This document shows positions 1-64,000 of a stretch of DNA of 64,000 bases, piece after piece. How positions within the stretch are numbered: position 1 is the first letter of the stretch; the number at the start of each line of letters is the position of its first letter. Under the pieces are notes generated by a model that saw nothing but the letters and a program-made list of their open reading frames with translations, did no database searches and was not told where the DNA came from. Where the stretch lies: positions 134,945-198,944 of the forward strand of contig JBAZKQ010000001.1 in the NCBI GenBank assembly GCA_041650715.1, given 5' to 3'. The position numbers and the translations under genes were made by a program. The DNA comes from Patescibacteria group bacterium (lineage in GTDB: Bacteria; Patescibacteriota; Patescibacteriia; Patescibacteriales; UBA12465).

Positions 1-1249
1 GGCGACTAAGAGAATTTTGGAAGTTCCGGTTGGCGAAGCCATGATTGGTCGTGTCGTTAATCCGCTCGGTGAACCGATGGACGGCAAAGGAAAAATTGAA
101 ACCACTAAATTTTATCCGATTGAAAAAATCGCTCCCGGTGTAATTACTCGTGACCCGGTTAAACAACCAGTCCAAACCGGTATTAAAGCGATTGACGCCA
201 TGATTCCGATTGGCCGCGGTCAGCGCGAACTTATTATCGGCGATCGCCAATTAGGCAAAACCGCGATTGCGATAGATACGATTATCAATCAAAAAGGCCA
301 GAACATGAAATGTATTTATGTGGCTATCGGTCAGAAAGAATCTAAGATTGCTAATATTGTCGCGAAATTAACCGAAGCCGGCGCGATGGAATATACGACG
401 GTTGTTTTGGCTGGCGCTTCGACCTCTGCCTCCTTATTATATATTGCCCCTTACTCCGGTTGTGCGATGGCCGAATATTTCTTAGATAAAGGTGAAGATG
501 TTTTAGTCGTTTATGATGATTTATCTAAGCATGCCGTTTCTTACCGTGAAATTTCCTTATTACTCCGCCGTCCCCCGGGTCGTGAAGCTTATCCGGGCGA
601 TGTTTTCTATCTTCATTCCCGTTTACTCGAACGCGCTTGTAAATTAAATAAAGAATATGGCGGCGGCTCGATTACGGCTCTTCCGATTATTGAAACTCAG
701 GCGGGAGATTTGTCCGCCTATATTCCGACGAACGTTATTTCCATTACTGACGGACAGATTTTCTTGGAACCGGATTTATTTTATAAAGGTAATCGTCCGG
801 CGGTTAATGCCGGTTTATCCGTATCTCGTGTCGGTTCATCTGCACAGATTAAAGCCATGAAGAAAGTAGCTGGTAAGATGCGTTTAGAGGCGGCTCAATA
901 CCGCGAACTCGCGGCTTTCGCCCAATTCGGTTCCGATCTCGATGCGGAAACAAAAAAGAAATTGGATCGTGGTCAGAGATTATATGAAATCTTTAAGCAG
1001 GACCAGTATCAACCTTTACCGGTTGAGAAGCAGGTGCTCGCTTATTATGCGCTTATCAACGGCTTCATGGATAATGTACCGGTTGAAATGATGCGCGAAT
1101 TTGAAGCCGGTTTATATAAGTATGCCGATTTAAATGATGAATCTTTGAAAGCGATTGCCGAGAAGAAAGAATTAGACGAGACCATCGAAACGCAAATGAA
1201 AAAATTATTGGAAGACTATAAGAGTACGGTTGATTATTTAATTAAGTAA
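1..1249 (+). CDS. atpA: F1 ATP synthase alpha subunit (5' end outside window)
   Basis: Open frame runs from the window edge. The translation ...[17 protein letters not shown]...[18 protein letters not shown]... (P-loop) ...[22 protein letters not shown] is typical of AtpA. It is followed by atpG and atpD. Confidence 0.97.
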
Positions 1250-1264
1250 GAAAACGGATTTACT

Positions 1265-2215
1265 ATGGCAAAGACCAAAGAAATTTCGCGCCGCATCAAG
1301 TCGGTTACCAGTACCAAGAAGATAACGAAGGCGATGGAAGTCGTCGCGGCCGCGAAAATGAGAAAAGCAATTGAAGCTGTACTCAAAACTCGAACTTATG
1401 CAAATTTAAGTTGGGAGACGGTTTTGCATTTGGCCGCGCTTGAAGCCAGCCGCAGCGAATCTTTGCATCCCTTATTGAAAAAGAGAGAGAAAATAAATAA
1501 GGTCGCCATAATTTTGATTACTTCTAACCGCGGCATGTGCGGCGGTTATAATACGGCGGTTATAAATAAGGCGAAAGAATCGATTGCCAAGCACCCGGTC
1601 GAGACTGATTTTATTCTGGTCGGGAAAAAGGGTTCTGTGGTTCATCGCCAAAATTATAATGTGGCGGCGGAATTTACGAAAAGCGATATCTTAACTGACG
1701 CGCGCGATATTTATCCAATTGTGAAAATGGCGCTCAGTGATTACGCCCATAAAAAATACGATAAAATATTAGTCGCTTATACGGATTTCGTAAATCCGGT
1801 TAAGCAGATCCCCCGCGTGAAGCAATTGGTACCGGTTGAAGTCGAAAAAGAAGATGGCTGCCTCGGTATCGTCGGGCAGGATCCGAAAGTCGGCGTCACG
1901 ACTGAACTGGTCGGTGAGAAAAGCCAAAAACATTTAAGTGCTGATAATTATAGTTACGAATATACTTTTGAACCGAGCCCGCGCGAAGTTCTTGATAAAA
2001 TGATTCCGCGTTTAGTTGAAATTCAGCTTTACCAAGCCTTCTTAGAAGCCAACGCTTCTGAACATAGTGCGAGTATGACCGCGATGCACCAGGCGACCGA
2101 AGCGGCCAGCGATATGATTAGTGAATTAACTTTATTCTATAATAAGGCACGCCAAGCCGGTATTACCGCGGAGATCGCGGAAATTAGTGCCGGGGCGAAC
2201 GCGCTGGCTGAATAA
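1265..2215 (+). CDS. atpG: F1 ATP synthase gamma subunit
   Basis: 316 aa. N-terminus IKSVTSTKKITKAMEVVAAAKMRKA and C-terminus LTLFYNKARQAGITAEIAEISAGANAL are the conserved gamma helices. Sits between atpA and atpD. Confidence 0.93.
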   Translation: MAKTKEISRRIKSVTSTKKITKAMEVVAAAKMRKAIEAVLKTRTYANLSWETVLHLAALEASRSESLHPLLKKREKINKVAIILITSNRGMCGGYNTAVINKAKESIAKHPVETDFILVGKKGSVVHRQNYNVAAEFTKSDILTDARDIYPIVKMALSDYAHKKYDKILVAYTDFVNPVKQIPRVKQLVPVEVEKEDGCLGIVGQDPKVGVTTELVGEKSQKHLSADNYSYEYTFEPSPREVLDKMIPRLVEIQLYQAFLEANASEHSASMTAMHQATEAASDMISELTLFYNKARQAGITAEIAEISAGANALAE

Positions 2216-2221
2216 AAATAA

Positions 2222-3625
<1,404 letters not shown>

Positions 3626-3644
3626 AATTTAGACGTATAAATCA

Positions 3645-3813
3645 AGGTTTCGCGAAGATGTTTAAAGCCAGGATTCGCGAAGATGTTTAAATCCAGGATT
3701 CGCGAAGATGTTTAAAGCCAGGATTCGCGAAGATGTTTAAATCCAGGATTCGCGAAGATGTTTAAATCCAGGATTCGCGAAGATGTTTAAATCCAGGTTT
3801 CGCGAAGCGAAAC
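3645..3813. repeat. 25-bp tandem repeat array, 6 full units plus a partial seventh, between atpD and atpC
   Basis: Read directly. Units start at 3645, 3670, 3695, 3720, 3745 and 3770, with consensus aggattcgcgaagatgtttaaa[g/t]cc. The partial unit at 3795 ends in the hairpin gtttcgc-gaa-gcgaaac. Each unit carries the palindrome TTCGCGAA. Unit junctions create aatcc-a-ggatt. Confidence 0.95.
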
Positions 3814-3917
3814 AAAGTTGTTAATTTAGAATGCGAGCTATAAATATTATTTTTTAAAATTTTAATTTTGAAAAATATATATTTTAGCGAGCCCAGCTGC
3901 AAACTAACTATTAGTTT

Positions 3918-4364
3918 ATGTCTCAGAAGACAATAAAATTTGAAATTGTTACCCCCGAACGCACCGTTATGAAAACGGAGGCTTTACAGGTAACAGTACC
4001 GACCACAAGCGGCGAGATTACGATTCTTCCGGATCATATCCCCTTGGTTTCGATTTTAGCTCCCGGCGTTATTGAAGTTAAACGTAACGACAATGTAATC
4101 GAAATTATGGCCGTGTCCGGTGGTTTTATTGAAGTTTTAAAAGATAAGATTGTTATTTTAGCCGATTCAGCGGAACGCGCCGAAGAATTGGATGAAGAGC
4201 GGATTAAAGAAGCCCAGCAAAAGGCGATCGACTTAAAGAACACCGCTAAAGCGATTGATGATGTCGAATTTGCCGATGTCTCGGCGCGGCTCGAGAAGGA
4301 ACTCGCGCGTATGCGGGCCGTTAATAAGTGGCGCCGTTTGAAAAATATTGATCCTAATAAATAG
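3918..4364 (+). CDS. atpC: F1 ATP synthase epsilon subunit
   Basis: 148 aa. The N-terminal beta-sandwich pattern (KFEIVTPERTV...VTVPTTSGEITILPDHIPLVSILAPGVIEV) and a C-terminal helical hairpin are typical of epsilon. Confidence 0.9.
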   Translation: MSQKTIKFEIVTPERTVMKTEALQVTVPTTSGEITILPDHIPLVSILAPGVIEVKRNDNVIEIMAVSGGFIEVLKDKIVILADSAERAEELDEERIKEAQQKAIDLKNTAKAIDDVEFADVSARLEKELARMRAVNKWRRLKNIDPNK

Positions 4365-4419
4365 TAATTAACCAATATAATTAAAATAATCAGTTCATTG
4401 TAAAAAATAAATTATAAAT

Positions 4420-5268
4420 ATGTCAAACAAAATAGAAACACTAAACATGGAGACACAAATTATGGAGAAGGAAACGCTTACAAAGCAAGAAGAACAAATT
4501 CAAAAAGGCTGGGAAGCGTCTCGCCTGAATGAAGTCGTCAAACGCCTTAAAGCCAACGAAAATTTGCAAGAAATTATGAATTCTTTGCCTGGATTTCGTG
4601 AAGCTTTTACGGATTTAGATACGATTGATTGCTCTGATGGCCGCGTTTTGTCAGGTAAAAAAATCGGTATTGCCGGTAGTGGCTTATTATTATCTCCTGA
4701 AGAAAGATTGTTATTTATTGAACGCTTCAAAGGTAAGATAAAGGAAGTGACGACGCACCGTGATTGCGGAGCAGCGGCCATAAAATTTGCCGATTTAAAG
4801 ACTAAGTCACCGGACTTGATTCCGGCCGGTCTCGAAACGTCGGATGAATATGGTACCTATACTGGTCAAAAAATTGCTGAAGAACTGGGGGCTAAACATC
4901 GCTTTTTGGATATGCCAGAAATGGCGAGCGAATATCATAATGAGACGGCTATAGTGCTTGACGCGACCGCTCGTTTTGATTCGACGAACCTGGAAAAATT
5001 TCCTGCCCACTTTGTTTGTACCGGAGCCGGTTTGGGCTTCAGTCGTGAGTATATGAAGAGTGAGCTGGAAACCTTAGCTGGAATCGCTCTTGGCCACCAC
5101 GGTTTTGGGAAAGAACGTTTTAGTACTAATGACCCTTTCTATATTATCGTTGTCGGCAAGGATTCTTCGGAAATGGCCGCCTGGGAAAACGCCGCTACTG
5201 AAGTGGCCGCTAAGTTTGAGGGCCGAGTAGCCGTTAAAGGCTTCGTCAGTCCGGAGACCATGGAGTAA
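4420..5268 (+). CDS. Hypothetical protein with beta-carbonic-anhydrase-like Zn-ligand motifs
   Basis: 282-aa ORF followed by a terminator. Contains C71-S-D73-G-R75 and H113-R-D-C116-G-A-A, in the same order as the beta-CA CxDxR and HxxCG motifs. The rest is unrecognised. The true start could be M10 or M15. Confidence 0.6.
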   Translation: MSNKIETLNMETQIMEKETLTKQEEQIQKGWEASRLNEVVKRLKANENLQEIMNSLPGFREAFTDLDTIDCSDGRVLSGKKIGIAGSGLLLSPEERLLFIERFKGKIKEVTTHRDCGAAAIKFADLKTKSPDLIPAGLETSDEYGTYTGQKIAEELGAKHRFLDMPEMASEYHNETAIVLDATARFDSTNLEKFPAHFVCTGAGLGFSREYMKSELETLAGIALGHHGFGKERFSTNDPFYIIVVGKDSSEMAAWENAATEVAAKFEGRVAVKGFVSPETME

Positions 5269-5288
5269 AAAACTATTTGATTTTCAAA

Positions 5289-5320
5289 AGACCGCCCCAG
5301 AAAGGCGGCCTTTTTATTTT
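5289..5320. terminator. Intrinsic terminator between convergent genes
   Basis: accgcc-ccagaaa-ggcggc hairpin followed by tttttatttt. Lies between the stop at 5268 (+) and the uppP stop at 5342 (-). Confidence 0.6.
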
Positions 5321-5341
5321 AAGATGATTGTTATTTTGATA

Positions 5342-6154
5342 TTACTTCAGAAACAACCAGATGAAGACCACAAGGGCTAAGCCGATACGGTACCAGCCAA
5401 AAGGAATAAAATTATTTTTTTGGATGAATTTAATAAAGAATTTGACGCCGATAATGGCTGTGACAAAGGCGGCGACAAATCCAATCAGCCAAATTATAAG
5501 TTCATGACTACCTAAACCGAGGAGCGCATCGCGGCTTTTAAATAGATCCAGGCCGGTAGCAGCCAGCATAGTCGGTATAGCGAGTAGAAAAGAAAACTCA
5601 ACAATATTTTTCCGACTAACTCCAAGGCTTAAACCGCCAATAATTGTTGCGGCAGCGCGGGAAACGCCTGGCACGATTGCTAAAGACTGAAAGACACCAA
5701 TAATAGCTGCCTGCTTATATGATATTTTTATATCATCCTCGTAATTGGCGCCGATATTGGTCGCTTCCTTGCCGGTCATTTTTCGGGAATAGTATTTTTC
5801 AAAGATGATTAAGACGATGCCACCAAGTAGAAGTGCAGCGGCGATAATATAGTTATTGTCCAGGAGATAATTTTTAACGATTTTATAAAAAATCAAACCG
5901 ATAATTGCCGTCGGGATAAAGGCGGCCGCAATTTTTCCGATTAAATTCCAGCTGGACCAGATTTTTTTCCAGTAAAGGATTACGATGGCCAGAATAGCAC
6001 CTAATTGAATGGAGATTTCAAAAGTCTTTAAAAATTCAGTTGTCGGTATCTTTAACCATTCGCCGGCAATAACAAGATGGGCCGTTGAAGAGATCGGTAG
6101 AAATTCGGTTAAGCCTTCGATAACACCCAAGATTAAACCATGTAAGATTGTCAT
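5342..6154 (-). CDS. uppP: Undecaprenyl-diphosphate phosphatase
   Basis: 270 aa polytopic protein. The N-terminal GVIEGLTEFLPISSTAHL motif and the PGVSRAAATI motif are diagnostic of UppP/BacA. Confidence 0.93.
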   Translation of the reverse strand: MTILHGLILGVIEGLTEFLPISSTAHLVIAGEWLKIPTTEFLKTFEISIQLGAILAIVILYWKKIWSSWNLIGKIAAAFIPTAIIGLIFYKIVKNYLLDNNYIIAAALLLGGIVLIIFEKYYSRKMTGKEATNIGANYEDDIKISYKQAAIIGVFQSLAIVPGVSRAAATIIGGLSLGVSRKNIVEFSFLLAIPTMLAATGLDLFKSRDALLGLGSHELIIWLIGFVAAFVTAIIGVKFFIKFIQKNNFIPFGWYRIGLALVVFIWLFLK

Positions 6155-6158
6155 ATAA

Positions 6159-6488
6159 TTAACGATTATCGCCTGAGCCGCTAATTAAATTGCGCTCTAA
6201 GCGGGAATGAGTTTTGGCGAGATTAGTAGCGGCGACATCATCGAAATCAATTCCCAGCTCTTCGGCGAGTTGTGATAAATACCAGAGCACATCGCCGATT
6301 TCTTTTTTGATTTCTTCTTTATCAGAAGCGTTAACCTGCTTATTTTTGTCGCGCCAAATTTTCTTTATTTTCTCGGAAACTTCGCCGGCTTCGCCCATCA
6401 GGCCGAGCGCCGTGTAAATAAAGGCAATTTCCGGGTCGGGGAAATGTGCTGTCTCCTTAGCTTTCAATTGATATTCGCGGAAAGTCAT
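6159..6488 (-). CDS. MazG-like nucleotide pyrophosphohydrolase
   Basis: 109 aa. GLMGEAGEVSEKIKK...EIGDVLWYLSQLAEELGIDFDDV matches the EExxE/D MazG helix pattern. Confidence 0.85.
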   Translation of the reverse strand: MTFREYQLKAKETAHFPDPEIAFIYTALGLMGEAGEVSEKIKKIWRDKNKQVNASDKEEIKKEIGDVLWYLSQLAEELGIDFDDVAATNLAKTHSRLERNLISGSGDNR

Positions 6489-6601
6489 ATTATTTTGATT
6501 ATAGTTCCATTTTATCTGAATTTGGGGAATAAATAAAGCGCTTTCTGTCTGGCGCTTTTTTTGCTATAATTAACTTAGTAATTTAGTGTATATTTTTCAT
6601 T

Positions 6602-7078
6602 ATGATCAGTAAAAAAATCAAAAAAAATATCAAGAAAAAACCAGTTGTGGTCGCTGTTTCTGGGTACTTTAATCCTCTCCATGTCGGTCATCTCGAAATG
6701 ATTGCCATGGCTAAGAAATTAGGCGATAAGTTGGTGGTTATCATAAATAATGATAAACAAGTCAAACTTAAAGGTAGAGTGCCCTTTATGTCTGAGAAGG
6801 ACCGCATGAAAATAATAGCGGCACTGCGTGATGTCGATCAGGTCGTACTCGCGATTGATGATTATAAGTTGGCTAATGGCGAAATACCGGTGATTAAAAC
6901 ACTAACCAAACTTCGTCCCGATATTTTTGCTAACGGCGGGGATCGCCATAATCTTATTAACGTTCCTGAATATCCGATTTGTCAGAAGTATGGCATTCAA
7001 ATAGTCGATGGACTGGGCAAAAAAATCCGCGCCAGTTCGGAACTGATTAAACGCGCTGCCGTCATAAATAAAAAATAA
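6602..7078 (+). CDS. Cytidylyl/adenylyl-transferase family protein (TagD / RfaE domain II-like)
   Basis: 158 aa. VVAVSGYFNPLHVGHLEM carries the HxGH nucleotidyltransferase signature. A TGcTATAAT extended -10 lies at 6562-6570. Confidence 0.8.
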   Translation: MISKKIKKNIKKKPVVVAVSGYFNPLHVGHLEMIAMAKKLGDKLVVIINNDKQVKLKGRVPFMSEKDRMKIIAALRDVDQVVLAIDDYKLANGEIPVIKTLTKLRPDIFANGGDRHNLINVPEYPICQKYGIQIVDGLGKKIRASSELIKRAAVINKK

Positions 7079-7080
7079 TT

Positions 7081-7968
7081 ATGGCCTTAACCAAATTCGG
7101 TAAATATTTATTGCTTATTGGCGTTGTTATTTTGCTGGCCGTGGCGACCAAAGGGGTTTTATATTTGCGTGCTCTGAGACATCAGCCCGCCCCCGCCCCG
7201 GTCACCTTAAAAGCCGAAGAAACCTTAAAGATTATTGAGGGCTGGACGAGCCGCGATATCGCCGATTATTTACAAAAAAGCGGTATTTGGACCAGCACTG
7301 GTTTTTACGAAATTGCCGGCTACCCTTTGCGTGATTATCGGCAAACTAAAAATAAGGATAATGCTCAGCCAAAAGATTTTTCCGCTCAATTTAGTTTTTT
7401 AGCTGATAAACCAACTTATTTTGGTCTTGAGGGCTATCTATACCCGGATACCTATCGTGTTTATGCCAGTTCAACCGTGACGGAAATTATTGAAAAAATG
7501 CTGATTAATTTCGATGCTAAGCTGACGCCCCAGATGCGAGCCGACATCAAGGCACAGGGCCGAACAATCTATGAAGTGATTACGCTGGCCTCGCTGGTTG
7601 AGAAAGAAGCGCCAATCAACTATCAATCCGCCGAGAATAAGGACGCCCATATTATCGCCGGCATATTTTTAAACCGGATTGCTATCGGCCAGGCCCTGCA
7701 ATCGGACGCTACTCTCTCTTATATTTACGGTGACAATAAGCCGGCGCATAGCGGCGACGAACTTGATAGTACTTCTCCCTATAATACTTATAAATATCGC
7801 GGCATGCCGCCTGGTCCGATCTGTAATCCGGGGATAGTCGCTATTGAAGCAGCCATATACCCGGCAGAAACTAATTATAATTATTTTTTAACGACACCGG
7901 ACGGGCGAGTTGTTTATGCGCGGACATACGATGAACATCTAAATAATAAATATAAATATTTAAAATAA
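7081..7968 (+). CDS. mltG: Endolytic murein transglycosylase MltG (YceG-like)
   Basis: 295 aa. N-terminal TM helix, then LEGYLYPDTYRV, LASLVEKEA and YNTYKYRGMPPGPICNPG motifs of the YceG family. Confidence 0.9.
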   Translation: MALTKFGKYLLLIGVVILLAVATKGVLYLRALRHQPAPAPVTLKAEETLKIIEGWTSRDIADYLQKSGIWTSTGFYEIAGYPLRDYRQTKNKDNAQPKDFSAQFSFLADKPTYFGLEGYLYPDTYRVYASSTVTEIIEKMLINFDAKLTPQMRADIKAQGRTIYEVITLASLVEKEAPINYQSAENKDAHIIAGIFLNRIAIGQALQSDATLSYIYGDNKPAHSGDELDSTSPYNTYKYRGMPPGPICNPGIVAIEAAIYPAETNYNYFLTTPDGRVVYARTYDEHLNNKYKYLK

Positions 7969-7977
7969 GTAAAATTT

Positions 7978-10338
7978 ATGTTTGAGGGTCAAGAGACGAT
8001 AATCCCGTCTCAGCCAGCGGCCAACTCGGCTGTAAATGAATTCACAGAAAAAAAACCTCTGAAAAAAATTCTGCTCCTGGGCGGATTGGTTTTGGGTGTG
8101 CTGGTTCTCGGCTTTGGTATTTGGTATGGAGTGAGCAAATATTTTACTAAAAAAGCTTCACCCATTCTAACGCCAGTCGTAGTTGAAACGGCGAGCACTT
8201 CTCAGGGCGCTTTGCCGAATTTAACTATGCCGGGTATAGCTTCGACGACTATCGCCACCTCAACTTTTTCTAATATTGCCGTCGAGTACTTATCCTTTGC
8301 CGATTTTTACAAATCACCGGACAACAGCATCGTAACAAAGTTTAGCGATTATGAGCTGCCGTTAAACGTTAAGATTGATGTGTTAAATTATTATGATTTA
8401 TCGCGTAAATTGAGTCTTGACCCGGTCGTTGGTAATCTTAATACCAACGGCTTTGCCATTATCGACAATCCCTGGGCTAAAGAGGCTCCCGATTTTTATT
8501 CCATCTATACGAAGTTGGAAGAGAGGCAGATTCCTTTTTTTATTTCTTCTGATTTGATTTTATATTACTACCAAACGACTTTGAAAAAGGTCTTTAAAGA
8601 TATCGAGGAAAATATTTTTTATGATAATCTTTGGAATATAAATAAAGACTTATATAATTCTGCTAAAAATCGCTATGAGTCGCGCCTCGCTTCAATCGGC
8701 AATATCAATGACTCGATTCTTGAGGGAGAAAGATTGGAGGCGGCTTATTTCGCGGTGGCCTTAGAACTGCTTAAACCGGCCAACGATCAAATCGCTCCGA
8801 AGGGAACACTCGACGATAAGAATAAATTTGTGACGACGGAAACAGAACGTTTTTATTTTGTTACCCCGCCTTATTTAAAGGATGACGTTTTGCGGGAAGT
8901 TAAACTAATTAGAGAGGCTAATGAAAATACCAAGTCGCCCGTGATGCTTTACACCCGTAATTACCGGGATTTCGTCGTGCCAAGCGACTATCGCGGTAAT
9001 GCGCGTTTAAATAATTTTTATTTAACCACGAAATGGTTGAACTCAGTTTTTCCCCTTAACTATATCGATAAAAATTGTCCGAAGTGCTTGCTTGATAAGG
9101 AGGATTGGCGTCTCGGCATGATTGCCGCCAGCTTTATTTCGGCGGATTTTTCTGATTCGCCCGAGTTAAAGAATGAGTGGGCCCGGATTTATAAAGTCAT
9201 GTCTTATTTTAATCCTTTGCGCGAAGATTTGAATTATGTTTTTTATCGCGACGCGCTGCGATCCGTTTTTGGAGAAAAATATGATATCGAGGAATTATTT
9301 GGCGATAAAAATCCGGAAGCAAAAAATAATCTGCAAAAGTTGCAGGCGAAATTAAATGCTCTTGAGTTTTCGCCCTTTTTAGGCGCGATTGATAAGGCTG
9401 ATCCGGCCACTAATTATCGTCTCGGCTTTAAACTCCTGGTTGAGCCATATCCGCCGAACGATTATATATTGACCCACTTGACTTACCCGACGGTCGACGC
9501 CTTCTTGGGAACTTCCACGAAAGCGAATAACCTTAGCGCCTGTTCTTTGAACAATAAAACGAGGCGCTGCAACGGAATTGCCCTCGACGTGATTAATCTA
9601 ATTGCACCGGTTACCGGCAACGATTATTTTTCGGAAAACACAAATTATTTTAATTATAGTGCCGAGTCAAAAAACTTGGTTGAAAAGTTAAATGCCGATT
9701 CGGTTTGGCATACGACCAATTATTGGTCTACTCTGGCCGCCCTCTCTGCCTATTTAAACATAAATCAAAAGTCACAACCGCTTTTTGCGCAGACTCTTGC
9801 CTGGCACGAGCACAGCCTAAATACCGCACTCGGTGCCTGGGTTGATATGCAATTACCGCTTGATAAATTTTCGGTTATGCAGCAATTCAAGGGTCAAGGC
9901 TTTGACGATTTTTCGCGCTTTAACGATAATTCTTACGTGGAACCGAATTTAAATTTATTGAATGAGCTCATGGCTAATGATCAAATGATGCAGAAAATGT
10001 TTAGCGCGCTCCAAGTTAATCAGGAGGTGGTCTCGGTTGCGAATGCGCTCACGGCGGCTTACGATAATTTAAATTCGCTACGCTCCGTCGTTATCAAGGA
10101 ATTAAGCGGAGAAGCACTCGCTCCGGAAGATAATGAAATTATAAGCAATTTTGCCAAGCAACTAACTATTGAAGGCGCAAGCGGCGGAACAGAAGAGTTT
10201 ACTTTAAAAACGGCCGCTGCCCGTAGCGGTCTTAAAGAAAATTTGGGTCGCCTGCAACTAATGGTAGTCGTCCATCAATCCGGCGCCAACAAGGTCTTTT
10301 CCGTCGGGCCGATATGGAATTATTCCGAGACCCGCTAA
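7978..10338 (+). CDS. Large membrane-anchored extracytoplasmic protein, function unknown
   Basis: 786-aa ORF with a single N-terminal TM helix (ILLLGGLVLGVLVLGFGIWYGV). No motif I can name. Confidence 0.7.
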   Translation: MFEGQETIIPSQPAANSAVNEFTEKKPLKKILLLGGLVLGVLVLGFGIWYGVSKYFTKKASPILTPVVVETASTSQGALPNLTMPGIASTTIATSTFSNIAVEYLSFADFYKSPDNSIVTKFSDYELPLNVKIDVLNYYDLSRKLSLDPVVGNLNTNGFAIIDNPWAKEAPDFYSIYTKLEERQIPFFISSDLILYYYQTTLKKVFKDIEENIFYDNLWNINKDLYNSAKNRYESRLASIGNINDSILEGERLEAAYFAVALELLKPANDQIAPKGTLDDKNKFVTTETERFYFVTPPYLKDDVLREVKLIREANENTKSPVMLYTRNYRDFVVPSDYRGNARLNNFYLTTKWLNSVFPLNYIDKNCPKCLLDKEDWRLGMIAASFISADFSDSPELKNEWARIYKVMSYFNPLREDLNYVFYRDALRSVFGEKYDIEELFGDKNPEAKNNLQKLQAKLNALEFSPFLGAIDKADPATNYRLGFKLLVEPYPPNDYILTHLTYPTVDAFLGTSTKANNLSACSLNNKTRRCNGIALDVINLIAPVTGNDYFSENTNYFNYSAESKNLVEKLNADSVWHTTNYWSTLAALSAYLNINQKSQPLFAQTLAWHEHSLNTALGAWVDMQLPLDKFSVMQQFKGQGFDDFSRFNDNSYVEPNLNLLNELMANDQMMQKMFSALQVNQEVVSVANALTAAYDNLNSLRSVVIKELSGEALAPEDNEIISNFAKQLTIEGASGGTEEFTLKTAAARSGLKENLGRLQLMVVVHQSGANKVFSVGPIWNYSETR

Positions 10339-10365
10339 TTATTAGAATCCTCTAATTATTAGACT

Positions 10366-12372
10366 TTAATATTTGAAGATATAAACTTCATCGTCGATAC
10401 TTTGCCAGGAATCGGCTGTTAGTTTTGCGGCCGCGATAATCCGGTCGCTCTGAAACCAATATTTGTTTACAACTAAATAAGATTCTTTAACTCCAGCTAA
10501 AGACCGGGCACTCGCCATGGTCAGAGAGCTGGGGTTTTTGTATACCATATCAAGATAAAATTGATAAAGCGGTCCGCCGGTCGGAATCGGATAGAAAAAA
10601 ATCGGTCCGGTTGGAGAGTCATAATAATGATCAAAACCCAACTCTTGGAGTGCGGCGGCGCTTACTTGCTGGTTTGCCAGAACGATATACGAGCCCGTAC
10701 TCTCGGCAGCGATTAAATTTACGGCGGCAATATCGTTTTGACTTGTGCTATAACCGCGCGAATTAAAATATTTATCGATGCGCGGGTAAGACATGTAAAG
10801 ACTGCTCATTAAAAAAGCTAAGCCGAAAGCAAGCCAGATATATTTAATCATTCTGTCTTGTCTTAAAATGAGGGCAATAAAATCGTTTAGGGCGGCGACC
10901 AGGAAAGGCAAGAAAAAGAGGGTGATTATTATTAAGAGACGGGCAGCAAAATTTGTTTGCTCATAATTAATCAGGTCTGTAAAAACAATTTGACTCGAAA
11001 CTAAATAGGCAAGCGCCAAGGCAGAATTTATTGCGATTAGACTGCGGAAACGGCGCTGGGCTTCGGGCGTTTTTTGGGCTAAGCGGAAAAAGACGAAAAC
11101 GCTGGCGGCAATTCCCAAAATTAGCCAGAGATTATAATTGTAAATAAAAAAATAGACAAAATTAAGTAAGTAATTTTCCGCCCCGGCTGAGTTTAAGGTG
11201 AGAAAAAGATTTTTTAAAGGATCTAAAATAAAATGAAAATTCCAGGCCAGTTTTTTAAAATTACTGCCGCCGGAAATAAAGAGGGCGAGCGGCAAGACTA
11301 AAGCGTTAGTCAAAAAAAGGAAAAATCTTAAAGTATGAAAACGGCGCGGGCTGATTTGCGGTGCGCGGCGATAAAGAGACAGGGCTAAGCACCAGCCGAG
11401 CGCCGGAATGCCGGTTAAGGGATGGATAGCGAGAGTGGCGAGAGCAAGTAAAAATGGCCAAAGCATTTTTTTCTTAGTCAGCCCAAAAATTATTGTTAAA
11501 ATCAGAAAAAGATAACTGAGATTTTGGGGTGTGGTCGCAATAAAAGGAGAGAAAGTTAGTATTAAAATAAAAAGAGGACTGAGCCAGTGACTGATAGTCG
11601 TTGCCGGCCGAGTTGCGGCCTTATCGTCTTCGGTTTTTCTTGTCAGGCGGTAGATGGACAAGGGAAGATAGAGGGCAGCGAGAACGGGGACCAAAAATTT
11701 ATTTAAGAGATAAATCGAAAGACCGCTTAGCTTGTGAATTATGACTATCAGGCTGTATTCGCCGAGATAATAAAAAGGTTTGGGGGTCACCAGACCGTGC
11801 TTATCGATAAGTTCCATCGTCGCTTGGTGGATAAAGGGGTCGTAACCGTAGCCGATTTTATAAATAATAGCCGCCAGACTAAGGCTCAGAAAGTAATAAA
11901 GAGATAAAGCAGATAATTTAAGACCGATATGAAAACGCTGGCGCGTTAAAACATAAATAAGACTTAGGGAGGATAGGGCATAACTAAAATAGAAACGGTA
12001 GTCCATTACTTGCCAGGGGGAAATTAGAGCGCGGCTACTTCGGCTTTTATAGAGGAAATAAAAACTGAGAGCGGAAAAGACAAAAAAAATAAATACGGGC
12101 CAAGCCTCAATCAATTTGCTCAGGATGGCATTAAGCTTAAGACGGGATTTAAGGTCGACTTTCGAAGGATCTAAAGATAAGACTGAAAAAAGATGTTTAT
12201 GTAAAGCCCAAAAACTGGCGATAGTCAGTAATAAGACTAAAATTATTGAACCCCAATTAAGGGCGTATAAATAATAAATTCCGGCGCCATAGATAGCGAT
12301 AAGAGTTATGGATAGGAGCAGGTAATCGAGGAAATTATGGCTAATATAATGGATTATTTTTCGAGTATTCAT
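10366..12372 (-). CDS. Polytopic membrane protein with C-terminal soluble domain, function unknown
   Basis: 668-aa ORF with many hydrophobic segments across about 520 aa, then a roughly 140-aa hydrophilic tail. Divergent from the GT-C-like gene at 12429. Confidence 0.7.
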   Translation of the reverse strand: MNTRKIIHYISHNFLDYLLLSITLIAIYGAGIYYLYALNWGSIILVLLLTIASFWALHKHLFSVLSLDPSKVDLKSRLKLNAILSKLIEAWPVFIFFVFSALSFYFLYKSRSSRALISPWQVMDYRFYFSYALSSLSLIYVLTRQRFHIGLKLSALSLYYFLSLSLAAIIYKIGYGYDPFIHQATMELIDKHGLVTPKPFYYLGEYSLIVIIHKLSGLSIYLLNKFLVPVLAALYLPLSIYRLTRKTEDDKAATRPATTISHWLSPLFILILTFSPFIATTPQNLSYLFLILTIIFGLTKKKMLWPFLLALATLAIHPLTGIPALGWCLALSLYRRAPQISPRRFHTLRFFLFLTNALVLPLALFISGGSNFKKLAWNFHFILDPLKNLFLTLNSAGAENYLLNFVYFFIYNYNLWLILGIAASVFVFFRLAQKTPEAQRRFRSLIAINSALALAYLVSSQIVFTDLINYEQTNFAARLLIIITLFFLPFLVAALNDFIALILRQDRMIKYIWLAFGLAFLMSSLYMSYPRIDKYFNSRGYSTSQNDIAAVNLIAAESTGSYIVLANQQVSAAALQELGFDHYYDSPTGPIFFYPIPTGGPLYQFYLDMVYKNPSSLTMASARSLAGVKESYLVVNKYWFQSDRIIAAAKLTADSWQSIDDEVYIFKY

Positions 12373-12428
12373 ATCATCTTAATAATAGCAAATTCTTGCT
12401 AAAAAAGGCAATTTTAGGTAATATTTAA

Positions 12429-14240
12429 ATGATGAAAATGAATTGGCTAAAATTATCAAATCTCTTAATCGTCAGCCTCCTGGCGCTGATTTTTTTTCTG
12501 GCCACGGCCAGTTTTAACTATTTAACCCAGGATAAAAATTATACAAAATGGACTTCGCCCGACGAAACGGCCAATTATTTTTTTAGTAAGCGCTTTGCCG
12601 AAACGGGTCAATTGGCCTACTTTGATCCGGCGGGTGCAATCGGCGATAACTTAGTTATGCCGCGCAGCCTGCGCAGTGATTTCGGCTGGGTTAAGCCGGT
12701 AAGTTTCCTGGGTATTATTTTAACTTATGGCACAATCGGTGCTTGGCTCGGCGTTGGCATTATCCCTTATCTCACGCCGCTATTCGCCTCGCTCGGTATT
12801 ATAGTTTTCTATTTACTTGTGAGCCGTATTTTTAAAAATGAACGCGTCGGTCTTATTTCTGCCTTTTTGCTCGCGTCTTTCCCGGTTTATATTTATTATA
12901 CGGTGCGCAGCATGTTTCATAATGTTTTGTTTATCGTTTTTTTGCTGTTTAGCGCCTATCTCTTTGCTTTAGCTCTCGGACCAAAACGGCCGACTAAAAT
13001 TTGGGCGGAAATGAAGGCCAAGTTTTTTTCTTTTAAATTTGATAATGTCCGCCATTTGCGTATCTTGGCGGCGGCCGGCTCCGGTTTTTTTGCCGGTCTC
13101 GCTCTTATTACACGCAGCTCGGAAATTCTCTGGCTGGCACCGGTCTTTTTTCTAATTTGGCTTTTTTATGCGCGCCGCTTAGGATTTATAAAATTAATTG
13201 TTTTCGGGGCGCTTTTATTCTTAGCTCTGCTCCCGGTCGCTTATTGGAATAATGTTTTATATCAGAATACCTTTCGTGGCGGTTATAACGAGATGAACCG
13301 CTCGCTTGAGGAAATATCGAGTGCCAGCGCAGTCGTCGTGCAATCGACCTTGAGTGGACAGATTAAGGCTTATAGCGACTACTTCCAAACAATTATTCAT
13401 AATGTCTTCTATTTTGGTTTTAATCCCGCTCAATCGATAAGCATGTTCCGCCATTATGTCCTTGACATGTACCCGGTATTAGTTGGCGTCGGCGCTCTTG
13501 GCGTGCTCTTGCTTTTGATTATAAACATCCGGCACTTTCAGAAAAAATATTTGCTATATATTTTAGTCTGGGGCGTGCTGGGTGTAATTTTGATTTTTTA
13601 TTACGGTTCTTGGAGATTCAACGATAATCCGAATCCGACGCATTTTACCATCGGCAATTCTTATACCCGTTATTGGCTGCCGATTTATCTCATGCTTTTG
13701 CCCTTAGTCTCTTTTGCCATCGTGCGGCTGACGCGGGCTATTTTGCTGATTAACGGAAAAACACCGGCTCGCGTGCGGAAGATAATGGCGGCCGGCCTCC
13801 AAGCGGGGGCGGTTTTCATTATCGGCTTTATTGGCGTTATTTTTGTGCTTTATGGCTCCGAAGAGGGTTTAAGCTACCTATACTATAATAATTTAGCCGA
13901 GCGCGTAAATGCGGAGAAGGTTTTTGCGCTTACTAACCCGGAGGGTGTGATTATTACTCAGTATTATGACAAATTCTTTTTTCCGGAGCGGCGTATAATT
14001 ATGGGCACGCTGCCCAATGACGAAATTTTGACCGCGACCGCGAAGATAATCAAATATTTCCCGGTTTATTATTATAATTTCTTTTTGGATGACGCGGCAG
14101 TCACTTATTTAAATGAGCGTAAATTTTCACCCTATAATTTAGAAATGAAATTAGTTAATAAAGTAAACGCCAAGTTCGGGCTTTATGAGTTATACGCGAA
14201 AGAGCCCGCCAACCCACAAATAAATGAAAAAAATAAATAA
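12429..14240 (+). CDS. GT-C-type (ArnT/PMT-like) membrane glycosyltransferase, putative
   Basis: 603 aa polytopic protein. The first loop carries SPDETANYFF, which is DE-motif-like as in GT39/GT83 enzymes. Assigned by architecture only. Alternative ATG starts at 12432 and 12438. Confidence 0.6.
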   Translation: MMKMNWLKLSNLLIVSLLALIFFLATASFNYLTQDKNYTKWTSPDETANYFFSKRFAETGQLAYFDPAGAIGDNLVMPRSLRSDFGWVKPVSFLGIILTYGTIGAWLGVGIIPYLTPLFASLGIIVFYLLVSRIFKNERVGLISAFLLASFPVYIYYTVRSMFHNVLFIVFLLFSAYLFALALGPKRPTKIWAEMKAKFFSFKFDNVRHLRILAAAGSGFFAGLALITRSSEILWLAPVFFLIWLFYARRLGFIKLIVFGALLFLALLPVAYWNNVLYQNTFRGGYNEMNRSLEEISSASAVVVQSTLSGQIKAYSDYFQTIIHNVFYFGFNPAQSISMFRHYVLDMYPVLVGVGALGVLLLLIINIRHFQKKYLLYILVWGVLGVILIFYYGSWRFNDNPNPTHFTIGNSYTRYWLPIYLMLLPLVSFAIVRLTRAILLINGKTPARVRKIMAAGLQAGAVFIIGFIGVIFVLYGSEEGLSYLYYNNLAERVNAEKVFALTNPEGVIITQYYDKFFFPERRIIMGTLPNDEILTATAKIIKYFPVYYYNFFLDDAAVTYLNERKFSPYNLEMKLVNKVNAKFGLYELYAKEPANPQINEKNK

Positions 14241-15537
14241 AACTTATCATATTATTACCATTGGTTGCCAGATGAATGTCGTTGATAGCGAACGTCTGGC
14301 CGCTTTTTTGGAAGACAAGAACTACCGCCCGGAAAAAGATGTGAAAAAAGCGGGAGTGGTTGTTATTAATACTTGCGGTATTAGACAAATGGCCGAAGAT
14401 CGGGCCTATGGCTTAGTTAATACAATTAAAAAAAATAATCCGGCGGTTAAAATTGTGCTTTCCGGATGTCTAAGTAAGCGGGAAGATGTTAAGAAGCGAC
14501 TTAAGGGAAGGGCAGATATTTTTATGCCGATAAATGAGATGCTTCAGCTCCCTGAGCTGCTTAGCGGCAAGGATTTTGTCCCCGAGTTTAGTTTAGATGA
14601 AGTCCGTTTAAAACAAGGCGAGAAGTATTTAAATATTTTGCCGAAACTCACGAAAACATATACCGCTTATGTCCCGATTGGTAATGGCTGTAATAATTTT
14701 TGCTCCTATTGTGTCGTCCCTTATGCGCGCGGGCGCGAGGTTTATCGGCCAGCTAAAGATGTAATCTCTGAAGTTAAAAGCCTAATTGCCCGCGGCTATA
14801 AAGAGGTCATGCTGATTGCGCAGAATGTAAATAGCTATCATGATAAAAATTATGATTTTCCGAAATTATTATCCGCGGTTGCTAAAATCCCTGGCGATTT
14901 TTGGCTGAGGTTTTCTTCAAGTCACCCGAAAGACATGAGCGATGCCTTAATTAAAGTTATTGGGTCATCAGACAAAATTTGCGCGCATTTGCATTTGGCC
15001 GTTCAGTCCGGGGACGATGAAGTCTTAGAGGCGATGAACCGGAAATATACCGCTGCGCATTATGAAAAGCTGATTGAAAAGGTGCGCAAAGCCAAGCCGG
15101 GAATTGCAATTACGACGGACGTTATCGTCGGTTTTCCGGGAGAGACTAAAAAACAATTTGAAAATACGGCCAAGCTTTTTCGAAAAATTAAATTTGATTT
15201 AGCTTATATCTCTCAGTATAGTCCGCGTCCCGGTACCGTTTCGGCAAAAATGGATGATAACGTAACTCGAATTGAAAAGAAGAGAAGAGAGGACGCGATT
15301 GATACAATTTTGAAGAAGACCGCGCTCGCTCATAATAAAAAATATATCGGTCGGGATATTACCGTGCTTTTGGAAGGAGTTAATAAGCGGGGTAAATATT
15401 ACGGAAAGACAAGCACCTACCAAACAGTTTTGGTTCGTACGCCGAAAAAAGTTAATCAGAAATTAATTGGTACTTTCGTAAAAGTAAGAATTGCTGAAAT
15501 TTTACCTTTTGCGCTTGAGGGGGATTTGGTGAAATAA
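14224..15537 (+). CDS. miaB: tRNA-i6A37 methylthiotransferase
   Basis: 437 aa. UPF0004 N-domain (YHIITIGCQMN), radical-SAM CNNFCSYCVVPYARGRE, and a C-terminal TRAM domain. Directly upstream of miaA. Confidence 0.92.
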   Translation: MKKINKTYHIITIGCQMNVVDSERLAAFLEDKNYRPEKDVKKAGVVVINTCGIRQMAEDRAYGLVNTIKKNNPAVKIVLSGCLSKREDVKKRLKGRADIFMPINEMLQLPELLSGKDFVPEFSLDEVRLKQGEKYLNILPKLTKTYTAYVPIGNGCNNFCSYCVVPYARGREVYRPAKDVISEVKSLIARGYKEVMLIAQNVNSYHDKNYDFPKLLSAVAKIPGDFWLRFSSSHPKDMSDALIKVIGSSDKICAHLHLAVQSGDDEVLEAMNRKYTAAHYEKLIEKVRKAKPGIAITTDVIVGFPGETKKQFENTAKLFRKIKFDLAYISQYSPRPGTVSAKMDDNVTRIEKKRREDAIDTILKKTALAHNKKYIGRDITVLLEGVNKRGKYYGKTSTYQTVLVRTPKKVNQKLIGTFVKVRIAEILPFALEGDLVK

Positions 15538-15569
15538 AAAAGGTCCGCTAAACTATATATATTTTTTTC

Positions 15570-16520
15570 ATGCTCAGTAAAAAGACGAAAATTAGCTTCA
15601 TTAGCGCCAGGCCCAAGGTCTTGGTCATTTTGGGTACAACCTCGGCTGGGAAGACGGGATTAGCCGTTAAATTGGCCGCTAAGCTCGGCGGGGAGATAAT
15701 TAGTGCTGATAGCCGCCAGGTCTATAAAGGCATGGATATCGGCACGGGGAAGGACCTGAATGAGTATATAGTTAAAGGCAAGAAAATTAAATATCATTTA
15801 ATTGACGTTGTTAGCCCGAAGCAGACATTTGACCTATCTAAATACCAGAAATTGGCTTTTAAAGCGATTGAGGACGTATTGTCACGCGGGAAATTACCGA
15901 TTATTGTCGGCGGGTCCGGTCTCTACCTCCAAGCCCTGGTTGATAATTATAAATTAACGAGTGTTAAACCAGATTTAAAGAAAAGAGCTATTTTAGAGAA
16001 ATTAAGCCGAGAAGAATTATTAAAAAAATTGGAGAAAGAGAAGCCTGAGTTTGCCGCACGGCTTAATAATAGTGATAAAAACAATAAACGGCGCTTGGTC
16101 CGTTATTTGGAAATTATTGAAACGCCGGGCGAAGAAGGAAATAAGAAAGGGGAATCTAAATATGATTATTTAGTGACCGGTTTAAATTGTCCGGATGATA
16201 TTTTAAAAGTCAGAATATTAAAGCGTCTAAATGACCGCCTGGAAGAAGGTCTCGTCGAAGAAGTTAAAAGTCTGCACCGCGAGGGCGTTTCGTTCGAGCG
16301 TTTGATTGGCTTTGGCTTAGAGTATAAATTCGTGAGCCAATATATTCAAGAAAAATTTGAGTATGAGGAAATGATTACTAAACTTAATACCGCCCTATAC
16401 CGATTTGCAAAGCGGCAAAAAACTTGGTTTCGCCGCTGGGAAAAACAGGGACAGAAAATCAAATGGCTTAAAGATTTAGGGGAAGCGGAGAAGGTAGCTA
16501 TTAAATGGATAAATAGCTGA
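15570..16520 (+). CDS. miaA: tRNA dimethylallyltransferase
   Basis: 316 aa. P-loop GTTSAGKTGLA, SADSRQVYKGMDIGTGK and YAKRQKTWFRR motifs. Confidence 0.93.
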   Translation: MLSKKTKISFISARPKVLVILGTTSAGKTGLAVKLAAKLGGEIISADSRQVYKGMDIGTGKDLNEYIVKGKKIKYHLIDVVSPKQTFDLSKYQKLAFKAIEDVLSRGKLPIIVGGSGLYLQALVDNYKLTSVKPDLKKRAILEKLSREELLKKLEKEKPEFAARLNNSDKNNKRRLVRYLEIIETPGEEGNKKGESKYDYLVTGLNCPDDILKVRILKRLNDRLEEGLVEEVKSLHREGVSFERLIGFGLEYKFVSQYIQEKFEYEEMITKLNTALYRFAKRQKTWFRRWEKQGQKIKWLKDLGEAEKVAIKWINS

Positions 16521-16524
16521 ATCC

Positions 16525-16553
16525 TTGACATTTAGCATGTTTTATGGAATAAT
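16525..16553 (+). promoter_or_regulatory. Sigma70-like promoter (TTGACA-N17-AATAAT)
   Basis: TTGACA at 16525-16530, a 17-nt spacer, and AATAAT at 16548-16553. About 90 nt upstream of the ggagg-preceded ATG at 16643. Confidence 0.45.
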
Positions 16554-16642
16554 TATTTATTACTTAAATAATGAGTAAGGCCCAAACTCTGCTGGGAAAA
16601 GCGCAGAAAATACTTTAACAACTGTAAAAATTGGAGGTAATT

Positions 16643-17314
16643 ATGGCCACAAAACAACAGGTCCCTGTCATAGCCGCTCGACTGACGGAGTTTCAGGAAG
16701 AATTTATGGATTTGCCGACTGAAGATGCCCAATGGGTTATTATGCACGGCAAAGAAGCTGCCCGTTTATTTGTTGATACGGTTATGAGCCGGATTAAAAC
16801 AAGCGTACAAACAGCCACTTCTATTTTAAGTAAAATTATTAACTATGCAGTTATCCCAGAGACAAAAGAAAAATTTATTACAAAGGATAAATTTAAGATT
16901 GATGAAAACCAAAAAAAATCGGTTAAGATTATAAGCCTTGGCGATAACTTTAAGATGTGGTTTTTAGAAAAAATCGAACAGCCTTTTCCTGGTAGTACTA
17001 TTTATGGACGCAAGATTAATTACAGATCGGTTGATGAACCTATTTTATATGAACTTGGTGGTATTCTGGCGGAAACAACTTTGACTGAAATCTATACCAT
17101 GATGGAACTTCAAGGTAGTGGAGTAGACAACGATTTGTTTGATAATCTTAATGCTAGTATTTTTTATGTCCGCGACGTTACCGGGACGATGCGTGTCGTG
17201 TATGTTCGATGGGACAATAATAATTGGAGTGGATGGATCGTTAATGCTTGCTCTATCGGACTTCTTCGTGGGCAGGAAGTCGGTTACCAAGTTTTTTCCC
17301 ATTTACAAGTATAA
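16643..17314 (+). CDS. Hypothetical protein
   Basis: The ORF track starts at TTG 16631. I prefer ATG 16643, which is preceded by ttggaggtaatt. No recognisable motif. Monocistronic, with its own promoter. Confidence 0.65.
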   Translation: MATKQQVPVIAARLTEFQEEFMDLPTEDAQWVIMHGKEAARLFVDTVMSRIKTSVQTATSILSKIINYAVIPETKEKFITKDKFKIDENQKKSVKIISLGDNFKMWFLEKIEQPFPGSTIYGRKINYRSVDEPILYELGGILAETTLTEIYTMMELQGSGVDNDLFDNLNASIFYVRDVTGTMRVVYVRWDNNNWSGWIVNACSIGLLRGQEVGYQVFSHLQV

Positions 17315-17467
17315 TATTAGTAATTCTCTCGACAGCCCCCTCGACTCTTTCTTTTTTCGCTTTTGAAAATTGAAATTGACCGGGGGTTTTTTTTATTTTC
17401 TGAATAGTTAGTATATAAAAAAATAGCCCTAATGAAAGAGCTATTTTTTAATATTTTAGACGCTAAT

Positions 17468-18973
17468 TTATTTCAATAATTTTTCTAAAATTTCTTTAAC
17501 CATTTTCGGATTGGCTTTGCCGTGAGTGGCGGCCATCACTTGGCCGACGAAAAATTGGAGAAGGTTAGTTTTGCCGCCGCGATAGTCGGTCGCTTGTACG
17601 GGGTTGCTACTTATTACCTTTTTAACGGCCGCTTCGATCTCGTCCGTATTATCCATTTGCTCGAGGCCCATTAATTTCATGATATCGGTCGGGTCGCCGC
17701 CATTATTATACATTTCTTCGAGAATCCTTTGGCCGGCCGAAGAATTAATTTTATCTTGGTAGATAAGGCTAATTAATTCGGCAAAATTTTCGGCCGTTAT
17801 TTTGAGGTCAGTAATTTTTTTATTATCGGCGTTAAGATGTTTTAAGAGTTCGCTCGTAATCCAATTACCCGCAGTCTTGGCGAGGCGCTTTTCTTGGCGC
17901 TCTTCCTCGTCGCCATTCGCTTCAATCCAGGCATCAAGCTCGGAGATAACATTTTCTGTCCAATGAGCCAGTGCTTTATCGCTAATTAAGGTTTCGGCAA
18001 TCTCGGCGCTAAAACCATACTCGCGGATAAAGCGCTCTTTTTTCGCGGCCGGGAGTTCAGGGAGTTCCGCGTTTAAGCGCGCGAGCCAGTCCTCATCAAT
18101 TTTAAGCGGGGGAATATCAGGCTCAGGGAAATAGCGGTAGTCGGCTGAACTTTCCTTAACTCTCTGGCTTACGGTTACCGCCTTGTTTTCGTCCCAACCT
18201 CTGGTCTCAGCAATAATTTCTTCGTCCTTATCAAGTGCCGCTATTTGGCGTTCAATTTCAAAATTAATCGCTTTTTCCACGGCGCGGAAAGAATTAATAT
18301 TTTTAACTTCAACTTTATTATTTAATTTATATCGTTTTAGGGGCTTGATTAGTCCATCTTTATATTCCCATTTTCCCTGGGCCTGCAAACTAATATTGGC
18401 TTCGCAGCGCATTTCACCTTTTTCCATATCCGCGTTGCTAATTTCTAAATAGCGCAGAATTTGCTGATAAGCTTGGCAGAATTTTTTTGCCTCCGCGGCA
18501 TTTTTTATAACCGGTTCGGTGACGAGCTCCATGAGCGGAGTGCCGGCGCGATTGAAATCTAAAAGGGTATAATCTTTATCTTTAAAATGAGTTGATTTGC
18601 CGGTATCTTCTTCAAGATGAACCCGGGTAATCATAATTTTTTCACCATCTATATCCAAATAGCCGTCATAGCATAAAGGCAAATCGAATTGAGAAATCTG
18701 GTAGCCCTTGGGGAGATCCGGATAAAAATAATTTTTCCGGTCAAATTTAGAAAGACGGTTTATTTTTGAGTGCAAGGCGAGCCCGGTCATGAGTGTAAAG
18801 TTAATGGCTTCGCGGTTAGGTACGGGTAAAGTCCCGGGATGGCCGAGGCAAATCGGGCAGACCGTTGTATTGGGCGCTTTGTCCGTTGCGTCGTTATCGC
18901 AAGCGCAAAACATTTTGCTCTTTGTTTTTAATTCGGCATGGATTTCCAGGCCGATAATCACGTCGTATTTCAT
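17468..18973 (-). CDS. gatB: Asp/Glu-tRNA amidotransferase subunit B
   Basis: MKYDVIIGLEIHAEL...NYFYPDLPKGYQISQ...RVHLEEDTGK motifs. The start is set at the internal Met (cat at 18971-18973), so the 27-codon upstream extension that overlaps the preceding gene is dropped. Confidence 0.95.
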   Translation of the reverse strand: MKYDVIIGLEIHAELKTKSKMFCACDNDATDKAPNTTVCPICLGHPGTLPVPNREAINFTLMTGLALHSKINRLSKFDRKNYFYPDLPKGYQISQFDLPLCYDGYLDIDGEKIMITRVHLEEDTGKSTHFKDKDYTLLDFNRAGTPLMELVTEPVIKNAAEAKKFCQAYQQILRYLEISNADMEKGEMRCEANISLQAQGKWEYKDGLIKPLKRYKLNNKVEVKNINSFRAVEKAINFEIERQIAALDKDEEIIAETRGWDENKAVTVSQRVKESSADYRYFPEPDIPPLKIDEDWLARLNAELPELPAAKKERFIREYGFSAEIAETLISDKALAHWTENVISELDAWIEANGDEEERQEKRLAKTAGNWITSELLKHLNADNKKITDLKITAENFAELISLIYQDKINSSAGQRILEEMYNNGGDPTDIMKLMGLEQMDNTDEIEAAVKKVISSNPVQATDYRGGKTNLLQFFVGQVMAATHGKANPKMVKEILEKLLK

Positions 18974-19001
18974 ATGATTAAAATTAACGCTTATTTTCTC
19001 G

Positions 19002-20225
19002 TTAGAATTTTCCGGTGCTGCCGAAGCCGCCGGTCGCGCGCATTGTCTCGTCATCTATCGCTTCTTCACTAATTCTTAAATCAGAAATCGCCTGAATTAA
19101 TATTTGAGCGATTTTTTGGCCCGGTACAATATTGAAAAGCTCTTCACTTAAATTTTTAATTATGACTTTAATTTCTCCGCGATAGCTGGAATCGATTACT
19201 CCGCCCATCGTTTTAATGCCGCTAAAAGCCACGCCGCTTTTGTCCCAAATTAAGCCGACGTAGCCCTCTGGGATAGCCATGCGAATGCCGGTTGAAGCCA
19301 GAGCTTGTCCGTAGGGCGGAATGGAATAATAATCGTTCGCATATAAATCATAACCCGCGTCGCCCAAGTGAGCCTTGATCGGTAATTTTGCTTGGGGGCT
19401 TAATTTTTCAATACGAAGAATATCAATATTATGATCTCTAATTTTTTCGCTTGCGGGAATATTTATCGGAATCTCTTGGGGCTTTTCCGGCTTAATAAAA
19501 GGCGTGCTATTGGCTACGGTAATATCGGTTTGGCGGTTGTCAGTTATAATATCGCCGATGGCCTGAAAACCGGAATAACTATAGGTTTCCTTGGGTTTGA
19601 TTTCAGCCGGAGTAGCACTTTCTCGCGGGCCCTCGAGCAGGCTGCGCACGCTTGCCCAGATTTCTTCATGAATTTCCTCGATTGCCAAATTGGCGTTTAT
19701 TTTCCACCAGCCGTATTCTTCGCGTAGTTTTAAATGGGCCCAGCGGACTTTTGTCATTAGCTCTTCGTCATTTTCATGTTTATGATTATTTTCAATCGCT
19801 TGGCGGAAACGTTCGCCGTCAAAGAGAAAGACCAAGTCTTCGTCGATTAAATGGGAATTAATTTTTTTAAGATAGGACTCATTCACGCCCGCGCCCAGGC
19901 CCCAAGCGATGCCCGTGCCTTTATAATCTTCAGCAATCACGTTAATACCGGCCTTGAGCTTAGCGATTAAATCGCCTTGGTATTGCGTCCGGTTTAAAGC
20001 CTGGATAGTTTGCGCTTCGCGCGGACTTAAATCAAAGGGGTTCCCGGAGCGCAAATAATCGTTGAGAATTTCGCCTGACGGCAAGAGATCATAAATCGCA
20101 TATTTTAAATATTCCGCCTGATAACCGTTGGCCTTTAATCTTTCCACTAATAATTTTGCCTGGGTACTTTTACCGAGGTTATTGATGCCGTAGAAGACGA
20201 TTAATTTTCCGGGATAGTTATTCAT
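19002..20225 (-). CDS. Fusion protein: thymidylate kinase-like N-domain plus dUTPase C-domain
   Basis: 407 aa. N-terminus LIVFYGINNLGKSTQAKLL is a Tmk-type P-loop. The C-terminus carries the trimeric dUTPase motifs AGYDLYA, GVIDSSYRGEI and RATGGFGSTG. A linker of about 100 aa separates them. Confidence 0.85.
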   Translation of the reverse strand: MNNYPGKLIVFYGINNLGKSTQAKLLVERLKANGYQAEYLKYAIYDLLPSGEILNDYLRSGNPFDLSPREAQTIQALNRTQYQGDLIAKLKAGINVIAEDYKGTGIAWGLGAGVNESYLKKINSHLIDEDLVFLFDGERFRQAIENNHKHENDEELMTKVRWAHLKLREEYGWWKINANLAIEEIHEEIWASVRSLLEGPRESATPAEIKPKETYSYSGFQAIGDIITDNRQTDITVANSTPFIKPEKPQEIPINIPASEKIRDHNIDILRIEKLSPQAKLPIKAHLGDAGYDLYANDYYSIPPYGQALASTGIRMAIPEGYVGLIWDKSGVAFSGIKTMGGVIDSSYRGEIKVIIKNLSEELFNIVPGQKIAQILIQAISDLRISEEAIDDETMRATGGFGSTGKF

Positions 20226-20226
20226 A

Positions 20227-20781
20227 CTATTTTTCTAATTCAATAATAATATTTTCGATTTGCCGGTAAAGTCTCTCCAAGCTGCCGTTATTATCTAATT
20301 TATAATTCGCCGTGGCCATGACTTGGGGGATTAAGAGCTCCGCTTCGCCTTGACCGTCGAGGAGAAATTGCGCGTATGTTTTAGAGGCGTCATCGGCGTT
20401 TTCTTGGCGCTCGATTAAGCGCTCGTAACGCTTTTTGGAGTCAACTTCGATGCTCACCAAGATGAAGCCGGACAATTGTTTTAAATAGACCATATCGGCT
20501 TCACGCCTAATGCCGTCCACGACAATAATTTCGTGCGGATCGTTCTTCACATCTTCGGCGATAATTTTGGCGAAGATGTCCTCGCTAAAGTTTTGCCGCA
20601 GGGCGGTTGATAATTTTTGGAGGTTGGCACGCACAATCGGTAGATAGAGGCGGCTGAGCACGTCGCGCAAAATCGTGGAAAAACGATGACAGCTCGCCCC
20701 ATAGTTTTCTTCCAAATATTTCTTCGTGACGTCTTTGCCGCTCGCGAGTTCGCCGACAAGGCCGATGATGGTTTTTTTCAT
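20227..20781 (-). CDS. dNMP kinase family protein (phage T4 gp1-like)
   Basis: 184 aa. The P-loop GLVGELASGKD, IVVDGIRREADM and the C-terminal NNGSLERLYRQIENII parallel, from memory, the T4 gp1 blocks SGVKRSGKD, VPDTRQDHEMD and NDGSLEELFSKIKNTL. Confidence 0.72.
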   Translation of the reverse strand: MKKTIIGLVGELASGKDVTKKYLEENYGASCHRFSTILRDVLSRLYLPIVRANLQKLSTALRQNFSEDIFAKIIAEDVKNDPHEIIVVDGIRREADMVYLKQLSGFILVSIEVDSKKRYERLIERQENADDASKTYAQFLLDGQGEAELLIPQVMATANYKLDNNGSLERLYRQIENIIIELEK

Positions 20782-20782
20782 A

Positions 20783-21286
20783 TTAATAAATAACCTGATA
20801 ATGAAGCATCAGGGTGTTGTCGTTTAGATTTCTGATTTCTAATAACTTTAAGTTCGCGTCCAAGTCTTTATTAAATAAAGAAAGGCCAGTCCCAAAAATT
20901 TTTGGTTCTACGGTTAAAATAATTTCGGTAATTAATTTTTTTTCGAGAAAAAGGGAATTTAGGAAAGACCCTCCCCCCAACAAGGCAGATTTATAGCCCA
21001 TTTTTTCTAACTCGATTAAAGTTTTTTCTGGCTCGCCTTTGACCCACTTAACACCAGCTATTTCTTCGGGGTTGTCATTTTCGGAAAAAACGACGTTTAG
21101 CCGTTCCTTCAGCGGCGCCGGAAAAGTCCGAAACGTATTTTCGCCCATCAAGATAACGCCGTGAGATTTGGAAATCTCAACAAATAGTTTTTTGTCTTCA
21201 CGGCTTGTCCAGTCCGCAAATTGGGTTTTGTCTTTGGCAATTTTTCCGTCAACTGTTATTGCCATCATCATGGTTACTGGGATCAT
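20783..21286 (-). CDS. Dihydrofolate reductase family protein (RibD C-terminal type)
   Basis: 167 aa. MAITVDGKIA...DWTSREDKKLF...ILMGENTF...LLGGGSFLNS is the RibD_C/DHFR-like pattern. Located 4 nt downstream of thyA. Confidence 0.7.
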   Translation of the reverse strand: MIPVTMMMAITVDGKIAKDKTQFADWTSREDKKLFVEISKSHGVILMGENTFRTFPAPLKERLNVVFSENDNPEEIAGVKWVKGEPEKTLIELEKMGYKSALLGGGSFLNSLFLEKKLITEIILTVEPKIFGTGLSLFNKDLDANLKLLEIRNLNDNTLMLHYQVIY

Positions 21287-21290
21287 AAGA

Positions 21291-22106
21291 TTAAATTGCT
21301 ATCGGGGCTTTGATTCCCGGTTCCGGGTCATAGCCTTCGAGAGTGAAATCCTCGTAGTTGAATGCGAAGATATCAGTTACTTGCGGGTTAATAAGCATTT
21401 TGGGGAGAGTTTTTGGCGTACGGGATAATTGCAATTTTACCTGCTCTAAATGATTGTTGTAAATATGAAGGTCGCCAAAAGTATGAATAAATTCACCCAA
21501 TTTTAGGTTACAAACTTGGGCCATCATCATGGTAAGAAGGGCATAGGAAGCAATATTAAAAGGTACGCCTAAAAATATATCGGCGCTGCGCTGATAGAGT
21601 TGGCAAGACAATTTGTTATCATGTGAAACATAAAATTGGAAAATAGTGTGGCAAGGCGGCGGAGCAGTTTTTTTGCCGCCGATTAATTGTCTTAAATCGC
21701 CAACATTCCAGCCACTAATAATAATGCGTCTTGAAGTTGGATTATTCTTTAAGGTTGCTACCGCCTCGGCAATTTGGTTTATCTTGGAGCCGTCTTTAGC
21801 TTCCCAAGCAGTCCATTGTTTCCCGTAGATTGGACCGAGGTCGCCGTTTTCATCCGCCCATTCATTCCAAATACTTACGCCGTTATCGTTTAAGTATTTA
21901 ATATTGGTATCGCCTTTCAAAAACCAAAGCAATTCGTAAATGATTGATTTAAGATGGACCTTTTTTGTAGTGAGCAGGGGAAAGCCGGCATTTAAATCGT
22001 AACGAACTTGGCGCCCAAAGACGCTAATCGTTCCGGTTCCCGTGCGGTCATCTTTACCCTGGCCGTTCTCTAAAACATCGCTGAGCAAATCAAGGTATTG
22101 TTTCAT
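21291..22106 (-). CDS. thyA: Thymidylate synthase (ThyA type)
   Basis: 271 aa. MKQYLDLL...DRTGTGT...[12 protein letters not shown] (catalytic Cys)...[20 protein letters not shown]. Confidence 0.97.
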
Positions 22107-22118
22107 ATAATTTAATAA

Positions 22119-22616
22119 TTATTTTATATCCATATCGGAGTAGGTTGTCATGTCCTCCGAAAGTAAAGAAAATTCCAGGCCCGCTTCTTTAAAAATTTCT
22201 TTGCTACGCGCGCTGGCGTGATAGTCTTGCGCACAGACGACGCGTTTGATACCGGCGTTAATAATCATTTTGGCGCAGGTATAGCAGGGCGTCATTTTGC
22301 AATATAAAGTTGAACCCTCAAGGGCGATGCCCATGCGGGCCGCTTCGCAGATGGCATTTTGTTCGGCGTGCGCCGTGCGGATACAGTGGCGCGTCTGGGT
22401 TCCGTCTTCGTGGATAACGGTATGCATTTCATGGCCGACTTCATCGCAGTGCGGCAAGCCGACCGGTGAGCCGACATAACCGGTCGAAATAATGCGCCGG
22501 TCGCGCGTGATTACACATCCCGATCGTCCGCGGTCGCAAGAACCGCGGCTGCCAACCATGTCCATTATCTTAATAAAATATTCGTCCCAAGAGGGGCGAG
22601 CGTAGGCTTCAGACAT
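22119..22616 (-). CDS. dCMP deaminase (ComEB type)
   Basis: 165 aa. Zn motifs HAEQNAI and PCYTCAKMI. First gene of the thymidylate operon. Confidence 0.9.
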   Translation of the reverse strand: MSEAYARPSWDEYFIKIMDMVGSRGSCDRGRSGCVITRDRRIISTGYVGSPVGLPHCDEVGHEMHTVIHEDGTQTRHCIRTAHAEQNAICEAARMGIALEGSTLYCKMTPCYTCAKMIINAGIKRVVCAQDYHASARSKEIFKEAGLEFSLLSEDMTTYSDMDIK

Positions 22617-22781
22617 AATATTTTTTTAATGATTTAGTACTTATATTTTAGTATATTATTAGAATAAAATAAATCTTGACAGATGCCCCTTTCTGTCCCT
22701 AAGGCCTTTAAAAAAGTGCAAAAAGGGGATAAACTGTTAGTAGAAGATAACGCTAAACATCATATTTAAGCTTTTATCAGT

Positions 22782-23048
22782 ATGCTCGAGAAATTAATTG
22801 AGAATTTAGCTAATAATAAAGAAATTTATTTCAACGTCAAGGTTATTCCCGGTGCTCCAAAAACGGAGATTCGCGATGAAATGGCTGACGGGACTATTAA
22901 AATTGCTTTAGCCGCTCAGGCAGAAAAAGGTGAAGCCAATCAGGAGCTGGTAAATTTTGTCGCTAAAGCTCTGGGCGTTCGAAAATATCAGGTTAAAATT
23001 ATCAGTGGTTTAAGCGAACGGGCCAAATTGCTCAAGGTTAGTCGCTAA
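22782..23048 (+). CDS. DUF167 (YggU) family protein
   Basis: 88 aa. [11 protein letters not shown]...[28 protein letters not shown]...[14 protein letters not shown] follows the YggU pattern. Confidence 0.75.
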
Positions 23049-23063
23049 TAAAATATCACACTT

Positions 23064-23900
23064 ATGGATTTATCCGTCGTTATCGTTTCCTGGCAAGTCG
23101 CCCAAAAATTAAAATCCAATCTAAGCGCTTTGTTTAAATCACAAGGCGATTTTAAATTTGAGGTATTTGTGATTGATAATAATTCCGGCGACGGTAGCGC
23201 AGAAATGCTGCGGCGTGATTTTCCGCAAGTTAAATTAATCGCCAATTCTGATAATCGCGGTTTTGCGGCGGCTAATAATCAAGCACTCAAGGATTGCACG
23301 GGAGATTTTATTTTATTATTGAATCCGGATATGCTGGTGACGGAAAATACTTTAGTTAATATGCTCGCCTGGGCGAAATCTAACCCGCAAGCAACCGTTA
23401 GCGGCTGCAAACTGGTTGACGAGAAAGGAGAAATTATTAAACAGGTGCGCCGTTTTCCTAAACTTTGCGATCAATTGGCCGTTACTCTAAAATTACCGCA
23501 TATTTTCCCCGGCGTGGTAAATAAATATTTGGCAGCTGATTTTGATTATGCGCAGGCGGCGAAAGTGGATTCTATCCGCGGTGCTTTTTTTCTGATTAAT
23601 CGCGCCAGCTATAATAAAATTAGCGGCAAAAATTTTCCCTTACTTGATGAGCGTTATTTTATTTGGTTCGAAGAAGTTGATTTTTGCCGGGAAGTTTATA
23701 AATTAGGCGGTGAAGTTTGGTATGCGCCAGTGGCGGAGTGTCTTGACTACGTCGGGCAAAGCTTCGCGCAGGTAAAACGCGGCCAAGCACAAAAATATTT
23801 TAGCGATTCGATGCTAAAATATTTTCAGAAATGGGAGGCAAAATGGAAATTCAATATATTAAAAATTGTTTGGAGAATTATACTCTTGTTTTATAAATAA
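23064..23900 (+). CDS. Family 2 glycosyltransferase
   Basis: LSVVIVSW...[10 protein letters not shown]...[10 protein letters not shown]...LLLNPDM contains the DxD and GT2 core. Confidence 0.85.
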
Positions 23901-23925
23901 ATAAGTCCAAAACACGTTTTTTCTT

Positions 23926-24993
23926 ATGTCCACAAAAGTCGGAATAATATTAATAAACTATAAAGACTACGCGGAGAGCTTTTTGGCGCCTTGCCGCGAT
24001 TCTTTGCGTCTTCAGGATTATCCGGCCGAACTGATTAGAGTCTACATTATCGATAACGCCTCGACCCCGGAATCCTTTGTTTATTTGCAGACGCTTTATC
24101 CGGAAGCAAAAATATTAGCCCGTAGCGATGGTAATTATGCGGCGGCCAATAATCTTGGTTTTAAAGAGGCGGCTCATGATGGCTGCGAATATATCGTTAC
24201 TGTTAATATGGATACAGAAATGGCTCCGACCTGGCTAAGCGAATTAGTGCGCGCGCTCGAGAGCAACCCTGAAGCGGGAATTGCGCAATCAAAAATACTC
24301 TTATACCCGAAAACGGAAGCGGAAAAAGCGCAGCCCAGAATTAATAGTTTGGGCAATAAAATTCATTTCCTCGGCTTTGGCTTTACTTCCGCTTATGGCG
24401 AAGCGGATCGTGAAATTACCGGCTACCCCGAAATTACCGGCTACGCCAGTGGGTGCTCATTTATAATTCGCGCCTCACTTTTGGAAATTATCGGCGGTTA
24501 CAATGAAGAATTTTACATGTATCATGACGACTTGGAAATAAGTCTCAAGGCAAAACTTACGGGCGCGAAAATAATTCTGGCGCCGCGCTCCGTCATTTTC
24601 CATAAATATGAATTTAAGCGTAGTACGCGGATGATTTATTATATGGAACGTAATCGCTATTTGACTCTTCTGACTTTTTATCCGTCTTACCTACTGATGC
24701 TAATTGGCTTGCCCGGCGTAATAATGGATATCGGGATGCTATTTTTCTCGCTGCTCAAGGGCTGGTTTAAGGAAGAGCTAAAAATTTATCACTATTTTTT
24801 ACAATTCAAAAATTATGATAAGATTCAAGCGGAACGGCAGAAAATAAAAGCTTTCCAGAAACGTCCCTTTTCCGAGTTGGCTAAGGATTTTTCCGGTCAA
24901 ATAGAATTTAGCGAAATCGCCAATCCGATTTTGAAATATATCGTTAACCCGCTGCTAAATATTTATTGGCAGCTACTCAAACTAATCATTTAA
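23926..24993 (+). CDS. Family 2 glycosyltransferase with C-terminal TM segments
   Basis: VGIILINYKD...IIDNAST...GNYAAANNLG...VNMDTE. Contains an in-frame 18-bp tandem duplication at 24412-24447. Confidence 0.85.
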   Translation: MSTKVGIILINYKDYAESFLAPCRDSLRLQDYPAELIRVYIIDNASTPESFVYLQTLYPEAKILARSDGNYAAANNLGFKEAAHDGCEYIVTVNMDTEMAPTWLSELVRALESNPEAGIAQSKILLYPKTEAEKAQPRINSLGNKIHFLGFGFTSAYGEADREITGYPEITGYASGCSFIIRASLLEIIGGYNEEFYMYHDDLEISLKAKLTGAKIILAPRSVIFHKYEFKRSTRMIYYMERNRYLTLLTFYPSYLLMLIGLPGVIMDIGMLFFSLLKGWFKEELKIYHYFLQFKNYDKIQAERQKIKAFQKRPFSELAKDFSGQIEFSEIANPILKYIVNPLLNIYWQLLKLII

Positions 24994-24994
24994 T

Positions 24995-25798
24995 ATGGAC
25001 TTATCGATCGTGATCGTCAATTATAGAAGCCGCAAAAAATTGGAGGTCTGTCTGGCCTCAATTTTTCAGGCTGATAATAAGAATTTGAATTATGAGATTA
25101 TTTTGGTGGAGAATAATTCGGGTGAAGATTTAAGCGACTTGGTTTCGGGCCGCGCTAATTTGCGCCTGATTGTCAGTGCGAAAAATTTGGGCATGGGCGG
25201 CGGCAATAACCTCGGTATCGAGGCGGCGCGGGGCGAATACATTTTTATCCTTAATCCCGATACGATAATTCAAAATGGCGCGATTGCGACTTTATTTAAT
25301 TATTTAAAAAATAATCCCGGCGTCGGCATCGTCGGTCCGAAATTAATGAATACCGACGGCTCTCTGCAGTATTCCTGTTCGCGTTTTCCTAAAGTTTATA
25401 TGCCGATTTTGCGCCGCACTTTTTTCGGAAAATATTTTGCGGTCTTGCGGGACCATTATCAGATGATGGAGTTTGATCATAATTCGATTAAGGAGGTCGA
25501 CTGGCTCATGGGCTCGGCGCTGATGTTTAAGAAAAAATTAAGTTTGGCGGACGGGACTTTTTGGGAACCGCGTTTCGATGAATTCTTTTTTATGTATTTT
25601 GAGGATACCGATTTGTGTCGGACTGCCGGACAGAAAGGTTTTAAAGTCGTTTATAATTCGGAGGCGGTTCTAACGCATGACCATGCCCGGCAAAGTGCCA
25701 AGTATCCCTGGTATCTGGCAATTTTCCTGGATCGTTTGGCTTGGCGTCATATTAATTCCTGGATTAAATATTTCTATAAGTGGGGAATAAAGTTTTAA
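24995..25798 (+). CDS. Family 2 glycosyltransferase
   Basis: LSIVIVNYRS...VENNSGED...NLGMGGGNNLG...ILNPDT...FEDTDLC. The start overlaps the preceding stop region. Confidence 0.85.
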   Translation: MDLSIVIVNYRSRKKLEVCLASIFQADNKNLNYEIILVENNSGEDLSDLVSGRANLRLIVSAKNLGMGGGNNLGIEAARGEYIFILNPDTIIQNGAIATLFNYLKNNPGVGIVGPKLMNTDGSLQYSCSRFPKVYMPILRRTFFGKYFAVLRDHYQMMEFDHNSIKEVDWLMGSALMFKKKLSLADGTFWEPRFDEFFFMYFEDTDLCRTAGQKGFKVVYNSEAVLTHDHARQSAKYPWYLAIFLDRLAWRHINSWIKYFYKWGIKF

Positions 25799-25808
25799 AT
25801 AAAATTAT

Positions 25809-26684
25809 ATGAAAATTAAAAAAGCGATATTTCCGGTGGCCGGATTCGGTACCAGATTCTTGCCGGCAACGAAAGCTCAGCCGAAAGAAATGCTGACGGT
25901 CGTTGATAAGCCGGTTATTCAATATTTAGTAGAACAGGCGGTCGCTGCTGGGATCGAGGAGATTACTTTTGTGACCGGGCGCGGCAAGCGGGCGATTGAA
26001 GATCATTTTGATTATTCTTTCGAACTCGAAAAAACGCTGGTTGAAAAAAATAAGCTCGATTTAGTTAAGAAGGTGAAAGAAATTGAAAATCTCGCAAAAT
26101 TTTCTTATGTCCGCCAGCCCGTACCGCTCGGTGATGGACACGCTGTCCTATGCGCGGCACATTTGGTAAAAGAGAATGAACCGGTTTTGGTTATGTTTGG
26201 CGACACGCTTTATGACGCTGAGATTTCTCCGGTTAAGCAGGTAATCGAAGCTTATGAAAAATATGGCGAAACGATTATCGGTTTGTCGGAAGTAAAACCG
26301 GAAGAAGTGAGCCAATTCGGCGTTATTGCGGGAAACGATTTAGGCGGTGGTATTTATGAGATTACGCAATTTATTGAAAAGCCGAAAGCGAGCGAAGCGC
26401 CTTCGAATTTAGTCCAGGTCGGAATTAATGTCATTACGCCGGCGATTTTAGAAATTTTAGCGAAGATGAAAGTGGGGAAATCGGGCGAGATTAGATTAGC
26501 TGATGCCTATGATGAAATGCTGCGCCAAGGTAAGAAACTGTACGGCAAAAAAATAGAAGGGGAGTGGCTTGATACGGGCAATAAGTTTAATTTTATTAAA
26601 GCAACCTTAAAGATTGGCTTAAAAAATGAAGAGGTCGGCGCTGATTTACAGAAATTAATAAACGAATTGAGCACAAAGAATTGA
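25809..26684 (+). CDS. galU: UTP-glucose-1-phosphate uridylyltransferase
   Basis: KAIFPVAGFGTRFLPATKAQPKEMLTVVDKPVIQY is the canonical GalU N-terminus. Confidence 0.92.
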   Translation: MKIKKAIFPVAGFGTRFLPATKAQPKEMLTVVDKPVIQYLVEQAVAAGIEEITFVTGRGKRAIEDHFDYSFELEKTLVEKNKLDLVKKVKEIENLAKFSYVRQPVPLGDGHAVLCAAHLVKENEPVLVMFGDTLYDAEISPVKQVIEAYEKYGETIIGLSEVKPEEVSQFGVIAGNDLGGGIYEITQFIEKPKASEAPSNLVQVGINVITPAILEILAKMKVGKSGEIRLADAYDEMLRQGKKLYGKKIEGEWLDTGNKFNFIKATLKIGLKNEEVGADLQKLINELSTKN

Positions 26685-26736
26685 GTACAAAATAAACGAG
26701 ATACAAAATAAATTAGTTACAGCCTAAAATTGTTAA

Positions 26737-26771
26737 TAAAAAATACCGGGAACAGGTCTCGGTATTTTTTT
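26737..26771. terminator. Bidirectional intrinsic terminator
   Basis: 9-bp stem ataccggga/tctcggtat with a 5-nt loop. Flanked by an A-run (26737-26743) and a T-run (26765-26771). Lies between convergent galU and the 443-aa gene. Confidence 0.65.
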
Positions 26772-26787
26772 ATTGGTTTAATATAAT

Positions 26788-28119
26788 TTATTGCATCAAC
26801 ATCTTATAAATTCCCGCCTGCTGGCCGATTGAAGCCCAAAAATATAAATAGCTGTTCTTGCTATCGAGAACCGGGGAAGCGATTTGTTCGGCGCGGAATA
26901 AAAAAGTAACATTACGGTTTTTAAAATCTAAAACATTAAGCGTATTGCTCGTGGCATAGACCAGATAATTATCGTTTCCGTTCCAAATAATATCCTTAAT
27001 TTCTTCGCTCAGGCGTGTGACCAAGTCTGTACGGTTATTTTGAAAATTATAAATATTAATTTCAAAATCATTTATATAAATGAGCGACGAGCTATCGGGC
27101 GCGGTCCATTTTTTGATATTACGTATCGAAAGCGGTCCGCTCGCGATACTAATCGGGTTGAATAAATAAAGAGTATTATTTTTATCGTCGTAAATAGAGA
27201 GGTAATTAGGGATATCGGTTTTAAAAATATAATGACCGCTGGGCGCTAAAGTCCAAACACCGGATAGCTGTTTAGTTTTTAAATTATACGATTCAAGTTG
27301 AATTTGATTTTTATTTTCGACCAGAGTAAATATTTGGTCCCGGTTCGGGAGGAAGTCGAGATAATTCTGTCCGCTGATTATGACTGAGGAGGTTTTAGTG
27401 GACGGGTCAAGGCGATTAATTGCGTTATTGTTTTGGTAATAAAAATAACCGTTTGTTTCATCAAGATGCCAATTGGCGACGCCGCTCCCGACCAAACCGG
27501 CGTAGTTTATATCATTAGTTTCTTTGGCGGGATCAAAAATGCCTCCAGCGGCAAACAGTAAGCCATCTTTAAGCCAAAGACTGGTCCCAGTCGCGCTTAA
27601 AGTTAAAGTGCGCGCGGCTTCAGTTTTTAGGGTAATTATTTTCTTGGCCGCATTAAGATAAAGATATTTATTGTCCGGGCTTAAACTCAGGTTGTCGGCC
27701 GGAGTCGTTAAAATCATGACCGGCAAATCAGCGCGGAATAAATTTATATCTTCAGCAAAAGTACTTTCACCGGAATAAATTTGAATTTTTTCGGTAAAGG
27801 GCCAATAGCCGTCTTCTTCAAGGCGAAGAATATATTCGCCGGGCAGGATATTTTTAATTTTTGCCGGCGTTGTCAGGAAATCGTTTTTCCAGGGATTTAA
27901 AGATAAATTTTTCTGCGGCTTATCGTTTAAGTAAATAGTAGCGCGTGTCGGCTGCGTCGCGACGACGAGCATACCGGTTTTTTGCAGGAGGCGGTTAAAT
28001 TTTAAAGGCCAGCTGAGGTTAAATTTGTAGCCGGAGGCGTATAAGGACATCACAACCGTCATCACTATAAAAATAATGATGAATAATATAAAAAGATAAT
28101 CGCGGATTCGTTTATTCAT
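26788..28119 (-). CDS. Membrane-anchored protein with PEGA-like N-domain and beta-propeller-like repeats, function unknown
   Basis: 443 aa. N-terminal TM helix, then VVATQPTRATIYLNDKP...LPGEYILRLEEDGYWPF (PEGA-like), then a repetitive beta-rich region. Confidence 0.6.
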   Translation of the reverse strand: MNKRIRDYLFILFIIIFIVMTVVMSLYASGYKFNLSWPLKFNRLLQKTGMLVVATQPTRATIYLNDKPQKNLSLNPWKNDFLTTPAKIKNILPGEYILRLEEDGYWPFTEKIQIYSGESTFAEDINLFRADLPVMILTTPADNLSLSPDNKYLYLNAAKKIITLKTEAARTLTLSATGTSLWLKDGLLFAAGGIFDPAKETNDINYAGLVGSGVANWHLDETNGYFYYQNNNAINRLDPSTKTSSVIISGQNYLDFLPNRDQIFTLVENKNQIQLESYNLKTKQLSGVWTLAPSGHYIFKTDIPNYLSIYDDKNNTLYLFNPISIASGPLSIRNIKKWTAPDSSSLIYINDFEINIYNFQNNRTDLVTRLSEEIKDIIWNGNDNYLVYATSNTLNVLDFKNRNVTFLFRAEQIASPVLDSKNSYLYFWASIGQQAGIYKMLMQ

Positions 28120-28127
28120 AGATTAAT

Positions 28128-29387
28128 TTAGTCTGCTCTTTCAATTAGGGCACCAAGTTTTCTCAGGCGCGCATCAAGTTCTTCGTAACCGCGATCAATT
28201 TGATAGATATTATCTATTTCCGTTTCTCCTTCGGCGATTAAGGCGGCAATCACCAGGGCGATGCCGGCGCGAATATCAGGACTGATTAATTTCTTAGCAT
28301 AAAGGCCGGTCGGACCGCTGACAACGACGCGGTGCGGGTCGCACATGGTAATTGTCGCGCCCATCTGAGAAAGCATATCCGTCCAGATTAAGCGGCGATC
28401 ATAAATGGTTTCTTGAATAAGGGAGACGCCACGGGCTTGAGTCATTAAAACGACATAGGGCGATTGTAAATCAGTCGAGAAGCCGGGGTATTCATGAGTT
28501 TTTAAATCATAAGATTTGATGGAATCGGACTTTTTCATTTTCAACCAGTCTGTGCCTTTTTCATAGTTAACTCCGATTTTATCAAAAATAGTGAGCAGGC
28601 TTAAAATATGTTCGGGATTGCAATTCGTGATTTTAATTTCCGAGTTAGTCGCGGCCGCCATTAAAGCGAAGGACCCGGTTTCAATCCGGTCAGGAATAAT
28701 TTCGCAGACTCCGCCGCTAATTTTTTTTACTCCTTCGATGACAATAGTCGGGGTACCGGCGCCGGAAATTTTTGCGCCTTGAGAATTTAAATATTCGACC
28801 AGAGCGACGACCTCCGGTTCCATAGCACAATTGCGCAGCGTGGTTTTTCCTTCAGCGAGACACGCGGTCATAATCATGCTTTGTGTCCCGGTGACGGCCA
28901 TGGTTGTAAAGAAAAACTCGTTACCGATTAATTTCTTGGCACTGATATGATAATATTTTTCTTCAATTTCGACTTTAGCGCCGAGCGCTTCAAAGCCTTC
29001 CAAAAATAAATCAATCGGGCGTCCGGCCGCGCCGATGACGCAACCGCCGGGATGAGGAAAGCGCACTTCGCCGAGACGAGCCAGAATTGGACCCACGAAC
29101 ATGACCGAGGTGCGGAACTTATCGGCAATTTTTTTGTCTAATTCGTGCTTGCTTAGCTTGGCGGTATTTATTTCAAATTGGTGATCACCCTCGACAATCT
29201 CAGCCCCTAAATCGCGCAATAATTCCAGCGATTTTTCGACGCCATCAATGATTGGTACATTTTTAATGGTAATCGTCTCCTGGGATAGCAGGGCAACCGG
29301 CAGCATGATTTGGGCGTTGTTTTTGGCCCCGCCAACCGCGATTTCACCGCTTAGCTTTTGTTTCCCCGTAATAATGAATTTTGACAT
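28128..29387 (-). CDS. murA: UDP-N-acetylglucosamine 1-carboxyvinyltransferase
   Basis: 419 aa. GEIAVGGAKNNA...PGGCVIGAAGRPIDL (active-site Cys loop)...TDLQSPY. Confidence 0.95.
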   Translation of the reverse strand: MSKFIITGKQKLSGEIAVGGAKNNAQIMLPVALLSQETITIKNVPIIDGVEKSLELLRDLGAEIVEGDHQFEINTAKLSKHELDKKIADKFRTSVMFVGPILARLGEVRFPHPGGCVIGAAGRPIDLFLEGFEALGAKVEIEEKYYHISAKKLIGNEFFFTTMAVTGTQSMIMTACLAEGKTTLRNCAMEPEVVALVEYLNSQGAKISGAGTPTIVIEGVKKISGGVCEIIPDRIETGSFALMAAATNSEIKITNCNPEHILSLLTIFDKIGVNYEKGTDWLKMKKSDSIKSYDLKTHEYPGFSTDLQSPYVVLMTQARGVSLIQETIYDRRLIWTDMLSQMGATITMCDPHRVVVSGPTGLYAKKLISPDIRAGIALVIAALIAEGETEIDNIYQIDRGYEELDARLRKLGALIERAD

Positions 29388-29438
29388 ATTTGTAAAGGGT
29401 AAATTAGCATTGTTTATGCCTTAACTATAACTTATTTA

Positions 29439-29466
29439 TTGACATTTTTCAAATATCTGTTATTAT
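29439..29466 (+). promoter_or_regulatory. Sigma70-like promoter (TTGACA-N16-TATTAT)
   Basis: TTGACA at 29439-29444 and TATTAT at 29461-29466. About 40 nt upstream of the rplU ATG. Confidence 0.4.
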
Positions 29467-29505
29467 TTATAAATGTTAAGCAGAAATGTTAATTTTATAA
29501 ATTTT

Positions 29506-29814
29506 ATGGCAAAAATTGCAGTAATTAAGACCGGAGGCAAACAGTATAAAGTCGCTGTGGGCGATACGGTTAAAGTGGAAAAATTAGAAGTAGAAAACGG
29601 TAAAAAGGTTAAACTGGAAACTTTATTAATCGCTGACGGCGCTAACTTAGAATTGGGTGAACCGTCTCTGGGTGAAAAAGTTGAAGCCGAGGTTTTAGAA
29701 ACCGCGAAGGGCGACAAAGTTACCGTTGTTAAGTATAAAAATAAGACTCGCTATAAAAAAACTGTCGGCCATCGTCAGCAGTTTACCGCTCTCAAGATTA
29801 CCGCGATCGCTTAA
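29506..29814 (+). CDS. rplU: 50S ribosomal protein L21
   Basis: MAKIAVIKTGGKQYKVAVGDTVKVEKL...KYKNKTRYKKTVGHRQQFT. The start is moved to the internal ATG at 29506. The ORF-track start at 29473 adds 11 non-homologous residues. Confidence 0.93.
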   Translation: MAKIAVIKTGGKQYKVAVGDTVKVEKLEVENGKKVKLETLLIADGANLELGEPSLGEKVEAEVLETAKGDKVTVVKYKNKTRYKKTVGHRQQFTALKITAIA

Positions 29815-29834
29815 GCTTATATTTGGAAAATTTA

Positions 29835-29872
29835 AAAGTCCGTTTCTCATTTGAGGGGAACGGACTTTTTTA
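29835..29872 (+). terminator. Intrinsic terminator after rplU
   Basis: 11-bp stem aaaagtccgtt/aacggactttt followed by a T-run. Confidence 0.7.
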
Positions 29873-30178
29873 AAGGGGACTGTCGTCGCTACCGGTATCG
29901 CCCATTTTTTTAGCGCGGTGCCGATGGTAATTCTTAAAGATTAGTTTAAGAAATAAACCGCGGCGCTTTAAAATAATAAAGCGGAGGCGTCTAACTGTTT
30001 CGGGCAGTTTTCTGAGGTTCACTCGGTTGACGCGCTGTCGACCAAGATTAAAGAAGATTACCTTCACGTTGCCATCAACTTTTTTATTAAATAGTCCGAT
30101 GAACCAAAAAATAAAGAGAAGCAGAAGGGCAATAATGATAAGTAAGATAATGAGCAAAGTTACAGAAATCGTTATCAT
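29870..30178 (-). CDS. Possible small membrane protein (hypothetical)
   Basis: 102-aa ORF downstream of recR. It has a strongly hydrophobic N-terminus (LLIILLIIIALLLLFIFWFIGLF) and a very basic tail. No homology is recognisable and it could be spurious. Confidence 0.3.
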   Translation of the reverse strand: MITISVTLLIILLIIIALLLLFIFWFIGLFNKKVDGNVKVIFFNLGRQRVNRVNLRKLPETVRRLRFIILKRRGLFLKLIFKNYHRHRAKKMGDTGSDDSPL

Positions 30179-30203
30179 GCTTGGCGTTTTTGGGGTTTAT
30201 ATT

Positions 30204-30800
30204 TTACTTTATTTCATTTCTGTATTTTAGGGCGCTCGCGAGCGTCATTTCGTCGGCGTATTCCAGGTCGGAACCGGCGGGCAGGCCTTTAGCGAGGTGG
30301 GTTATTTTTAAATGATCACGCAGCAACTTATTTAAGTATAAAGAGGTTGTTTCTCCTTCCAGATTAAAGTTGAGAGCCAAAATTATTTCCTTGACCTTAT
30401 CAGTTTTAATTTTTTGAATCATGCGCGCAATATTTAAATCTTCCGGCTTAACCTCATTGATTGTATTTAGCAGTCCGCCGAGCACAAAATATTTACCGTT
30501 AAACTGCCCGGTCGCTTCAATCGATAAGAGATCCTGGGTGTTTTCGACGATACAAAGCGTTTCGCCGGAGCGGGCGCTATCAGCACAGATTGAGCACGGG
30601 CTGGTTTCGCTAATGGCTCCGCAAGAGGGGCAGAGCGTGGTTTTATTTTTCAATTCGGAAATTGCCAGGGCCAGGGAATTAAGGGTCTCGTCGCTTTGAC
30701 GCAAAAGGTAAAAAGCGTAACGCTCAGCGGTTTTCGGTCCGACGCTCGGTAGCGCGGATAATTTTTCCACTAAGCTTTGGATCGCTTTTGGGTATCGCAT
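30204..30800 (-). CDS. recR: Recombination protein RecR
   Basis: LPSVGPKTAERYAFYLL HhH motif, a C4 zinc finger (CPSCGAISETSPCSIC) and a Toprim domain. Confidence 0.95.
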   Translation of the reverse strand: MRYPKAIQSLVEKLSALPSVGPKTAERYAFYLLRQSDETLNSLALAISELKNKTTLCPSCGAISETSPCSICADSARSGETLCIVENTQDLLSIEATGQFNGKYFVLGGLLNTINEVKPEDLNIARMIQKIKTDKVKEIILALNFNLEGETTSLYLNKLLRDHLKITHLAKGLPAGSDLEYADEMTLASALKYRNEIK

Positions 30801-30811
30801 TTAAATCGGTT

Positions 30812-31087
30812 TTAGTTTAAGCCGGGAATACCGCCCATGTCTTGCAACTTTTTAGCCATTAATCTTTGGGCGCGTTTGAGGGCATCGTTTAAGCAATTTT
30901 TTAAAGTATCCTCTTGAGCACTTTTTGATAATGATTCATTAAGACTGAGGCTGGTTATCTCCATATTGCCGTTTAAGACAACTTTAACACCATTTTTTTC
31001 TTCGGTAATTGACTCCTGAGCCAAGGCATTTTGCATAGTTTTTGCTTGGCTGCGCAGATCTTGGAATTGTTTTAATTTGCTGAACAT
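30812..31087 (-). CDS. ybaB: YbaB/EbfC nucleoid-associated protein
   Basis: MFSKLKQFQDLRSQAKTMQNALAQE...GVKVVLNGNMEITSLSL fits the YbaB pattern. The start is set at the internal Met (cat at 31085-31087), which avoids overlap with dnaB. Confidence 0.85.
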   Translation of the reverse strand: MFSKLKQFQDLRSQAKTMQNALAQESITEEKNGVKVVLNGNMEITSLSLNESLSKSAQEDTLKNCLNDALKRAQRLMAKKLQDMGGIPGLN

Positions 31088-31133
31088 AAATAGTTTACCC
31101 GTGGGGGTTTTATTAATTATTAATAAATTATTT

Positions 31134-32528
31134 TTAAAATTCAATCGGCTTATCTTGGGTCGGCATTTTGCTTAGGCTCTTAAAGCTAACTGTATTTTCA
31201 TCAAAAAATAAATCAACTTTTCCGGTCGGACCGTTGCGGTGTTTGGCGATATGGATTTCCGCTTTATAGCGTTCGTCGGTGGGGAGGTCGGCCGGATTAA
31301 AGCCGCGGTCAGCCGCTTTACGGTAAATAAACATGACGATGTCGGCGTCCTGCTCGATGGAACCGGAATCGCGTAAATGAGAAAGTTTCGGGATGGCGGG
31401 ACTAGTCGCTTCGACGGCACGGGAGAGCTGGGCGAGGGCCAGAATCGGAATATTAAGTTCACGGGCGATTGATTTAAGGCCGCGACTGATTTCCGCAATT
31501 TCCTGCACGCGATTATCGCCATATTTACCGCGCCCTTCCATTAACTGCAAGTAGTCGATAACGATTAAGCCTAAGCCTTTTTCCATCTGGAGACGGCGGG
31601 CCTTAGCGCGGATTTCCATGATTGATAGGGTTCCGGAATCGTCAATATAAATTGGCGCTTCGGCGAGTTTACCCATTGCTTCTCCAATACGCGCGAAATC
31701 ATTATCTTCTTCTTTATCTGATAAATTACCGGTGCGCATTTTCCATAAACTGACATTGGCTTGCGCGCAGAGCATGCGGTCGACTAACTGTTCTTTACTC
31801 ATTTCAAGCGAGAAGATACCGACGCCCTCCTTACTTTTAATGGCGGCTTGGCGCGCGATATCGAGCGCAAAGGAAGTTTTACCGACGGAAGGACGGGCGG
31901 CCAGAATAATTAAATCCGATTTTTGGAGTCCGGCGAGCAAGTGATCGAGGTCGGGGAAGCCGGTGGATAGACCGCGCAGTTTTCCGCTGTACTTGTGAAG
32001 GTCATCGATACGGTCGAAGGCGGCGGTTAATAAATCGTTAATCGGAAGAAAGGCATTTTTTAAATATTTGCGGGAGACGCCGAATACTTTTTTTTCGGTT
32101 TCATCCAAAATTTCATCAATTTCCTTTTCTTCATTAAAACTCATGGAAGAAATTTCGGCAGCGGCTTGCTGAAGGCGGCGTAGGGTTGCTTTGCGCTGGA
32201 TGATATTGGCGTATTGCACAATATTACCGGAAGTAGCCACGACGTTAGAGAGATGGGCAAGATAGGAACGGCCACCGATCATGGACATTTGTTTTTTTTC
32301 TTCAAGGCGGTTAGACAGGGTAATAATATCAATTGGCTCCTGGTTGCTATAGAGTTCTTTAATGGTATCAAATATTGTTTTATGGGCGTCCTTATAAAAA
32401 TCCTGAGGCATGATATTGTCCGCCACTTTAATAATGGCGTCTTTATCGATTAGCAGGGAGCCAAGTAGGGATTCTTCCGCCTCAAGACTGTGCGGCGGGA
32501 TTTTTTCGATTAATTGATCATTAGCCAT
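31134..32528 (-). CDS. dnaB: Replicative DNA helicase
   Basis: PPHSLEAEESLLGSLL at the N-terminus, Walker A ARPSVGKTSFAL, IVIDYLQLM and the SRGLKSIARELNIPILALAQLSR blocks. Confidence 0.96.
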   Translation of the reverse strand: MANDQLIEKIPPHSLEAEESLLGSLLIDKDAIIKVADNIMPQDFYKDAHKTIFDTIKELYSNQEPIDIITLSNRLEEKKQMSMIGGRSYLAHLSNVVATSGNIVQYANIIQRKATLRRLQQAAAEISSMSFNEEKEIDEILDETEKKVFGVSRKYLKNAFLPINDLLTAAFDRIDDLHKYSGKLRGLSTGFPDLDHLLAGLQKSDLIILAARPSVGKTSFALDIARQAAIKSKEGVGIFSLEMSKEQLVDRMLCAQANVSLWKMRTGNLSDKEEDNDFARIGEAMGKLAEAPIYIDDSGTLSIMEIRAKARRLQMEKGLGLIVIDYLQLMEGRGKYGDNRVQEIAEISRGLKSIARELNIPILALAQLSRAVEATSPAIPKLSHLRDSGSIEQDADIVMFIYRKAADRGFNPADLPTDERYKAEIHIAKHRNGPTGKVDLFFDENTVSFKSLSKMPTQDKPIEF

Positions 32529-32671
32529 AGGAAAATATTTAAGTGTTTAGCGAGCATGTTTCATGCAGACTAATTTTAACCTATAAGTAGCTATTATTCA
32601 AGGCAAATTTATTAACCTTTTATCAACTTTTTATTAAGCTATTGACAGTTTTTGCCATAAACGACGGTCTT

Positions 32672-32710
32672 AAATAAAAACCGCCTAAAATGATGATTTT
32701 GGGCGGTTCT
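32672..32710 (-). terminator. Intrinsic terminator downstream of tRNA-Thr
   Basis: aaaaccgcc...ggcggtt hairpin. On the minus strand it is followed by tttttattta. Confidence 0.6.
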
Positions 32711-32719
32711 TATTTCACT

Positions 32720-32795
32720 TGGAGCCGACTGTCGGGCTCGGACCGACGACCTGCTGTTTACAAGACAGCTGCTCTACCAGCTGAGCTAAGTCGGC
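32720..32795 (-). tRNA. tRNA-Thr (anticodon TGT), CCA encoded
   Basis: Manual cloverleaf of the reverse complement: GCCGACT TA GCTC AGCTGGTA GAGC A GCTGT CTTGTAA ACAGC AGGTC GTCGG TTCGAGC CCGAC AGTCGGC T CCA. 76 nt. Confidence 0.93.
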
Positions 32796-32875
32796 ATATT
32801 CGGGTAATATCTGAACATCTATAATATAAAGTATTTATTTAATTTTGGGAAGGGGTCGGCCAAGAGGATGGGGTG

Positions 32876-32905
32876 ATATAAAAAAGGAGCCGGGTTGGGG
32901 CTCCT
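32876..32905 (-). terminator. Intrinsic terminator after the 168-aa gene
   Basis: 7-bp stem aggagcc/ggctcct with a 7-nt loop. The T-run is on the minus strand (plus-strand A-run 32876-32885). Confidence 0.6.
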
Positions 32906-32936
32906 GTACTTTGTTTAGAATTGATTTCTACGGCAA

Positions 32937-33443
32937 TTATATTGACCGGATTATCTCTTTAAGAAGGAATAGGTTTTTTCTCAATATTTCCCTTTCTTTT
33001 ATTTCTTCAGACCTATCCGCGGCACATTCTTCCTGATAGGCAGATAGATTTGCCTGAATGTTCAGGATGTTTTTTTCTCTTTCAGCCATTTCCCCCGGAA
33101 TACTTTTTATTCTCTCGGTAATAATAGTCACATATTCAGCGGCAATTTTCATCCGTAATTCGACTGAGTCTTTGACACCGGCGGCCTTAAATATTTTAAG
33201 CGGTGCAAAGAAAAATATTAATATTATCAGTCCAAAAAAAATAACAGAGACAATAGTAAACATGATCTCGTTAAGGTGGCCATTGAAGAACACGGCAATA
33301 ATAAAGCTAATCAGGATTATAAATAATAATACCCGTTGGATAAGCAAATTATTTTTGTTGGCAATGCTTTCTTTAACATTCATTTCGGCTTCAAGTTGAA
33401 GTCCGGCGCTGAGCGAGTTGAGGCTTAGGGGTTTTTCTTCCAT
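32937..33443 (-). CDS. Hypothetical 2-TM protein with C-terminal coiled coil (paralog 2)
   Basis: 168 aa with two hydrophobic helices. Its C-terminal tail AAEYVTIITERIKSIPGEMAEREKNI...LFLLKEI aligns by eye with TEYLRLVAERIESYPDDIKDIEESI...LNLLKEIK of the adjacent gene. Confidence 0.6.
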   Translation of the reverse strand: MEEKPLSLNSLSAGLQLEAEMNVKESIANKNNLLIQRVLLFIILISFIIAVFFNGHLNEIMFTIVSVIFFGLIILIFFFAPLKIFKAAGVKDSVELRMKIAAEYVTIITERIKSIPGEMAEREKNILNIQANLSAYQEECAADRSEEIKEREILRKNLFLLKEIIRSI

Positions 33444-33478
33444 TGCTAAAGTTTTTAGGTTAGTGTTTTTGGGAAATT

Positions 33479-33991
33479 TTATTTAATTTCTTTGAGCAAA
33501 TTCAGTTCGTGCACATGACTTTCGATTGTTTTTTCGTATTCCTGAATGTCTTCCTCGCATTCTTTAAAGTGTTCCTTAAGAACAGACTTAGCTTGTTCGA
33601 TTGATTCTTCTATATCTTTAATATCGTCCGGGTAGGACTCAATTCGCTCGGCGACCAGTCTAAGATACTCGGTCTGCACGCGATAATTAAATTTTGTATT
33701 TTTTTTAATTCTTATCGCGTCGATTATACGTACAGGTAGCCCTGTAAAAAAAACAACTATGGAGATTAATAAAAGAATTGTCAGGACCAGGTTGTGAATT
33801 TTGATGGCACTGATGTGAATTCTATCAAGCGGTTGAGTTTTTGCGAAACCCATCAAATAGACGAGTAGAATTAGGATTGAAACAAAGAGTGCAATATAGC
33901 TAATTTTAAGGCGTCGCTCCGATATGGCATAGATGATATTGTTCTCAGCCTCCTGATAAATTTCTTGCTTTAATTCGTCGAGTGTTTTCAT
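33479..33991 (-). CDS. Hypothetical 2-TM protein with C-terminal coiled coil (paralog 1)
   Basis: 170 aa. Same architecture as 32937-33443. Confidence 0.6.
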   Translation of the reverse strand: MKTLDELKQEIYQEAENNIIYAISERRLKISYIALFVSILILLVYLMGFAKTQPLDRIHISAIKIHNLVLTILLLISIVVFFTGLPVRIIDAIRIKKNTKFNYRVQTEYLRLVAERIESYPDDIKDIEESIEQAKSVLKEHFKECEEDIQEYEKTIESHVHELNLLKEIK

Positions 33992-34114
33992 GATTTCTTT
34001 AGGGTTTTTGGGGTTATTTTTAGGTTAATTATTTTAATTTTAAAGGTTCAATTTTAACTTTCAATCTTAATACAATTTTGTATTTATGTCAATATCTCAA
34101 AAAGGGCTGCTGAC

Positions 34115-34150
34115 CATAAAAAAATAAGCCCCAAAAGAGGCTTATTTTTC
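34115..34150 (-). terminator. Intrinsic terminator downstream of tRNA-Lys
   Basis: aaataagcc/ggcttattt stem at 34122-34147, with the T-run on the minus strand. Confidence 0.55.
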
Positions 34151-34153
34151 TTG

Positions 34154-34226
34154 TGCGCCCAGTAGGATTTGAACCTACGACCATCTCCTTAAAAGGGAGC
34201 CGCTCTACCAACTGAGCTATAGGCGC
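34154..34226 (-). tRNA. tRNA-Lys (anticodon TTT), CCA not encoded
   Basis: Reverse complement folds as GCGCCTA TA GCTC AGTTGGTA GAGC G GCTCC CTTTTAA GGAGA TGGTC GTAGG TTCAAAT CCTAC TGGGCGC A. 73 nt. Confidence 0.93.
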
Positions 34227-34305
34227 ATAAACAAAAAGGCTAATTCAAGCCAGTTTATTCTAAAGTGATAATATCAAAACTTTTTTAATTTGACAAGCCT
34301 TGAAG

Positions 34306-35280
34306 CTATCGGGTCTTTAAATATTTAAGGATTGTCGGGATGCCGGCCGCAATCGGCAGGGCCAGGAAGGCGCCGGGGATGCCGAAAAGGATGGTGCCGA
34401 TGATAACGGCAATGAAACTAAGGAATGGGATAAGGTCGAGAACCTGCTTATAAATAAGTGGGGAAATAATATTATTTTCAAACATTTGGTAGGCGATAAA
34501 GAGGATTACAACCAGGAGACCAGCCAGGGGAGATATTGAGAAACCGATAATTACGGCCGGGATGGCGCCGATAGTACTGCCGATTAAAGGAAGTAAATCG
34601 AAGATGCCAGCGAAGATAGCTAAGGGTAAAGCGAAGGGGACTTTCATGATCAAGAGTCCGGAAAAGATGACGACCATACAAATAAAAGAAATGAGGAGAT
34701 TGCCGCGGATATAGAGGCCGCTGATCCTTGCCAGTTCCGAGAAAATTTTTTCTATTTTTTTGCGATCTTGCGCCGGGATAAGGGAAGAGATAATTGAATG
34801 CAAGCGCTCGCCGTCAACCAGTAGATAAAAAATCATGAAAACAAGAGTAATGGTCTGAAAGAAAAAATCAGTAATCAGGGAAGTGGAGCTCAGGATATAG
34901 GAAATGTTATTTTGGAAATATTGGGCGAGATTAATATTACGGATTTCAGACGGGATAAAACTATAAGAATTTAAACTGTGAGAAACTTCATTCATGATGC
35001 CGGGAAGCTGGGCGGCGAAAGTCGGGATGACCGAAATTAAAACATAAATAAGCGGCAAGACTAAGCCGATAATAACCAAGGCGGCGGCGATATTTAAATT
35101 TAGCCGGAGTTTTTTATTAAGCCAAACGACAAGCGGATCAAGCGCGGCCGCGCACATTAAGGCAGTAATGGTTAAAATGATAATGACGGATAATTTCCAG
35201 ATAAGTAAAATAACAACCGCGATTAAAATCAAAGTGTAAATTGTTTTGGGCGAAAGCCGAAACTCAATTTTTGGTGCCAT
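34306..35280 (-). CDS. AI-2E family transporter (PerM/UPF0118)
   Basis: 324 aa with about 8 TM helices. The characteristic C-terminal block is GIFDLLPLIGSTIGAIPAVIIG. Confidence 0.85.
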   Translation of the reverse strand: MAPKIEFRLSPKTIYTLILIAVVILLIWKLSVIIILTITALMCAAALDPLVVWLNKKLRLNLNIAAALVIIGLVLPLIYVLISVIPTFAAQLPGIMNEVSHSLNSYSFIPSEIRNINLAQYFQNNISYILSSTSLITDFFFQTITLVFMIFYLLVDGERLHSIISSLIPAQDRKKIEKIFSELARISGLYIRGNLLISFICMVVIFSGLLIMKVPFALPLAIFAGIFDLLPLIGSTIGAIPAVIIGFSISPLAGLLVVILFIAYQMFENNIISPLIYKQVLDLIPFLSFIAVIIGTILFGIPGAFLALPIAAGIPTILKYLKTR

Positions 35281-35355
35281 AAAAAAATGATTATGTTTAT
35301 ATTATAATATTAAATCGTTATGGCGTATAGAGTGGCGCAAATAATTCAGAAGAAA

Positions 35356-36063
35356 TTAGACAAACGCTTCCGCTTCGCCGCTCCGGATTAATTCTCCGAT
35401 TACTTGAGCGACTTTATCTGCCGAGTCGATGACCAGCGACGGATCACGTCTGGCGGCGCTATCCGTTACCCATTGCGGACGAGTGCCCAGAGAGTTTTTT
35501 CCGAAATTAGTTTCCGTCATTTTGGGCATAATTGAACTGATAATTATTTTGTCGGCTGCCAACTCTTGGCGAGCTGTATAGCTAAGCGCGTTTAAGGCGT
35601 ATTTGCTTGAGCTATAGGCAGCCATACCGGGATAATAATGTTTCGTAACGGCCGAGCTCACATTAATTATTTGGCCGCCGCCCTGTTCGCGCATAATTGG
35701 TATAAGCACCTGCATCATGCGTAAGGCCCCATAAAGATTTAATTCCATAATTTCGCGATATTCGTCGATATTTATTTTTTCTACCGGGCCATATATGCCT
35801 TGGCCGGCGTTATTAATTAATATATCTATCCGGCTATATTTATTTAAAGTTTGAGCGATTAGATTGGTAATATCATTCTCTTGGCGTAGGTCGCCTTTAA
35901 TCGCCAAGGCGCCTTTTAGACCGGCAGCGAGTTCTTTTAATTTTTCTTCTGAACGCGCTATCAATACAACTTTAGCGCCTTGGTCCGCTAAATATTTGGC
36001 CGTGGCCGCGCCAATTCCTTGGGAGGCGCCGGTTACAATTATTACTTTGTCTTTAATTTCCAT
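35356..36063 (-). CDS. Short-chain dehydrogenase/reductase (SDR) family oxidoreductase
   Basis: TGASQGIGAATA Rossmann motif, NNAG, and the catalytic YSSSK. Confidence 0.92.
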   Translation of the reverse strand: MEIKDKVIIVTGASQGIGAATAKYLADQGAKVVLIARSEEKLKELAAGLKGALAIKGDLRQENDITNLIAQTLNKYSRIDILINNAGQGIYGPVEKINIDEYREIMELNLYGALRMMQVLIPIMREQGGGQIINVSSAVTKHYYPGMAAYSSSKYALNALSYTARQELAADKIIISSIMPKMTETNFGKNSLGTRPQWVTDSAARRDPSLVIDSADKVAQVIGELIRSGEAEAFV

Positions 36064-36229
36064 ATGGTTGATGTTAATTGTTATAAATGAGTCGATTATT
36101 AATACGCTTGAGAGACAGATTTAGTTGTGGGCCTCTTGAAATTGTTAGCTATTTGTGATTAAATGAATAATCAATCGTATTTTAAAAACAAGTTAAGCAA
36201 ATTAATATCAACCAAAAAATCGTAAAAAA

Positions 36230-36457
36230 ATGGAAACAAAAAGAACTAAAGAAGATGCTCAGCAAGAATTAATCGAAAAATTCGGGCTGAGAAAAACTTC
36301 AGACTTTCAGTTGGCCTTGCAACAAGGCAAAATTGAATTAGCTGAAGAATGGCTAAATTATATTGTTGAAAACAAAATGCGTTTTCCTCAATATTTATCC
36401 ACTTGGGATAATTGGTTGAATGATCGTCAAAGAGAGCTGGCTGAAGCGAAAAAATAG
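36230..36457 (+). CDS. Hypothetical small protein
   Basis: 75-aa ORF followed by a strong terminator. A TTGAAA-N17-TTAAAT promoter-like site lies upstream. No recognisable motif. Confidence 0.45.
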   Translation: METKRTKEDAQQELIEKFGLRKTSDFQLALQQGKIELAEEWLNYIVENKMRFPQYLSTWDNWLNDRQRELAEAKK

Positions 36458-36471
36458 ATTTGTAGTTAATC

Positions 36472-36503
36472 AAAAGGACATGTGCCAAACATGTCCTTTT
36501 AAA
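36472..36503 (+). terminator. Intrinsic terminator
   Basis: Perfect 11-bp stem aaaggacatgt/acatgtccttt, loop gccaa, then a T-run. Confidence 0.7.
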
Positions 36504-36585
36504 TTCTATCTTGGATACAAGAATAGCTATTAGTTATTCTATGAAATGGCAATTTTTCCAAGAATATTGAGATATGGCTGAAAAC

Positions 36586-36614
36586 TTGACAAAAAGCATA
36601 TCTTATGATACAAT
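36586..36614 (+). promoter_or_regulatory. Near-consensus sigma70 promoter (TTGACA-N17-TACAAT)
   Basis: TTGACA at 36586-36591, a 17-nt spacer, and TACAAT at 36609-36614. Confidence 0.6.
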
Positions 36615-36635
36615 TATTTGTTCATTAACATCGGG

Positions 36636-36695
36636 TAATTGCAGAAACTATAAGGAGGATTACGAAAGTAGTAAATCTTATAGTTTCTGTAATTA
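36636..36695 (+). promoter_or_regulatory. Long 19-bp stem-loop in the 5' leader; the loop displays AAGGAGGA and an inner GAAA-capped mini-helix
   Basis: The left arm 36636-36654 (taattgcagaaactataag) pairs with the right arm 36677-36695 (cttatagtttctgtaatta), with one G-U pair. The 22-nt loop is gaggattacgaaagtagtaaat and contains tac-gaaa-gta. Confidence 0.6.
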
Positions 36696-36715
36696 ATCAC
36701 ATAAATAAATACATC

Positions 36716-37126
36716 GTGGAAAAACTGGTTCAATTTTGGCACCATCTGCTTGGCATGCCCGCCGATGAAATTGTCATAAACAGCATTGCGATGCTGTTCG
36801 GACTATTTGTAATTATCACCTTAATTCTGTTGCTTGTACTTCTATTTTCCTGGCTTAACTTTTGTTTCATGCCAGAGATTGAAGGAGTGGGGACGGTAAT
36901 GGGTAAAATTGAGAATGCCGCCTCCAAGACATACTCCGTTGCTGCCGGCAGGGGCGGAGTTTTCTTTCCCGCTGAACACCGAATATATCTAATGTTTCGG
37001 GGAAAAAAACGATCTCTGTTGGTCTCCAAAGATAATTTTCAAGGATTAAAACTGGGAGATGAAGTAAGAGTCTTTTACGAAAAAGGACTCGTAGGAGGAA
37101 TTAGAATTAGCAGGATCGCTGATTAG
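36716..37126 (+). CDS. Hypothetical membrane-anchored small protein (DUF2500-like architecture, tentative)
   Basis: 136 aa from GTG 36716, or 123 aa from ATG 36755. One TM helix (IAMLFGLFVIITLILLLVLLF), then a beta-rich domain ending GDEVRVFYEKGLVGGIRISRI. No SD sequence before either start. Confidence 0.6.
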   Translation: MEKLVQFWHHLLGMPADEIVINSIAMLFGLFVIITLILLLVLLFSWLNFCFMPEIEGVGTVMGKIENAASKTYSVAAGRGGVFFPAEHRIYLMFRGKKRSLLVSKDNFQGLKLGDEVRVFYEKGLVGGIRISRIAD

Positions 37127-37149
37127 ATTAAGCGATACTTGGACCAAAT

Positions 37150-37185
37150 AAAGCTGTTTCGTAAGGAGCAGCTTTTTTATTTTGG
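37150..37185 (+). terminator. Intrinsic terminator
   Basis: aaagctgtttc-gtaa-ggagcagcttt stem with a GNRA-type loop, followed by tttttatttt. Confidence 0.7.
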
Positions 37186-37263
37186 TTGAGTAGGAATATA
37201 AAAGTTTAATGAGATTATTGAGGGGGTTGAGAGAAGGGGTATTTTAGACTTAATATAAATTTG

Positions 37264-37293
37264 TTGACTATTTAGAAAGCCAAGATATATAAT
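37264..37293 (+). promoter_or_regulatory. Sigma70-like promoter (TTGACT-N18-TATAAT)
   Basis: TTGACT at 37264-37269 and TATAAT at 37288-37293. Confidence 0.55.
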
Positions 37294-37299
37294 TAAATT

Positions 37300-37567
37300 A
37301 AGAGGGAATAATACAATAGTGATTTCCGCCAAGTGGGCAGCCCAAAGGAAGCAGGCCAAATCCACTAGATGAAAGTTTCGTACTTTGAACTAGCCGAGGT
37401 TATAGGATTGTCTAAAAAGAAGATTTCTGGAGAGATCGACAACACCTGAAAATTTATGAGCATCTTCGGATCTCATCGCCTAAACCCTCCCAAAAAAGCT
37501 TCAGAACAAAGTAACTTGGACAGAAGCTAAAATAAGAAGACCTATTCTCCGGAAGGTCTTTTTTTCT
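37300..37567 (+). ncRNA. Promoter-to-terminator transcription unit without a long ORF (candidate ncRNA or decayed small gene)
   Basis: Bounded by the promoter at 37264-37293 and the terminator aagacct-attctccgga-aggtctt plus T-run at 37537-37567. It holds only micro-ORFs: 17 codons from GTG 37318, and 26 codons at 37369-37449. Confidence 0.35.
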
Positions 37568-37613
37568 TAAACTAAAAGAAATTTTGTATTTACGAAATCT
37601 CTTTATTTATATG

Positions 37614-37657
37614 TAGTCCCCATGGGAATCGCCCCCCCCGTTACCAGGATGAGAACC
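37614..37657 (-). repeat. Degenerate copy of the 3' half of tRNA-Glu (att-like direct repeat or tRNA remnant)
   Basis: tagtccccatgggaatcgccccccccgttaccaggatgagaacc compared with 41787-41829 tagtccctaggggaatcgaacccctgttaccaggatgagaacc. The 18-nt core is perfect (37640-37657 equals 41812-41829). The T-arm is disrupted by substitutions and one extra C. Confidence 0.7.
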
Positions 37658-37758
37658 GATAGGGCGGCATAAGCGAAGAAGAGGGCAAGAGGCGAGGCAT
37701 TATTCGAACTTTTTTATAATAAAATTGCTAATATTAAATTTTGTTATACAGTTTTGAT

Positions 37759-38523
37759 TTACGACAAATATCCCACGACCGTTTTAGCCACACATTCTCT
37801 AACAACGTAACGACCAATTAAATTCTTTTTATATAGATTGTATATATCGGAATAATATTTTTCCTTTTGTGTGTCCGAAAGGAGATTCCAATTGCTCATC
37901 GATTTAATACGGAGCATCGCCTGTGCCAGAGTATACTTTTCTTGGAAATAAAAAGGACGACGCGTTATCCGGACAAAACCGCTTTTCCCAAGAACCGCAG
38001 CGGCATCATGATTTTTCGCGGCATCGGATTTTTTTCCGAAATATCTATTCATTATCACTCGCTGCCCCCTCTGTAGTTTCTCAACCCGCGGGTCTTTAGA
38101 CTTGGTAAGCGTTTTTTGTACGGCAATAAAAATTCCCCCTTTTTTTAAAACTCTTTTCATCTCATTTACGGATTTAGCATCATCAAACCAATGAAAGGCC
38201 GTAAAGGCTGTAATTATATCAAATTGCCATTTACGAAAAGGGAGCTTGCTTGCCGGTGCTACTATATAAGATATACCGTCCGCACGATTTTTCGCTATTT
38301 GTATCATTTCCACGCCTTTATCCGAACCAATAGCTTTATAACCATAATGTTTAAGTTGGCGGGTCGAAATTCCTGTTCCGCAACCGACATCAAGAATCTG
38401 GCTCTTCTTATCAGTAACTATTCCTTTTAAAAACCTAAACAATTCCTCCGGGTATCCCCGCCGGGCAGCATCATAATCTTTACTGAGAACATCAAAATTG
38501 CTCCTTTCCATATCTAATATCAT
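37759..38523 (-). CDS. Class I SAM-dependent methyltransferase
   Basis: ILDVGCGTGISTRQL is motif I. DIITAFTAFHWF...LKKGGIFIA is the Methyltransf_11-like core. The substrate cannot be determined. Confidence 0.85.
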   Translation of the reverse strand: MILDMERSNFDVLSKDYDAARRGYPEELFRFLKGIVTDKKSQILDVGCGTGISTRQLKHYGYKAIGSDKGVEMIQIAKNRADGISYIVAPASKLPFRKWQFDIITAFTAFHWFDDAKSVNEMKRVLKKGGIFIAVQKTLTKSKDPRVEKLQRGQRVIMNRYFGKKSDAAKNHDAAAVLGKSGFVRITRRPFYFQEKYTLAQAMLRIKSMSNWNLLSDTQKEKYYSDIYNLYKKNLIGRYVVRECVAKTVVGYLS

Positions 38524-38708
38524 AACAAAAAATCGCTAAGATGGCGACTTTAATGTATCGGCGTGGAGGAGGGGATGAGATTTTTTAATTGCTCTTTAAC
38601 TTTTGGTTAACCATTTCACAAAAGTCCGGTGTAAACCTATTGTCTTGGCGAAGACCAGTGTATCTCGCTCGCCGACTGTTCGATTTCCATAGTTGTGAAT
38701 TGTTAACT

Positions 38709-38738
38709 AAAAAAGCCACGGCATTCGCCGGGCTTTTT
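38709..38738. terminator. Bidirectional intrinsic terminator downstream of the 312-aa gene
   Basis: aaaaagcc(a)cgg-cattcg-ccgggcttttt hairpin flanked by an A-run and a T-run. Confidence 0.55.
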
Positions 38739-38828
38739 AGTTATTGGCTTTAAAGTCTAGAATTTCTGAAAATTTTGATGGTATTATTGGGGAAATCGAG
38801 AAGTGGGCGGAAATTTTGAGATAAAAAT

Positions 38829-39767
38829 TTATTCAATAACCTTTATACAGAACGCGAACCTATGGTATATAACGTTTTTACCTTTAACAAATGCCTCAAT
38901 ATTATAGTTTCCTGATTTTAGAAAAGTCAAACTAATTTTATTTTTTAATTGATTTTCATGGGCTTGTACAATTTCGCTGTTAAGTCTAATAATTTGTTTA
39001 TCTTCCGTTGCATAAATTGAAAGATTGGTGGTCTTCTCGACTAAAAAGTCCTGCGAAAGAATAAGTCCTATCTCGACTTTTTCGGCCATAATATCACTGC
39101 TATTGTTTATGGAGACGGGGATATCATATTTTTTATTTACAGAAAAATCAAATGTTTCATCTTTTTTTAGATATTTGCCATAAAAAATTAATCCAATTTT
39201 TTCTTCCTTAATAAATAAATCACTAACACTGTTACCATTTTTGGTGGATATATCGGATAATAATGATATTACTTTTTCCTCATAATCTTTTTTTGTTTGG
39301 TTTATTGAACCGAATACCTCAATTAAGATTAAAATGCTTTTCCATAAAATATATATTCCTATAATAAAGGCTATCAAGCTTAATGCTAACAGTAATAATC
39401 TATATTCTATTGCAAAAATTATAAGCGTAGCCATTAATAAGATAAATGCGAAAAAAAAGGGAATAAATATTTTTACAAATAATTTGTCTGGCTTTAAATA
39501 ATTTATTTTAACTTCTGCAATTCTTATATTTTTCTTTAAAGTTTTTATCGTTTTTTGCAAACCAGCGTAATCTAAATTTTTTTCCTCCTCCATTTTTTTA
39601 GTTTCGTTCACAAGGTTTTGATCACTTTGTTTCTTTTCGTTTTCATATTTTTCCAGAAGAAATTTTGAACCTTCTGAAAATATAGATAAAGCAATCGCCA
39701 AAATTGGAAGAACAAAACTCATTATAGTCAATATAAATGAACCATAAAGTTGCAAAGCACTATCCAT
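38829..39767 (-). CDS. Hypothetical membrane protein (TM, coiled coil, 2 TM, beta-rich C-domain)
   Basis: 312-aa ORF with very AT-rich codon usage. Hydrophobic helices lie at roughly residues 10-30, 100-122 and 125-150. A charged coiled segment spans 35-95, and about 160 aa are C-terminal beta-rich. No recognisable motif. Confidence 0.65.
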   Translation of the reverse strand: MDSALQLYGSFILTIMSFVLPILAIALSIFSEGSKFLLEKYENEKKQSDQNLVNETKKMEEEKNLDYAGLQKTIKTLKKNIRIAEVKINYLKPDKLFVKIFIPFFFAFILLMATLIIFAIEYRLLLLALSLIAFIIGIYILWKSILILIEVFGSINQTKKDYEEKVISLLSDISTKNGNSVSDLFIKEEKIGLIFYGKYLKKDETFDFSVNKKYDIPVSINNSSDIMAEKVEIGLILSQDFLVEKTTNLSIYATEDKQIIRLNSEIVQAHENQLKNKISLTFLKSGNYNIEAFVKGKNVIYHRFAFCIKVIE

Positions 39768-39874
39768 ATTTTTTATTGGTTAGTTTAATTAAGACATTAC
39801 TAGTTGGGATAACTATTAATATATAAAGATGAAAACCCTATTTTTCCTTTAATTTATGGGAAGTATTTAAACTA

Positions 39875-39903
39875 TTGACACTTTTTATAATAAGCTATAT
39901 AAT
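39875..39903 (+). promoter_or_regulatory. Perfect consensus sigma70 promoter (TTGACA-N17-TATAAT)
   Basis: TTGACA at 39875-39880, a 17-nt spacer ctttttataataagcta, and TATAAT at 39898-39903. Confidence 0.65.
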
Positions 39904-39909
39904 ATTAAT

Positions 39910-39969
39910 AGCTGACTGGAAACAGTCGCAATCATTTTATAGCTTAGGGGCTCTTTGGGAGTCCTTTTT
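39910..39969 (+). ncRNA. Candidate ~60-nt small RNA (GNRA hairpin plus intrinsic terminator)
   Basis: Lies downstream of the consensus promoter. Hairpin 1 is gc(t)gactg-GAAA-cagtcgc at 39911-39929. Hairpin 2 is gggctc-tttgg-gagtcc at 39948-39964, followed by ttttt at 39965-39969. The G-U pair and the T-run exist only on the plus strand. There is no ORF. Confidence 0.5.
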
Positions 39970-39973
39970 GCTA

Positions 39974-40714
39974 TTAAATCTCTTTTTTCCAACAAATAAA
40001 ATCTTTGATTTTTCTAATATCAAAAATTAGCAAACCGTCCGGACATAAATTATTTAATTCTCTGGATACCCTACGAGATGTTGCAAATAGAATGACTTTT
40101 TTGCCATTTACTAATAAATGTTTTAGGGGTTCAGAAAAATCACTATCTCCGCTCCATAAAATATAAGTATCAATATGGTTTTTATCATGGTCAACAAGTA
40201 TATCTCGACCAATCTCAACGTCAAAATTACATTTTCTATCTTCTAACATATATTCCCCACGAGCGTTCATCTCCTTAAACTTGTTATTCAAATATTCAAT
40301 TGTTGCGACATCGTATTTTCTAATTAAAGATGTTCTAATAAATTGATTTAACAAATCAGTTGATTGGGCAGAAACACTGCTGGCATCAATAGAAAAAGTC
40401 ATGATTTTTACTAACTTTGTTCTTAAATCATAGCCACATTTAGTCATTTCGCGGATCATTGTCTCTGAATTTTGGTCGCCGGTAAGGGTTCCGGCGTATA
40501 TTTTAATGGATTTAATGTTGTCAAAAGAATCTAAAAATTGCTTTAATCTCTTAATATCTATGTGCCAATTTAAATAAGTAGACCAAGGTTTTACATTGGC
40601 ATAATCAATATAGATATTAACATTTCCAGTCAATAAGTTTTCTAACTCAGCGATAATTTTTTTACCTTCATCGCTTGCTATTTCTCCTATTCTTTTGGTC
40701 TTTGCCGTAAACAT
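39974..40714 (-). CDS. NYN-domain (LabA/PIN-like) predicted ribonuclease
   Basis: 246 aa. VNIYIDYANV is the first acidic motif. NFDVEIGRDIL and ILWSGDSDFSEPLKHLLVNGKKVILFA match the NYN/LabA-like pattern (D...D...SGDSDF...GK.V). Confidence 0.8.
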   Translation of the reverse strand: MFTAKTKRIGEIASDEGKKIIAELENLLTGNVNIYIDYANVKPWSTYLNWHIDIKRLKQFLDSFDNIKSIKIYAGTLTGDQNSETMIREMTKCGYDLRTKLVKIMTFSIDASSVSAQSTDLLNQFIRTSLIRKYDVATIEYLNNKFKEMNARGEYMLEDRKCNFDVEIGRDILVDHDKNHIDTYILWSGDSDFSEPLKHLLVNGKKVILFATSRRVSRELNNLCPDGLLIFDIRKIKDFICWKKEI

Positions 40715-40718
40715 ACCT

Positions 40719-41096
40719 TTATTTTTTTTCTTTTAAATCAATAAAATAAATTATTCCGTAATTTTCATCATTTATTTCAGTCGGTTCATATTTTCCTTCA
40801 TACTTTTTATTATCAATTTCAAAACTTCTAAAAAAACTTCTGACCACAATACTGGCTGTTTGCCTGTTATAGCCAAAAATTATTTTAAAGCTTGATTTCC
40901 CCATCCTTTCTTTTGTGAATTGGAAACCCACTCTGTTGTTTCCATCTCCATTATCGTATAACAAAGATACAAAGTTAAACTCTGAAATATTATATTTTCT
41001 TACAAATCCGCCAGCAAAGCCAAATGATTGAGATTTTGTAAGAGAAATTGAATTTGTTAATTTTGCTCCGACATCTTCGAATTTTATAAACGCCAT
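40719..41096 (-). CDS. Hypothetical 125-aa protein, upstream partner of the NYN gene
   Basis: ORF ends 4 nt before the NYN start. It is beta-rich (SISLTKSQSFGFAGGFVRKYNI...VGFQFTKE...SFKIIFGY...ASIVVRSFF), loosely reminiscent of swapped-hairpin or AbrB-like pseudo-barrels. No firm assignment. Confidence 0.6.
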   Translation of the reverse strand: MAFIKFEDVGAKLTNSISLTKSQSFGFAGGFVRKYNISEFNFVSLLYDNGDGNNRVGFQFTKERMGKSSFKIIFGYNRQTASIVVRSFFRSFEIDNKKYEGKYEPTEINDENYGIIYFIDLKEKK

Positions 41097-41124
41097 ATTT
41101 TAATAGTTATCTTATAACTTTATT

Positions 41125-41153
41125 AGTTTATCAAATTAAAAGATGTATGTCAA
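41125..41153 (-). promoter_or_regulatory. Sigma70-like promoter for the 125-aa/NYN cassette (TTGACA-N17-TAAACT)
   Basis: On the minus strand, TTGACA corresponds to plus-strand tgtcaa at 41148-41153. A 17-nt spacer follows, then TAAACT (plus-strand agttta at 41125-41130). About 30 nt upstream of the ATG at 41096. Confidence 0.5.
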
Positions 41154-41504
41154 ATGGAGATTAACCATATATGAAAAATAATGAAATATGTTGAAAAGTT
41201 ATATATTATTAGCTAAATTGTAATTTAAGTAAATGTTATCTTTGTTTTATAAAGTTATCCACAATATGCGTTATTAAGGATAATTTTGATTATTTACTAA
41301 TAAAATCCGCCTCTTGATTCACCCCCTATTTTCTGCCATTACGCTCTCATAGACTTATTAATAAACATAATAAGGCAGGAAGATAAAACATAGCTACGGC
41401 TAGTCAGATTACGGACAATAATTTAAAAAAATGCAGTCTTTAAATAATATAATAAATATAAGCAAAGTCTAAATTTTTGCCAACTCAACTATAAACACGA
41501 GCAA

Positions 41505-41750
41505 TATATCCGGACGGATGGCTTGTGTTTTTTTGTTTGGCCGAGTTGCCCCTCTTGAGGTTGGCCTTGCCATGTATTTCTGAACAACCTCGCCTCACTC
41601 GCGGACCAGTCCGCTCGTTCGTTGTCGCGGTCAGCGTCCGAAGCTCCCCCGGAGCTTCGTCCGACGCTCGCCACGCCTGCGTCCCGCTGGCCGCAGGCTA
41701 AGCTCGCTTCTGACCTGTTCGATTCCCCTCGGCTAACGCCGTCTAATTAA
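41505..41750. other. GC-rich, hairpin-dense non-coding element (candidate structured RNA; strand unresolved)
   Basis: There is an abrupt rise in G+C relative to the AT-rich surroundings. Helices found: 41557-63/41585-91 (gaggttg/caacctc), 41601-05/41610-14, 41634-47/41651-67 (14 bp with a 3-nt bulge), and 41675-81/41692-98 (gcctgcg/cgcaggc). The enclosing pair is 41539-45/41728-34. No credible ORF. Confidence 0.4.
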
Positions 41751-41780
41751 AAAATGCCCAGCTAACGCTGAGCACTTTTT
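41749..41780 (-). terminator. Intrinsic terminator downstream of tRNA-Glu (bidirectional geometry)
   Basis: tgcccagc-taac-gctgagca hairpin flanked by aaaaaa and ttttt. The single mismatch becomes a G-U pair only on the minus strand. Confidence 0.65.
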
Positions 41781-41786
41781 AATTAG

Positions 41787-41858
41787 TAGTCCCTAGGGGA
41801 ATCGAACCCCTGTTACCAGGATGAGAACCTGGCGTCCTAACCGTTAGACGAAGGGACC
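41787..41858 (-). tRNA. tRNA-Glu (anticodon CTC), CCA not encoded
   Basis: Reverse complement folds as GGTCCCT TC GTCT AACGGTTA GGAC G CCAGG TTCTCAT CCTGG TAAC AGGGG TTCGATT CCCCT AGGGACT A. 72 nt. Confidence 0.9.
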
Positions 41859-42776
41859 ATTTTTATGGCCGCGGAGGAATTCTTCACTCGCCATAATTTT
41901 CTTGCCTTCAAGTTGTAATTTTAGTATAAGGAGAGATTCTTGTCCACACTGTACGGCCAACTGGCCTTCGTGTAAAAAAGTGGCGCCGGCGGCATGGGTG
42001 TTTATATTTAAAACTTCGCCAGAGACAGCGATAATTTTTAGGGTTTTTCCGCCGGATACGGTGAAAGTCCCCGGCCAGGGATTATAAGCGCGCACCATGC
42101 GCTCGATTTCGACCGCCGATTTCGTCCAGTCAATTTTACCGTCCTCCTTGCTTAAGGTCTTTATATAACTTGCCTGGCTTTCATCTTGACTCTGGGGGAT
42201 TATTTTACCGGCGATAAAATCTTCCAAGGTTGGAATTAATATTTCGGCACCCAGCGCGGATAATTTATCGTGTACGTTTTCTAAACTTTCCGTGCCCGCT
42301 AATTTTATCTTAGCTTGCCGTAGAATCGGTCCGGTGTCAAGGCCGGCCTCCATGCGCATAATTGTGACGCCGGTTTCTTTATCGCCATTTAAAATCGGCG
42401 CGTTTAAGACTGCCGCGCCTCGATATTTAGGCAGGAGGGAAGCATGGACATTAACGCAGCCATAGGTCGGAATATCTAAAATGCTTTGGGGGATTATTTT
42501 GCCATAAGCAATCACCACAATTAAATCCGGTTGGAGATTTTTGAGGTTTTCTAACTCATCTTTAAGTTTAGTCGGTTGGAATATTGCTAAATTATTTTCC
42601 AGTGCCAATTTTTTTATAGGCGACGGGGTAAGGACCTGGTTGCGTCCGACTGGCTTGTCCGGCTGCGTAAAAACACCGACGATTTCAAAAATATCGCTGC
42701 TAATGAGTCGTGAGAGGCCGGGCAAAGCGAACTCCGGGGTGCCCATAAATATTACTTTGTATCTTTTTCTTTCCAT
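41844..42776 (-). CDS. fmt: Methionyl-tRNA formyltransferase
   Basis: KVIFMGTPEFALPGL...NVHASLLPKYRGAAVLNAPILNGD. The start is set at the internal Met (cat at 42774-42776), giving 310 aa. The stop codon lies 15 nt inside the 5' end of tRNA-Glu. Confidence 0.92.
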   Translation of the reverse strand: MERKRYKVIFMGTPEFALPGLSRLISSDIFEIVGVFTQPDKPVGRNQVLTPSPIKKLALENNLAIFQPTKLKDELENLKNLQPDLIVVIAYGKIIPQSILDIPTYGCVNVHASLLPKYRGAAVLNAPILNGDKETGVTIMRMEAGLDTGPILRQAKIKLAGTESLENVHDKLSALGAEILIPTLEDFIAGKIIPQSQDESQASYIKTLSKEDGKIDWTKSAVEIERMVRAYNPWPGTFTVSGGKTLKIIAVSGEVLNINTHAAGATFLHEGQLAVQCGQESLLILKLQLEGKKIMASEEFLRGHKNGPFV

Positions 42777-42791
42777 GTTATCATTATAAGT

Positions 42792-43427
42792 ATGTTTATC
42801 GTATTTATCAATTGGGTGCTTGGCATAACGAGCGGTCTCGGCTACGGGGGTGTTTTTATTTTGATGGCGGTTGAAAGCTCTTTTTTGCCTTTTCCGTCGG
42901 AATTGGCTATCCCGCCGGCCGCTTATCTCGCGAGTCAAGGGAAGATGGATGTTTTTTTGATAATTGCAATCGGCACATTGGGGAGCTTAGTCGGGGCACT
43001 GGTAAATTATTATTTAGCGCTGTGGCTCGGGCGTCCTCTCGTTTACCGTTTACTCGAAACGCGGGCCGCTCGCTTTTTGCGTTTAAAAAAAAGCGATCTG
43101 GAAAGAGCCGAGACGCTGTTTTTAAAAAATTCCCGTCAGGCGACTTTTGTTGGTCGTCTCATACCGGTGGTTCGCCAATTGATTTCTATTCCGGCCGGTT
43201 TTACAAAAATGCCCATTATCCCCTTTGTGGCCTTAACGACCTTGGGTTCATTGCTCTGGGTGAGCGTTTTGGCCGCTCTCGGTTATATTTTAGGTGCGAA
43301 TCAGGACTTACTGGTGCAATATTATCATGAAATTCAAAGCGCCCTCTTATTATTGGGAGCGATTTGGTTATTGCGCTTTATCTTAAAGAAACGCCAAAAA
43401 TATTTAAAGAAAAAACGCCAAGCTTAA
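42792..43427 (+). CDS. DedA family membrane protein
   Basis: 211 aa. The ESSFLPFPSE and FVGRLIPVVRQLISIPAG motifs are typical of DedA/SNARE-associated proteins. Confidence 0.85.
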   Translation: MFIVFINWVLGITSGLGYGGVFILMAVESSFLPFPSELAIPPAAYLASQGKMDVFLIIAIGTLGSLVGALVNYYLALWLGRPLVYRLLETRAARFLRLKKSDLERAETLFLKNSRQATFVGRLIPVVRQLISIPAGFTKMPIIPFVALTTLGSLLWVSVLAALGYILGANQDLLVQYYHEIQSALLLLGAIWLLRFILKKRQKYLKKKRQA

Positions 43428-43431
43428 TTAT

Positions 43432-43905
43432 TTATTTTTTGACCAGGCGGTCGATAAAAAGAATACCGTCTAAATGGTCAATCTCATGCTGAATAACTCG
43501 GGCGAATAATTTTTCCGCCGCGAGTTTTTGTTTTTGGCCTTTGGCGTCAAAGTAAATACAATTAATTTTTTTATGGCGCTCAACTGGGGCATAGATAATT
43601 TCCCCCTTTTCGTTAAGTACGGACAAGCAGCCCTCTTCTTCAATTTCACGCGCCCAGGATTTTTTAGTTATTTGCGGATTGATAAGGAATAAGGGTTTTT
43701 CATCTTTAAGAACGACAATCGCGCGGATATTTTTGCCGATTTGCGGAGCCGCTAAGCCCGCGCCGTCTTTTTTCATCATGGTTTCCGCCATGTCTAAAAG
43801 CAGAGTTTGAAATTCCGGTTTCATAATCTCGGCGAGTTCAAGCGCGTCTGATTTTTGGCGGAGAATCGGATTGGGGTGGGTCAATATTTTTAATTGTTTG
43901 GGCAT
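43432..43905 (-). CDS. def: Peptide deformylase
   Basis: GAGLAAPQIG, EGCLS and QHEIDHLDG metal-binding motifs. Confidence 0.95.
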   Translation of the reverse strand: MPKQLKILTHPNPILRQKSDALELAEIMKPEFQTLLLDMAETMMKKDGAGLAAPQIGKNIRAIVVLKDEKPLFLINPQITKKSWAREIEEEGCLSVLNEKGEIIYAPVERHKKINCIYFDAKGQKQKLAAEKLFARVIQHEIDHLDGILFIDRLVKK

Positions 43906-43908
43906 ATT

Positions 43909-44196
43909 TTATTTTTGGACAAATTTTTTATTATCTTCTTTCTGATCTATAATTTTGAAAAAGTATTTCCACGCGGCACCGGTTTTGCAAAGTTCCTTAG
44001 TATCGTTAAGCGCCATGGTAACTTTGTGGGCCGGCAGATCGCGGCAAACTTTAAAAATCGCACCCCTTTTAAAAGCCGGAATATTTAATTCTTGGATAAT
44101 TCTTAAGGCAAAATCCTGCCAGGGGTAGGCCGGTGCTTTTACTTTTTGCTTTAGTTTGAGTATATCGGCCAGCGACTTGAATTTATCTTCTTCCAT
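43909..44196 (-). CDS. Hypothetical protein
   Basis: 95-aa ORF packed tightly between def and the LigB-like gene. No recognisable motif. Confidence 0.5.
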   Translation of the reverse strand: MEEDKFKSLADILKLKQKVKAPAYPWQDFALRIIQELNIPAFKRGAIFKVCRDLPAHKVTMALNDTKELCKTGAAWKYFFKIIDQKEDNKKFVQK

Positions 44197-44208
44197 ATGG
44201 GACTTAAC

Positions 44209-45006
44209 TTAGATTTTAAAATCAACACTAAGATAGCCAATACCGAAATCAGTCTGGTAAGATAATATACGCGTTTCGACCGGTCTTCCTTCTAAAATTC
44301 CCAGGAGAATGGTAATCGGCTTGAGGCCGCATTCACCGGCATCTTTAATTAATTTCGCATCCATTTTTAGGATATTTTCGGCGGCCTTATCCGGTTCACT
44401 TAAATATTCTATCAGCTTATTATCGAATTTGGCGCCTTTAGGAGAATAGCCACCCGGCGATTTTCGCTTTAGACGATGAGATAAATCGCTGGAAGCTAAA
44501 ACCGCGATTTTTTTGTCGCTGGCTTCAATGATATTTTTTAATTTTATGCCCAGATTGAAGTGATCCTGCAGGCTAAGTTCGCCCGCCGGAATTAGGACAA
44601 TGATTTTAAAATTACCGACAAGGCCCTTGAGAAGGTAGGCGGGAATAGCGCTGCCGTAATCAAGAACCGGTTCAGAGACGAGTTGCAGAGAAAATTCGTC
44701 TGCCAGGGCGCTTTTAATTTGGTCAGCCAAAAGCGAGTCGCCGCTTAAAATGGTTTTCGCGGGGATAAAGCCGAAATCTTGGAGATTAATAGACATTTCT
44801 GGAGCAACGTTTAAGGTTAAGCTGGCGTCCTGGGTCAGGCCGTGCGGGCTAATGATAACCAGGGTATCAATTTTTAGTTCCTTTAGGTCGGCACCAATTC
44901 GATTATAGGCCTCAGTTGTCTTAGCGAGAAAATTAAAATTCGTCCGGCCGATTTCCGGGATTAATAAAGGGGAGTGAGGAAGGATAAAGCTTTTGCTTAG
45001 GGCCAT
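44209..45006 (-). CDS. Class III extradiol dioxygenase-fold (LigB / Memo-like) protein
   Basis: 265 aa. ILPHSPLLIPE...VIISPHG...ASSDLSHRL resembles the LigB/AmmeMemoRadiSam-B fold His motifs. Function uncertain. Confidence 0.55.
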   Translation of the reverse strand: MALSKSFILPHSPLLIPEIGRTNFNFLAKTTEAYNRIGADLKELKIDTLVIISPHGLTQDASLTLNVAPEMSINLQDFGFIPAKTILSGDSLLADQIKSALADEFSLQLVSEPVLDYGSAIPAYLLKGLVGNFKIIVLIPAGELSLQDHFNLGIKLKNIIEASDKKIAVLASSDLSHRLKRKSPGGYSPKGAKFDNKLIEYLSEPDKAAENILKMDAKLIKDAGECGLKPITILLGILEGRPVETRILSYQTDFGIGYLSVDFKI

Positions 45007-45154
45007 AAATTTAGGTATTCTTAGGTATTTTTAGTATAGTATAATTATTCTCTTTAGAGAAGTTGACGAAAAACCTTAAAGATAGTAATATAAAATATTG
45101 GAAAAATGAATCAGATCTTTGAAAAAATAAAACAAAAATAAAAAAAAGCCAGAA

Positions 45155-45649
45155 ATGAAAAAAAGAAAAATGAGTTCCTGGCAACTTACGATAATGTATT
45201 TTGCCATCTGTGTCTTACCGGCCCTATTAATCGTGGCCGTGTATATTTGGGGCAAAGCAAGCGCTTTTGCGCTACATGATAAAGAAGCGATGCAATTGAG
45301 TTATGGCTTGCCGATGGGCGCGATTATTATGGTAGTTTTCTATCAATTAATTTTCGCTGAAGATTTCGATATGAAGATGTTCTTTGCCTCGGCGGTTGCC
45401 TTTGTGGCGCTGGCTTTGGCCGATTTAGCTCTGGGCTACGGCGATGTGGTCGCTTTAATCCTTTTTGCCGTGATGGGAATAGTGATTGCTTTCGGAACTT
45501 CGCATCATTTGCGGGATCACCGTTCACCGAATTGGCGCGATATCGCCTTTGTTTTTTTCACAATGCTTTCCGCCCTCGGATTTTATTATGCCGTGGGCTT
45601 AGCGCTCAGTGAAAAAATAAACATACTAAAGTTTCTACAGAGCCTTTAA
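45155..45649 (+). CDS. Hypothetical membrane protein
   Basis: 164 aa with about 5 hydrophobic helices. TTGACG-N17-TAATAT lies upstream and a terminator lies downstream. Confidence 0.55.
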   Translation: MKKRKMSSWQLTIMYFAICVLPALLIVAVYIWGKASAFALHDKEAMQLSYGLPMGAIIMVVFYQLIFAEDFDMKMFFASAVAFVALALADLALGYGDVVALILFAVMGIVIAFGTSHHLRDHRSPNWRDIAFVFFTMLSALGFYYAVGLALSEKINILKFLQSL

Positions 45650-45681
45650 GTTTTGAACCTTAAACTCTAAATTTTATGCGC

Positions 45682-45715
45682 AAAAGCCTTCCCGTAACGG
45701 AAGGCTTTTTTATTG
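45682..45715. terminator. Intrinsic terminator between convergent genes
   Basis: 10-bp stem aaagccttcc/ggaaggcttt, loop cgtaac, then a T-run. Confidence 0.7.
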
Positions 45716-45734
45716 GCGTGCTTTCGGCAAGTCT

Positions 45735-47219
45735 TTATTCGACTATTTTTTGGATAATTTCGCCCTGGGAATAATTATATAAGAATTGAGAAGAAACAGA
45801 AATTATATTTTTGGCATTATAGCCAAGTTCATTGAAAATAGCCTCGTTCGCGAAAGGACGTTTTAGACCGTTTGATATAAGATAGACAGTCGGGAAGCCG
45901 TCCGTTTTAAGAAGAGTGCCGTCAGCAAATACTACCGGCGCAACTTTTGTATAAGCGGCAAGCGTGGCAGTCGTGGCTTTGGTTATTTTTTTATCTTTAA
46001 ACTTTGTCGTGAGAAGAATACGGTCGGTGAGTGGTGCTTTCGTACCGTCAACGACATAAAAAACTCCGCCGGTTTTCGTATCTTGCATCAAGACACCGGT
46101 AACGTAAGTTGAAGTGGCGGTAATCGGGTTGCCGACGGCATAAGTAGCTAAGTCGTTAACGCTGGCCTGCTCGATTTCTTCGGAGTTAAAGCCGATTTTT
46201 TTAAATACGGCTAAACTCGCGAATTCACGTTTTTGCTTATCGACGAGCAAATAGATTTTTTTATCCGGAGTTTGTACTAAGGAATAATTCGCAAATTTAA
46301 TGGCATCGCCGGGCGCATAGCCATCGAGCTCGTTGGCGTTAATGGCTACGACCTGGTTGGGCTGGTAACGAGAGATAAAGGCAGAGTAATTAAGGAAAGG
46401 GCGCTTTAATCCGTTTTGAATCAACCAAATACCCGGGTCGCCTTTGACTTGTAAAATCGAGCCGTCCGGATAGAGTTTAGCCGAGCGCGGAAAATAACGA
46501 TTCCAAAGCAAATAAACATTATAATTACCGTTAAAGACGTGTGGTGTGTAATTGTAAAGGGCGGCCGTGGCCTTATTAACTGGGGTTACGACCATTGTTT
46601 GGTTCGTGGTGGTGCAATAGGGGTCGAGAGTATTGGCGATCGTGTAAGTTTGGCCGGCTTTATAATTATAACGCTCTTGCTCGTTTATGTAGGCGAGAAA
46701 TTGAAGAGAGGCACTATTAACTTGCTTTCCGAAACCCTTGTAATAAGGATTGCAAACCCAGCCGTCAGGGCAGCCATAACCGGTCGCCCAGTCAAGACGG
46801 GCTTGTGCTGGACTTGGATCTTCAATCAAGCCGGCCTCTTTCTGCAGGAGAATAAGCAGAAATTTAGGATTAACCGTGGTTATGATTCGGCATTTTTGCT
46901 GTTTTTCGAGTTCAGTCGGCGCGTCGCTTAAAGTGACTCCCGAGCAATCGAAATTATTATGGCTCGCGTCATAAATAATTTCCGCGGCCGATTTGGAAAC
47001 ACCGGAAGCATTGGGAGTAATATAGTTGGCTAAATAACTATTTTTACTCTGTAAAAAATTTTGGATATCAGGCAAACTCATGGCGTTATAGTCCAAAAGC
47101 TCGCTGTCTTCGATGATTTTATTAGGATTAAAAAGCGGATCAACGGCATTTTGAGCCAAAGCCGGCAAAGGGGCGAGTAAAATGAAGCAAAGCAGGCTTA
47201 AGATTTTTTTTGTAGTCAT
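45735..47219 (-). CDS. Secreted protein with internal repeats, function unknown
   Basis: 494 aa with a signal peptide (LSLLCFILLAPLPALAQNA). It carries repeated modules of about 70 aa containing the ...NGLKRPF... motif, e.g. WLIQNGLKRPFLNYSAF and VYLISNGLKRPFANEAIF. Confidence 0.65.
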   Translation of the reverse strand: MTTKKILSLLCFILLAPLPALAQNAVDPLFNPNKIIEDSELLDYNAMSLPDIQNFLQSKNSYLANYITPNASGVSKSAAEIIYDASHNNFDCSGVTLSDAPTELEKQQKCRIITTVNPKFLLILLQKEAGLIEDPSPAQARLDWATGYGCPDGWVCNPYYKGFGKQVNSASLQFLAYINEQERYNYKAGQTYTIANTLDPYCTTTNQTMVVTPVNKATAALYNYTPHVFNGNYNVYLLWNRYFPRSAKLYPDGSILQVKGDPGIWLIQNGLKRPFLNYSAFISRYQPNQVVAINANELDGYAPGDAIKFANYSLVQTPDKKIYLLVDKQKREFASLAVFKKIGFNSEEIEQASVNDLATYAVGNPITATSTYVTGVLMQDTKTGGVFYVVDGTKAPLTDRILLTTKFKDKKITKATTATLAAYTKVAPVVFADGTLLKTDGFPTVYLISNGLKRPFANEAIFNELGYNAKNIISVSSQFLYNYSQGEIIQKIVE

Positions 47220-47417
47220 TTTTTTATAATTATGCCTCTATTATAGTATACTTTTGCCTGATAAACAAATGCTAAATTGTTGATATTTTTTAAATTGACA
47301 AATGCAGGAAAAAGCTGTTTAATTATATAACAATTTGCTAATAAATTCAAATTGTTTTTAAAAAGTTCTTTTCAAAAAATTAATAAAATAAATTCATAAA
47401 CCAACAAAACCAAGCAA

Positions 47418-47927
47418 ATGAAAATTTTTAGAACTCGTAAGTATTTTTCTCTGTCCAGATTCAGGGCCCTGCCTATGCCTGGCAAACTGTATGTCCGTTT
47501 CAGTTTTTTTGCCATGGGCATTTTGCTTCTCGCGCTGATTGCCATGAGCGCTGCCGGGCGTAGCGTATATTATGTCGGCGTCGAAACGATGCTGCTATTT
47601 GCGCTCGTTTACTTTACCGTTGTGGTGATCGTGATGTATAGTATTTCGCCCTATAAGCAGGAATTTAACCTGTTTGCGGGTATTATTCCGGCGCTGATGA
47701 TTCTTTTAGGCGTAGTGATTGCGACCTATTTTTGGAGCCTCCATTTGGATCCAGACTTTGGAGCCATACTTTATGCCACTCCGATATTAGTTGCTTTAAT
47801 TTTGCCGATAAGCGCCGCTCTGCTTAGCCATTCCACGGGTATCAGGGCGTGGAAATTATATATTTCGAGCACTGCTTTAATTATTTTAGCTGCCTTGATC
47901 ACCCTGTGGTTTTATTCCGGTTATTGA
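47418..47927 (+). CDS. Hypothetical membrane protein
   Basis: 169 aa with about 5 TM helices. No motif. Confidence 0.55.
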   Translation: MKIFRTRKYFSLSRFRALPMPGKLYVRFSFFAMGILLLALIAMSAAGRSVYYVGVETMLLFALVYFTVVVIVMYSISPYKQEFNLFAGIIPALMILLGVVIATYFWSLHLDPDFGAILYATPILVALILPISAALLSHSTGIRAWKLYISSTALIILAALITLWFYSGY

Positions 47928-47944
47928 TTTAGTTCTTAAAACAC

Positions 47945-47980
47945 AAAACCCGCCTCTGATAAAGCGGGTTTTTTTATTTT
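47945..47980. terminator. Intrinsic terminator between convergent genes
   Basis: aaacccgc/gcgggttt stem followed by tttttatttt. Confidence 0.65.
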
Positions 47981-48006
47981 ACTGATAGTTTAGTGAACAG
48001 CAAATT

Positions 48007-50643
48007 TTAAGTGACAAGAATCGCTACCTTTTCTTTATCGGTCAGATCGATTCTTACCTTATCGCCTTCTTTAACTTTACCTTCAATAATATCAAGGGCC
48101 AGTTCATCAAGAATCATGGTTTGAATTATGCGTTTGAGCGGGCGGGCGCCGTAAGTAATATCATAGCCTTTCTCCGCCAATAATTTTTTGACTTTCGGGC
48201 TGATGCGCAGAGCGATATTTTTGGTGTGCAAACGCTTTTCGACTTTGATGAGCTCAAGATCAACAATTTTCTCGAGCGCCGACGGAGTCAAGCTATGGAA
48301 AAGCACAATTTCGTCGATGCGATTTAAGAATTCAAGCTTGAAATGATTTTTTAAAATCTTGTCGATTTTTTCTTTCATTTCATCCGAACGAAGCTTGGCA
48401 CTTTCTTGTTTATCGCTGCCATCGGTAAAGCCGATGGAATATTGTTTAATGATTTCGTTGCCCAGATTAGAAGTCATGATGATAATTGTGTTTTTGAAGT
48501 TGACTGTCCGTCCCTTAGAATCAGTCAGCCGTCCATCATCTAAAATTTGGAGAAGAACATTAAACATATCCGGGTGAGCCTTCTCGACTTCATCAAAGAG
48601 CACAACGCTATACGGATGACGGCGGACCTTATCGGTTAATTGGCCGCCATCGTCGTGGCCGACATAGCCGGGAGGCGAGCCGATTAATTTAGCCACGGAA
48701 TGTTTTTCCATAAATTCGCTCATATCTAAGCGGATTAGGGCTTTCTCATCGTCAAACATAAATTGCGCGAGCGCTTTAGCCAGCTCAGTTTTGCCGACAC
48801 CGGTCGGGCCGACGAATAAAAAGGAGCCGATTGGTTTCTTCTCTTCATTAATGCCGGCGCGGGAACGGCGCAGGGCGTTAGCGACGGCCTTGATCGCCTC
48901 TTCTTGACCGACGACTTCCTGGTTGAGTTTATTTTCCGCCTCACTTAATTTCATGATTTCATCTTGAAGCATACGGTTGACCGGAATGCCGGTCCAGCGG
49001 GCGACTACTTTAGCGATATCTTCTTCGTCAACTTCTTCTTTCAAAATACGTTGGCCTTTTTTCTGGATTTTAACCAGTTCGTCTTGCGATTTTTTAATTT
49101 TATTTTCGAGTTCAGGAATCAAAGCATACCTAATCTTTGCCACTTCGGTTAAGTCGGCCCCTTGGCGCTGAGTAATCTCCGCCCGGATTTTCAGATCCTC
49201 AATTTCTTTCTTGGCTAATCTAATTTGGGAGATAATATTTTTTTCATTATTCCAATGCAGTTCTAACTGGTTGGCTTTCTCCTTGATTTTTGCCAGCTCA
49301 GAATTAATCGCTCGTAATCTGGCCGATTTTTTGTCGGTCGTCATAATTCCGGCCTTGTTTAGTTCGAGCTGATTTATTTTACGCTTGAGCTGATCAAGCT
49401 CATCCGGCATTGAATCAATTTCCATGCGCAGGGAAGAGGTCGCCTCATCGATTAAATCGACCGCTTTATCCGGCAGGAAACGATCGCTGATATAACGATT
49501 GGATAATTTAGCCGCGGCAATGACCGCGTTATCGGTGATGCGGACGCCGTGATGGACTTCATATTTTTCTTTTAGGCCGCGTAACATAGAAATCGTATCT
49601 TCCACGCTGGGTTCGTTAACCATAATTGGCTGAAAGCGTCGTTCGAGCGCGGCGTCTTTCTCGATATATTTTTGGTACTCTTTGGTCGTGGTCGCGCCGA
49701 TTGTTCGGAGTTCGCCGCGCGCTAAGGCCGGCTTTAACATATTAGAGGCGTCCATGGATCCCTCCGATGCCCCCGCGCCGATAAGAGTATGAAGCTCGTC
49801 GATAAAAAGAATGATGCGGCCGTTTTGCGACTTAACTTCTTTTAAGACGGCCTTTAAGCGATCTTCGAATTCACCGCGGAATTTTGCGCCCGCGACTAAA
49901 GCCCCCAGGTCGAGTGTAATGACTTCTTTATTTTTTAAATTTTCCGGGACATCGCCGGCGATTATTCTTTGCGCCAAACCTTCAACGATTGCGGTTTTAC
50001 CGGTGCCGGCTTCGCCAATAAGTACGGGATTGTTTTTTGTGCGACGTAAGAGCACCTGCATAATGCGGCGAATTTCTAAATCGCGGCCAATAACCGGATC
50101 AAGCTTTTCTTGTCGGGCCAGTTCGGTAAGATTAGTCGTATATTTTTCCAAAACTTTATATTTATTTTCCGGGAAGGGATCATTAATGGTTTGGCTGCCG
50201 CGCAATTCTTTCAATATTTCTTTGACGTTTTGATATTCAACCCGGAAATCCAAAAGCACACCCTGGGCCGGAGAAGGCACGCCAATCAGACCGAGCAGAA
50301 TATGTTCGGTGGAAATAAATTCGTCCCCCATCCCGTCCGCCTCTTTTTGGGCACGTTCTAAAATCAAGGCGGTTTCAGCCGTTCCGGATACAGCCTGCAC
50401 CGGACCTTTATTAGGGCTAACTTTAACGCGCGGTAATTTTTGGATAACTTTAATGGTAAATTCCTCGATGATTTCCGGATCAATTTTCATTTTTTCGAGG
50501 ATTGGCTTAATTAGACTTTCGTTTTGCTGGAGCAGGGAAAGCAGAATATGGAGCGCTTCAATATTCGCCTGGCCGTAAGCGGAGGCGAGAATTTGGGCGT
50601 TGATGATAGCTTCTTGAGATTTATCGGTAAATTTATTGAACAT
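48007..50643 (-). CDS. clpB: ClpB disaggregase
   Basis: 878 aa. Clp_N domain, D1 ([15 protein letters not shown]; Walker [11 protein letters not shown]), a long coiled-coil middle domain, and D2 ([14 protein letters not shown]; [11 protein letters not shown]). Confidence 0.96.
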
Positions 50644-50705
50644 ATGTTTATTAATATATTATATATTTATATACGCAGAACTGAATATTTATTTGTCGGC
50701 GTCGT

Positions 50706-50732
50706 TTAGCACTCTTACTCATTGAGTGCTAA
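50706..50732. promoter_or_regulatory. CIRCE operator (HrcA binding site), perfect consensus
   Basis: TTAGCACTC-ttactcatt-GAGTGCTAA is an exact match to TTAGCACTC-N9-GAGTGCTAA. It lies 63 nt upstream of the clpB ATG and immediately downstream of the clpB promoter. Confidence 0.85.
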
Positions 50733-50736
50733 TAGT

Positions 50737-50765
50737 ATCATAATATATCAACCGGCTATTGTCAA
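50737..50765 (-). promoter_or_regulatory. clpB promoter (TTGACA-N17-TATGAT)
   Basis: On the minus strand, TTGACA corresponds to plus-strand tgtcaa at 50760-50765. A 17-nt spacer follows, then TATGAT (plus-strand atcata at 50737-50742). Confidence 0.6.
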
Positions 50766-50840
50766 TTTTTGATTTTAGACGCTCCAATATTTCTCTAAGG
50801 TTTTATCTTTTTAAGATTAAATGGTATATTGTGTATAGAT

Positions 50841-51209
50841 ATGTTGCAACACAATTTTTTAACTTATAGCGGAAAAATAGTGATTTCTTTGCTTTTGGAA
50901 ATTATTTATTTTCCGGTTTGGTGGTATAGCGTCGGCTTTTACCGCCTCCTGAAAAATGTCGGAAAATTTTGGCGAGACCAGGAAAAGGTGCTGGGTTTTT
51001 CCGTCTGGGCGAAAAATATTTTTGTACCGATGTACGGTCAATATGATTGGGCGGGTCGTCTGATCAGTTTTTTGGTCCGCTTGGTCCAGGTTATTGTCCG
51101 CGGCTTGGCGCTTTTAGTCTGGCTGCTTTTAGGGATTGCTCTTATTTTGTCCTGGCTAATAATTCCGGTTCTCCTCGTAATCGCTCTATTTTTTCAGATT
51201 CTGAAATAA
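50841..51209 (+). CDS. Hypothetical small membrane protein
   Basis: ATG at 50841 is preferred over TTG at 50829. About 3 TM helices. Immediately upstream of the ClpC-like gene. Confidence 0.5.
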   Translation: MLQHNFLTYSGKIVISLLLEIIYFPVWWYSVGFYRLLKNVGKFWRDQEKVLGFSVWAKNIFVPMYGQYDWAGRLISFLVRLVQVIVRGLALLVWLLLGIALILSWLIIPVLLVIALFFQILK

Positions 51210-51218
51210 TATTTATAT

Positions 51219-53915
51219 ATGCTGACCCAAAAAACAACACCCGAAGAAATAGTTTTTAGCCCGGATTCGGACAGTGCTCGTCCCGGCGCTTGGTTTTTGG
51301 GTCGTTTTTTATATTGGGATAAAACTTTAAAGAAGTCGGTAATCACGCTTGATCGAGGTCGGAGAAAAGTTGAAAAGATATTGGAATTTTTTACCTGGCT
51401 TATTATTTTTGCCGGCTGGATAGCCTTTGGCGCCTGGCTTTATGGCAACCAAGTTGATCTAATGGCGCATCCGTTGCGGCTACTCGTGTTTTGGAATAAA
51501 AGCAACCCGCTGATCACGATTTTTCTGATTTCTCTGGGTTTTGATTTATTTTTATTTTACAAAAAAAGCGAAGCCCGGGCCCGGGATAATAAAATTGACA
51601 CCAAAAATTTTTCGGTCGAGAAGCCGATCGAGAATTCTAAGCCCAAAAAATTTAATGTGGCCCGCGCTTATAACGAGGCGACGCTCGAGGCACTCGCTGA
51701 CGCCTATCTATTAGCCAATAAATTACGCCAACCTGAAGTTACCATTATTCATCTGTTTCGGGTTCTTCTGAAAATTAAGGAAATTCAAACTTTATTCATT
51801 CGGCTAAATGTGAACGCTAAAAAATTAGTTGAACTGATAGATCATCGTTTAGCCAAGGCGCAGGATGACGGTTTTACCGGCAAGACGCGGCTGGAACCGG
51901 CGCTCGAGGAAGCGCTTATTCTGGCTTTTATCGACGCTTATAATTTAGATCAGCCCAGCGTTGAGGTCCTAAATTTGATTTCTTTTTTGTATCAAAAAGA
52001 CCCGCGCTTAGCCGAGGTTTTATACGAGCTCGAAGTTGATCAAAATAAAATAATTAATACGGTTGAGTGGTTTCGGGTAAACCGCCGCCTGCTCGCTAAC
52101 TATAAAGACTATCGACGTTTAGCTCTCTTAAAGCCGGGAACAAGTATGAATCGTGCTTATACCGCGATTGCCACGCCGACCCTGGATCATTTTTCGCACG
52201 ATATTACCGTCGCCTCAAAATATGGCACTGCTGAAGTTTGCGTGGGGCGCAAGAAAGAACTCAATTCTATTTTTGAGGCTTTTACCGGCGGGCATAGCGG
52301 TGTTATTTTAGTCGGTCCGACCGGTGTCGGCAAAAGCATGATTATTTCCGGTCTCGCTCAATTAATGGTTGAAGAAAAGGTTCCCGTATTCTTGAAAGAT
52401 AAACGTTTAGTGGAAATTGATGTTTCACGTTTAGTGAGCGGAGCTGACGCTTCTGCCTCTGAAGAGCGTCTGCTCACGGCGATAAATGAAATTAATCGTT
52501 CCGGCAATATTATTCTCTACATCGATAATATCGAGAATTTAATCGGTATCAGCGCCGGTAGCCAGGAGAGCTTGGATTTATCCGAAGTTTTAGCGGAAGC
52601 GCTGAGTCGTAAAAATATTTTATGTTTAGCTTCGGCGACGACGGAAAATTATACCAAGTTTATCGAGAACCGCGCGCTGGGCAATGCTTTAACCACCATC
52701 GGGGTCAAAGAGCCGGAATTTAATGAAGCCATTCAAATTCTCGAAAGTAAAGTCGGTTTTTTGGAATCAAAATATGATGTCTATGTTGTTTACAGCGCGC
52801 TCGAGCAAGCTGTGAAAATGTCGGAAAGATATTTGCATGATAAATTTTTACCGCTCAAAGCGATCGATTTGCTCGAAAAGGCGGCGCTCATCGCAGCGAA
52901 AAATTGCCAGAATGATCCGACTAAATGTTTCTGCGGGCAAGAACAAGTTGCCGTAGCGGTGGGTGAGCTAACCGGTATTCCGGTCAGTAAGGTTACGATT
53001 GATGAAAGCCAGAAACTATTAAACATGGAAACGGAAATCCATAAGCGCTTGATTGGTCAAGACGAGGCAGTTAGCGCGGTGGCGGCCAGTTTGCGCCGGG
53101 CGCGTGCCGAGCTTAAGGACGGAAAACGGCCGATTGCCAGTTTTCTCTTCCTGGGGCCGACCGGTGTCGGTAAAACTGAACTCGCCAAAGCAGTTTCCGA
53201 GGTTTATTTTGGTGCGGAGGATTATTTGGTCAGGATTGATATGAGTGAATATCAGTTAGCTGATAGTGTCAAAAAAATGATCGGCGATGTCGATGGCTCG
53301 CTGGGCTATTTGACCGAGGCGGTGCGCAAAAAACCCTTTTCTTTAATTCTTTTGGATGAAATCGAAAAAGCACATCCCGATATTTTAAATCTTTTCTTGC
53401 AGTTATTTGATGACGGACGTTTGACCGACGGTCAGGGAAGAACAATTAGTTTCACGGAGTCGATTATTATTGCGACCTCCAATATTGGCGCCCTCTATAT
53501 TCAGGACCAAATTAAAGCGCAGACTAAGCTTAATATTATTAAGCAGGAGCTGATTGATAATCAATTAAATAAATACATGCGGCCGGAGCTGATTAATCGT
53601 TTCGACGGCATTATTGTTTTTAAACCGCTCAGCGAGGCCGATGTTTCCGCAGTTGCGACTTTAATGCTAAAGAAAATTAAAAAAAATTTGGGAGAAAAGG
53701 GTATTGGCTTGAAGGCGGATAAAGACGGCGTGGCGATTTTGGCGCACGACGGCTATGATCCGAAATTTGGCGCTCGTCCTCTCCGCCGCTTGCTTCAGGA
53801 TAGAATTGAGGATAATATTGCCAATAAGATTTTAAGCGGAGAATTAAAACGCCGCGATTCGGTCGTTATTAATGCGCACGCGGAAATTGAAGTAGAAAAA
53901 GCGGCCGCTTTATAG
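51219..53915 (+). CDS. Membrane-anchored ClpA/ClpC-like double-AAA+ ATPase
   Basis: 898 aa. Two N-terminal TM helices (FTWLIIFAGWIAFGAWLYG; ITIFLISLGFDLFLFY). Duplicated Clp_N-like repeats. D1 has Walker A GPTGVGKSMI but Walker B ILYIDNIENL. D2 has [14 protein letters not shown] and LILLDEIEKAH. Confidence 0.85.
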   Translation: MLTQKTTPEEIVFSPDSDSARPGAWFLGRFLYWDKTLKKSVITLDRGRRKVEKILEFFTWLIIFAGWIAFGAWLYGNQVDLMAHPLRLLVFWNKSNPLITIFLISLGFDLFLFYKKSEARARDNKIDTKNFSVEKPIENSKPKKFNVARAYNEATLEALADAYLLANKLRQPEVTIIHLFRVLLKIKEIQTLFIRLNVNAKKLVELIDHRLAKAQDDGFTGKTRLEPALEEALILAFIDAYNLDQPSVEVLNLISFLYQKDPRLAEVLYELEVDQNKIINTVEWFRVNRRLLANYKDYRRLALLKPGTSMNRAYTAIATPTLDHFSHDITVASKYGTAEVCVGRKKELNSIFEAFTGGHSGVILVGPTGVGKSMIISGLAQLMVEEKVPVFLKDKRLVEIDVSRLVSGADASASEERLLTAINEINRSGNIILYIDNIENLIGISAGSQESLDLSEVLAEALSRKNILCLASATTENYTKFIENRALGNALTTIGVKEPEFNEAIQILESKVGFLESKYDVYVVYSALEQAVKMSERYLHDKFLPLKAIDLLEKAALIAAKNCQNDPTKCFCGQEQVAVAVGELTGIPVSKVTIDESQKLLNMETEIHKRLIGQDEAVSAVAASLRRARAELKDGKRPIASFLFLGPTGVGKTELAKAVSEVYFGAEDYLVRIDMSEYQLADSVKKMIGDVDGSLGYLTEAVRKKPFSLILLDEIEKAHPDILNLFLQLFDDGRLTDGQGRTISFTESIIIATSNIGALYIQDQIKAQTKLNIIKQELIDNQLNKYMRPELINRFDGIIVFKPLSEADVSAVATLMLKKIKKNLGEKGIGLKADKDGVAILAHDGYDPKFGARPLRRLLQDRIEDNIANKILSGELKRRDSVVINAHAEIEVEKAAAL

Positions 53916-53928
53916 CGGCGGCGGCTAA

Positions 53929-55545
53929 GTGGCTTTATTATTTATGTTTTATTTATCTATTTTTATTGCGAGTCTAGTGCTCAGCGCCGGCTTAACCATG
54001 TTGGTGCGCCGCTTTGCGCTGCGCCGCGGCATTGTTGATTTGCCGGATACGGACAAAGAAGACGGGCGGAAAATTCATAAGAGTGCGACACCGCTACTGG
54101 GCGGAGTCGCTATTTTTTTAGTTTACTTCGGTTTTTTGTTTGCTTTCGCGCCGCGATTTTTATCCGGTAATTTACATCTTTCCCATTTGCTTGGTTTTTT
54201 TGCCGGCGCCCTAATTATCGTTATCGGCGGGGCCCTGGATGATAAATATAACCTTAAGCCGAAACAGCAAATAATTTTTCCCCTGCTCGCTTGTGCCGCT
54301 TTAATTATTGGCGGCGTGGCGATTGAAAAGATTACCAATCCTTTTGGCGGTTATATAAATTTGGATTCTCTTTTGATTATCGGACCGCTTTTAATTGCCG
54401 CCTGGCTTTTAGGCATGATGTATACGACGAAATTGCTCGACGGTGTCGATGGCCTGGTTTCGGGGGTGAGCGCCATTGGCGGCTTGGTGATATTTCTTTT
54501 TACATTAACGACGCGCTACTATCAACCGGATATCGCGTTTGCCGCTATCCTGCTCGCCGGTACAGTTTTCGGTTTTTTAATTTTTAACTGGCATCCGGCC
54601 AAGATTTTCTTAGGCGAAGGCGGATCGCTTTTACTTGGTTATATTTTGGGAGTCTTGGCGATTATTTCCGGCGGGAAAATCGCGATCGCTCTTTTGATTA
54701 TGGGAATTCCGATTCTGGATGTTGCCTGGACAATCTTGCGCCGCCTCTTGCGCGGTAAAAATCCTTTTCGTTTTGCCGACAAAAAACATTTACATCACCG
54801 TCTCTTGGCGCTTGGACTCGGCTCTCGCGCGACCGTTTTGATTTTTTATGCCCTATCTTTAGTCTTCGGTTTAAGCGGCTTATTCTTGCAAAGCCGAGGC
54901 AAACTGTGGGCTCTCTTGATACTGGTTGCGCTGATGTTTTTTATTGTCATCGGTTTTTGGCTTATCGACCGCCGCGGCTCCAGAAATGAAAAGCCTAAAA
55001 ATGAAGGGCGGCCGCGCCTTTTGCTTCATATTTGCTGCGCGCCTTGCAGTACCTTTATTACTCGTGAACGCTTGGCTCCGAAATATGATGTGACCTGGTA
55101 TTTTTATAATTCAAATTTAAATACTCCGGAAGAATACGAAAAACGTTTGACGGCCGTCAAATTTGTGGCCGCTAAATTTAGTATACCCCTTATAATCGAG
55201 CCCTATAAGCATGGCGTCTGGCGCGCTCAAGTTCGGGGTACGGAAAACGAACCGGAGAGAGGGGAACGCTGTCAGATTTGTTATCGCGAGCGCCTGGAAA
55301 AAACCGCGGCCCTCGCAAAAAAGAAGGGTTTTAATTATTTTAGTACGAGCCTACTGGTTAGTCCCTATAAAGATACGCTAAGCATCAATAAAATCGGTCG
55401 GGAACTTGAAGCTAAGTATGGCGTCCTATATTTGGCCGAAGATTTCCAAGCGGATGAAGGGTACCGCCGGTCGCAAGATTTAGCAAAGGAATTAGGCATC
55501 TATCGTCAGAAATTCTGCGGCTGTGAATTTTCTTTAGGCAAATAA
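53929..55545 (+). CDS. Fusion: GT4 polyprenyl-phosphate sugar-1-phosphate transferase (MraY/WecA family) plus epoxyqueuosine reductase QueH (DUF208)
   Basis: 538 aa. Roughly the first 350 aa are polytopic, with KLLDGVDGL and NWHPAKIFLGEGGSLLLGY. Roughly the last 175 aa read LLLHICCAPCS...ERCQICYRERLEKTA...YRQKFCGCEFS, the QueH Cys pattern. There is no stop or frameshift between the halves. Confidence 0.85.
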   Translation: MALLFMFYLSIFIASLVLSAGLTMLVRRFALRRGIVDLPDTDKEDGRKIHKSATPLLGGVAIFLVYFGFLFAFAPRFLSGNLHLSHLLGFFAGALIIVIGGALDDKYNLKPKQQIIFPLLACAALIIGGVAIEKITNPFGGYINLDSLLIIGPLLIAAWLLGMMYTTKLLDGVDGLVSGVSAIGGLVIFLFTLTTRYYQPDIAFAAILLAGTVFGFLIFNWHPAKIFLGEGGSLLLGYILGVLAIISGGKIAIALLIMGIPILDVAWTILRRLLRGKNPFRFADKKHLHHRLLALGLGSRATVLIFYALSLVFGLSGLFLQSRGKLWALLILVALMFFIVIGFWLIDRRGSRNEKPKNEGRPRLLLHICCAPCSTFITRERLAPKYDVTWYFYNSNLNTPEEYEKRLTAVKFVAAKFSIPLIIEPYKHGVWRAQVRGTENEPERGERCQICYRERLEKTAALAKKKGFNYFSTSLLVSPYKDTLSINKIGRELEAKYGVLYLAEDFQADEGYRRSQDLAKELGIYRQKFCGCEFSLGK

Positions 55546-55546
55546 T

Positions 55547-56260
55547 ATGGCGGCAAAAAAACAAATTAATATTTTAAGTTTTGGCTTCATTTTTTTTATT
55601 GCCTTGTTTGTATTTAGCCTGGTGCAGATAGAGAATGCCTGGGCGGCCGAGCTGACGGATACGGACGGCGACGCTTACGGCGATGAGCAAGAAATCGCCA
55701 ATGGCTATTCGCCCTTCAATGCCGCCGGAATTAAAATTGAAAAAAGCGACGTTGATCAAGACGGTCTTAGCGATTATTATGAATTAAAATTTAAGACCGA
55801 TCCGTTTAATCCGGATACGGACGGCGACGGCTATAAAGACGGTTTAGAAATTGATCGGGCACATAATCCGCTTTCCAGCTCGACGCTGAAATTGGCGCAT
55901 AGCATTCATATCGATTTAAAAACACAGAAGTTGACTTATTTGGTTAGCGGCGAAGTTTGGAAAGAATATTTAGTATCGACGGGCAAGGCGAGTATGCCCA
56001 CTCCGACCGGAACTTATAAAATTATTAACAAAAGCACGAAGGCCTGGTCTAAGGCCTATCAGCTTTGGATGCCTTATTGGCTGGGTCTGGATCACGGTGA
56101 ATTCGGAATTCATGAATTACCCCTTTGGCCGAGCGGATACCGAGAGGGCGAGAATCATCTCGGCAAGCCGGTTTCACACGGTTGCATCCGCCTTGGCATC
56201 GGGCCGGCGCAATATCTTTTTGAGCGCGTGTCAGTTGGGACGGAAGTGACGATTAAATAA
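55547..56260 (+). CDS. L,D-transpeptidase (YkuD) with N-terminal Asp-rich calcium-binding-type repeats
   Basis: Signal or TM segment, then DTDGDAYGDEQE, DQDGLSDYYE and DTDGDGYKDGLE repeats. The YkuD core follows, with the HGCIRL catalytic motif. Confidence 0.88.
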   Translation: MAAKKQINILSFGFIFFIALFVFSLVQIENAWAAELTDTDGDAYGDEQEIANGYSPFNAAGIKIEKSDVDQDGLSDYYELKFKTDPFNPDTDGDGYKDGLEIDRAHNPLSSSTLKLAHSIHIDLKTQKLTYLVSGEVWKEYLVSTGKASMPTPTGTYKIINKSTKAWSKAYQLWMPYWLGLDHGEFGIHELPLWPSGYREGENHLGKPVSHGCIRLGIGPAQYLFERVSVGTEVTIK

Positions 56261-56369
56261 GCCTTCCGCGATTAGCGCGCCCTCAATAAATTACCCAATT
56301 TCATTTGTTTTAGCTCTTGTGAAATGCTATAATAAATATTAGCCATTTTAGCGCTAATATTTTTTGTTT

Positions 56370-58787
56370 ATGTCAAAAAAAATATTTAAATTGTCTCTCC
56401 TTTTGGTCGTTTTGGCCGTTCTTGTCAGTGCTTGCACCTTACCTTGGAAAAAAGCGGCCCTCCCGGTAAATTCCGATATGGCTGTTGCCGACGAATCGCT
56501 TAACGAGGATGTGGCGACGACTACCAATGCTTTGAAAAAATTCGCCAGTTATGATGAATTAAAAACATTTTTAGAAAATAATAGCGCGGGCAACGGAAAC
56601 TCGGTTAGCACCAAGGTTATGAGCATGGTACCGCAGGCGGCCGGCCTAAGTTCGGGCGCAACGCGGCAAACAGCGGCGCTTAACTCGGGCGCAAACGAGA
56701 GTAGTCTTTCTGCGGAAAGTACGCTTGATTATTCCACAACCAATAACCAAGTTGCAGGGGTTGATGAGGCGGATATTATAAAAACTGACGGTACTTATAT
56801 TTACGCCCTGGTGCGTAATGATTTAAAAATTATAAAAGCCGAGCCGGCGGGCGAGGCGGCAGTCGTGACGACAATTAGCTTTGAGTCCCGGCCGCAAGAT
56901 ATTTTTATTGATGGCACAAATTTGGCGGTCTTCGGTTCGGATCAGCAAATTTATACGCTGGGAGTTTATAAAAGTTTTCGGCGCCAAAACGCTTATACCT
57001 TTTTTAAAGTGTTTGATTTAAGTGATCCGGCCAATCCGCGTTTAGTGCGCGATCTTGATTTTGAGGGTAATTATGCGGACGCGCGCTTGATTGGTGACTA
57101 CGCTTATCTGTTCACCAATAGTTATGGCAATTATATCGATGGAGAACCCCTCTTGCCGCGCGTGCTTGATAGCGGGACGGTTTTGGCAAATAGTTGCGCC
57201 GCCAGCCCTAAATGTTTTGTGCCGGATGTATATTATTTTGATATTCCTTATGATAATTATTCTTTTTCCAATATTACCGCGATAAATCTAAAGGATAACA
57301 GCGAGACCATAAGCGGCGAATCATATTTGCTTGATGCCGGGCAGAATCTCTATGTGTCGGAAAAAAATATTTATATTACCTACACGCAATATTTGAATGA
57401 GTATGATTTAGAGCAGTCCGTAAAAAGAGAGTTGGTTTTTCCGGCGCTTATTTCCGATGACCAAAATAAAATTAGCAAAATTGAGGCGGTGCCCGCTTAT
57501 GTTTTAAACGCGGCAGAGAAAAAATATAAAGTGGCCGCCATTATCGATAATTATTTAAATGGTTTGAACGCTGACGCGCAAACCGCCATGCAATCCAGTA
57601 TCGATAACGGTTTAAAGCAAAAATTAGCGGCGAGCGCTCAGGATATGGAGAAAACGATAATCCATAAGATTGCGATTAGCGGCCGGACTTTAACTTATCA
57701 GGCCATGGGAGAGGTAAGTGGCCAAGTTTTAAACCAGTTTTCGATGGATGAAAATGGTGATTATTTTCGAATTGCGACAACGCGTAGCCCGATTTGGTCG
57801 CGCTTAACCGCGACCCCGGAAAAATCTTATAGTAATGTATACGTATTAAATAGTGAGATGAAGGTAGTCGGCAGTTTGGCCGATAATTTGGCAACCGATG
57901 AGAAGATCTATGCGGCCCGTTTTATGGGCGATCGCGCCTATTTAGTGACCTTTAAGCAGACCGACCCGCTTTATGTTATCGGTTTAAGCGATGTTACCAA
58001 GCCGGTCGTGTTGGGAGCCATAAAAGTACCGGGTTATTCTACCTATTTGCATCCGGCCGATAAAAATGGCAATAAATTAATTGGTCTCGGGCGCGACGCA
58101 ACGACGGATGAAAATGGCAATGTTAAGGTCGGCGGTTTAAAATTAGCGCTATTTGATTTTACGGATTTAAGCCAGCCTAAGGAATTAGACTCCTATTTAA
58201 TCGGTGATGCTTCGAGCGATTCTATCGCCTTGCAAGACCATAAAGCCTTTCTCTATTCGGAAGCCAAAAATATTATCGTCATCCCGGCCGTTTTACGAAC
58301 GGATGCTAAATTAAGCTTTGCCGGCTCCCTGGTATTTAGCATTGTCGATAATAGCCTGGCGCTTAAAGGAAGAATCGACCACTCCGCCGGGGGGAATTAT
58401 TCGACCGCCGATTTCTGGGGCGGCTACGGGTATTATGATAATACGGTCAAACGCAGCCTTTATATTAATGACGATTTATTTACTTTCTCCAATAAGTTTT
58501 TGAAAATAAATAATTTGACGGATTTAAATCCGGTAAAAAGTTTGACATTGACGGCGGGCGGAGATGATTATATTATAAGTCCGGCGCCAGCGAGCCAACC
58601 GGAAATAGTTCCCGAGACTGCTCCGCTTGAGACTCCGAGTGTTGATACTGGGGAAACGACCACCACACCCGCCTTGGAATTGCCGGTGAGCGACGCGCCA
58701 GCGGTGCCGGTTAATATGGTTAACGGCGAGTTGGTGACCGATACCTCGACTACTGCGGTCGATGCGGGGGCGGCGCTTAATCCTTAA
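56370..58787 (+). CDS. Secreted beta-propeller domain lipoprotein (Beta_propel family-like)
   Basis: Lipobox LVSAC. YSTTNNQVAGVDEADIIKTDGTYIY and FMGDRAYLVTFKQTDPLYVIGLSD are characteristic of that family, as I recall it. The C-terminal tail is Pro/Thr-rich. ATG at 56370 is preferred over TTG at 56364. Confidence 0.75.
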   Translation: MSKKIFKLSLLLVVLAVLVSACTLPWKKAALPVNSDMAVADESLNEDVATTTNALKKFASYDELKTFLENNSAGNGNSVSTKVMSMVPQAAGLSSGATRQTAALNSGANESSLSAESTLDYSTTNNQVAGVDEADIIKTDGTYIYALVRNDLKIIKAEPAGEAAVVTTISFESRPQDIFIDGTNLAVFGSDQQIYTLGVYKSFRRQNAYTFFKVFDLSDPANPRLVRDLDFEGNYADARLIGDYAYLFTNSYGNYIDGEPLLPRVLDSGTVLANSCAASPKCFVPDVYYFDIPYDNYSFSNITAINLKDNSETISGESYLLDAGQNLYVSEKNIYITYTQYLNEYDLEQSVKRELVFPALISDDQNKISKIEAVPAYVLNAAEKKYKVAAIIDNYLNGLNADAQTAMQSSIDNGLKQKLAASAQDMEKTIIHKIAISGRTLTYQAMGEVSGQVLNQFSMDENGDYFRIATTRSPIWSRLTATPEKSYSNVYVLNSEMKVVGSLADNLATDEKIYAARFMGDRAYLVTFKQTDPLYVIGLSDVTKPVVLGAIKVPGYSTYLHPADKNGNKLIGLGRDATTDENGNVKVGGLKLALFDFTDLSQPKELDSYLIGDASSDSIALQDHKAFLYSEAKNIIVIPAVLRTDAKLSFAGSLVFSIVDNSLALKGRIDHSAGGNYSTADFWGGYGYYDNTVKRSLYINDDLFTFSNKFLKINNLTDLNPVKSLTLTAGGDDYIISPAPASQPEIVPETAPLETPSVDTGETTTTPALELPVSDAPAVPVNMVNGELVTDTSTTAVDAGAALNP

Positions 58788-58796
58788 TATTAATTT

Positions 58797-59555
58797 ATGA
58801 AAAATACATTTTGGTATCTAATTATCGCCAGCTTTTCTCTTTGGGCGCTCGATGAAATATTTCTTTTCCGACCCGACTTTTTCTTCGTGTCCTTAGGTTT
58901 AGCCCTGCTCATAATTGCTTATACGGTCCGAGCTTTGGTTAAAAAGGGAAGCCAGAAGTTTTGGCCGATATATATTGTCGCGCCGGCCGTCTTTTATTTA
59001 AGTTTTTCTTTCTATAGCGCCATTATTTCCAGCCATGTCTGGATTCAATTAATTTTTTTACTTAACGCCTGGTTCGTATATTCATATTTAAAGAATATTT
59101 ATTATCATTTTTCGTTTTCTGCCCCCGAGCGGGAAATAAAATTGCGCCGCCTTCTAATTAGCGGCGCCTTTTTATCGACCTTTGCGCTGGCCGCCAATCT
59201 TTATGGCTTAACGGTTTTTCTCAATTGGCCATTTATTTTACTTTTGGCGAGCTTTATTATTTTAAGTATTTTTATTTTCGGCCAATTTTTTATGTTTCAG
59301 ACGAAAAGCAGTCACGACGAGAGGCTCTTTCTCGGTCTTAATGTTTTGATTTTAGCGGAATTCGCCGGAGTTTTTTTCTTCTTGCCTTTAAATTATAATG
59401 TCTTGGGATTACTGGTGGCTATTATCTTTTATCTTTTGCTTTTATTTAATGAATGGCGCGAGGAGAATCGTCTTGATTTTAAAAATTTAAAATGGCCGAT
59501 TATCATTACAACTTTAATATTTATTGTCGTTCTTTTGACGGCACGCTGGCTCTAA
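58797..59555 (+). CDS. Hypothetical polytopic membrane protein
   Basis: 252 aa with about 7 hydrophobic helices. No motif. Confidence 0.55.
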   Translation: MKNTFWYLIIASFSLWALDEIFLFRPDFFFVSLGLALLIIAYTVRALVKKGSQKFWPIYIVAPAVFYLSFSFYSAIISSHVWIQLIFLLNAWFVYSYLKNIYYHFSFSAPEREIKLRRLLISGAFLSTFALAANLYGLTVFLNWPFILLLASFIILSIFIFGQFFMFQTKSSHDERLFLGLNVLILAEFAGVFFFLPLNYNVLGLLVAIIFYLLLLFNEWREENRLDFKNLKWPIIITTLIFIVVLLTARWL

Positions 59556-59575
59556 ACTAAAAATTTACTCATAAT

Positions 59576-60718
59576 ATGAAAAAATTAAAAAATAATTTTC
59601 TTTTGCTTATTGTTCTGGCGGTTGTTTCCGGTTTAGTCGCCGGGGCCTGCGGCGAAATCGTTACGCGCGTTTACTTTTTGAACGATTTTTCTTTACCCAA
59701 TAGTCCCGATGTGAATTTAACCGATTTAAATAACAATCTTTCCAGTCTTATAATTCGCGATCCGAAAAAAGTCGTGGTTAATCAGGACGTTAAAGTAACG
59801 GAAACGATCAATTCGCTTTCACCATCTCTCGTTAGCGTTTTTAAAGAAATAAATGCGAAGACCGATACCGACCCCTTGCGACCGGATTATTATGCCTTGG
59901 ACAACCCGCTATTTTTGGGCCTGGTAATAACGAGCGACGGCTGGATTATGTCTTCACTCCCGGCTGAGCTTAAAGACTCTTTTGCGGTTAAAGGCTACGT
60001 GGTCGTCACGTCGGACCGAAAAATTTATACGATCGATAAAATAACCGTTTTAAAGAATTTACCCGGCGATGTTACTTTTTTCCATCTGGCTAATGCCGCT
60101 AATTTATCAGTTCGAAAAATCGTCCCGCGCTCGGAGTTATCTCTGGGGCAGTCATTAATTGTGATTGATAATAATAACAATGTTTGGCCGACAACCCTGT
60201 CTTCTTTTAAGAAAACACCGGAGATTTTAAATAGTGATTCCTTAAATGCCCGCGTTGCCCTCGCCGATAATTCCGAGGCGATTCAAAACAATTCTTTTGT
60301 TTTTAATTTGTCGGGAGACTTAACGGCGATTATCAGCGCGGATAAGGAAATTATTCCCGCTTTCGCTTATGATTCCTATTGGCAAAGTTTTTGGAAACAG
60401 GGTGTGGCGCTGCGGCCCTTTCTGGGAGTCAATTATTTAGACTTAGCGACGGCGCGTATTCCCAGCCAAAGTTTGGAAAAGGGAGCTTTAATTTATTCGG
60501 GAGCGGATAAGGTAGCGGTAGTTAAAGGAAGTCCGGCGGCAAGCGCGGGCTTGGTGGCTGGCGATATTATTACTTGGATAGATAATCGCGAGATTAATAG
60601 TTCCAATGATTTGGCGGATATTATTTCCACCTATAAGCCGGGCGATAAAGTAACGGTCACTTATATTCATGCCGGCCAGGAAAAAGAGGTGGATATTAAA
60701 TTGGGCGAAATAAAATAA
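59576..60718 (+). CDS. HtrA-like protein with C-terminal PDZ domain; catalytic His apparently missing
   Basis: 380 aa with an N-terminal TM helix. GLVITSDGWIMSS stands in place of G.GvIis.dGyilTNnHV, so the His is absent. DVTFFHL, NLSGDL and the PDZ block GSPAASAGLVAGDIITWIDNREI are present. Confidence 0.65.
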   Translation: MKKLKNNFLLLIVLAVVSGLVAGACGEIVTRVYFLNDFSLPNSPDVNLTDLNNNLSSLIIRDPKKVVVNQDVKVTETINSLSPSLVSVFKEINAKTDTDPLRPDYYALDNPLFLGLVITSDGWIMSSLPAELKDSFAVKGYVVVTSDRKIYTIDKITVLKNLPGDVTFFHLANAANLSVRKIVPRSELSLGQSLIVIDNNNNVWPTTLSSFKKTPEILNSDSLNARVALADNSEAIQNNSFVFNLSGDLTAIISADKEIIPAFAYDSYWQSFWKQGVALRPFLGVNYLDLATARIPSQSLEKGALIYSGADKVAVVKGSPAASAGLVAGDIITWIDNREINSSNDLADIISTYKPGDKVTVTYIHAGQEKEVDIKLGEIK

Positions 60719-60756
60719 TATTCTCTAAATAAATAGTGCCTAAAACAAATAGTGAT

Positions 60757-61935
60757 ATGAAAATAGCGACCCTAAAAAAAATTAAAAGTTTAAAAAATAA
60801 AAAGGTTTTTTTACGGGTAGATTTTAATGTCGCGCTTAGTGGCGGTAAGATCTCGGAGGACTATAAGATTAAGGCGGGACTGGAAACAATAAATTTTTTA
60901 CTTGGCAAGGGCGCAAGTTTAATTATTGCGACGCATCTCGGCGAGCCCAAGGGTAAGCCGGAGGCGGCCTATTCGGTAAAACAAGTTGCACTCCACTTAA
61001 AAAAATTACTGAAAAAACCGGTGAAGTTTTTGCCGGAAACGATCGGACCGAAAGTTGAGAAGGCGGCCCGAGCGCTCGGTGCCGGTGAAATTATCATGCT
61101 GGAAAATCTGCGGTTTAACCCGGGAGAGCTTAATGACGATCCTAAATTCGCCAAGGAGTTAGCGGCACTCGCCGATATCTACGTGAACGACGCTTTCGCA
61201 GTTAGTCATCGCGCTCAAGCTTCTGTTTCCGCGATTAAAAAATACTTACCGGCCTATGCGGGCTTACTTTTGGAGAAAGAAATTATGGCCGTGAGTAAAG
61301 TTCTTAGTCCGGAAAAACCCTTAGTGGTAATTATGGGCGGCGCGAAGATTAGTACTAAGGCCCCGCTAATTAGTAAATTACAGGGAAGGGCCGGCCATAT
61401 TTTGATTGGCGGCGCGCTCGCCAATAATTTTATTAAATATCAAAAACTGGAGATTGGGCGTTCCTTATTTGACGCCGATAGCGTTTCTTACGTGGAAAAA
61501 TTTTACAAAGGAAAAAAAATACTGCCAAAAATAGTCTTACCGATTGATCTCGTCGTAAAAACAAAATTAGGCGAGCCCACTTTGCGCCAGATTGAGGCTG
61601 TTAAAAAGGACGATATTATTTTAGATATCGGACCGAAAACAATTTCACTTTTCGCACAGTACATAAGCGCGGCGCAGACGATTGTCTGGAACGGGCCGAT
61701 GGGCAAGTTTGAAGAAGTAAGCTATAAGCAGGGGACCCTTTCGGTTGCGCGCCTGGTCGCTTCACGGGCCGGTGGACGCGCTTATGGTTTAGTCGGCGGG
61801 GGAGAAACGATTGAAGCGCTTAAATTAACCAAGATGGCAGAATACGTCGATTGGATTTCAACGGCCGGCGGGGCAATGCTCACCTATCTGGGCGGAGGCA
61901 AGATGCCGGGACTGAGTAAAATTGTCGTTAAATAA
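60757..61935 (+). CDS. pgk: Phosphoglycerate kinase
   Basis: RVDFNV...ATHLGEPKG...ENLRFNPGE...NDAFAVSHRAQAS...STAGGAML. ATG at 60757 is preferred over GTG at 60736. Confidence 0.96.
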   Translation: MKIATLKKIKSLKNKKVFLRVDFNVALSGGKISEDYKIKAGLETINFLLGKGASLIIATHLGEPKGKPEAAYSVKQVALHLKKLLKKPVKFLPETIGPKVEKAARALGAGEIIMLENLRFNPGELNDDPKFAKELAALADIYVNDAFAVSHRAQASVSAIKKYLPAYAGLLLEKEIMAVSKVLSPEKPLVVIMGGAKISTKAPLISKLQGRAGHILIGGALANNFIKYQKLEIGRSLFDADSVSYVEKFYKGKKILPKIVLPIDLVVKTKLGEPTLRQIEAVKKDDIILDIGPKTISLFAQYISAAQTIVWNGPMGKFEEVSYKQGTLSVARLVASRAGGRAYGLVGGGETIEALKLTKMAEYVDWISTAGGAMLTYLGGGKMPGLSKIVVK

Positions 61936-61945
61936 TTTTTTACAT

Positions 61946-63208
61946 ATGGCAAAAATAAAAAAAATTCTGGCGCGGGAAATTCTTGATTCGCGTGGGAATC
62001 CGACGCTGGAGACAAAAGTTACTTTAGATAATGGTTTAAGCGCCAAGGCAAGCGTGCCGAGCGGTGCTTCAACCGGTCGCCACGAAGCCATTGAACTCCG
62101 CGATGGCGATTTAAAACGCTACGGCGGTCAAGGCGTACAATTGGCACTTACTAAAGTCAACGAGATTATCGCCCCGAAATTAATCGGCTTAAATATTACC
62201 AAGCAAGAAGAGATTGATCAGGCGATGATTGCGCTCGACGGCAGCCAAAACAAAAAAAATTTAGGGGCTAATGCAATTCTCTCCGTTTCCCTGGCTTGCG
62301 CGCGGGCGGCGGCACTGAGCGAAAAGAAGGAATTATTTATTTATTTACGTGAACATTTTAAATTTACGGAAATGAAAAACATTCCCGTCCCGCTTTTTAA
62401 TATTTTTAACGGCGGCAAGCATGCGGATACAAACTTAGATTTTCAAGAATTTTTAATTATTCCGAAAGCGGGAAGCGCCGCTAATATGGTTCGCCAAGGC
62501 GCGGAAATTTTTCATGAACTGGCGTATGTTCTCCGTGAAGCGCATTATGATACCGATACCGGAGCCGAGGGCGGATATGCGCCGGATCTAGATTCGAGTA
62601 TTGAAGCGATTGAGATGATTTTGGCGGCGGTTATCCGCGCCGGTTACAAACCGGGTGAAGATATCCGTCTCGGCGTTGATGTCGGTTCCTCGGTTCTCTA
62701 TGAAGAATCTACAAAAAAATATTTATTTACTCTCGATAATACTTACTTTAGCTCCGCTAACTTAATCGGTTTATATAATGAATGGTTAAAAAAATATCCT
62801 TTCTTTTATATTGAAGACGGTTTAGCCGAGGACGATTGGGAAAATTGGCGTGAGCTCACGGCCGAACTTGGAGCTAAAATGCTGATAGTCGGCGATGATT
62901 TATTTACGACGAGCACGGATCGCTTGCGCCAGGGCCTGAAGGAAAAAGCGGCCAACGCCATAATCATTAAGCCTAACCAAGTCGGGACCTTGACGGAAAC
63001 TGTGGATTGTATAAGATTAGCTCAGAAACACGGTTACAAGCTTATTATCTCGCATCGGAGCGGGGAAACCAATGACGATTTTATTGTTGATTTGGCGGTT
63101 GCCTGCGGCGCCGACTACCTTAAAGCCGGCTCCTTATCACGTGGCGAAAGACTTGCTAAATATAATCGTTTGCTCGAAATAGACGCAATTATAAATAAAA
63201 ATGACTAA
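61946..63208 (+). CDS. eno: Enolase
   Basis: MAKIKKILAREILDSRGNPTLE...SGASTGRHEA...IKPNQVGTLTET...SHRSGETND. The start is set at the internal ATG at 61946. Confidence 0.97.
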   Translation: MAKIKKILAREILDSRGNPTLETKVTLDNGLSAKASVPSGASTGRHEAIELRDGDLKRYGGQGVQLALTKVNEIIAPKLIGLNITKQEEIDQAMIALDGSQNKKNLGANAILSVSLACARAAALSEKKELFIYLREHFKFTEMKNIPVPLFNIFNGGKHADTNLDFQEFLIIPKAGSAANMVRQGAEIFHELAYVLREAHYDTDTGAEGGYAPDLDSSIEAIEMILAAVIRAGYKPGEDIRLGVDVGSSVLYEESTKKYLFTLDNTYFSSANLIGLYNEWLKKYPFFYIEDGLAEDDWENWRELTAELGAKMLIVGDDLFTTSTDRLRQGLKEKAANAIIIKPNQVGTLTETVDCIRLAQKHGYKLIISHRSGETNDDFIVDLAVACGADYLKAGSLSRGERLAKYNRLLEIDAIINKND

Positions 63209-64000
63209 TTTAATCTCTAACTCAGTCCCTGAAGATCCTCTTTCGGTACAGCCGATAGTTTTATTATTGCTTGATGGTTGGGGCATCGCGCCGGCGAGTG
63301 AGGCGAATGCTTTTTTTGCAGCCAAGACGCCAACTCTCTCCGCGCTGGTTAAAGAATACCCGGTAGCGCTTTTAAGCACAAAAGAAAAAACTTTGAATGC
63401 CCGTTATTTAAGCCTGGGCGCAGGCTCCGATTTTGCCGATGAAAATATAATTCCGGCAATTACTCTTACTAAAATTTTAGCCGATAAAAATTTAGCGCAA
63501 TTAAAAATAACCGAAACGGAACGCTTAGCCGCGCTCACTCATTTTTTCAATGGCCATCAAGAAGAGAAATTAATGTATGAGGAATGGAAAATCATTTCTT
63601 CGGAGGCGGGTGCGCAAAGCCTAAAGTCGTCTTTAGTACTTAATCGAATCGGCCGTGAACTGGTCAAAGCGCTAAAAACGGATAAATATAATTTTATTGC
63701 GACCGTTATGCCGACGCTTGATTTGGTTGCTGCGAGCGGCGACTTTAAAATGATAAAAAAGACGGTAGAAGCGATTGATAAAAATCTACGGCAAATTGTG
63801 TCCGCCGTTTTAGATAAGAAGGGGATTATCCTTATTAGTTCGGCGGCCGGTAATGTCGAGTATATGAAGAATATGGCTACCGAATTACTTGATACCAAGC
63901 GGACAAGTAACCCGGTGCCGCTTATTATCGTCGGTGAAGAGTTTAAAGGAAGGACCATCGGATTGAGCGAGCCGGTAAACGATGATTTAAGCTTATTACC
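63201..64000 (+). CDS. iPGM-like (cofactor-independent phosphoglycerate mutase-related) protein, divergent and shortened; 3' end outside window
   Basis: Not in the ORF track because it runs off the window. I translated it manually from ATG 63201, which overlaps the eno stop by 8 nt: MTNLISNSVPEDPLSVQPIVLLLLDGWGIAPASEANAFFAAKTPTLSALVKEYP...ETERLAALTHFFNGHQEE... The frame stays open to 64000. Confidence 0.7.
   Translation, partial: MTNLISNSVPEDPLSVQPIVLLLLDGWGIAPASEANAFFAAKTPTLSALVKEYPVALLSTKEKTLNARYLSLGAGSDFADENIIPAITLTKILADKNLAQLKITETERLAALTHFFNGHQEEKLMYEEWKIISSEAGAQSLKSSLVLNRIGRELVKALKTDKYNFIATVMPTLDLVAASGDFKMIKKTVEAIDKNLRQIVSAVLDKKGIILISSAAGNVEYMKNMATELLDTKRTSNPVPLIIVGEEFKGRTIGLSEPVNDDLSLL

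Follow-up and report, generated by a model that had tools for sequence, protein, structure and literature searches.

Cis-mobilizable elements (CIMEs) are flanked by attachment sites, lack a recombination module of their own and are thought to be deletion derivatives of larger integrative elements; their tandem accretion at one attachment site is exemplified by ICESt3 and CIME19258 of Streptococcus thermophilus. Islands in tRNA genes can combine an anticodon-centred site with a displaced 3' fragment of the tRNA (Reiter 1989; Williams 2002; Islander, PMC4383910), and this combination is the most frequent class in that database (PMC4383910). The tRNA-gene island PYG1 of Pyrococcus yayanosii, for example, lies between 44-bp repeats (PMC9897764). 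The filamentous phages phiRSM, which are rolling-circle replicons, insert into the chromosome by means of their own serine recombinase, and their 13-nt core is the 3' end of tRNA-Ser(UCG) (PMC3816273).

Here, a genomic scar of a familiar kind is resolved in unusual detail in the small genome (~758 kb) of an uncultured member of the Patescibacteria, within a stretch of 64 kb (the window, to which all coordinates refer unless a contig is named). The 4.1 kb downstream of tRNA-Glu probably consist of two stacked mobile-element remnants that both lack a recombinase. As in tRNA-gene islands, an intact tRNA is accompanied by a direct 3' copy (44 nt) from the anticodon stem to the 3' end, and the interval lies downstream of the tRNA, is partly foreign in composition and is missing from relatives. 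In contrast to these islands, it has no integrase gene, which Islander requires, its tRNA fragment is ~15% decayed, and the interval is only 4.1 kb long, composite and hosted by a Patescibacteria genome of ~0.76 Mb. With CIMEs the locus shares att-flanked segments, the absence of a recombination module and a tandem arrangement at one target, but here the att sites have decayed, tRNA genes serve as targets, and two recombinase classes are seemingly involved.

The conserved backbone of the locus comprises fmt, tRNA-Glu, a variable stretch, tRNA-Lys, tRNA-Thr and dnaB. The intact tRNA-Glu(CTC), the integration target, is located at 41786-41858 on the minus strand (ARAGORN; 62.5 bits with the Rfam tRNA model); the final 15 nt of fmt coincide with its 5' end, and the tRNA-Glu of relatives is identical or nearly so. 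None of the genes of the bracketed interval occurs at the conserved locus in 18 relatives, in agreement with the first-pass annotation, which had regarded 37658-41786 as horizontally acquired. The interval is accessory, acquired DNA downstream of the tRNA 3' end in the correct orientation. The limits set for this islet do not hold, however, as the whole interval between tRNA-Glu and tRNA-Lys (34227-41785) varies among relatives, beyond the bracketed 4.1 kb: none of the window genes from it lies between these tRNAs in relatives, and the distance between the two ranges from 0.29 to 7.56 kb among the genomes compared. The proposed search for an empty site in relatives returned near-empty sites but no truly empty one in a same-species genome. 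In the closest relative (L097, a contig of only 1.8 kb, fmt 77% identical), tRNA-Glu and its terminator are followed by a homolog of p75 at 53 nt from the tRNA, and in L096 tRNA-Glu and tRNA-Lys are 288 nt apart. The window's p75 (36230-36457, plus strand), with 76% and 69% amino acid identity by tblastn and 78% over 212 nt by blastn, is probably original chromosomal flank, its homolog directly following tRNA-Glu in L097. Between p75 and the scar lies p136 (36716-37126), which is also absent from L097 and for which no search, JGI metagenomes included, returned a homolog. The same slot holds differing small cargo in relatives (MNT/HEPN, Fic/Doc with HTH_17, or a Tlde1-like protein; here NYN), as do defence and accessory islands at core-gene hotspots; unlike in those, the attachment scars explaining the turnover are still partly readable in the window. 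The stretch downstream of tRNA-Glu is likely an integration hotspot in which at least two relic insertions are stacked.

The duplication of the tRNA-Glu half is confirmed and records that foreign DNA was inserted here long ago. A repeat search detected a direct repeat of 23 nt with 96% identity (37635-37657 vs 41807-41829; BLAST E 1.3e-5 for the 23-mer alone), which gapped alignment extends to 44 nt corresponding to tRNA nt 30-73. The proximal copy, on the attL-type side, occupies 41786-41829 and the displaced 3' half, the attR-type scar of the older event, 37614-37657, both on the minus strand. These analyses recovered what had been described on first reading: the duplication of the tRNA-Glu 3' half in direct orientation, its perfect 18-nt core (GTTACCAGGATGAGAACC), the decayed T-arm of the distal copy (CCCCCCCC where tRNA-Glu has AACCCCT) and the collapse of similarity inside the anticodon stem. 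The local alignment score of 58 compares with a null mean of 19.3 (sd 1.9, maximum 23), obtained from 400 chunks of 4.2 kb drawn at random from the window. This null refutes a chance resemblance, in favour of which only the short length of the segment can be named; its probability is negligible, the segment also having the expected orientation and position and a counterpart in a distant relative (L007). Judged by its layout, the repeat has the format of a classic anticodon-type tRNA attachment-site scar. Just beyond the displaced half, two hairpins, one AT-rich and one of G+C with a T-run (37540-37613, unstranded, read from the sequence), probably represent the original tRNA-Glu terminator region, and the leader TAAATAAAGAG found there resembles the TAAnTAAAAAG leader that follows tRNA-Glu in relatives.

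The repeat identity drops abruptly at tRNA nt 29/30, within the 5' strand of the anticodon stem, from 18/18 to background. This step argues against an old tandem duplication of tRNA-Glu in which the distal copy is a full-length paralog, since decayed, and the intervening genes were gained otherwise. The GC-rich 45 nt in place of the tRNA 5' half (37658-37702, minus strand) lie outside the homology block shared with L185 (see below) and bear a collinear residual similarity to tRNA nt 5-28. The weak resemblance past the anticodon noted at first reading thus exists (17/24 identities) but is marginal (p 0.015 against genome segments, 0.05 against shuffles), and it would suit a paralog, as would a T-arm decay about equal to that of the putative 5' half. 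However, neither Rfam (E <= 10) nor relaxed ARAGORN finds a tRNA at the distal copy, no relative has two tRNA-Glu(CTC) genes at this locus, and the same boundary recurs elsewhere. In L007, an orphan copy of tRNA nt 30-69 with a homologous terminator lies 2.7 kb downstream and likewise begins at nt 30; its upstream side has no tRNA similarity (p 0.16), and no recombinase is present among the ORFs of at least 70 aa. Furthermore, the viral contigs L176 and L178 contain orphan tRNA-Glu(CTC) halves from nt 30, each adjoining a tyrosine integrase gene (Phage_integrase, E 5.6e-32 and 9.7e-18). A paralog is quite improbable, and the displaced half is preferably read as an attachment-site scar.

The only compositional outliers in the window are three genes at 38829-41096 (GC 27-31%, z -2.5 to -3.4), with a tetranucleotide distance of up to z 5.0 at 39001-41000. 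The AT-richness attributed to the interior genes holds for these three but not for the methyltransferase (39.6% GC). This sharp split weighs against a single 4.1-kb tyrosine-recombinase islet that entered at the anticodon loop with all of its content and later lost its integrase. One clear tRNA-half repeat pair does bracket the whole interval, and no second tRNA fragment is recognisable inside it, as such an islet would predict. Yet the inner edge of the AT-rich part coincides precisely with a second terminator and GC-element start, this second flank copy fits the native tRNA-Glu flank of L090 better than the current flank does, and the AT-rich part and the methyltransferase are closest to two different elements at two different tRNAs. 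We consider a single arrival unlikely. Instead of one islet with five cargo items, as first annotated, the AT-rich core is best read as having arrived separately and later, displacing a flank of its own.

The evidence for this displaced flank comes from 38657-38757 (minus strand), which holds terminator 2 (38711-38745) and, with the motif GGAAATCGAACAG, the beginning of a second, degenerate copy of the GC-rich element. Within the window, the tRNA-Glu tail native to L090 matches best from 38742 to 38657 (nhmmer, E 1.1e-5) and more weakly in the present tRNA-proximal flank (E 2.8e-3), with identities of 68% against 61%. In a four-way alignment, the tRNA end, terminator and GC-element start are present in all copies. 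The two GC-element copies share only 58% identity, and their homology is suggested by the nhmmer match through L090 together with collinearity. The candidate sRNA previously placed at about 38.55-38.76 kb is accounted for by this displaced ancestral terminator and downstream flank of tRNA-Glu.

The later insertion is a 3.0-kb AT-rich cassette (38758-41785) at the extreme 3' end of the tRNA. Directly after the tRNA lies terminator hairpin 1 (41743-41785, unstranded), a 20-nt inverted repeat, 90% complementary, with T-runs on both strands. In L002, tRNA-Glu is followed by a terminator that matches it at 38/38 nt, although the fmt genes are only 59-66% identical. This identity despite far more diverged proteins, like the variation of the whole 7.5-kb interval from tRNA-Glu to tRNA-Lys among relatives, would fit an uptake of foreign DNA followed by homologous recombination in the conserved flanks (fmt/tRNA-Glu and tRNA-Lys/dnaB), with the tRNA fragment and the duplicated terminators brought along from donor genomes. 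Such an exchange merely shifts the origin of the scars to the donor, as the nt-30 boundary and the block-C junction (see below) still need site-specific events, and it appears very improbable compared with stacked insertions.

Next to the terminator lies the first copy of the GC-rich structured element (41487-41742, unstranded), which holds the window's highest-GC 200-nt stretch (62%), has folding z values of -3.6 as RNA and -3.9 as DNA and has no Rfam match at E <= 10. It matches L181 at 14462-14580 and 9541-9608 (nhmmer, E about 4e-8 each), and 25/28 nt of its start motif are common to L090. Towards the tRNA it is similar to the flank copy in L181, and its distal end runs straight into the p125 leader, as within the L181 element, so that it looks like a hybrid of two module copies. 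The element had been listed as RNA-like cargo; it is part of a repeated module found beside tRNA-Glu and within serine-recombinase elements, and the module is probably not an RNA gene carried as cargo but origin-like DNA. The AT-rich non-coding leader (41097-41486, minus strand) is conserved alongside p125 in the L181 element (blastn; window 41550 to 40721 vs L181 9547-10376, 78% over 850 nt). The distal end of the cassette, block C (38751-38833, minus strand), is 81% identical over 83 nt to L181 (blastn; nhmmer E 7.7e-9; alignment), where its counterpart forms the element's distal end and adjoins the last 7 nt of tRNA-Glu. The cassette junction reads AAGCCAA vs GGACTAC in L181, with no recognisable tRNA remnant, and from its position the crossover would lie at the tRNA extreme 3' end.

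The L181 element, inserted at the 3' end of tRNA-Glu(TTC), carries a large serine recombinase (Resolvase, Recombinase and Zn_ribbon_recom domains) and a rolling-circle Rep (REP_ORF2-G2P protein), and its insertion leaves a 7-nt repeat only. It shares three homology blocks with the window, which are circularly permuted; the contig ends inside its own flank GC element. In pairing a serine recombinase with a G2P-type Rep and in using the very 3' end of a tRNA as its site, the element is reminiscent of phiRSM, but no phage structural genes are recognised, the enzymes of L181 and L185 are large serine recombinases (522-528 aa, Recombinase and zinc-ribbon domains) rather than small resolvase-like ones, and the window copy has lost both recombinase and Rep. 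The methyltransferase block (37698-38573, minus strand) is 85% identical over 877 nt to L185 9938-10807, which is part of a low-GC element that lies at tRNA-Ser(GCT) and is headed by a large serine recombinase. The parent, at least that of the later insertion, likely had a large serine recombinase, not a tyrosine recombinase. The tyrosine-recombinase tRNA island first proposed agrees with the anticodon-type scar and with the nt-30 viral halves beside tyrosine integrases, but not with this parent.

No recombinase was found by motif regex in the whole window (positions 1 to ~26.7 kb by regex only), in the Pfam tables for about 26.7-64 kb, or as domains in a six-frame Pfam search (E <= 1) of most non-coding islet stretches, as expected from the integrase-less islet described initially. 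The array looks immobile now and could be moved, at most, in trans. In the proposed history, a first element would have entered tRNA-Glu at its anticodon-loop region through site-specific recombination, as the scar format suggests, bringing a new tRNA nt 30-73, a terminator, the GC-rich structured module and the methyltransferase. The original 3' half would have been displaced to 37614-37657 and its terminator leftwards, after which the recombinase was presumably lost and the displaced half decayed. The AT-rich cassette would then have entered at the tRNA extreme 3' end, as its homology indicates, by a mechanism that we infer, in the order terminator 1, GC-rich element, leader, p125, NYN nuclease, membrane protein and block C, shifting the earlier terminator and GC-element start to 38657-38757. 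The cassette probably represents a recombinase-less and Rep-less derivative of a small integrative element family with an intact member in L181, and the hybrid make-up of its GC-rich element suggests that it arose by recombination between the element-internal and flank module copies.

The cargo is accessory, with a probable role in conflict; it comprises a SAM methyltransferase, a membrane protein and a NYN nuclease that has a small partner. The methyltransferase (37759-38523, minus strand; class I SAM-dependent, Methyltransf_11 by Pfam) is cargo of the older insertion. In the cassette, the membrane protein of 312 aa (38829-39767, minus strand) has the lowest GC content of the window (26.9%) and no family assignment. 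For the small protein p125 (40719-41096, minus strand), searches returned only 7 homologs, among them one of 83% identity in the L181 element, and no fold match (AlphaFold model, pLDDT 58). Only 4 nt downstream of it follows the gene for the NYN-domain (LabA/DUF88-type) nuclease (39974-40714, minus strand; GC 30.8%; Pfam NYN 3e-17; PADLOC HEC-09 2.6e-8), homologs of which (60-77% identity) occur here and there as single genes, with neighbourhoods that vary.

The gene for tRNA-Glu(CTC) lies on the minus strand at 41786-41858 (ARAGORN; Rfam tRNA, 62.5 bits) and is one of three tRNA genes in the window. A repeat search returned a direct repeat between 37635-37657 and 41807-41829 (23 nt, 96%), which gapped alignment widens to 37614-37657 and 41786-41829. 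These stretches correspond to nt 30-73 of the tRNA, comprising the last two 5' anticodon-stem pairs, the loop, the 3' strand, the variable loop, the T-arm and the 3' acceptor strand. Local alignment of the two copies scores 58, against a mean of 19.3 (sd 1.9, maximum 23) for the best score of the tRNA on 400 random 4.2-kb pieces of the window, so that the duplication of the tRNA 3' half noticed in the first-pass annotation is real. The perfect core of the repeat is the 18-mer GTTACCAGGATGAGAACC, and the T-arm is degraded in the distal copy. The att-type sites flanking the interval (37658-41785) have decayed outside the 18-nt core, and the probability of the core remaining unchanged at the overall decay rate is roughly estimated at p ~0.07. 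An intact tRNA-Glu and a cognate 44-nt 3' fragment are present in direct orientation on the same replicon, as Islander requires of the tRNA. The fmt ORF as called runs into this gene, its stop and last few codons overlapping the tRNA 5' end by 15 nt (41844-41858), and the spacing of fmt to tRNA-Glu is likewise tight in relatives.

The distal copy could also be read as the remains of a full-length tRNA pseudogene, as the sequence upstream of it resembles the 5' half at 17 of 24 positions in collinear order. This residual similarity, which had been noticed before, does exist, but it is marginal (p 0.015 against genome segments, 0.05 against shuffles), and neither Rfam nor ARAGORN detects a cloverleaf remnant covering both halves. 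The distal copy has no Rfam tRNA match at E <= 10, and across 37300-42000 the tRNA is the sole Rfam match at that threshold. When ARAGORN was run at lower thresholds with its options for introns and tmRNA, the only calls were spurious ones that overlapped the real tRNA, and a low-threshold intron-containing call at the distal copy was also judged spurious.

Three independent observations fix nt 30 as the apparent recombination boundary. Contig L007, a relative whose fmt is 48% identical, carries an orphan copy of tRNA-Glu nt 30-69 in direct orientation 2.7 kb downstream, and behind it lies a homolog of the terminator that follows the intact tRNA of L007; the two main ORFs of this interval contain no recombinase domain by Pfam. 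The IMG/VR contigs L176 and L178 each hold an orphan half-tRNA, beginning at nt 30 with GGTTCTCATCCTGGTAA and ending in CCA, at which ARAGORN calls no tRNA, and a tyrosine recombinase gene directly adjoins each of them (PF00589, E 5.6e-32 and 9.7e-18). Furthermore, six aligned sequences enter the shared block at one common column. The identity block extends from the anticodon stem-loop to the tRNA 3' end, as in anticodon-type (class A) attachment sites of tyrosine integrases, at which the cognate integrase would exchange strands within the 7-nt anticodon loop. Of the 3919 islands in Islander, a 3' fragment occurs in 3760 and an anticodon-centred site in 2083 (PMC4383910), and PYG1 of Pyrococcus is flanked by 44-bp repeats (PMC9897764). 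The scar, in which the 44 shared nt begin in the anticodon stem and reach the tRNA 3' end and the 3' fragment is the displaced one, has the format of the Islander majority class.

The window is part of contig k141_1088855 of ENA ERZ27247363 (758 kb, a Patescibacteria MAG) and is present in fragments, at 100% identity, in Logan SRR8542065. Relatives were gathered with fmt as query, ten from genome_contigs and eight from metagenome_contigs. All share p265, p95, def, DedA, fmt and tRNA-Glu on one side and, where the contig reaches, tRNA-Lys, tRNA-Thr, dnaB, ybaB and recR on the other. The distance from tRNA-Glu to tRNA-Lys is 7.56 kb in the window, 4.4 kb in L003, 4.3 kb in L091, 3.3 kb in L004, 2.05 kb in L001, 0.8 kb in L005 and 0.29 kb (288 nt) in L096. 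None of the genes of the interval occurs at the locus in the 18 relatives, and the eight window genes between the two tRNAs have no homolog in the relatives' intervals except p75 in L097. This closest relative by fmt (77% over 228 aa) has tRNA-Glu and its terminator followed, 53 nt on, by the stop codon of a p75 homolog, and it has neither the islet nor p136, making it the nearest match to the empty site that had been sought; an empty site from the same species was not among the relatives. The homolog (798-1331, 177 aa) consists of two tandem domains that are 76% and 69% identical to p75 (78% in DNA), and the family has no Pfam assignment. A search for empty sites in JGI metagenomes with p136 as probe found no relative. 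The slot holds other cargo elsewhere: MNT/HEPN and a Tlde1-like protein in L002, Fic/Doc and HTH_17 in L003 and L091, and a TSP3-repeat secreted protein in L007. A Logan contig break at 41831, within 2 nt of the repeat edge, was rejected as evidence of excision because it lies 30 nt (k-1) into tRNA sequence common to related genomes, if the Logan contigs were built with k = 31, as we assume. A Logan SRR8542065 contig spanning 38795-41471 coincides with the AT-rich core.

The mean gene GC content of the window is 42.0% (sd 4.5), and only three genes are strong outliers, namely those for the 312-aa membrane protein (26.9%), the NYN protein (30.8%) and p125 (28.3%). The highest tetranucleotide distance falls at 39001-41000 (z 5.0), and the methyltransferase, at 39.6% GC, is no outlier. 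No tyrosine integrase (PF00589) was found in the interval, whose four ORFs have other or no Pfam families, and most of its non-coding stretches were empty at E <= 1 in six-frame Pfam searches. Motif expressions for tyrosine and serine recombinases matched no ORF of at least 100 aa in the whole window, and the precomputed Pfam tables list no recombinase across ~26.7-64 kb. The outer scar fits the Islander paradigm, but the interval lacks the integrase that the paradigm demands. CIMEs and tandem accretion involve recombinase-less, att-flanked segments stacked at one target. The interval is likewise att-flanked and devoid of recombination and transfer modules, and the stacking of such segments is alike.

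The AT-rich cassette (38758-41785) encodes p125, which has only seven homologs among 5.8 billion proteins. One of them, at 83% identity, is encoded on L181, a 17.4-kb JGI contig. Here, a 528-aa ORF (6592-8178; Resolvase, 5e-37; Recombinase, 1e-11; Zn_ribbon_recom) runs opposite to a tRNA-Glu(TTC) gene (6558-6630), its last 12 codons being antisense to the tRNA. It is followed by a rolling-circle initiator (REP_ORF2-G2P), a 280-nt hairpin-dense element, the p125 homolog, and an N6_N4 methylase with other genes. The distal end comprises block C, GGACTAC (the last 7 nt of tRNA-Glu), a terminator and a GC-rich element, at which the contig stops. Comparison by blastn yielded three blocks shared with the window: 41550 to 40721 with L181 9547-10376 (78%, 850 nt; end of the GC element, leader and p125), 38833 to 38751 with 14331-14413 (81%, 83 nt; block C), and 41753 to 41634 with 14449-14575 (73%). 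The second and third blocks are adjacent in L181 and lie 2.8 kb apart in the window, where they flank the AT-rich core. For the flank copy of terminator plus GC element, the match has an E of 5e-13. The cassette shares element ends and internal modules with L181, an intact member of the integrative elements that combine a serine recombinase with rolling-circle replication at a tRNA 3' end (L181-like, phiRSM-like), but the serine recombinase and Rep of L181 are absent from 38758-41785 (Pfam of ORFs; six-frame searches of non-coding sequence). At the distal junction, block C terminates in ...CTAGACTTTA, after which L181 reads GGACTAC and the window, at the equivalent position, AAGCCAA; from 38746 leftwards the window continues as TAACTAAAAAGCCCGG. 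The putative junction of a circular form would be the block C end followed by GGACTAC and TAATTAAAAAGTGCTC. The edges of the AT-rich core also share 17 nt in direct orientation (AAAGTCTAGAATTT...), a repeat that was discarded as not significant (p = 0.18).

The alignment termed A2 contains four homologous copies of a module with the order tRNA 3' end (or its position), TAAnTAAAAAG-hairpin-TTTTTT and ...GGrGAATCGAAC...GCGAG. They lie in the tRNA-proximal flank of the window, at window positions 38775 to 38560, in the distal flank of the L181 element and in the native tRNA-Glu flank of the relative L090. When the 120-nt tail of L090 was searched against the whole window with nhmmer, the best match was 38742 to 38657 (E 1.1e-5) and the present tRNA flank came second (E 2.8e-3); column identities of 68% and 61%, respectively, agree with this order. 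By these alignments, 38657-38757 is the earlier downstream flank of tRNA-Glu, displaced by the insertion of 38758-41785. The 'candidate sRNA' formerly listed as cargo is this displaced terminator and flank. The blocks that are split in the window and the displaced flank copy make the single islet a composite. What the locus preserves is two relic insertions, stacked behind a tRNA gene that is a hotspot; the initial interpretation named the right kind of event but had the details wrong.

The GC-rich element at 41487-41742 overlaps the most GC-rich 200 nt of the window (41551-41750, 62%). It folds more stably than shuffles (z -3.6 as RNA of the plus strand, -3.0 for the minus strand and -3.9 as DNA), has no Rfam match (E <= 10) and has no copy in the window besides the degenerate one. 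The internal L181 copy forms several long near-perfect hairpins (z -12.7 as single-stranded DNA) and adjoins the Rep gene. Because of these hairpins beside Rep, and with no Rfam match, we infer that the module is DNA of these replicons with an origin-like or attachment-flank character, and not the gene of a structured RNA. This reassignment, together with that of the 'candidate sRNA', to duplicated attachment-flank or origin-like DNA spares their pursuit as novel RNAs. The window copy is a hybrid: over its tRNA-proximal 115 nt it corresponds to the flank copy of L181, and over its last 70 nt to the internal copy. Speculatively, a circle arising from recombination between these two direct copies of the GC module would yield such a hybrid; it would contain the leader, p125, cargo, block C, the tRNA end and the terminator, and would lack the recombinase and Rep. 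Two-sequence RNAalifold shows a conserved closing helix and first hairpin, which was considered too thin to support an RNA. An inverted-repeat link between a 45-nt GC-rich stretch and the element was not significant.

Outside this genome, the methyltransferase has its closest homolog on L185 (86% at the amino acid level; for window 38573 to 37698, 85% across 877 nt). This 48-kb contig comes from the same sample but belongs to a different genome, with flanks of ~49% GC. The homolog sits in a ~5.8-kb low-GC segment headed by a 522-aa large serine recombinase, the 3' end of which overlaps tRNA-Ser(GCT) in antisense. A relative of the L181 hairpin element lies just upstream of this recombinase gene (E 4.3e-8). 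The methyltransferase block, too, is mobile cargo. The large serine recombinase genes of L181 (locus 6558-8178) and L185 (locus 6141-7709) are only 32% identical and both run antisense into a tRNA gene, covering 39 nt of tRNA-Glu(TTC) in L181 and the whole tRNA-Ser(GCT) in L185; the C-terminus is therefore encoded by tRNA antisense sequence when the element is integrated. Elsewhere on L185 (16837-17232), the intact tRNA-Ser(TGA) gene is preceded, 280 nt upstream, by a 26-nt copy of its 5' end, and an 80-aa GIY-YIG ORF separates the two; this arrangement resembles the insertion of a homing endonuclease with duplication of the tRNA 5' end.

Among the cargo proteins, the NYN protein is recognised by Pfam (3e-17) and by PADLOC (HEC-09, 2.6e-8; NYN, 7.6e-7). 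Its family occurs at 60-77% identity in Patescibacteria, Omnitrophica and one archaeal MAG. The homologs are usually solitary and in unrelated housekeeping neighbourhoods, and these contexts were uninformative as a clue to the islet. Viral contigs yielded no relative of the NYN protein and matched neither the GC-element motif nor the Patescibacteria-type half-tRNA 28-mer. The predicted structure of p125 has a pLDDT of 58, and Foldseek against the PDB returned nothing below E 0.2. The 312-aa membrane protein has no family assignment, and the methyltransferase, a class I SAM enzyme of generic type, partially matches mad2 in PADLOC. A role of the cargo in conflict or defence would be plausible.

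The closest described system for the inner cassette is the phiRSM group of filamentous phages, rolling-circle replicons with their own serine recombinase and a 13-nt core equal to the tRNA-Ser 3' end (PMC3816273). Unlike phiRSM, L181 and L185 encode large serine recombinases. According to the 2014 Islander paper, no recombinases other than those of the tyrosine class were known to target tRNA genes (PMC4383910), a statement that phiRSM already contradicts. Islands bounded by tRNA fragments are textbook knowledge, so the finding itself is ordinary and its value is local: behind tRNA-Glu, the reduced genomes of host-dependent Patescibacteria maintain an active hotspot of accretion, and standard island finders demanding an integrase gene would miss such islets. 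At least part of the traffic consists of small elements with a serine recombinase and a rolling-circle Rep at tRNA 3' ends, a combination for which phiRSM-type filamentous phages have so far been the main documented case. Of greater interest is a lead beyond the window, in the family of tRNA-targeting elements of Patescibacteria with large serine recombinases and Rep, and in their possible satellite derivatives. It is conceivable, though we consider it improbable, that Patescibacteria harbour small integrative rolling-circle replicons whose large serine recombinase genes extend in antisense into the 3' part of the tRNA that they target (tRNA-Glu in L181, tRNA-Ser in L185) and whose GC-rich, hairpin-dense module by the attachment region is the replication origin, and that the window cassette, with the module and both ends but without recombinase or Rep, is a satellite-like derivative still excised, replicated and transferred in trans by a resident full-length element of the same community.

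Several other features were observed in the window and its relatives. On L005, ~35 nt past the tRNA-Glu terminator, a ~110-nt GC-rich element (locus 5090-5240) contains TTCGATTCCC, a 29-nt GC hairpin and the last 13 nt of the tRNA, and a second terminator comes after it; this is probably a scar of the T-loop type into which a hairpin was inserted. L096, the relative with the emptiest tRNA-Glu to tRNA-Lys interval, has, within 2104-3610, a 425-aa ORF starting ~150 nt after tRNA-Lys, with HTH_28, HTH_29 and HTH_32 at the N-terminus; no catalytic domain scored in this ORF, which may be a transposase. In the window, tRNA-Thr and tRNA-Lys are separated by 1.36 kb (32796-34152; 36.5% GC) compared to 8-112 bp in relatives. 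This stretch holds two paralogous ORFs (168 and 170 aa; 28% identity, E 2e-13) with no significant Pfam family, and no tRNA-fragment repeat accompanies the insertion. On the plus strand at 37264-37575, a promoter-like TTGACT-18-TATAAT (11/12) is followed ~250 nt on by a G+C hairpin and T-run, with no convincing ORF between site and hairpin; a small transcript may be made between p136 and the displaced tRNA half. The p136 leader contains a 19-nt inverted repeat (36636-36695, 95% complementary), upstream of which lies another promoter-like site (36586-36614; TTGACA-17-TACAAT with a TG extension). Finally, two genes for ClpB-like double-AAA+ proteins (48007-50643, 878 aa; 51219-53915, 898 aa) lie close together in divergent orientation.

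What the first reader, a model, noticed from the sequence alone, without database searches (positions are those of the whole stretch)
39875..39969. Textbook promoter plus GNRA hairpin plus terminator: a ~60-nt sRNA convergent on the NYN gene and antisense to the NYN/membrane-protein intercistronic region
Seen in the sequence:
- TTGACA-17 nt-TATAAT lies at 39875-39903. It is the only perfect consensus promoter I found in the window.
- Next comes gc(t)gactg-GAAA-cagtcgc.
- Then a gggctc/gagtcc hairpin with a T5 run, ending 5 nt before the NYN stop codon.
- The hairpin has a G-U pair on the plus strand but an A-C mismatch on the minus strand, and the T-run is plus-strand only. The terminator is therefore oriented for the plus strand.
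- No ORF fits.

Inference: this is a cis-antisense RNA to the minus-strand transcript that links the NYN cassette to the 312-aa membrane-protein gene. That arrangement is typical of RNA antitoxins or regulators in type I and type III-like systems.
Basis: partly seen in the sequence, partly recalled or inferred. Interest (0 to 1): 0.62.

Follow-up and report, generated by a model that had tools for sequence, protein, structure and literature searches.

The report
Conserved small RNA partnering NYN nuclease
A roughly 65-nucleotide RNA gene with its own strong promoter and terminator sits tail-to-tail with a gene for a predicted RNA-cutting enzyme; the same pairing recurs in well over a hundred uncultured microbes, pointing to an undescribed RNA that most likely keeps that enzyme in check.

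Summary
Window 39875-39975 (+) holds the only perfect TTGACA-17-TATAAT in 64 kb, a GAAA-tetraloop hairpin, a 16-nt linker and a terminator hairpin.

All 79 intact homologous NYN loci from a genome collection carry the same promoter, hairpin, linker and terminator, convergent on the NYN stop codon. A covariance model finds exactly one copy per locus and none elsewhere in 636 kb.
- Both hairpins covary: 13 of 16 pairs show double changes, and 0 of 500 shuffles reach this.
- Paired cells hold 140 G·U against 9 A·C, so the structure is selected on the sRNA strand.
- Unpaired nucleotides stay conserved where they lie outside the ORF.

Conservation starts exactly at the -35. The 312-aa membrane gene and the 125-aa gene are not conserved partners, so the unit is NYN plus sRNA. 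A KTSC protein joins it in about 40% of loci, and it is often embedded in R-M systems. An RNA-first search finds NYN, or a 5'-truncated NYN remnant, beside every informative copy.

No Rfam family or searchable paper covers it. The best reading is an RNA antitoxin or repressor of the NYN RNase that mixes type I geometry with type III-like protein recognition. Function is untested.

The parts
39875..39880 (+). -35 hexamer TTGACA of the sRNA promoter; also the outer edge of the conserved NYN-sRNA cassette
   Evidence: Across 80 loci the -35 consensus is T77 T71 G70 A65 C60 A42/T35. Among the closest relatives, alignment conservation begins at this hexamer.
39898..39903 (+). -10 hexamer TATAAT, 17-nt spacer
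   Evidence: Across 80 loci the -10 consensus is T75 A77 T57 A65 A41 T78. 67 of 80 loci score at least 9 of 12, and the -10 ends 0-2 nt before model position 1 in 56 of 80.
39909..39972 (+). Predicted sRNA transcript. The start is inferred at about 39909-39911, 6-8 nt after the -10. The 3' end is inferred in or just after the U-tract/GC at 39967-39972.
   Evidence: Covariance model R1 hits window 39908-39975 (+) at 38 bits, E = 4.5e-6, and this is the only hit in the window. The ends are inferred, not measured.
39911..39929 (+). Hairpin 1: 7-bp stem with one bulged U and a GAAA (GNRA) tetraloop, flush with the predicted 5' end
   Evidence: All 79 homologues fold a hairpin here; 62 of 79 have GNRA loops and there are 51 distinct stem arms. 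All 5 modelled pairs show double compensatory changes.
39930..39945 (+). Single-stranded linker AAUCAUUUUAUAGCUU carrying the family's conserved unpaired nucleotides: U39936 and G39942-C39943-U39944 are invariant; A39934, U39938 and A39939 are at least 90% conserved
   Evidence: Invariant and near-invariant columns. The motif is still at least 90% conserved in the 34 loci where it lies outside the NYN ORF.
39946..39966 (+). Hairpin 2 / intrinsic terminator stem-loop: 9 bp, including the family-conserved wobble G39950·U39962
   Evidence: 8 of 9 pairs show compensatory changes, and the G·U is kept in 72 of 79 sequences. It is kept in 30 of 34 short-form loci.
39964..39971 (+). U-tract (39964-39969) followed by invariant G39970-C39971, which can clamp onto G39942-C39943
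   Evidence: The G-C and C-G pairs are invariant in 79 of 79 sequences. Because they never vary, the pairing itself cannot be tested by covariation.
39974..40714 (-). NYN (LabA-like, PF01936) nuclease gene, 246 aa: the obligate conserved partner. Its stop codon (39974-39976) overlaps the model hit by 2 nt.
   Evidence: Pfam NYN, E = 3e-17. D37, N40, D165, D190 and D192 are invariant in 36 homologues. The AF2 model has pLDDT 90.9 and its best PDB match is 2qip, a LabA-like NYN. It is adjacent to the sRNA in 79 of 79 intact loci.
40719..41096 (-). 125-aa gene 4 nt upstream of NYN: a local operon partner only, not part of the conserved unit
   Evidence: No homologue in the 80 loci. Its 6 homologues sit in other contexts without NYN or the sRNA.

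Best explanation
The element is an independently transcribed small RNA of about 62-65 nt. It has a near-consensus sigma-70 promoter, a 5'-terminal GNRA hairpin, a conserved 16-nt single-stranded linker and an intrinsic terminator.

It is the universal RNA partner of one subfamily of NYN (LabA-like) ribonuclease genes, and the two together form a compact mobile two-part cassette.

The most likely role is negative control of the nuclease, as an RNA antitoxin or repressor.
- Main mode (committed view): the NYN protein reads the conserved unpaired nucleotides and the strand-specific hairpin geometry. The RNA is held as a pseudo-substrate or inhibitor, which is type III-like.
- Secondary mode: the RNA is encoded tail-to-tail with the NYN gene and overlaps its last codons or 3' UTR. 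It is therefore also perfectly complementary to the 3' end of the NYN mRNA and can lower its expression, which is type I-like geometry.

Shown here: the anatomy, conservation, covariation, the strand of selection, the obligate linkage to NYN and the boundary of the cassette.

Inferred: transcription, NYN toxicity, neutralisation and the mode of action.
For: (1) The perfect promoter is unique in the window, with 0.03 expected by chance. The promoter is conserved at a fixed distance in 67 of 80 loci at 9 or more of 12 matches.

(2) One model hit per locus in 80 of 81 sources. It is always convergent on the NYN stop codon, with none elsewhere in 636 kb.

(3) Covariation: 98.9% of cells are paired, 13 of 16 pairs show double changes, and there are 174 compensatory cells against 29 in shuffles (0 of 500). 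Slid controls reach only 50-67% paired. Hairpin 1 folds in 79 of 79 sequences with 51 different stem arms.

(4) Strand of selection: 140 G·U against 9 A·C in paired cells, and the sRNA strand is the more stable in 78 of 80.

(5) The unpaired motif U.UA..GCUU, the UUUGC and the G·U stay at least 90% conserved in the 34 loci where they are non-coding. Protein identity across these loci is only 54-71%. A pure cis-antisense RNA needs no fixed sequence, and NYN is the only partner present in all loci.

(6) The NYN stop codon abuts the RNA's 3' end in 31 loci. In 49 loci the ORF runs 22-49 nt (91 nt in one locus) into the RNA gene.

(7) An RNA-first search of metagenomes gave 50 loci. 42-43 carry NYN at the fixed distance, 6-7 carry 5'-truncated NYN remnants that keep an intact sRNA scoring 73-89 bits, and 1 is cut by the contig end. 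None has an unrelated neighbour in NYN's place.

(8) Cassette behaviour:
- It sits in a low-GC islet (27-30% against about 42%) beside tRNA-Glu in the window.
- It is spread across many phyla at 54-77% identity.
- It is inserted among housekeeping genes or embedded in type III and type I R-M loci.

(9) The catalytic Asp and Asn residues of NYN are invariant.
Against: - There is no transcript, toxicity or binding data of any kind.
- The RNA is built to be stable, with a hairpin flush with the 5' end and a terminator hairpin at the 3' end. RNA antitoxins are usually labile.
- About 34 of 80 loci have a 70-aa KTSC gene 5 nt upstream of NYN. The window has a 125-aa gene in the same position. A small upstream protein is the classic place for a protein antitoxin, so the RNA might have another job.
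- A distant NYN defence candidate, HEC-09, gave no phage protection when tested.
- The obligate linkage fits an essential RNA cofactor equally well.
- The conserved geometry may simply be inherited, since all loci belong to one family.
Confidence: 0.55

Rival explanations
1. The RNA is a positive partner of NYN rather than an inhibitor. It would be a cofactor, scaffold, guide or dedicated substrate forming a functional ribonucleoprotein, and NYN is never found without it because it cannot work without it.
For: - Linkage is 100% in both search directions.
- The conserved unpaired nucleotides and the G·U point to protein recognition.
- The architecture, with hairpins at both ends, is that of a stable RNA.
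- The KTSC domain, described in Pfam as a possible RNA-binding domain, co-occurs in about 34 loci.
Against: - The linker is nearly constant across loci, so it carries no variable guide segment.
- The convergent overlap with the NYN 3' end should reduce NYN expression, not promote it.
- The promoter is far stronger than stoichiometric supply would need.
- A small mobile nuclease cassette scattered among housekeeping genes and R-M loci behaves like an addiction or defence module.
Confidence: 0.2
2. Pure type I-like antisense control. The RNA acts only by pairing with the 3' end of the NYN mRNA, causing RNase III cleavage or blocking translation of the last codons. No protein contact is involved.
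For: - The convergent geometry is strictly conserved.
- The ORF overlaps the RNA gene by 22-49 nt (91 nt in one locus) in 49 of 80 loci.
- There is no usable intrinsic terminator on the NYN-sense strand before the RNA gene; hairpin 2 carries A·C mismatches there and no U-tract.
Against: - A cis-antisense pair co-varies automatically, so this model does not explain the invariant unpaired GCU, GC and U.UA in the 34 loci where they are non-coding.
- It does not explain the conserved G·U either.
- In the window the overlap with the ORF is only 2 nt.
- No second pairing site exists at the NYN start region: mean z = +0.31 in 79 loci.
Confidence: 0.12
3. The element is a promoter plus a conditional terminator, that is, an attenuator. 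When termination fails, a long antisense transcript crosses NYN and silences it by transcriptional interference; the short RNA is a by-product.
For: - A strong promoter aims into the NYN gene.
- The U-tract is short (3-5 U) and interrupted by an invariant GC, so termination could be leaky.
Against: - No alternative antiterminator pairing is visible. The minimum-free-energy and centroid structures coincide.
- The consensus fold consists only of the two hairpins plus the clamp.
- The terminator stem is GC-rich and conserved.
Confidence: 0.06
4. Chance promoter-like and hairpin-like sequences in AT-rich intergenic DNA, or merely the terminator of the NYN gene.
For: The region is 27% GC, and promoter-like hexamers are common there: 59 found against 31 expected in 10 kb.
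Against: - All the conservation, covariation and strand evidence above.
- The U-tract is on the wrong strand to terminate NYN.
Confidence: 0.01

Closest known systems
Convergent, 3'-overlapping type I toxin-antitoxin loci: B. subtilis txpA/RatA and bsrG/SR4, and the Enterococcus par (fst) RNA I/RNA II pair (from my own knowledge of these systems)
   Same: - A small RNA from a strong promoter is transcribed tail-to-tail with the toxin gene.
- It is complementary to the 3' end of the toxin mRNA.
- The module is compact and mobile.
   Different: - Those toxins are hydrophobic peptides under 60 aa; here the protein is a 246-aa soluble NYN nuclease.
- Those antisense RNAs are 100-220 nt and need no fixed sequence; this one is about 65 nt and has invariant unpaired nucleotides.
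Type III toxin-antitoxin systems ToxIN, CptIN and TenpIN (PMC3401426, PMC5086642)
   Same: - An endoribonuclease is paired with a dedicated structured non-coding RNA that the protein probably recognises.
- A terminator sets the RNA-to-protein ratio.
- The setting is defence or addiction.
   Different: - In type III the RNA is a tandem array of 34-36-nt repeats, upstream of and co-directional with the toxin, and processed by it.
- Here there is one non-repeated RNA, convergent and downstream.
- The toxin fold is NYN/PIN-like, not ToxN/AbiQ-like.
AvcID (PMC10511110)
   Same: A single non-repeat sRNA, made in excess, binds and inhibits a protein toxin. The system is activated when transcription stops.
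   Different: - The toxin is a deoxycytidylate deaminase.
- There is no sequence or structural relation between the RNAs.
- The gene arrangement differs.
SymE/SymR and RalR/RalA (from my own knowledge)
   Same: Type I systems in which the toxin is nuclease-like rather than a membrane peptide, and is controlled by a cis or trans antisense sRNA.
   Different: - The antisense RNA acts at the 5' end or coding region of the toxin mRNA.
- The protein folds are unrelated.
- No conserved protein-recognition features have been reported in those RNAs.
HEC-09, a NYN-domain candidate defence gene embedded in Hma systems (bioRxiv 10.1101/2024.01.29.577857)
   Same: - A NYN nuclease embedded inside other defence systems.
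- The window protein hits the PADLOC HEC-09 model over its C-terminal half, E = 2.6e-8.
   Different: - The match covers only the NYN core.
- No RNA partner was reported.
- HEC-09 showed no defence against the phages tested.

Membership tests
Sigma-70-driven, intrinsically terminated bacterial sRNA gene | -35 and -10 hexamers with 16-18 nt spacing, conserved in homologues | tested here: met
   12 of 12 matches in the window. 67 of 80 loci score at least 9 of 12, at a fixed distance from the RNA.
Sigma-70-driven, intrinsically terminated bacterial sRNA gene | GC-rich stem-loop followed by a U-tract on the transcribed strand | tested here: met
   8 of 9 stem pairs covary. G·U pairs make the structure strand-specific.
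Sigma-70-driven, intrinsically terminated bacterial sRNA gene | A transcript of the predicted size is detected | not testable with these tools
   No RNA-seq or metatranscriptome mapping is available.
Any Rfam 15 family | Covariance-model score at or above the gathering threshold | tested here: not met
   Only three tRNAs in the window reach threshold. At E up to 10, nothing overlaps 39905-39968.
Type I toxin-antitoxin | The antitoxin is an RNA complementary to the toxin mRNA | tested here: inconclusive
   The genomic overlap with the NYN ORF is 2 nt in the window and 22-49 nt (91 nt in one locus) in 49 of 80 loci. Full complementarity requires the NYN transcript to extend past its stop codon, which is likely because there is no sense-strand terminator, but it was not measured.
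Type I toxin-antitoxin | The toxin is a small (under about 60 aa) hydrophobic peptide | tested here: not met
   The partner is a 246-aa NYN-domain protein with a confident globular alpha/beta model.
Type III toxin-antitoxin (ToxIN/CptIN/TenpIN) | The antitoxin is a tandem array of short direct RNA repeats, upstream of and co-directional with the toxin | tested here: not met
   There are no tandem repeats in 38700-41800 apart from a 27-nt AT-rich run. The RNA is single-copy and convergent.
Type III toxin-antitoxin (ToxIN/CptIN/TenpIN) | The toxin belongs to the ToxN/AbiQ/CptN/TenpN endoribonuclease folds | tested here: not met
   Pfam assigns NYN. The best structural match is 2qip, a LabA-like NYN.
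Type III toxin-antitoxin (ToxIN/CptIN/TenpIN) | The RNA binds and inhibits the toxin protein | not testable with these tools
   This is inferred only from the conserved unpaired nucleotides.
NYN / LabA-like nuclease (PF01936, COG1432) | Pfam model above threshold, conserved acidic active-site residues, and a PIN-like fold | tested here: met
   63.9 bits against a cut-off of 24.2. D37, N40, D165, D190 and D192 are invariant. Foldseek matches 2qip at E = 5e-8.
Toxin-antitoxin module in general | The toxin is growth-inhibitory alone and is neutralised by the partner | not testable with these tools
   There is only indirect support: NYN never occurs without the RNA, NYN remnants keep the RNA, and the cassette behaves as a mobile unit.

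The most novel reading that the evidence does not exclude
NYN plus this RNA would be a new class of RNA-controlled nuclease module, neither type I nor type III. A single hairpin-linker-hairpin RNA of about 65 nt occupies the NYN active site as a pseudo-substrate while also being antisense to the nuclease mRNA.

The module would be released on transcription shut-off and so act as an addiction or abortive-infection device. It would be embedded in R-M systems of CPR bacteria and other uncultured lineages.

Optional add-ons would be a KTSC protein acting as an RNA/tRNA-binding adaptor. In a subset of loci, a DnaA box at the -35 would tie antitoxin synthesis to replication status.
Probability: 0.2. 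Interest if true: 0.85.

Novelty: new variant of a known kind. Interest (0 to 1): 0.7.

Why it matters
Bacterial NYN/LabA-like nucleases are abundant, but they are almost uncharacterised. The 2017 PIN-superfamily survey states that functional studies are lacking (PMC5499597).

This finding gives one large subfamily a dedicated, strongly covarying RNA partner. That subfamily has more than 1,800 homologues, with 231 matching stretches among the genomes representing 185,579 species. The partner RNA is absent from Rfam 15 and from the literature I could search.

It also yields a concrete hypothesis that is cheap to test: a nuclease held in check by a 65-nt RNA.

It would extend RNA-antitoxin biology in three directions:
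- to a new toxin fold;
- to a new RNA architecture that mixes type I geometry with type III-like recognition;
- to Patescibacteria (CPR), where regulatory RNAs and defence systems are poorly known.

Gene callers currently place spurious ORFs over the RNA, so a covariance model would also correct annotation.

Tried and rejected
- Rfam, at gathering and permissive thresholds: no family matches.
- Small-peptide reading: the 51-aa TTG ORF is not frame-conserved.
- The 312-aa membrane protein or the 125-aa protein as system components: no homologues in the 80 loci. Homologues of the 125-aa protein lie elsewhere without NYN or the RNA.
- Conserved operon read-through into the downstream gene: downstream genes are variable and on either strand.
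- Second, trans pairing of the conserved linker with the NYN translation-initiation region: duplex energies are no better than shuffled linkers, mean z = +0.31, with no preferred position.
- ToxI-like tandem repeats: none.
- Conservation as a by-product of NYN coding: the motifs persist in the 34 loci where they are non-coding.
- Bidirectional terminator for NYN: the sense strand has A·C mismatches and no U-tract.
- Phage origin or phage-encoded mimics:
  - only one full-length NYN in IMG/VR, and it does carry the RNA;
  - five 16-mer matches in viral contigs, none of them the RNA;
  - no match in the INPHARED phages or PLSDB plasmids.
- Solved structures by sequence: none.
- Literature searches for NYN with KTSC, RNA antitoxin, antisense or Patescibacteria found nothing relevant.

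Full report
**1. The observation**

- TTGACA (39875-39880), a 17-nt spacer and TATAAT (39898-39903) lie on the + strand.
- A pattern search on both strands of the 64-kb window finds this single perfect site. Dinucleotide-preserving shuffles give 0.03.
- Downstream come GC(U)GACUG-GAAA-CAGUCGC (39911-39929), a 16-nt unpaired stretch, then AGGGGCUCU-UUG-GGAGUCCUU (39946-39966) with a U-tract.
- The NYN stop codon is at 39974-39976.
- As RNA, 39908-39975 (+) folds at -25.1 kcal/mol (z = -4.6). The opposite strand folds at only -16.0 kcal/mol, because three G·U pairs become A·C.
- No Rfam family matches, even at E up to 10.

**2. Setting**

- The window comes from a Patescibacteria MAG. The NYN protein is 100% identical to an NCBI MAG protein on an 809-kb contig.
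- The RNA gene lies in a low-GC islet (27-30% GC against about 42%) spanning roughly 38800-41500, next to tRNA-Glu at 41786-41858.
- On the minus strand there is a 125-aa gene, then the 246-aa NYN gene 4 nt later, then a 206-nt gap that holds the RNA gene, then a 312-aa membrane-protein gene.
- The 246-aa protein matches Pfam NYN (E = 3e-17) and has no defence-system assignment beyond a core-domain hit to PADLOC HEC-09.
- Its AF2 model is confident (pLDDT 90.9). Its only significant solved relative is the LabA-like NYN protein 2qip.
- D37, N40, D165, D190 and D192 are invariant among 36 homologues.

**3.

- The NYN protein has 1,875 detectable homologues; the best 120 are 58-77% identical to the window protein.
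- A protein-anchored scan of one genome per species returned 231 stretches that encode a relative; the best 80 were fetched.
- Their record titles name Patescibacteria lineages, Omnitrophota, Acidobacteriota, Chitinophagaceae, Clostridia, Planctomycetes, Elusimicrobia and MAGs labelled Gammaproteobacteria. One close protein homologue is named as from a Hodarchaeales archaeon.
- In every locus with intact sequence, the DNA just past the NYN stop shows the same convergent element. Read on the sRNA strand, it consists of:
  - a TTGAC-type -35 and a TATAAT-type -10;
  - a short hairpin;
  - the linker ..A.U.UA..GCUU;
  - a GC-rich hairpin;
  - UUUGC.
- A covariance model built from 38 of these sequences was run over the window plus all 80 loci (636 kb, both strands).
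  - It gives exactly one hit per locus.
  - The only locus without a hit is L008, which has a run of Ns there.
  - The hit is always in the same place and orientation, and there are no others.
  - The window scores 38 bits, E = 4.5e-6.

**4. Structure and strand**

- On the model alignment, 98.9% of pair cells are standard pairs.
- 13 of 16 pairs show changes on both sides, with 174 compensatory cells against 29 ± 7 in shuffles (0 of 500 reach the observed value). Sliding the partners by 1-3 columns drops pairing to 50-67%.
- An alignment-independent check agrees: all 79 sequences fold a 5' hairpin, with 51 different stem arms. 62 of 79 have GNRA tetraloops and 2 have UUCG.
- RNAalifold on the plain MAFFT alignment recovers the terminator hairpin, with 8 of 11 pairs compensated.
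- Paired cells contain 140 G·U or U·G but only 9 A·C or C·A. The sRNA strand is the more stable in 78 of 80 loci. One G·U (G39950·U39962) is kept in 72 of 79.
- The structure is therefore selected on the strand that carries the promoter, not on the NYN mRNA.
- The promoter is conserved too. 67 of 80 loci score at least 9 of 12, and the -10 ends 0-2 nt before model position 1 in 56 of 80. The transcript should therefore start within a nucleotide or two of the foot of hairpin 1.

**5. What belongs to the unit**

- Neither the 125-aa nor the 312-aa window protein has a homologue in any of the 80 loci.
- The six homologues of the 125-aa protein occur next to DNA methyltransferases, without NYN or the RNA.
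- In the closest relatives of the window cassette (71-76% protein identity), nucleotide conservation runs from the NYN gene through the RNA and stops at the -35 hexamer.
- The next gene beyond the promoter is variable and on either strand: 49 on the same strand, 20 on the opposite.
- The conserved unit is therefore NYN plus the RNA with its promoter.
- About 34 of the 80 loci add a 70-aa KTSC-domain gene (PF13619, E about 1e-23 for the two tested) 5 nt upstream of NYN.

**6. Linkage from the RNA side**

A metagenome scan for a 19-mer of the linker and hairpin-2 junction gave 50 loci.
- 42-43 have NYN at the fixed distance. It is either full length or cut only by the contig end.
- One is uninformative because the contig ends.
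- Six or seven have a 5'-truncated NYN remnant (the last 9-76 codons) next to a full-scoring RNA of 73-89 bits.
- None has an unrelated gene in NYN's place.

No intact NYN of this subfamily was seen without the RNA, including a 48%-identical copy on a viral contig. The RNA, by contrast, can outlive the nuclease. Sampling limits this argument: the RNA-first search cannot see RNA-less remnants, and only the best 80 of the 231 genome hits were fetched.

**7. Geometry relative to the NYN ORF**

- In 31 loci, including the window, the stop codon abuts the RNA's 3' end (-12 to +4 nt).
- In 49 loci the ORF reads 22-49 nt into the RNA gene (91 nt in one locus). In the common form it passes through hairpin 2 and stops at the UAG that is the complement of the linker's CUA.
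- The conserved features are not a coding by-product. In the 34 loci with an overlap of 4 nt or less, the G·U is kept in 30 and the U.UA..GCUU and UUUGC motifs stay at least 90% conserved.
- No intrinsic terminator exists on the NYN-sense strand before the RNA gene. The NYN mRNA therefore probably extends across it, which would make the RNA fully complementary to the mRNA 3' end. This is inferred.

**8. Mechanism**

A cis-antisense pair changes on both strands together, so antisense action alone places no constraint on sequence. Yet unpaired nucleotides are invariant or nearly so across loci whose proteins are only 54-71% identical and whose hosts span many phyla. The only partner common to all loci is NYN.

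I therefore favour direct recognition of the RNA by NYN. The linker would be presented between two stable hairpins as a pseudo-substrate or inhibitor, which is type III-like. The antisense overlap would be a second, unavoidable negative layer, which is type I-like.

Support for a negative, antitoxin-like role:
- a very strong promoter set against an operon-internal nuclease gene;
- convergent overlap;
- a nuclease with an intact active site;
- a small cassette scattered in low-GC islets among housekeeping genes.
- The cassette is also embedded between mod and res of type III R-M systems in 9 loci.
- R-M components are the commonest neighbours overall: ResIII 12, HsdS 6 and N6_N4 methylase 4 of 138.

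Points against:
- The RNA looks built for stability.
- A small upstream protein (KTSC, or the 125-aa protein here) could be a protein antitoxin.
- An obligate RNA cofactor would give the same linkage.
- A conserved second pairing site at the NYN start region was tested and rejected.

**9. Comparison with known systems**

- It works most like RNA-antitoxin modules, but it fails defining features of both classes. Type I toxins are small hydrophobic peptides; here the protein is a 246-aa NYN nuclease. Type III antitoxins are tandem repeats upstream of a ToxN-type toxin; here there are no repeats, the RNA is single-copy and convergent, and the fold is NYN.
- AvcID shows that a single non-repeat sRNA can inhibit a protein toxin (PMC10511110), but it is unrelated.
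- HEC-09 is a NYN candidate embedded in defence systems. It has no reported RNA and showed no defence in tests.
- The PIN-superfamily survey records that bacterial NYN proteins lack functional studies (PMC5499597).
- Searches of the held literature for NYN with KTSC, RNA antitoxin, antisense or Patescibacteria found nothing on this pairing. Subscription-only papers were not searchable.

**10. Verdict**

- It is a new, strongly supported RNA family tied to a NYN nuclease subfamily, and I rate it a new variant of RNA-controlled toxin or nuclease modules.
- Function and mode of action remain inferred.
- The decisive experiments are transcript mapping and a toxicity-rescue test with a recoded NYN gene.

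Noticed in passing
L003, L004, L010, L014, L024, L029, L038, L046, L047, L049, L061, L064, L067, L070 (32-40 nt beyond the sRNA 5' end); window 41255-41263: A perfect DnaA-box 9-mer (TTATCCACA) abuts the -35 of the sRNA promoter in 14 loci. That is 14 of the 23 perfect boxes in 580 kb, where about 4 would be expected in total. 13 of the 14 share one orientation, and more loci have a box with one mismatch. The window lacks a box there but has one upstream of the 125aa-NYN operon. It may couple RNA synthesis to DnaA, or it may mark an insertion preference.
   Followed up: partly
L011-L014, L016, L019-L021, L023, L024 and others, immediately upstream of NYN (e.g. L014 about 3786-3998): A 70-aa KTSC-domain gene (PF13619) sits 5 nt upstream of NYN in about 34 of 80 loci. 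These loci have the most uniform RNA (UGAUC-GNAA-GAUCA hairpin) and mostly the long NYN ORF form. Pfam describes KTSC as a possible RNA-binding domain found at the C-terminus of some lysyl-tRNA synthetases.
   Followed up: partly
L014 1206-7536; L035 959-7542; also L024, L027, L032, L034, L037, L062, L064: The KTSC-NYN-sRNA cassette is embedded between the mod (N6_N4 methylase) and res (ResIII) genes of type III R-M systems. Across all loci, R-M components are the commonest immediate neighbours (ResIII 12, type I HsdS 6, N6_N4_Mtase 4 of 138).
   Followed up: partly
L091 about 2450-2577; L094 8379-8607; L111 1804-1930; L123 1186-1480; L129 about 1957-2050; L130 3066-3243: 5'-truncated NYN remnants (the last 9-76 codons) retain a full-scoring sRNA (73-89 bits). 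In L091 the remnant follows a 552-aa ORF that was not characterised.
   Followed up: yes
window 41500-41785 (minus strand): A 61%-GC block with no ORF of 90 aa or more lies between tRNA-Glu and the low-GC islet. It is strongly structured (MFE -117.9 kcal/mol, z = -5.3) and has a perfect 19-bp hairpin directly after the tRNA 3' end. There is no Rfam match.
   Followed up: partly
window 39875-40030 (+); L139 3739-3873 (-); L140 2049-2255 (-): ORF finders and gene callers place spurious small ORFs (51, 44 and 68 aa) over the sRNA gene and the NYN 3' end, so the RNA is being mis-annotated as hypothetical proteins.
   Followed up: yes
L134 4375-5046; L135 915-1586; L136 481-1152: Homologues of the window's 125-aa protein are followed by a conserved gap of about 670 nt with no called gene, before an N6_N4 DNA methyltransferase. 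The sRNA model finds nothing there, and the gap was not examined further.
   Followed up: no
window 38800-41500: A low-GC islet (as low as 18-27% GC in 200-nt windows, against about 42% in the flanks) ends beside tRNA-Glu(CTC). This is consistent with horizontal acquisition, but no integrase or direct repeats were looked for.
   Followed up: no

Follow-up and report, generated by a model that had tools for sequence, protein, structure and literature searches.

The locus downstream of tRNA-Glu(CUC)

The window, 64,000 nucleotides of a contig from a Patescibacteria group bacterium (JBAZKQ010000001.1), contains an intact tRNA-Glu(CUC) gene on the minus strand (41786..41858; ARAGORN and the Rfam tRNA model, 62.5 bits), with fmt and def upstream of it. 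This gene is the anchor of the element described here. An A/T-flanked hairpin (41743..41786), an inverted repeat whose 20-nt arms are 90% complementary, separates the tRNA-Glu 3' end from the element and is terminator-like in both directions. It is the terminator-like hairpin of the original prediction, and a counterpart is seen in nearly all copies of the element.

Next in the direction of the tRNA is a small GC hairpin, CGGC-UAAC-GCCG (41730..41741). It covaries with that of a related locus, L005 (CGAC-UAAC-GUCG), and is identical in L157 and L131; variable small hairpins occupy the same slot in other copies. It is followed by the anti-T-arm (41717..41729, minus strand), in which the T loop of tRNA-Glu and the 3' strand of its T stem are copied in inverted orientation. 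Its plus-strand letters are GTTCGATTCCCCT, and its minus strand is complementary to tRNA-Glu positions 53-65. It lies in a 16-nt inverted repeat with 41792-41807 (94% complementary).

The core of the element (41590..41716, minus strand) is defined by an nhmmer family match, covariation and G.A counts. Read 5' to 3' on the minus strand it consists of the 5' strand of a long-range helix (P1, 41629-41634 with 41710-41715), hairpins H3 (41666-41707) and H2 (41635-41663), the 3' strand of P1, a GACAA linker and hairpin H1 (41594-41621), all four helices being placed from 47 homologues. This set replaces the four consecutive helices originally drawn. The proposed distal pairing of ggccgag (41539-45) with ctcggct (41728-34) was also not upheld: its left arm is outside the family, which starts at about 41590, and its right arm is in the small hairpin at 41730-41741.

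The predicted abrupt step in composition is real, with a GC content of 0.61 at 41500-41799 compared with 0.19-0.31 at 41100-41499 and 0.416 for the whole window. The region is also hairpin-dense, as had been noticed from its letters (folding energy against shuffled sequences, z = -4.7 for the plus and -6.1 for the minus strand). It is not a single element of about 240 bp. Two separate elements are present: an AT-rich conserved segment (41303-41545), which also occurs in serine-recombinase/Rep integrative elements, and the structured element (41590-41741), so that 41505-41589 does not belong to the latter. The linker at 41546..41589 has a local hairpin (GAGGTTG 41557-63 with CAACCTC 41585-91) and no homologue in any locus. 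It is outside the family and sits in the slot where other copies have a 17-nt duplicate of the tRNA tail. The two local ORFs have no Pfam match.

A displaced 47-nt copy of tRNA-Glu, from the anticodon stem to the 3' end, is found at 37614..37660 (minus strand). It marks the far end of a 4.1-kb islet with genes for an MTase, a 312-aa protein, an NYN nuclease and a 125-aa protein. In the window this fragment takes the place of the 17-nt duplicate that other copies have immediately behind the core and that the window copy lacks. The islet also contains the truncated remnant of a second copy (38652..38740, minus strand; nhmmer E = 0.03, HMM positions 129-191), which retains an anti-T-arm-like GTTCGATTTCC, the adjoining P1/AGCGAG part and its own terminator hairpin, an inverted repeat.

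A family of copies at tRNA genes

Judged from its sequence, 41590-41741 is one copy of a multi-copy structured family in CPR/Patescibacteria-type genomes. A 19-mer from H2 retrieved 75 metagenome loci, and copies were then confirmed by nhmmer, so the search for homologues that had been proposed as a check did find the element elsewhere. About 66 copies were found, in 57 metagenome loci and one genome; the family match to the window copy covers 41592-41754 (E = 6e-35). The core is about 150 nt (141-150 nt across copies, with length differences that are not multiples of three) and the whole unit is about 212 nt. Core modules are mosaic among copies. Many of the 19-mer matches are at contig ends, and in a Logan assembly of the same strain the element is flanked by a break on each side. 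The H2 hairpin sequence also occurs in CPR tRNA genes, within introns that are probably divergent members of group I.

The element family is undescribed and matches no known RNA family. With Rfam 15, the window copy had no family match at the gathering threshold or at E ≤ 10, in line with the earlier failure to recognize tmRNA, RNase P, SRP or 6S signatures, and in seven other copy-bearing loci only tRNAs were found. Full-text searches of the literature, including one with the hairpin sequence, yielded no account of the element. The T-loop-like end and a possible G3:U70 register had suggested a tmRNA. This reading was rejected: copies do not conserve the proposed acceptor pairing, whose 5' partner is outside the family, and the T-loop-like end copies the neighbouring tRNA in inverted orientation. 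ARAGORN called no tmRNA in the window; the related loci L146, L151 and L198 do contain genuine tmRNAs, at other places. A phage or plasmid origin was also rejected, the H2 19-mer having no exact match in IMG/VR and BLAST of phage and plasmid collections giving no match. A 15-mer from the anti-T-arm gave only chance-level matches in IMG/VR.

In all 33 loci with a called tRNA, a copy adjoins the tRNA 3' end and, read in the plus sense, is convergent with the tRNA. The occupied tRNAs are those for Glu, Gln, Ser, Gly, Ala, His and Cys, and nearly identical cores are found at these seven different species. In the tRNA direction, the unit runs from the tRNA 3' end through the A/T-flanked hairpin, the small variable hairpin and the anti-T-arm (positions 53 to about 65) to the core (P1, H3, H2, H1), a direct duplicate of tRNA positions 58-74 and a second terminator-like hairpin. 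The 17-nt duplicate is located about 210-216 nt downstream in 26 of the 33 loci; it begins at position 58 in 20 of 25 and finishes at the tRNA end in 17 of 25. A retro-copy of mature tRNA was rejected as its source since the duplicate lacks CCA and, in L005, runs 20 nt past the tRNA into the genomic flank. Across the family the anti-T-arm matches its cognate tRNA over a median of 10 nt and up to 15 nt (none of 2000 permutations reached the observed match), although in L136, L153 and L193 it derives from a tRNA other than the neighbour. The anti-T-arm and the duplicate, both tRNA-derived, are mutually complementary over 6-10 nt.

Occupation of a given site varies. Synteny of fmt and tRNA-Glu is kept in L003-L006. 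In L005 (fmt 60% identical) direct repeats of 39 nt bracket the element, which immediately follows tRNA-Glu; at the same locus the sites of L003, L004 and L006 are empty. Copies also form tandem arrays (three in L160, four in L142, and others in L149 and L150) and bound small accessory cargo cassettes of one to three genes.

Predicted fold and probable strand

The fold predicted from the homologues is a three-way junction, in which P1 closes H3 and H2, plus the 3' hairpin H1. RNAalifold gave compensatory changes in 20 of 26 pairs; for the named structure they were seen in 26 of 34 tested base pairs. Paired cells made up 87.4% of the named structure compared with 76.4% in shuffles, and there were 189 double-change cells compared with 57; neither value was reached in 500 shuffles. 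Slid-structure controls were 31-41% paired. The structure of the element is thus under purifying selection.

Tandem G.A/A.G pairs are located near the base of H1, H2 and H3. All 47 copies have G25.A70 and A26.G69, with covarying pairs on either side, and in the H2 loop G.A is swapped for A.G. As they form symmetric 2x2 internal loops without the three-nucleotide bulge, a kink-turn was rejected. One H1 pair is U.G 24 times and C-G 11 times, and most H3 tips have a GGAA loop.

The functional strand is probably that of the tRNA sense, the minus strand of the window. It is favoured by the tandem G.A pairs, the G.U counts and the folding energy, the minus-sense fold being more stable in all 47 copies (mean 9 kcal/mol). 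When the plus strand is read, the conserved internal loops become U.C/C.U and the majority H1 pair becomes A.C. The family data thus reverse the weak plus-strand preference that had been drawn from two G-U pairs. A sigma-70 scan gave no convincing promoter next to the core on either strand; -10-like hexamers cluster loosely 16-24 nt upstream of it. The same helices could form in single-stranded DNA.

Neighbouring proteins

In an all-against-all clustering of 472 flanking ORFs, the tRNA side showed housekeeping synteny and nothing else, and the cargo side had no recurrent protein family. Recombinases, transposases and reverse transcriptases are not recurrent among the ORFs flanking copies. Large serine recombinases are found in only three loci, at varying positions; several copy-bearing loci have HUH Rep and large serine recombinase genes. 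In tblastn searches with the NYN protein and three other islet proteins, one weak MTase match was the only match in element-bearing loci. The element therefore has no specific tie to the NYN nuclease next to it. The prediction of a novel structured RNA belonging to the islet is upheld in so far as the element is conserved, structured, non-coding and outside known RNA families. It is not islet-specific, as shown by homologues at many tRNA genes with unrelated or no cargo.

A proposed model for insertion at tRNA genes

The element is rather likely to be a non-autonomous, structured unit that targets tRNA genes and is mobilized in trans. The unit would insert into the tRNA T loop or recombine with it, the junction being between positions 57 and 58, and would so restore an intact tRNA and displace the old 3' end. 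Repeated events would give arrays with the newest unit next to the tRNA. Because the units encode no protein, the work would be done by one encoded elsewhere. The conserved fold, with its three G.A-motif hairpins, may be the recognition scaffold, most likely made as RNA in the tRNA direction (window minus strand), and the anti-T-arm and tRNA-tail copy may supply pairing to the target. The window copy would have lost its own 17-nt duplicate and would now abut a decayed serine-recombinase/Rep integrative element, an earlier entrant into tRNA-Glu.

Near-identical cores at different tRNAs are not simply explained by a fixed attachment site; they call for target-templated flanks or for gene conversion between copies. 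A more speculative and rather unlikely possibility is that insertion is programmed by RNA and not by the DNA specificity of a protein. In a tRNA-sense RNA, the anti-T-arm (53 to about 67), spanning the 57/58 junction like an internal guide sequence, and the 58-74 copy would pair with both strands or sides of the target T-arm. The G.A hairpins would recruit an enzyme acting in trans, or the RNA would itself be catalytic. The presence of H2 in divergent CPR tRNA group I introns would then mean a common cofactor or ancestry. The anti-T-arms from the wrong tRNA in L136, L153 and L193 argue against a strict guide function.

The fold may alternatively act in single-stranded or cruciform DNA, as a recombination site of the attC or IS200/IS605-REP kind at which a recombinase or HUH enzyme supplied in trans stacks cassettes at tRNA genes, with no need for RNA. 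Sheared G.A pairs form in DNA too. The one- to three-gene cassettes bounded by copies, the arrays next to a single anchor, the long quasi-palindrome that the terminator region makes with the tRNA T arm, the lack of an evident promoter and the HUH Rep and large serine recombinase genes in several loci all fit. However, the three-way junction, conserved single-stranded joiners, GNRA-type loops and U.G/C-G alternation are typical of RNA, no integrase or HUH gene is consistently adjacent, and the units are bracketed by terminator-like hairpins, as in a small transcription unit. Overall, a DNA site is an unlikely explanation, if one to be taken seriously.

It is doubtful that the element is instead a non-mobile host small RNA or tRNA 3' trailer, co-transcribed with the tRNA or made just after it and acting on tRNA maturation, stability or read-through, the duplicate and the anti-T-arm having originated in local duplication and keeping their match to the tRNA through quasi-palindrome correction or gene conversion. 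A trailer would account for the constant position and orientation relative to tRNAs, the match of the anti-T-arm to the neighbouring tRNA and the selection on structure, and the mosaic core modules do suggest gene conversion among copies. It would not account for presence and absence at the same site among close relatives, for tandem arrays and truncated remnants or for the repeat-typical assembly breaks, and a terminator-like hairpin lies between tRNA and element.

One reading in the original prediction was a small RNA owned by the islet, a partner or decoy of the NYN nuclease, here read on the plus strand and convergent with tRNA-Glu. The NYN gene is 0.9 kb away, the plus strand ends at the shared hairpin with a T run and, in the plus-strand reading, the small hairpin has UNCG loops (UUCG or UACG) in a few copies. 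Nevertheless, such a role is very improbable and largely refuted by the family context: homologues have no recurrent protein family beside them, NYN included, and share no protein cluster on the cargo side, the islet proteins are absent from other element loci by tblastn (bar the weak MTase match), and the plus strand has both the U.C/C.U loops with the A.C pair and the weaker fold in 47 of 47 copies. The remaining suggestion, a fossil of higher-GC foreign DNA or a protein-gene fragment with hairpins due to chance composition, can be dismissed despite the GC step and Arg/Ser/Gly-rich ORFs on both strands, given the 66 homologous copies, the compensatory changes found in all four helices (26 of 34 pairs), core lengths of 141-150 nt with non-triplet differences, and no match in Pfam or in phage or plasmid collections.

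Significance

Tiny CPR/Patescibacteria genomes keep this element in many copies, with a structure clearly under selection, at the 3' ends of essential tRNA genes. Should it serve an accretion system as its cis-acting module, it would explain how such reduced genomes gather and exchange small accessory and defence-type cassettes at tRNA genes without an integrase for each island. The repeated breaks of assemblies at tRNA genes in CPR metagenome bins are explained by it as well. To our knowledge, few non-coding RNAs are known in the CPR lineage, and the element, with a predicted three-way junction and three tandem-G.A hairpins, is a well-supported candidate structured RNA. If the anti-T-arm directs targeting, this would be a compact, naturally retargetable system of RNA-directed insertion.

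Comparison with known systems

Integron attC sites are, like the element, structured sites that separate promoter-less or small cassettes in an array at a fixed anchor. However, an attC site is one imperfect hairpin (57-141 nt) that has extrahelical bases and R and L boxes and lies next to intI/attI, whereas the element is anchored at a tRNA gene, has a three-way junction and an extra hairpin, and lacks IntI. An attC site was rejected on these grounds, with no integron integrase seen among neighbouring ORFs (Pfam on selected ORFs).

IS110 bridge RNA, the omega RNA of IscB/TnpB and the group I guide resemble the element in combining a scaffold of 150-200 nt with a short target-complementary segment. 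The anti-T-arm, which spans the 57/58 junction, has the polarity of the group I guide: its first part pairs to the 3' side and its second part to the 5' side. In contrast to bridge and omega RNAs, the element has no adjacent recombinase or nuclease gene, and both were rejected as no cognate ORF was present among the adjacent ORFs. There is no Rfam match to HEARO or to a group I model, and the guide-like match is imperfect in some copies. A group I intron was rejected although the guide-like polarity fits. There is no U.G at the would-be splice site (the junction follows G57, with Watson-Crick pairs only), no terminal G (the last bases are GGA, GAT or ATA) and no P3/P7 pseudoknot, no nucleotides being available for a P7 strand between H2 and the 3' strand of P1. 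RF00028 had no match to the element, which by sequence models alone is not decisive; divergent Patescibacteria introns can escape RF00028 (PMC13011429).

REP/REPIN-RAYT repeats, IS200/IS605-derived PATEs and MITEs such as Correia and ERIC are also short, GC-rich, hairpin-rich, multi-copy, assembly-breaking and non-autonomous. Like the element, they are often just after genes, next to terminators. They are simple hairpins or have terminal inverted repeats, with target duplications of 0-10 bp and no tRNA specificity. The element differs in its long-range helix closing a multi-helix junction, its strict association with tRNAs and its 17-nt duplicate of tRNA 58-74, which is tRNA-derived, fixed in extent and longer than any classical target duplication.

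tRNA genomic islands (Islander-type and tycheposon-like arrays) and integrase-less CIMEs have an intact tRNA with a displaced 3' copy at the other end, an arrangement also seen here (26 of 33 loci). The T-loop boundary is a classical integrase sublocation, and the tandem arrays with tRNA fragments between units and accessory cargo are likewise shared. Unlike such islands, the element is a unit of only about 212 nt, with no ORF and thus no integrase or other gene of its own. Its interior is a conserved three-way-junction fold under structural selection, and to the tRNA-island plan it adds an inverted copy of the T-arm and near-identical cores at seven tRNA species.

A GC-rich repeat beside tRNA-Glu

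The GC content of 41500-41799 is 0.61, compared with 0.19-0.31 in the preceding 400 nt and 0.416 in the whole window, bearing out the abrupt rise on which the original prediction rested. Hairpin density was likewise confirmed, as both strands beat shuffled controls on folding (z = -6.1 for the minus and -4.7 for the plus strand). The terminator-like hairpin proposed at the element's end is present at 41743-41786, with 20-nt arms, between the GC-rich stretch and the tRNA-Glu(CUC) gene (41786-41858, minus strand), which follows def and fmt. A scan of the window with Rfam 15 returned tRNAs only, at gathering thresholds and at E <= 10, in keeping with the earlier failure to match the element to tmRNA, RNase P, SRP or 6S signatures, and Pfam gave no match for the two local ORFs. 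An inverted-repeat search also revealed an inverted copy of the tRNA-Glu T arm at 41717-41732 (GTTCGATTCCCCTCGG, repeat I18), which had been overlooked. The mechanically called fmt ORF (41844-42938, minus strand) carries a 64-residue Arg/Lys-rich N-terminal extension; the source assembly calls fmt as 300 aa (41844-42746), and its final codons share 15 nt with the tRNA-Glu gene.

Searching the metagenome collection for the 19-mer of the central hairpin yielded 75 exact matches, where only a few are expected by chance. The profile built from these matches found 66 confident copies at 57 metagenome loci (designated by L numbers) and, in the window, a single full copy (41592-41754). Several contigs carry two to four copies, many matches fall at the ends of contigs, and another assembly of the same strain breaks on either side of the element; it therefore behaves as a repeat. 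Between contigs L201 (SRR8542065_174860) and L002 (SRR8542065_221300), one of which ends at the end of fmt while the other begins near window position 41471, the assembly gap swallows tRNA-Glu and the GC element, which fits this repeat nature. There was no exact 19-mer match in IMG/VR, and BLAST of the element against phage and plasmid collections gave nothing. As homologues were gathered with one exact 19-mer, the diversity of the family is under-sampled. It is indeed broader than the 19-mer set, since diverged units starting GGGATGAGAACA(A/G)G lie farther out in arrays (L129, ~4130; L142, 4851-5045 and 6292-6468; L166).

Association with tRNA 3' ends

The element sits at tRNA 3' ends, with its boundary at positions 57/58 and the tRNA tail duplicated. 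In 33 of 33 loci with a called tRNA gene, a copy lies just past the tRNA 3' end and its hairpin, and all 33 are convergent with the tRNA in the sense first drawn. Occupied tRNAs are Glu(CUC/UUC), Gln, Ser (three anticodons), Gly (two), Ala, His and Cys. In 26/33 loci the final 17 nt of the same tRNA reappear 210-216 nt farther on, immediately after the core. Among 25 loci, this duplicate begins at tRNA position 58 in 20 and stops where the annotated tRNA stops in 17.

The element's tRNA-proximal end repeats, in inverted form, the T loop and T-stem 3' strand of the neighbouring tRNA; this anti-T-arm matches its target. The identical run against the cognate tRNA has a median of 10 nt (maximum 15), against 6 for non-cognate pairs, and the observed match was reached in none of 2000 permutations. 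Even unusual T loops (TTCAATT, TTCAAGT, TCCGATT and TTCGACT) are mirrored. A few copies bear the anti-T-arm of another tRNA (those of L136 and L153 are tRNA-Ser-like), so this segment is able to move with the unit. In L132, the intact tRNA-His (712-783) has CCCAG as its T-stem 3' strand and the duplicate after its element has CCCGA. The latter is the sequence of the L181 tRNA-His (7821-7892), and the L132 duplicate thus keeps another allele, ancestral or donor.

A fold under selection on one strand

For 47 distinct copies RNAalifold predicts one long-range helix (P1) and three hairpins (the 5' H1, the central H2 and the variable H3), with compensatory changes in 20 of 26 pairs. On the tRNA-sense alignment the named 34-pair structure is 87.4% paired (76.4% in column shuffles), with 189 double-change cells (57) and a covariation score of 0.328 (0.128); none of 500 shuffles attained any of these three values, and sliding the partners by 1-3 columns reduced pairing to 31-41%. 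P1 occurs as GGUUGG/CCAACC, GGUCAG/CUGACC (window), GGAUUG/CAAUCC and AACUUG/CAAGUU, and copies lacking the 19-mer rebuild H2 as AAUAUGCC/GGCAUAUU and AAGCAUCC/GGAUGCUU. H1 is only 69% paired because H1, like the interior of H3, aligns imperfectly across subfamilies. Of the four helices drawn originally, the 14-bp bulged one survives in part as H2; the others, and the distal pairing ggccgag/ctcggct, do not fit the family structure. The same 19-nt hairpin, GAAGCUCC-GGG-GGAGCUUC, also turns up between tRNA halves, in another conserved context unrelated to the first (L137, ~3842-4200; L171, ~2850-3150; L173, L190 and L191). These are probably divergent group I introns, which Rfam did not detect. 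In L137 the tRNA 5' half is at 3842-3878 and the 3' half ~100 nt downstream of the hairpin.

Selection on this fold acts on one strand, and four signals favour the tRNA-sense strand (window minus) as the functional one. The core fold is more stable in this sense in 47/47 copies, by a mean of 9 kcal/mol. The symmetric 2x2 loop near the base of each hairpin is G.A/A.G in tRNA sense and would be U.C/C.U on the plus strand. In H3 both positions are invariant in 47/47 copies, with covarying Watson-Crick pairs on either side, and in H2 G.A is swapped for A.G (33/10 and 36/7), the only four exceptions being purine-purine. At one pair of H1, 24 copies have U.G and 11 have C-G; a plus-strand reading would turn the majority into an A.C mismatch. 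Counting G.U cells gives at least 58 in tRNA sense against 11 in plus sense, so that the weak plus-strand preference once drawn from two G-U pairs is reversed. In tRNA sense H3 tips are mostly GGAA tetraloops, the core is 65% purine, and an A-run, hairpin and T-run follow the tRNA-tail duplicate in each unit. A promoter search found nothing convincing, so transcription of the element is presumed.

Arrays and cargo

Units accrete into arrays. In L160, three units lie beyond tRNA-Gln, and a 125-aa ORF cassette separates the second from the third; four units in L142 separate a PEP-utiliser-domain gene, a small gene and an inositol-monophosphatase-like gene; and two in L150 surround three genes, DUF3800 among them. 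In the arrays read, cargo genes have the same orientation as the tRNA. When 472 flanking ORFs were clustered, no family recurred on the cargo side, with neither an integrase nor an NYN gene among them, and the four islet proteins of the window are absent from other loci, one weak MTase match excepted. The proximity of NYN is therefore an accident of the window locus, and the proposal that the element is an NYN partner or decoy is not supported.

In tRNA-Gln arrays the motif AAAGTTCCAAG(T)AT recurs at each end of cargo cassettes (L142, 5095 and 6014; L160, 8027 and 8526; L193, 1000; flanks of L177, L180 and L139). Its distal occurrence continues into a foreign tRNA-like tail, ATCCCAA(A/C)CTCCGAGC, and the motif may serve the cassettes themselves as an attachment site.

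History of the tRNA-Glu site

By fmt, the closest labelled relatives are small-genome Patescibacteria-type assemblies (71% identity to an 896-kb chromosome and 55% to a Candidatus Buchananbacteria MAG). The fmt-tRNA-Glu synteny is retained in four relatives (L003, L004, L005 and L006). No GC-rich element follows tRNA-Glu in L003, L004 or L006; L005 has a clear homologue, between 39-nt direct repeats of the tRNA-Glu 3' end and flank. Homology of the window to L005 begins at ~41590 and takes in a 30-mer around the central hairpin that is identical in both, and the small hairpin by the terminator covaries (CGGC/GCCG in the window, CGAC/GUCG in L005).

A separate AT-rich conserved non-coding segment (41303-41545, plus strand) ends in a palindromic terminator-like hairpin (41493-41530) and is 76-84% identical to segments of L188 (103-340) and L004 (7943-8072). 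There it lies upstream of genes for Rep (REP_ORF2-G2P) and a large serine recombinase, and from this position it may be a control or origin region of these small integrative elements. The 3' end of the recombinase ORF overlaps that of tRNA-Glu in L188 (1757-3280; tRNA 3242-3314) and L004 (4982-6586; tRNA 4948-5020). Large serine recombinase ORFs extend 38 nt into the tRNA gene 3' end or its duplicate, which suggests that the attachment site of these elements overlaps the recombinase gene end. In L178 (recombinase 321-1838) the order is tRNA-Ser, GC element, duplicate, serine recombinase and Rep.

At the far end of the 4.1-kb islet, a degenerate 47-nt copy of the tRNA-Glu 3' part (37614-37660, ~37/44 identical) precedes a 40-nt GC-rich stretch (37661-37700) and then a AAAAAAGTTCGAATAAT motif. 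Inside the islet the GC element is present a second time, in truncated form and with a terminator of its own (38652-38740), adjoined by a ~90-nt conserved sequence, TAGTAGTCCTAAAGTCTGAAATTTCTCAAAATTTTGATGGGATTATTGGGGAAATTGAGAAATGGGCGG (38745-38833). This sequence also adjoins elements in six loci (L155, L131, L128, L152, L186 and L006), occupying the place of the tRNA. Likely a recombinase/Rep element entered tRNA-Glu first, and the GC element was inserted afterwards, between that element and the tRNA; a subsequent deletion would have taken the 17-nt duplicate, recombinase and Rep, leaving the core abutting the 41546-41589 linker.

Mechanism and comparison with known systems

Units probably recombine with the T loop or insert there, which would regenerate the tRNA, and their mover would be a protein encoded elsewhere. 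The fold is probably the recognition scaffold for this mobilising protein, acting most likely as RNA. Different tRNAs have nearly identical cores beside them (Ser in L129, Gln in L130, Glu in L144); either the target serves as template for the flanks, or gene conversion homogenises the cores. The 5' and H3 modules occur in mosaic combinations, which is consistent with gene conversion.

Quasi-palindrome correction, an established mechanism, could keep the anti-T-arm matched against the adjacent T arm with no need for a guide function. Alternatively the anti-T-arm may be an internal guide across the 57/58 junction; that the element represents a new type of RNA-directed targeting unit seems rather unlikely. 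The polarity of the anti-T-arm is like that of a group I guide sequence, but the element fails the defining features of group I introns.

The element combines a covarying three-way-junction core with three tandem-G.A hairpins, the 58-74 duplicate and a target-matched inverted T arm. A full-text literature search found no description of it, nor these three features described together, and Rfam 15 holds no model for it. Among known systems, it behaves as a miniature, gene-less version of tRNA-integrated islands, and it also resembles trans-mobilised structured repeats.
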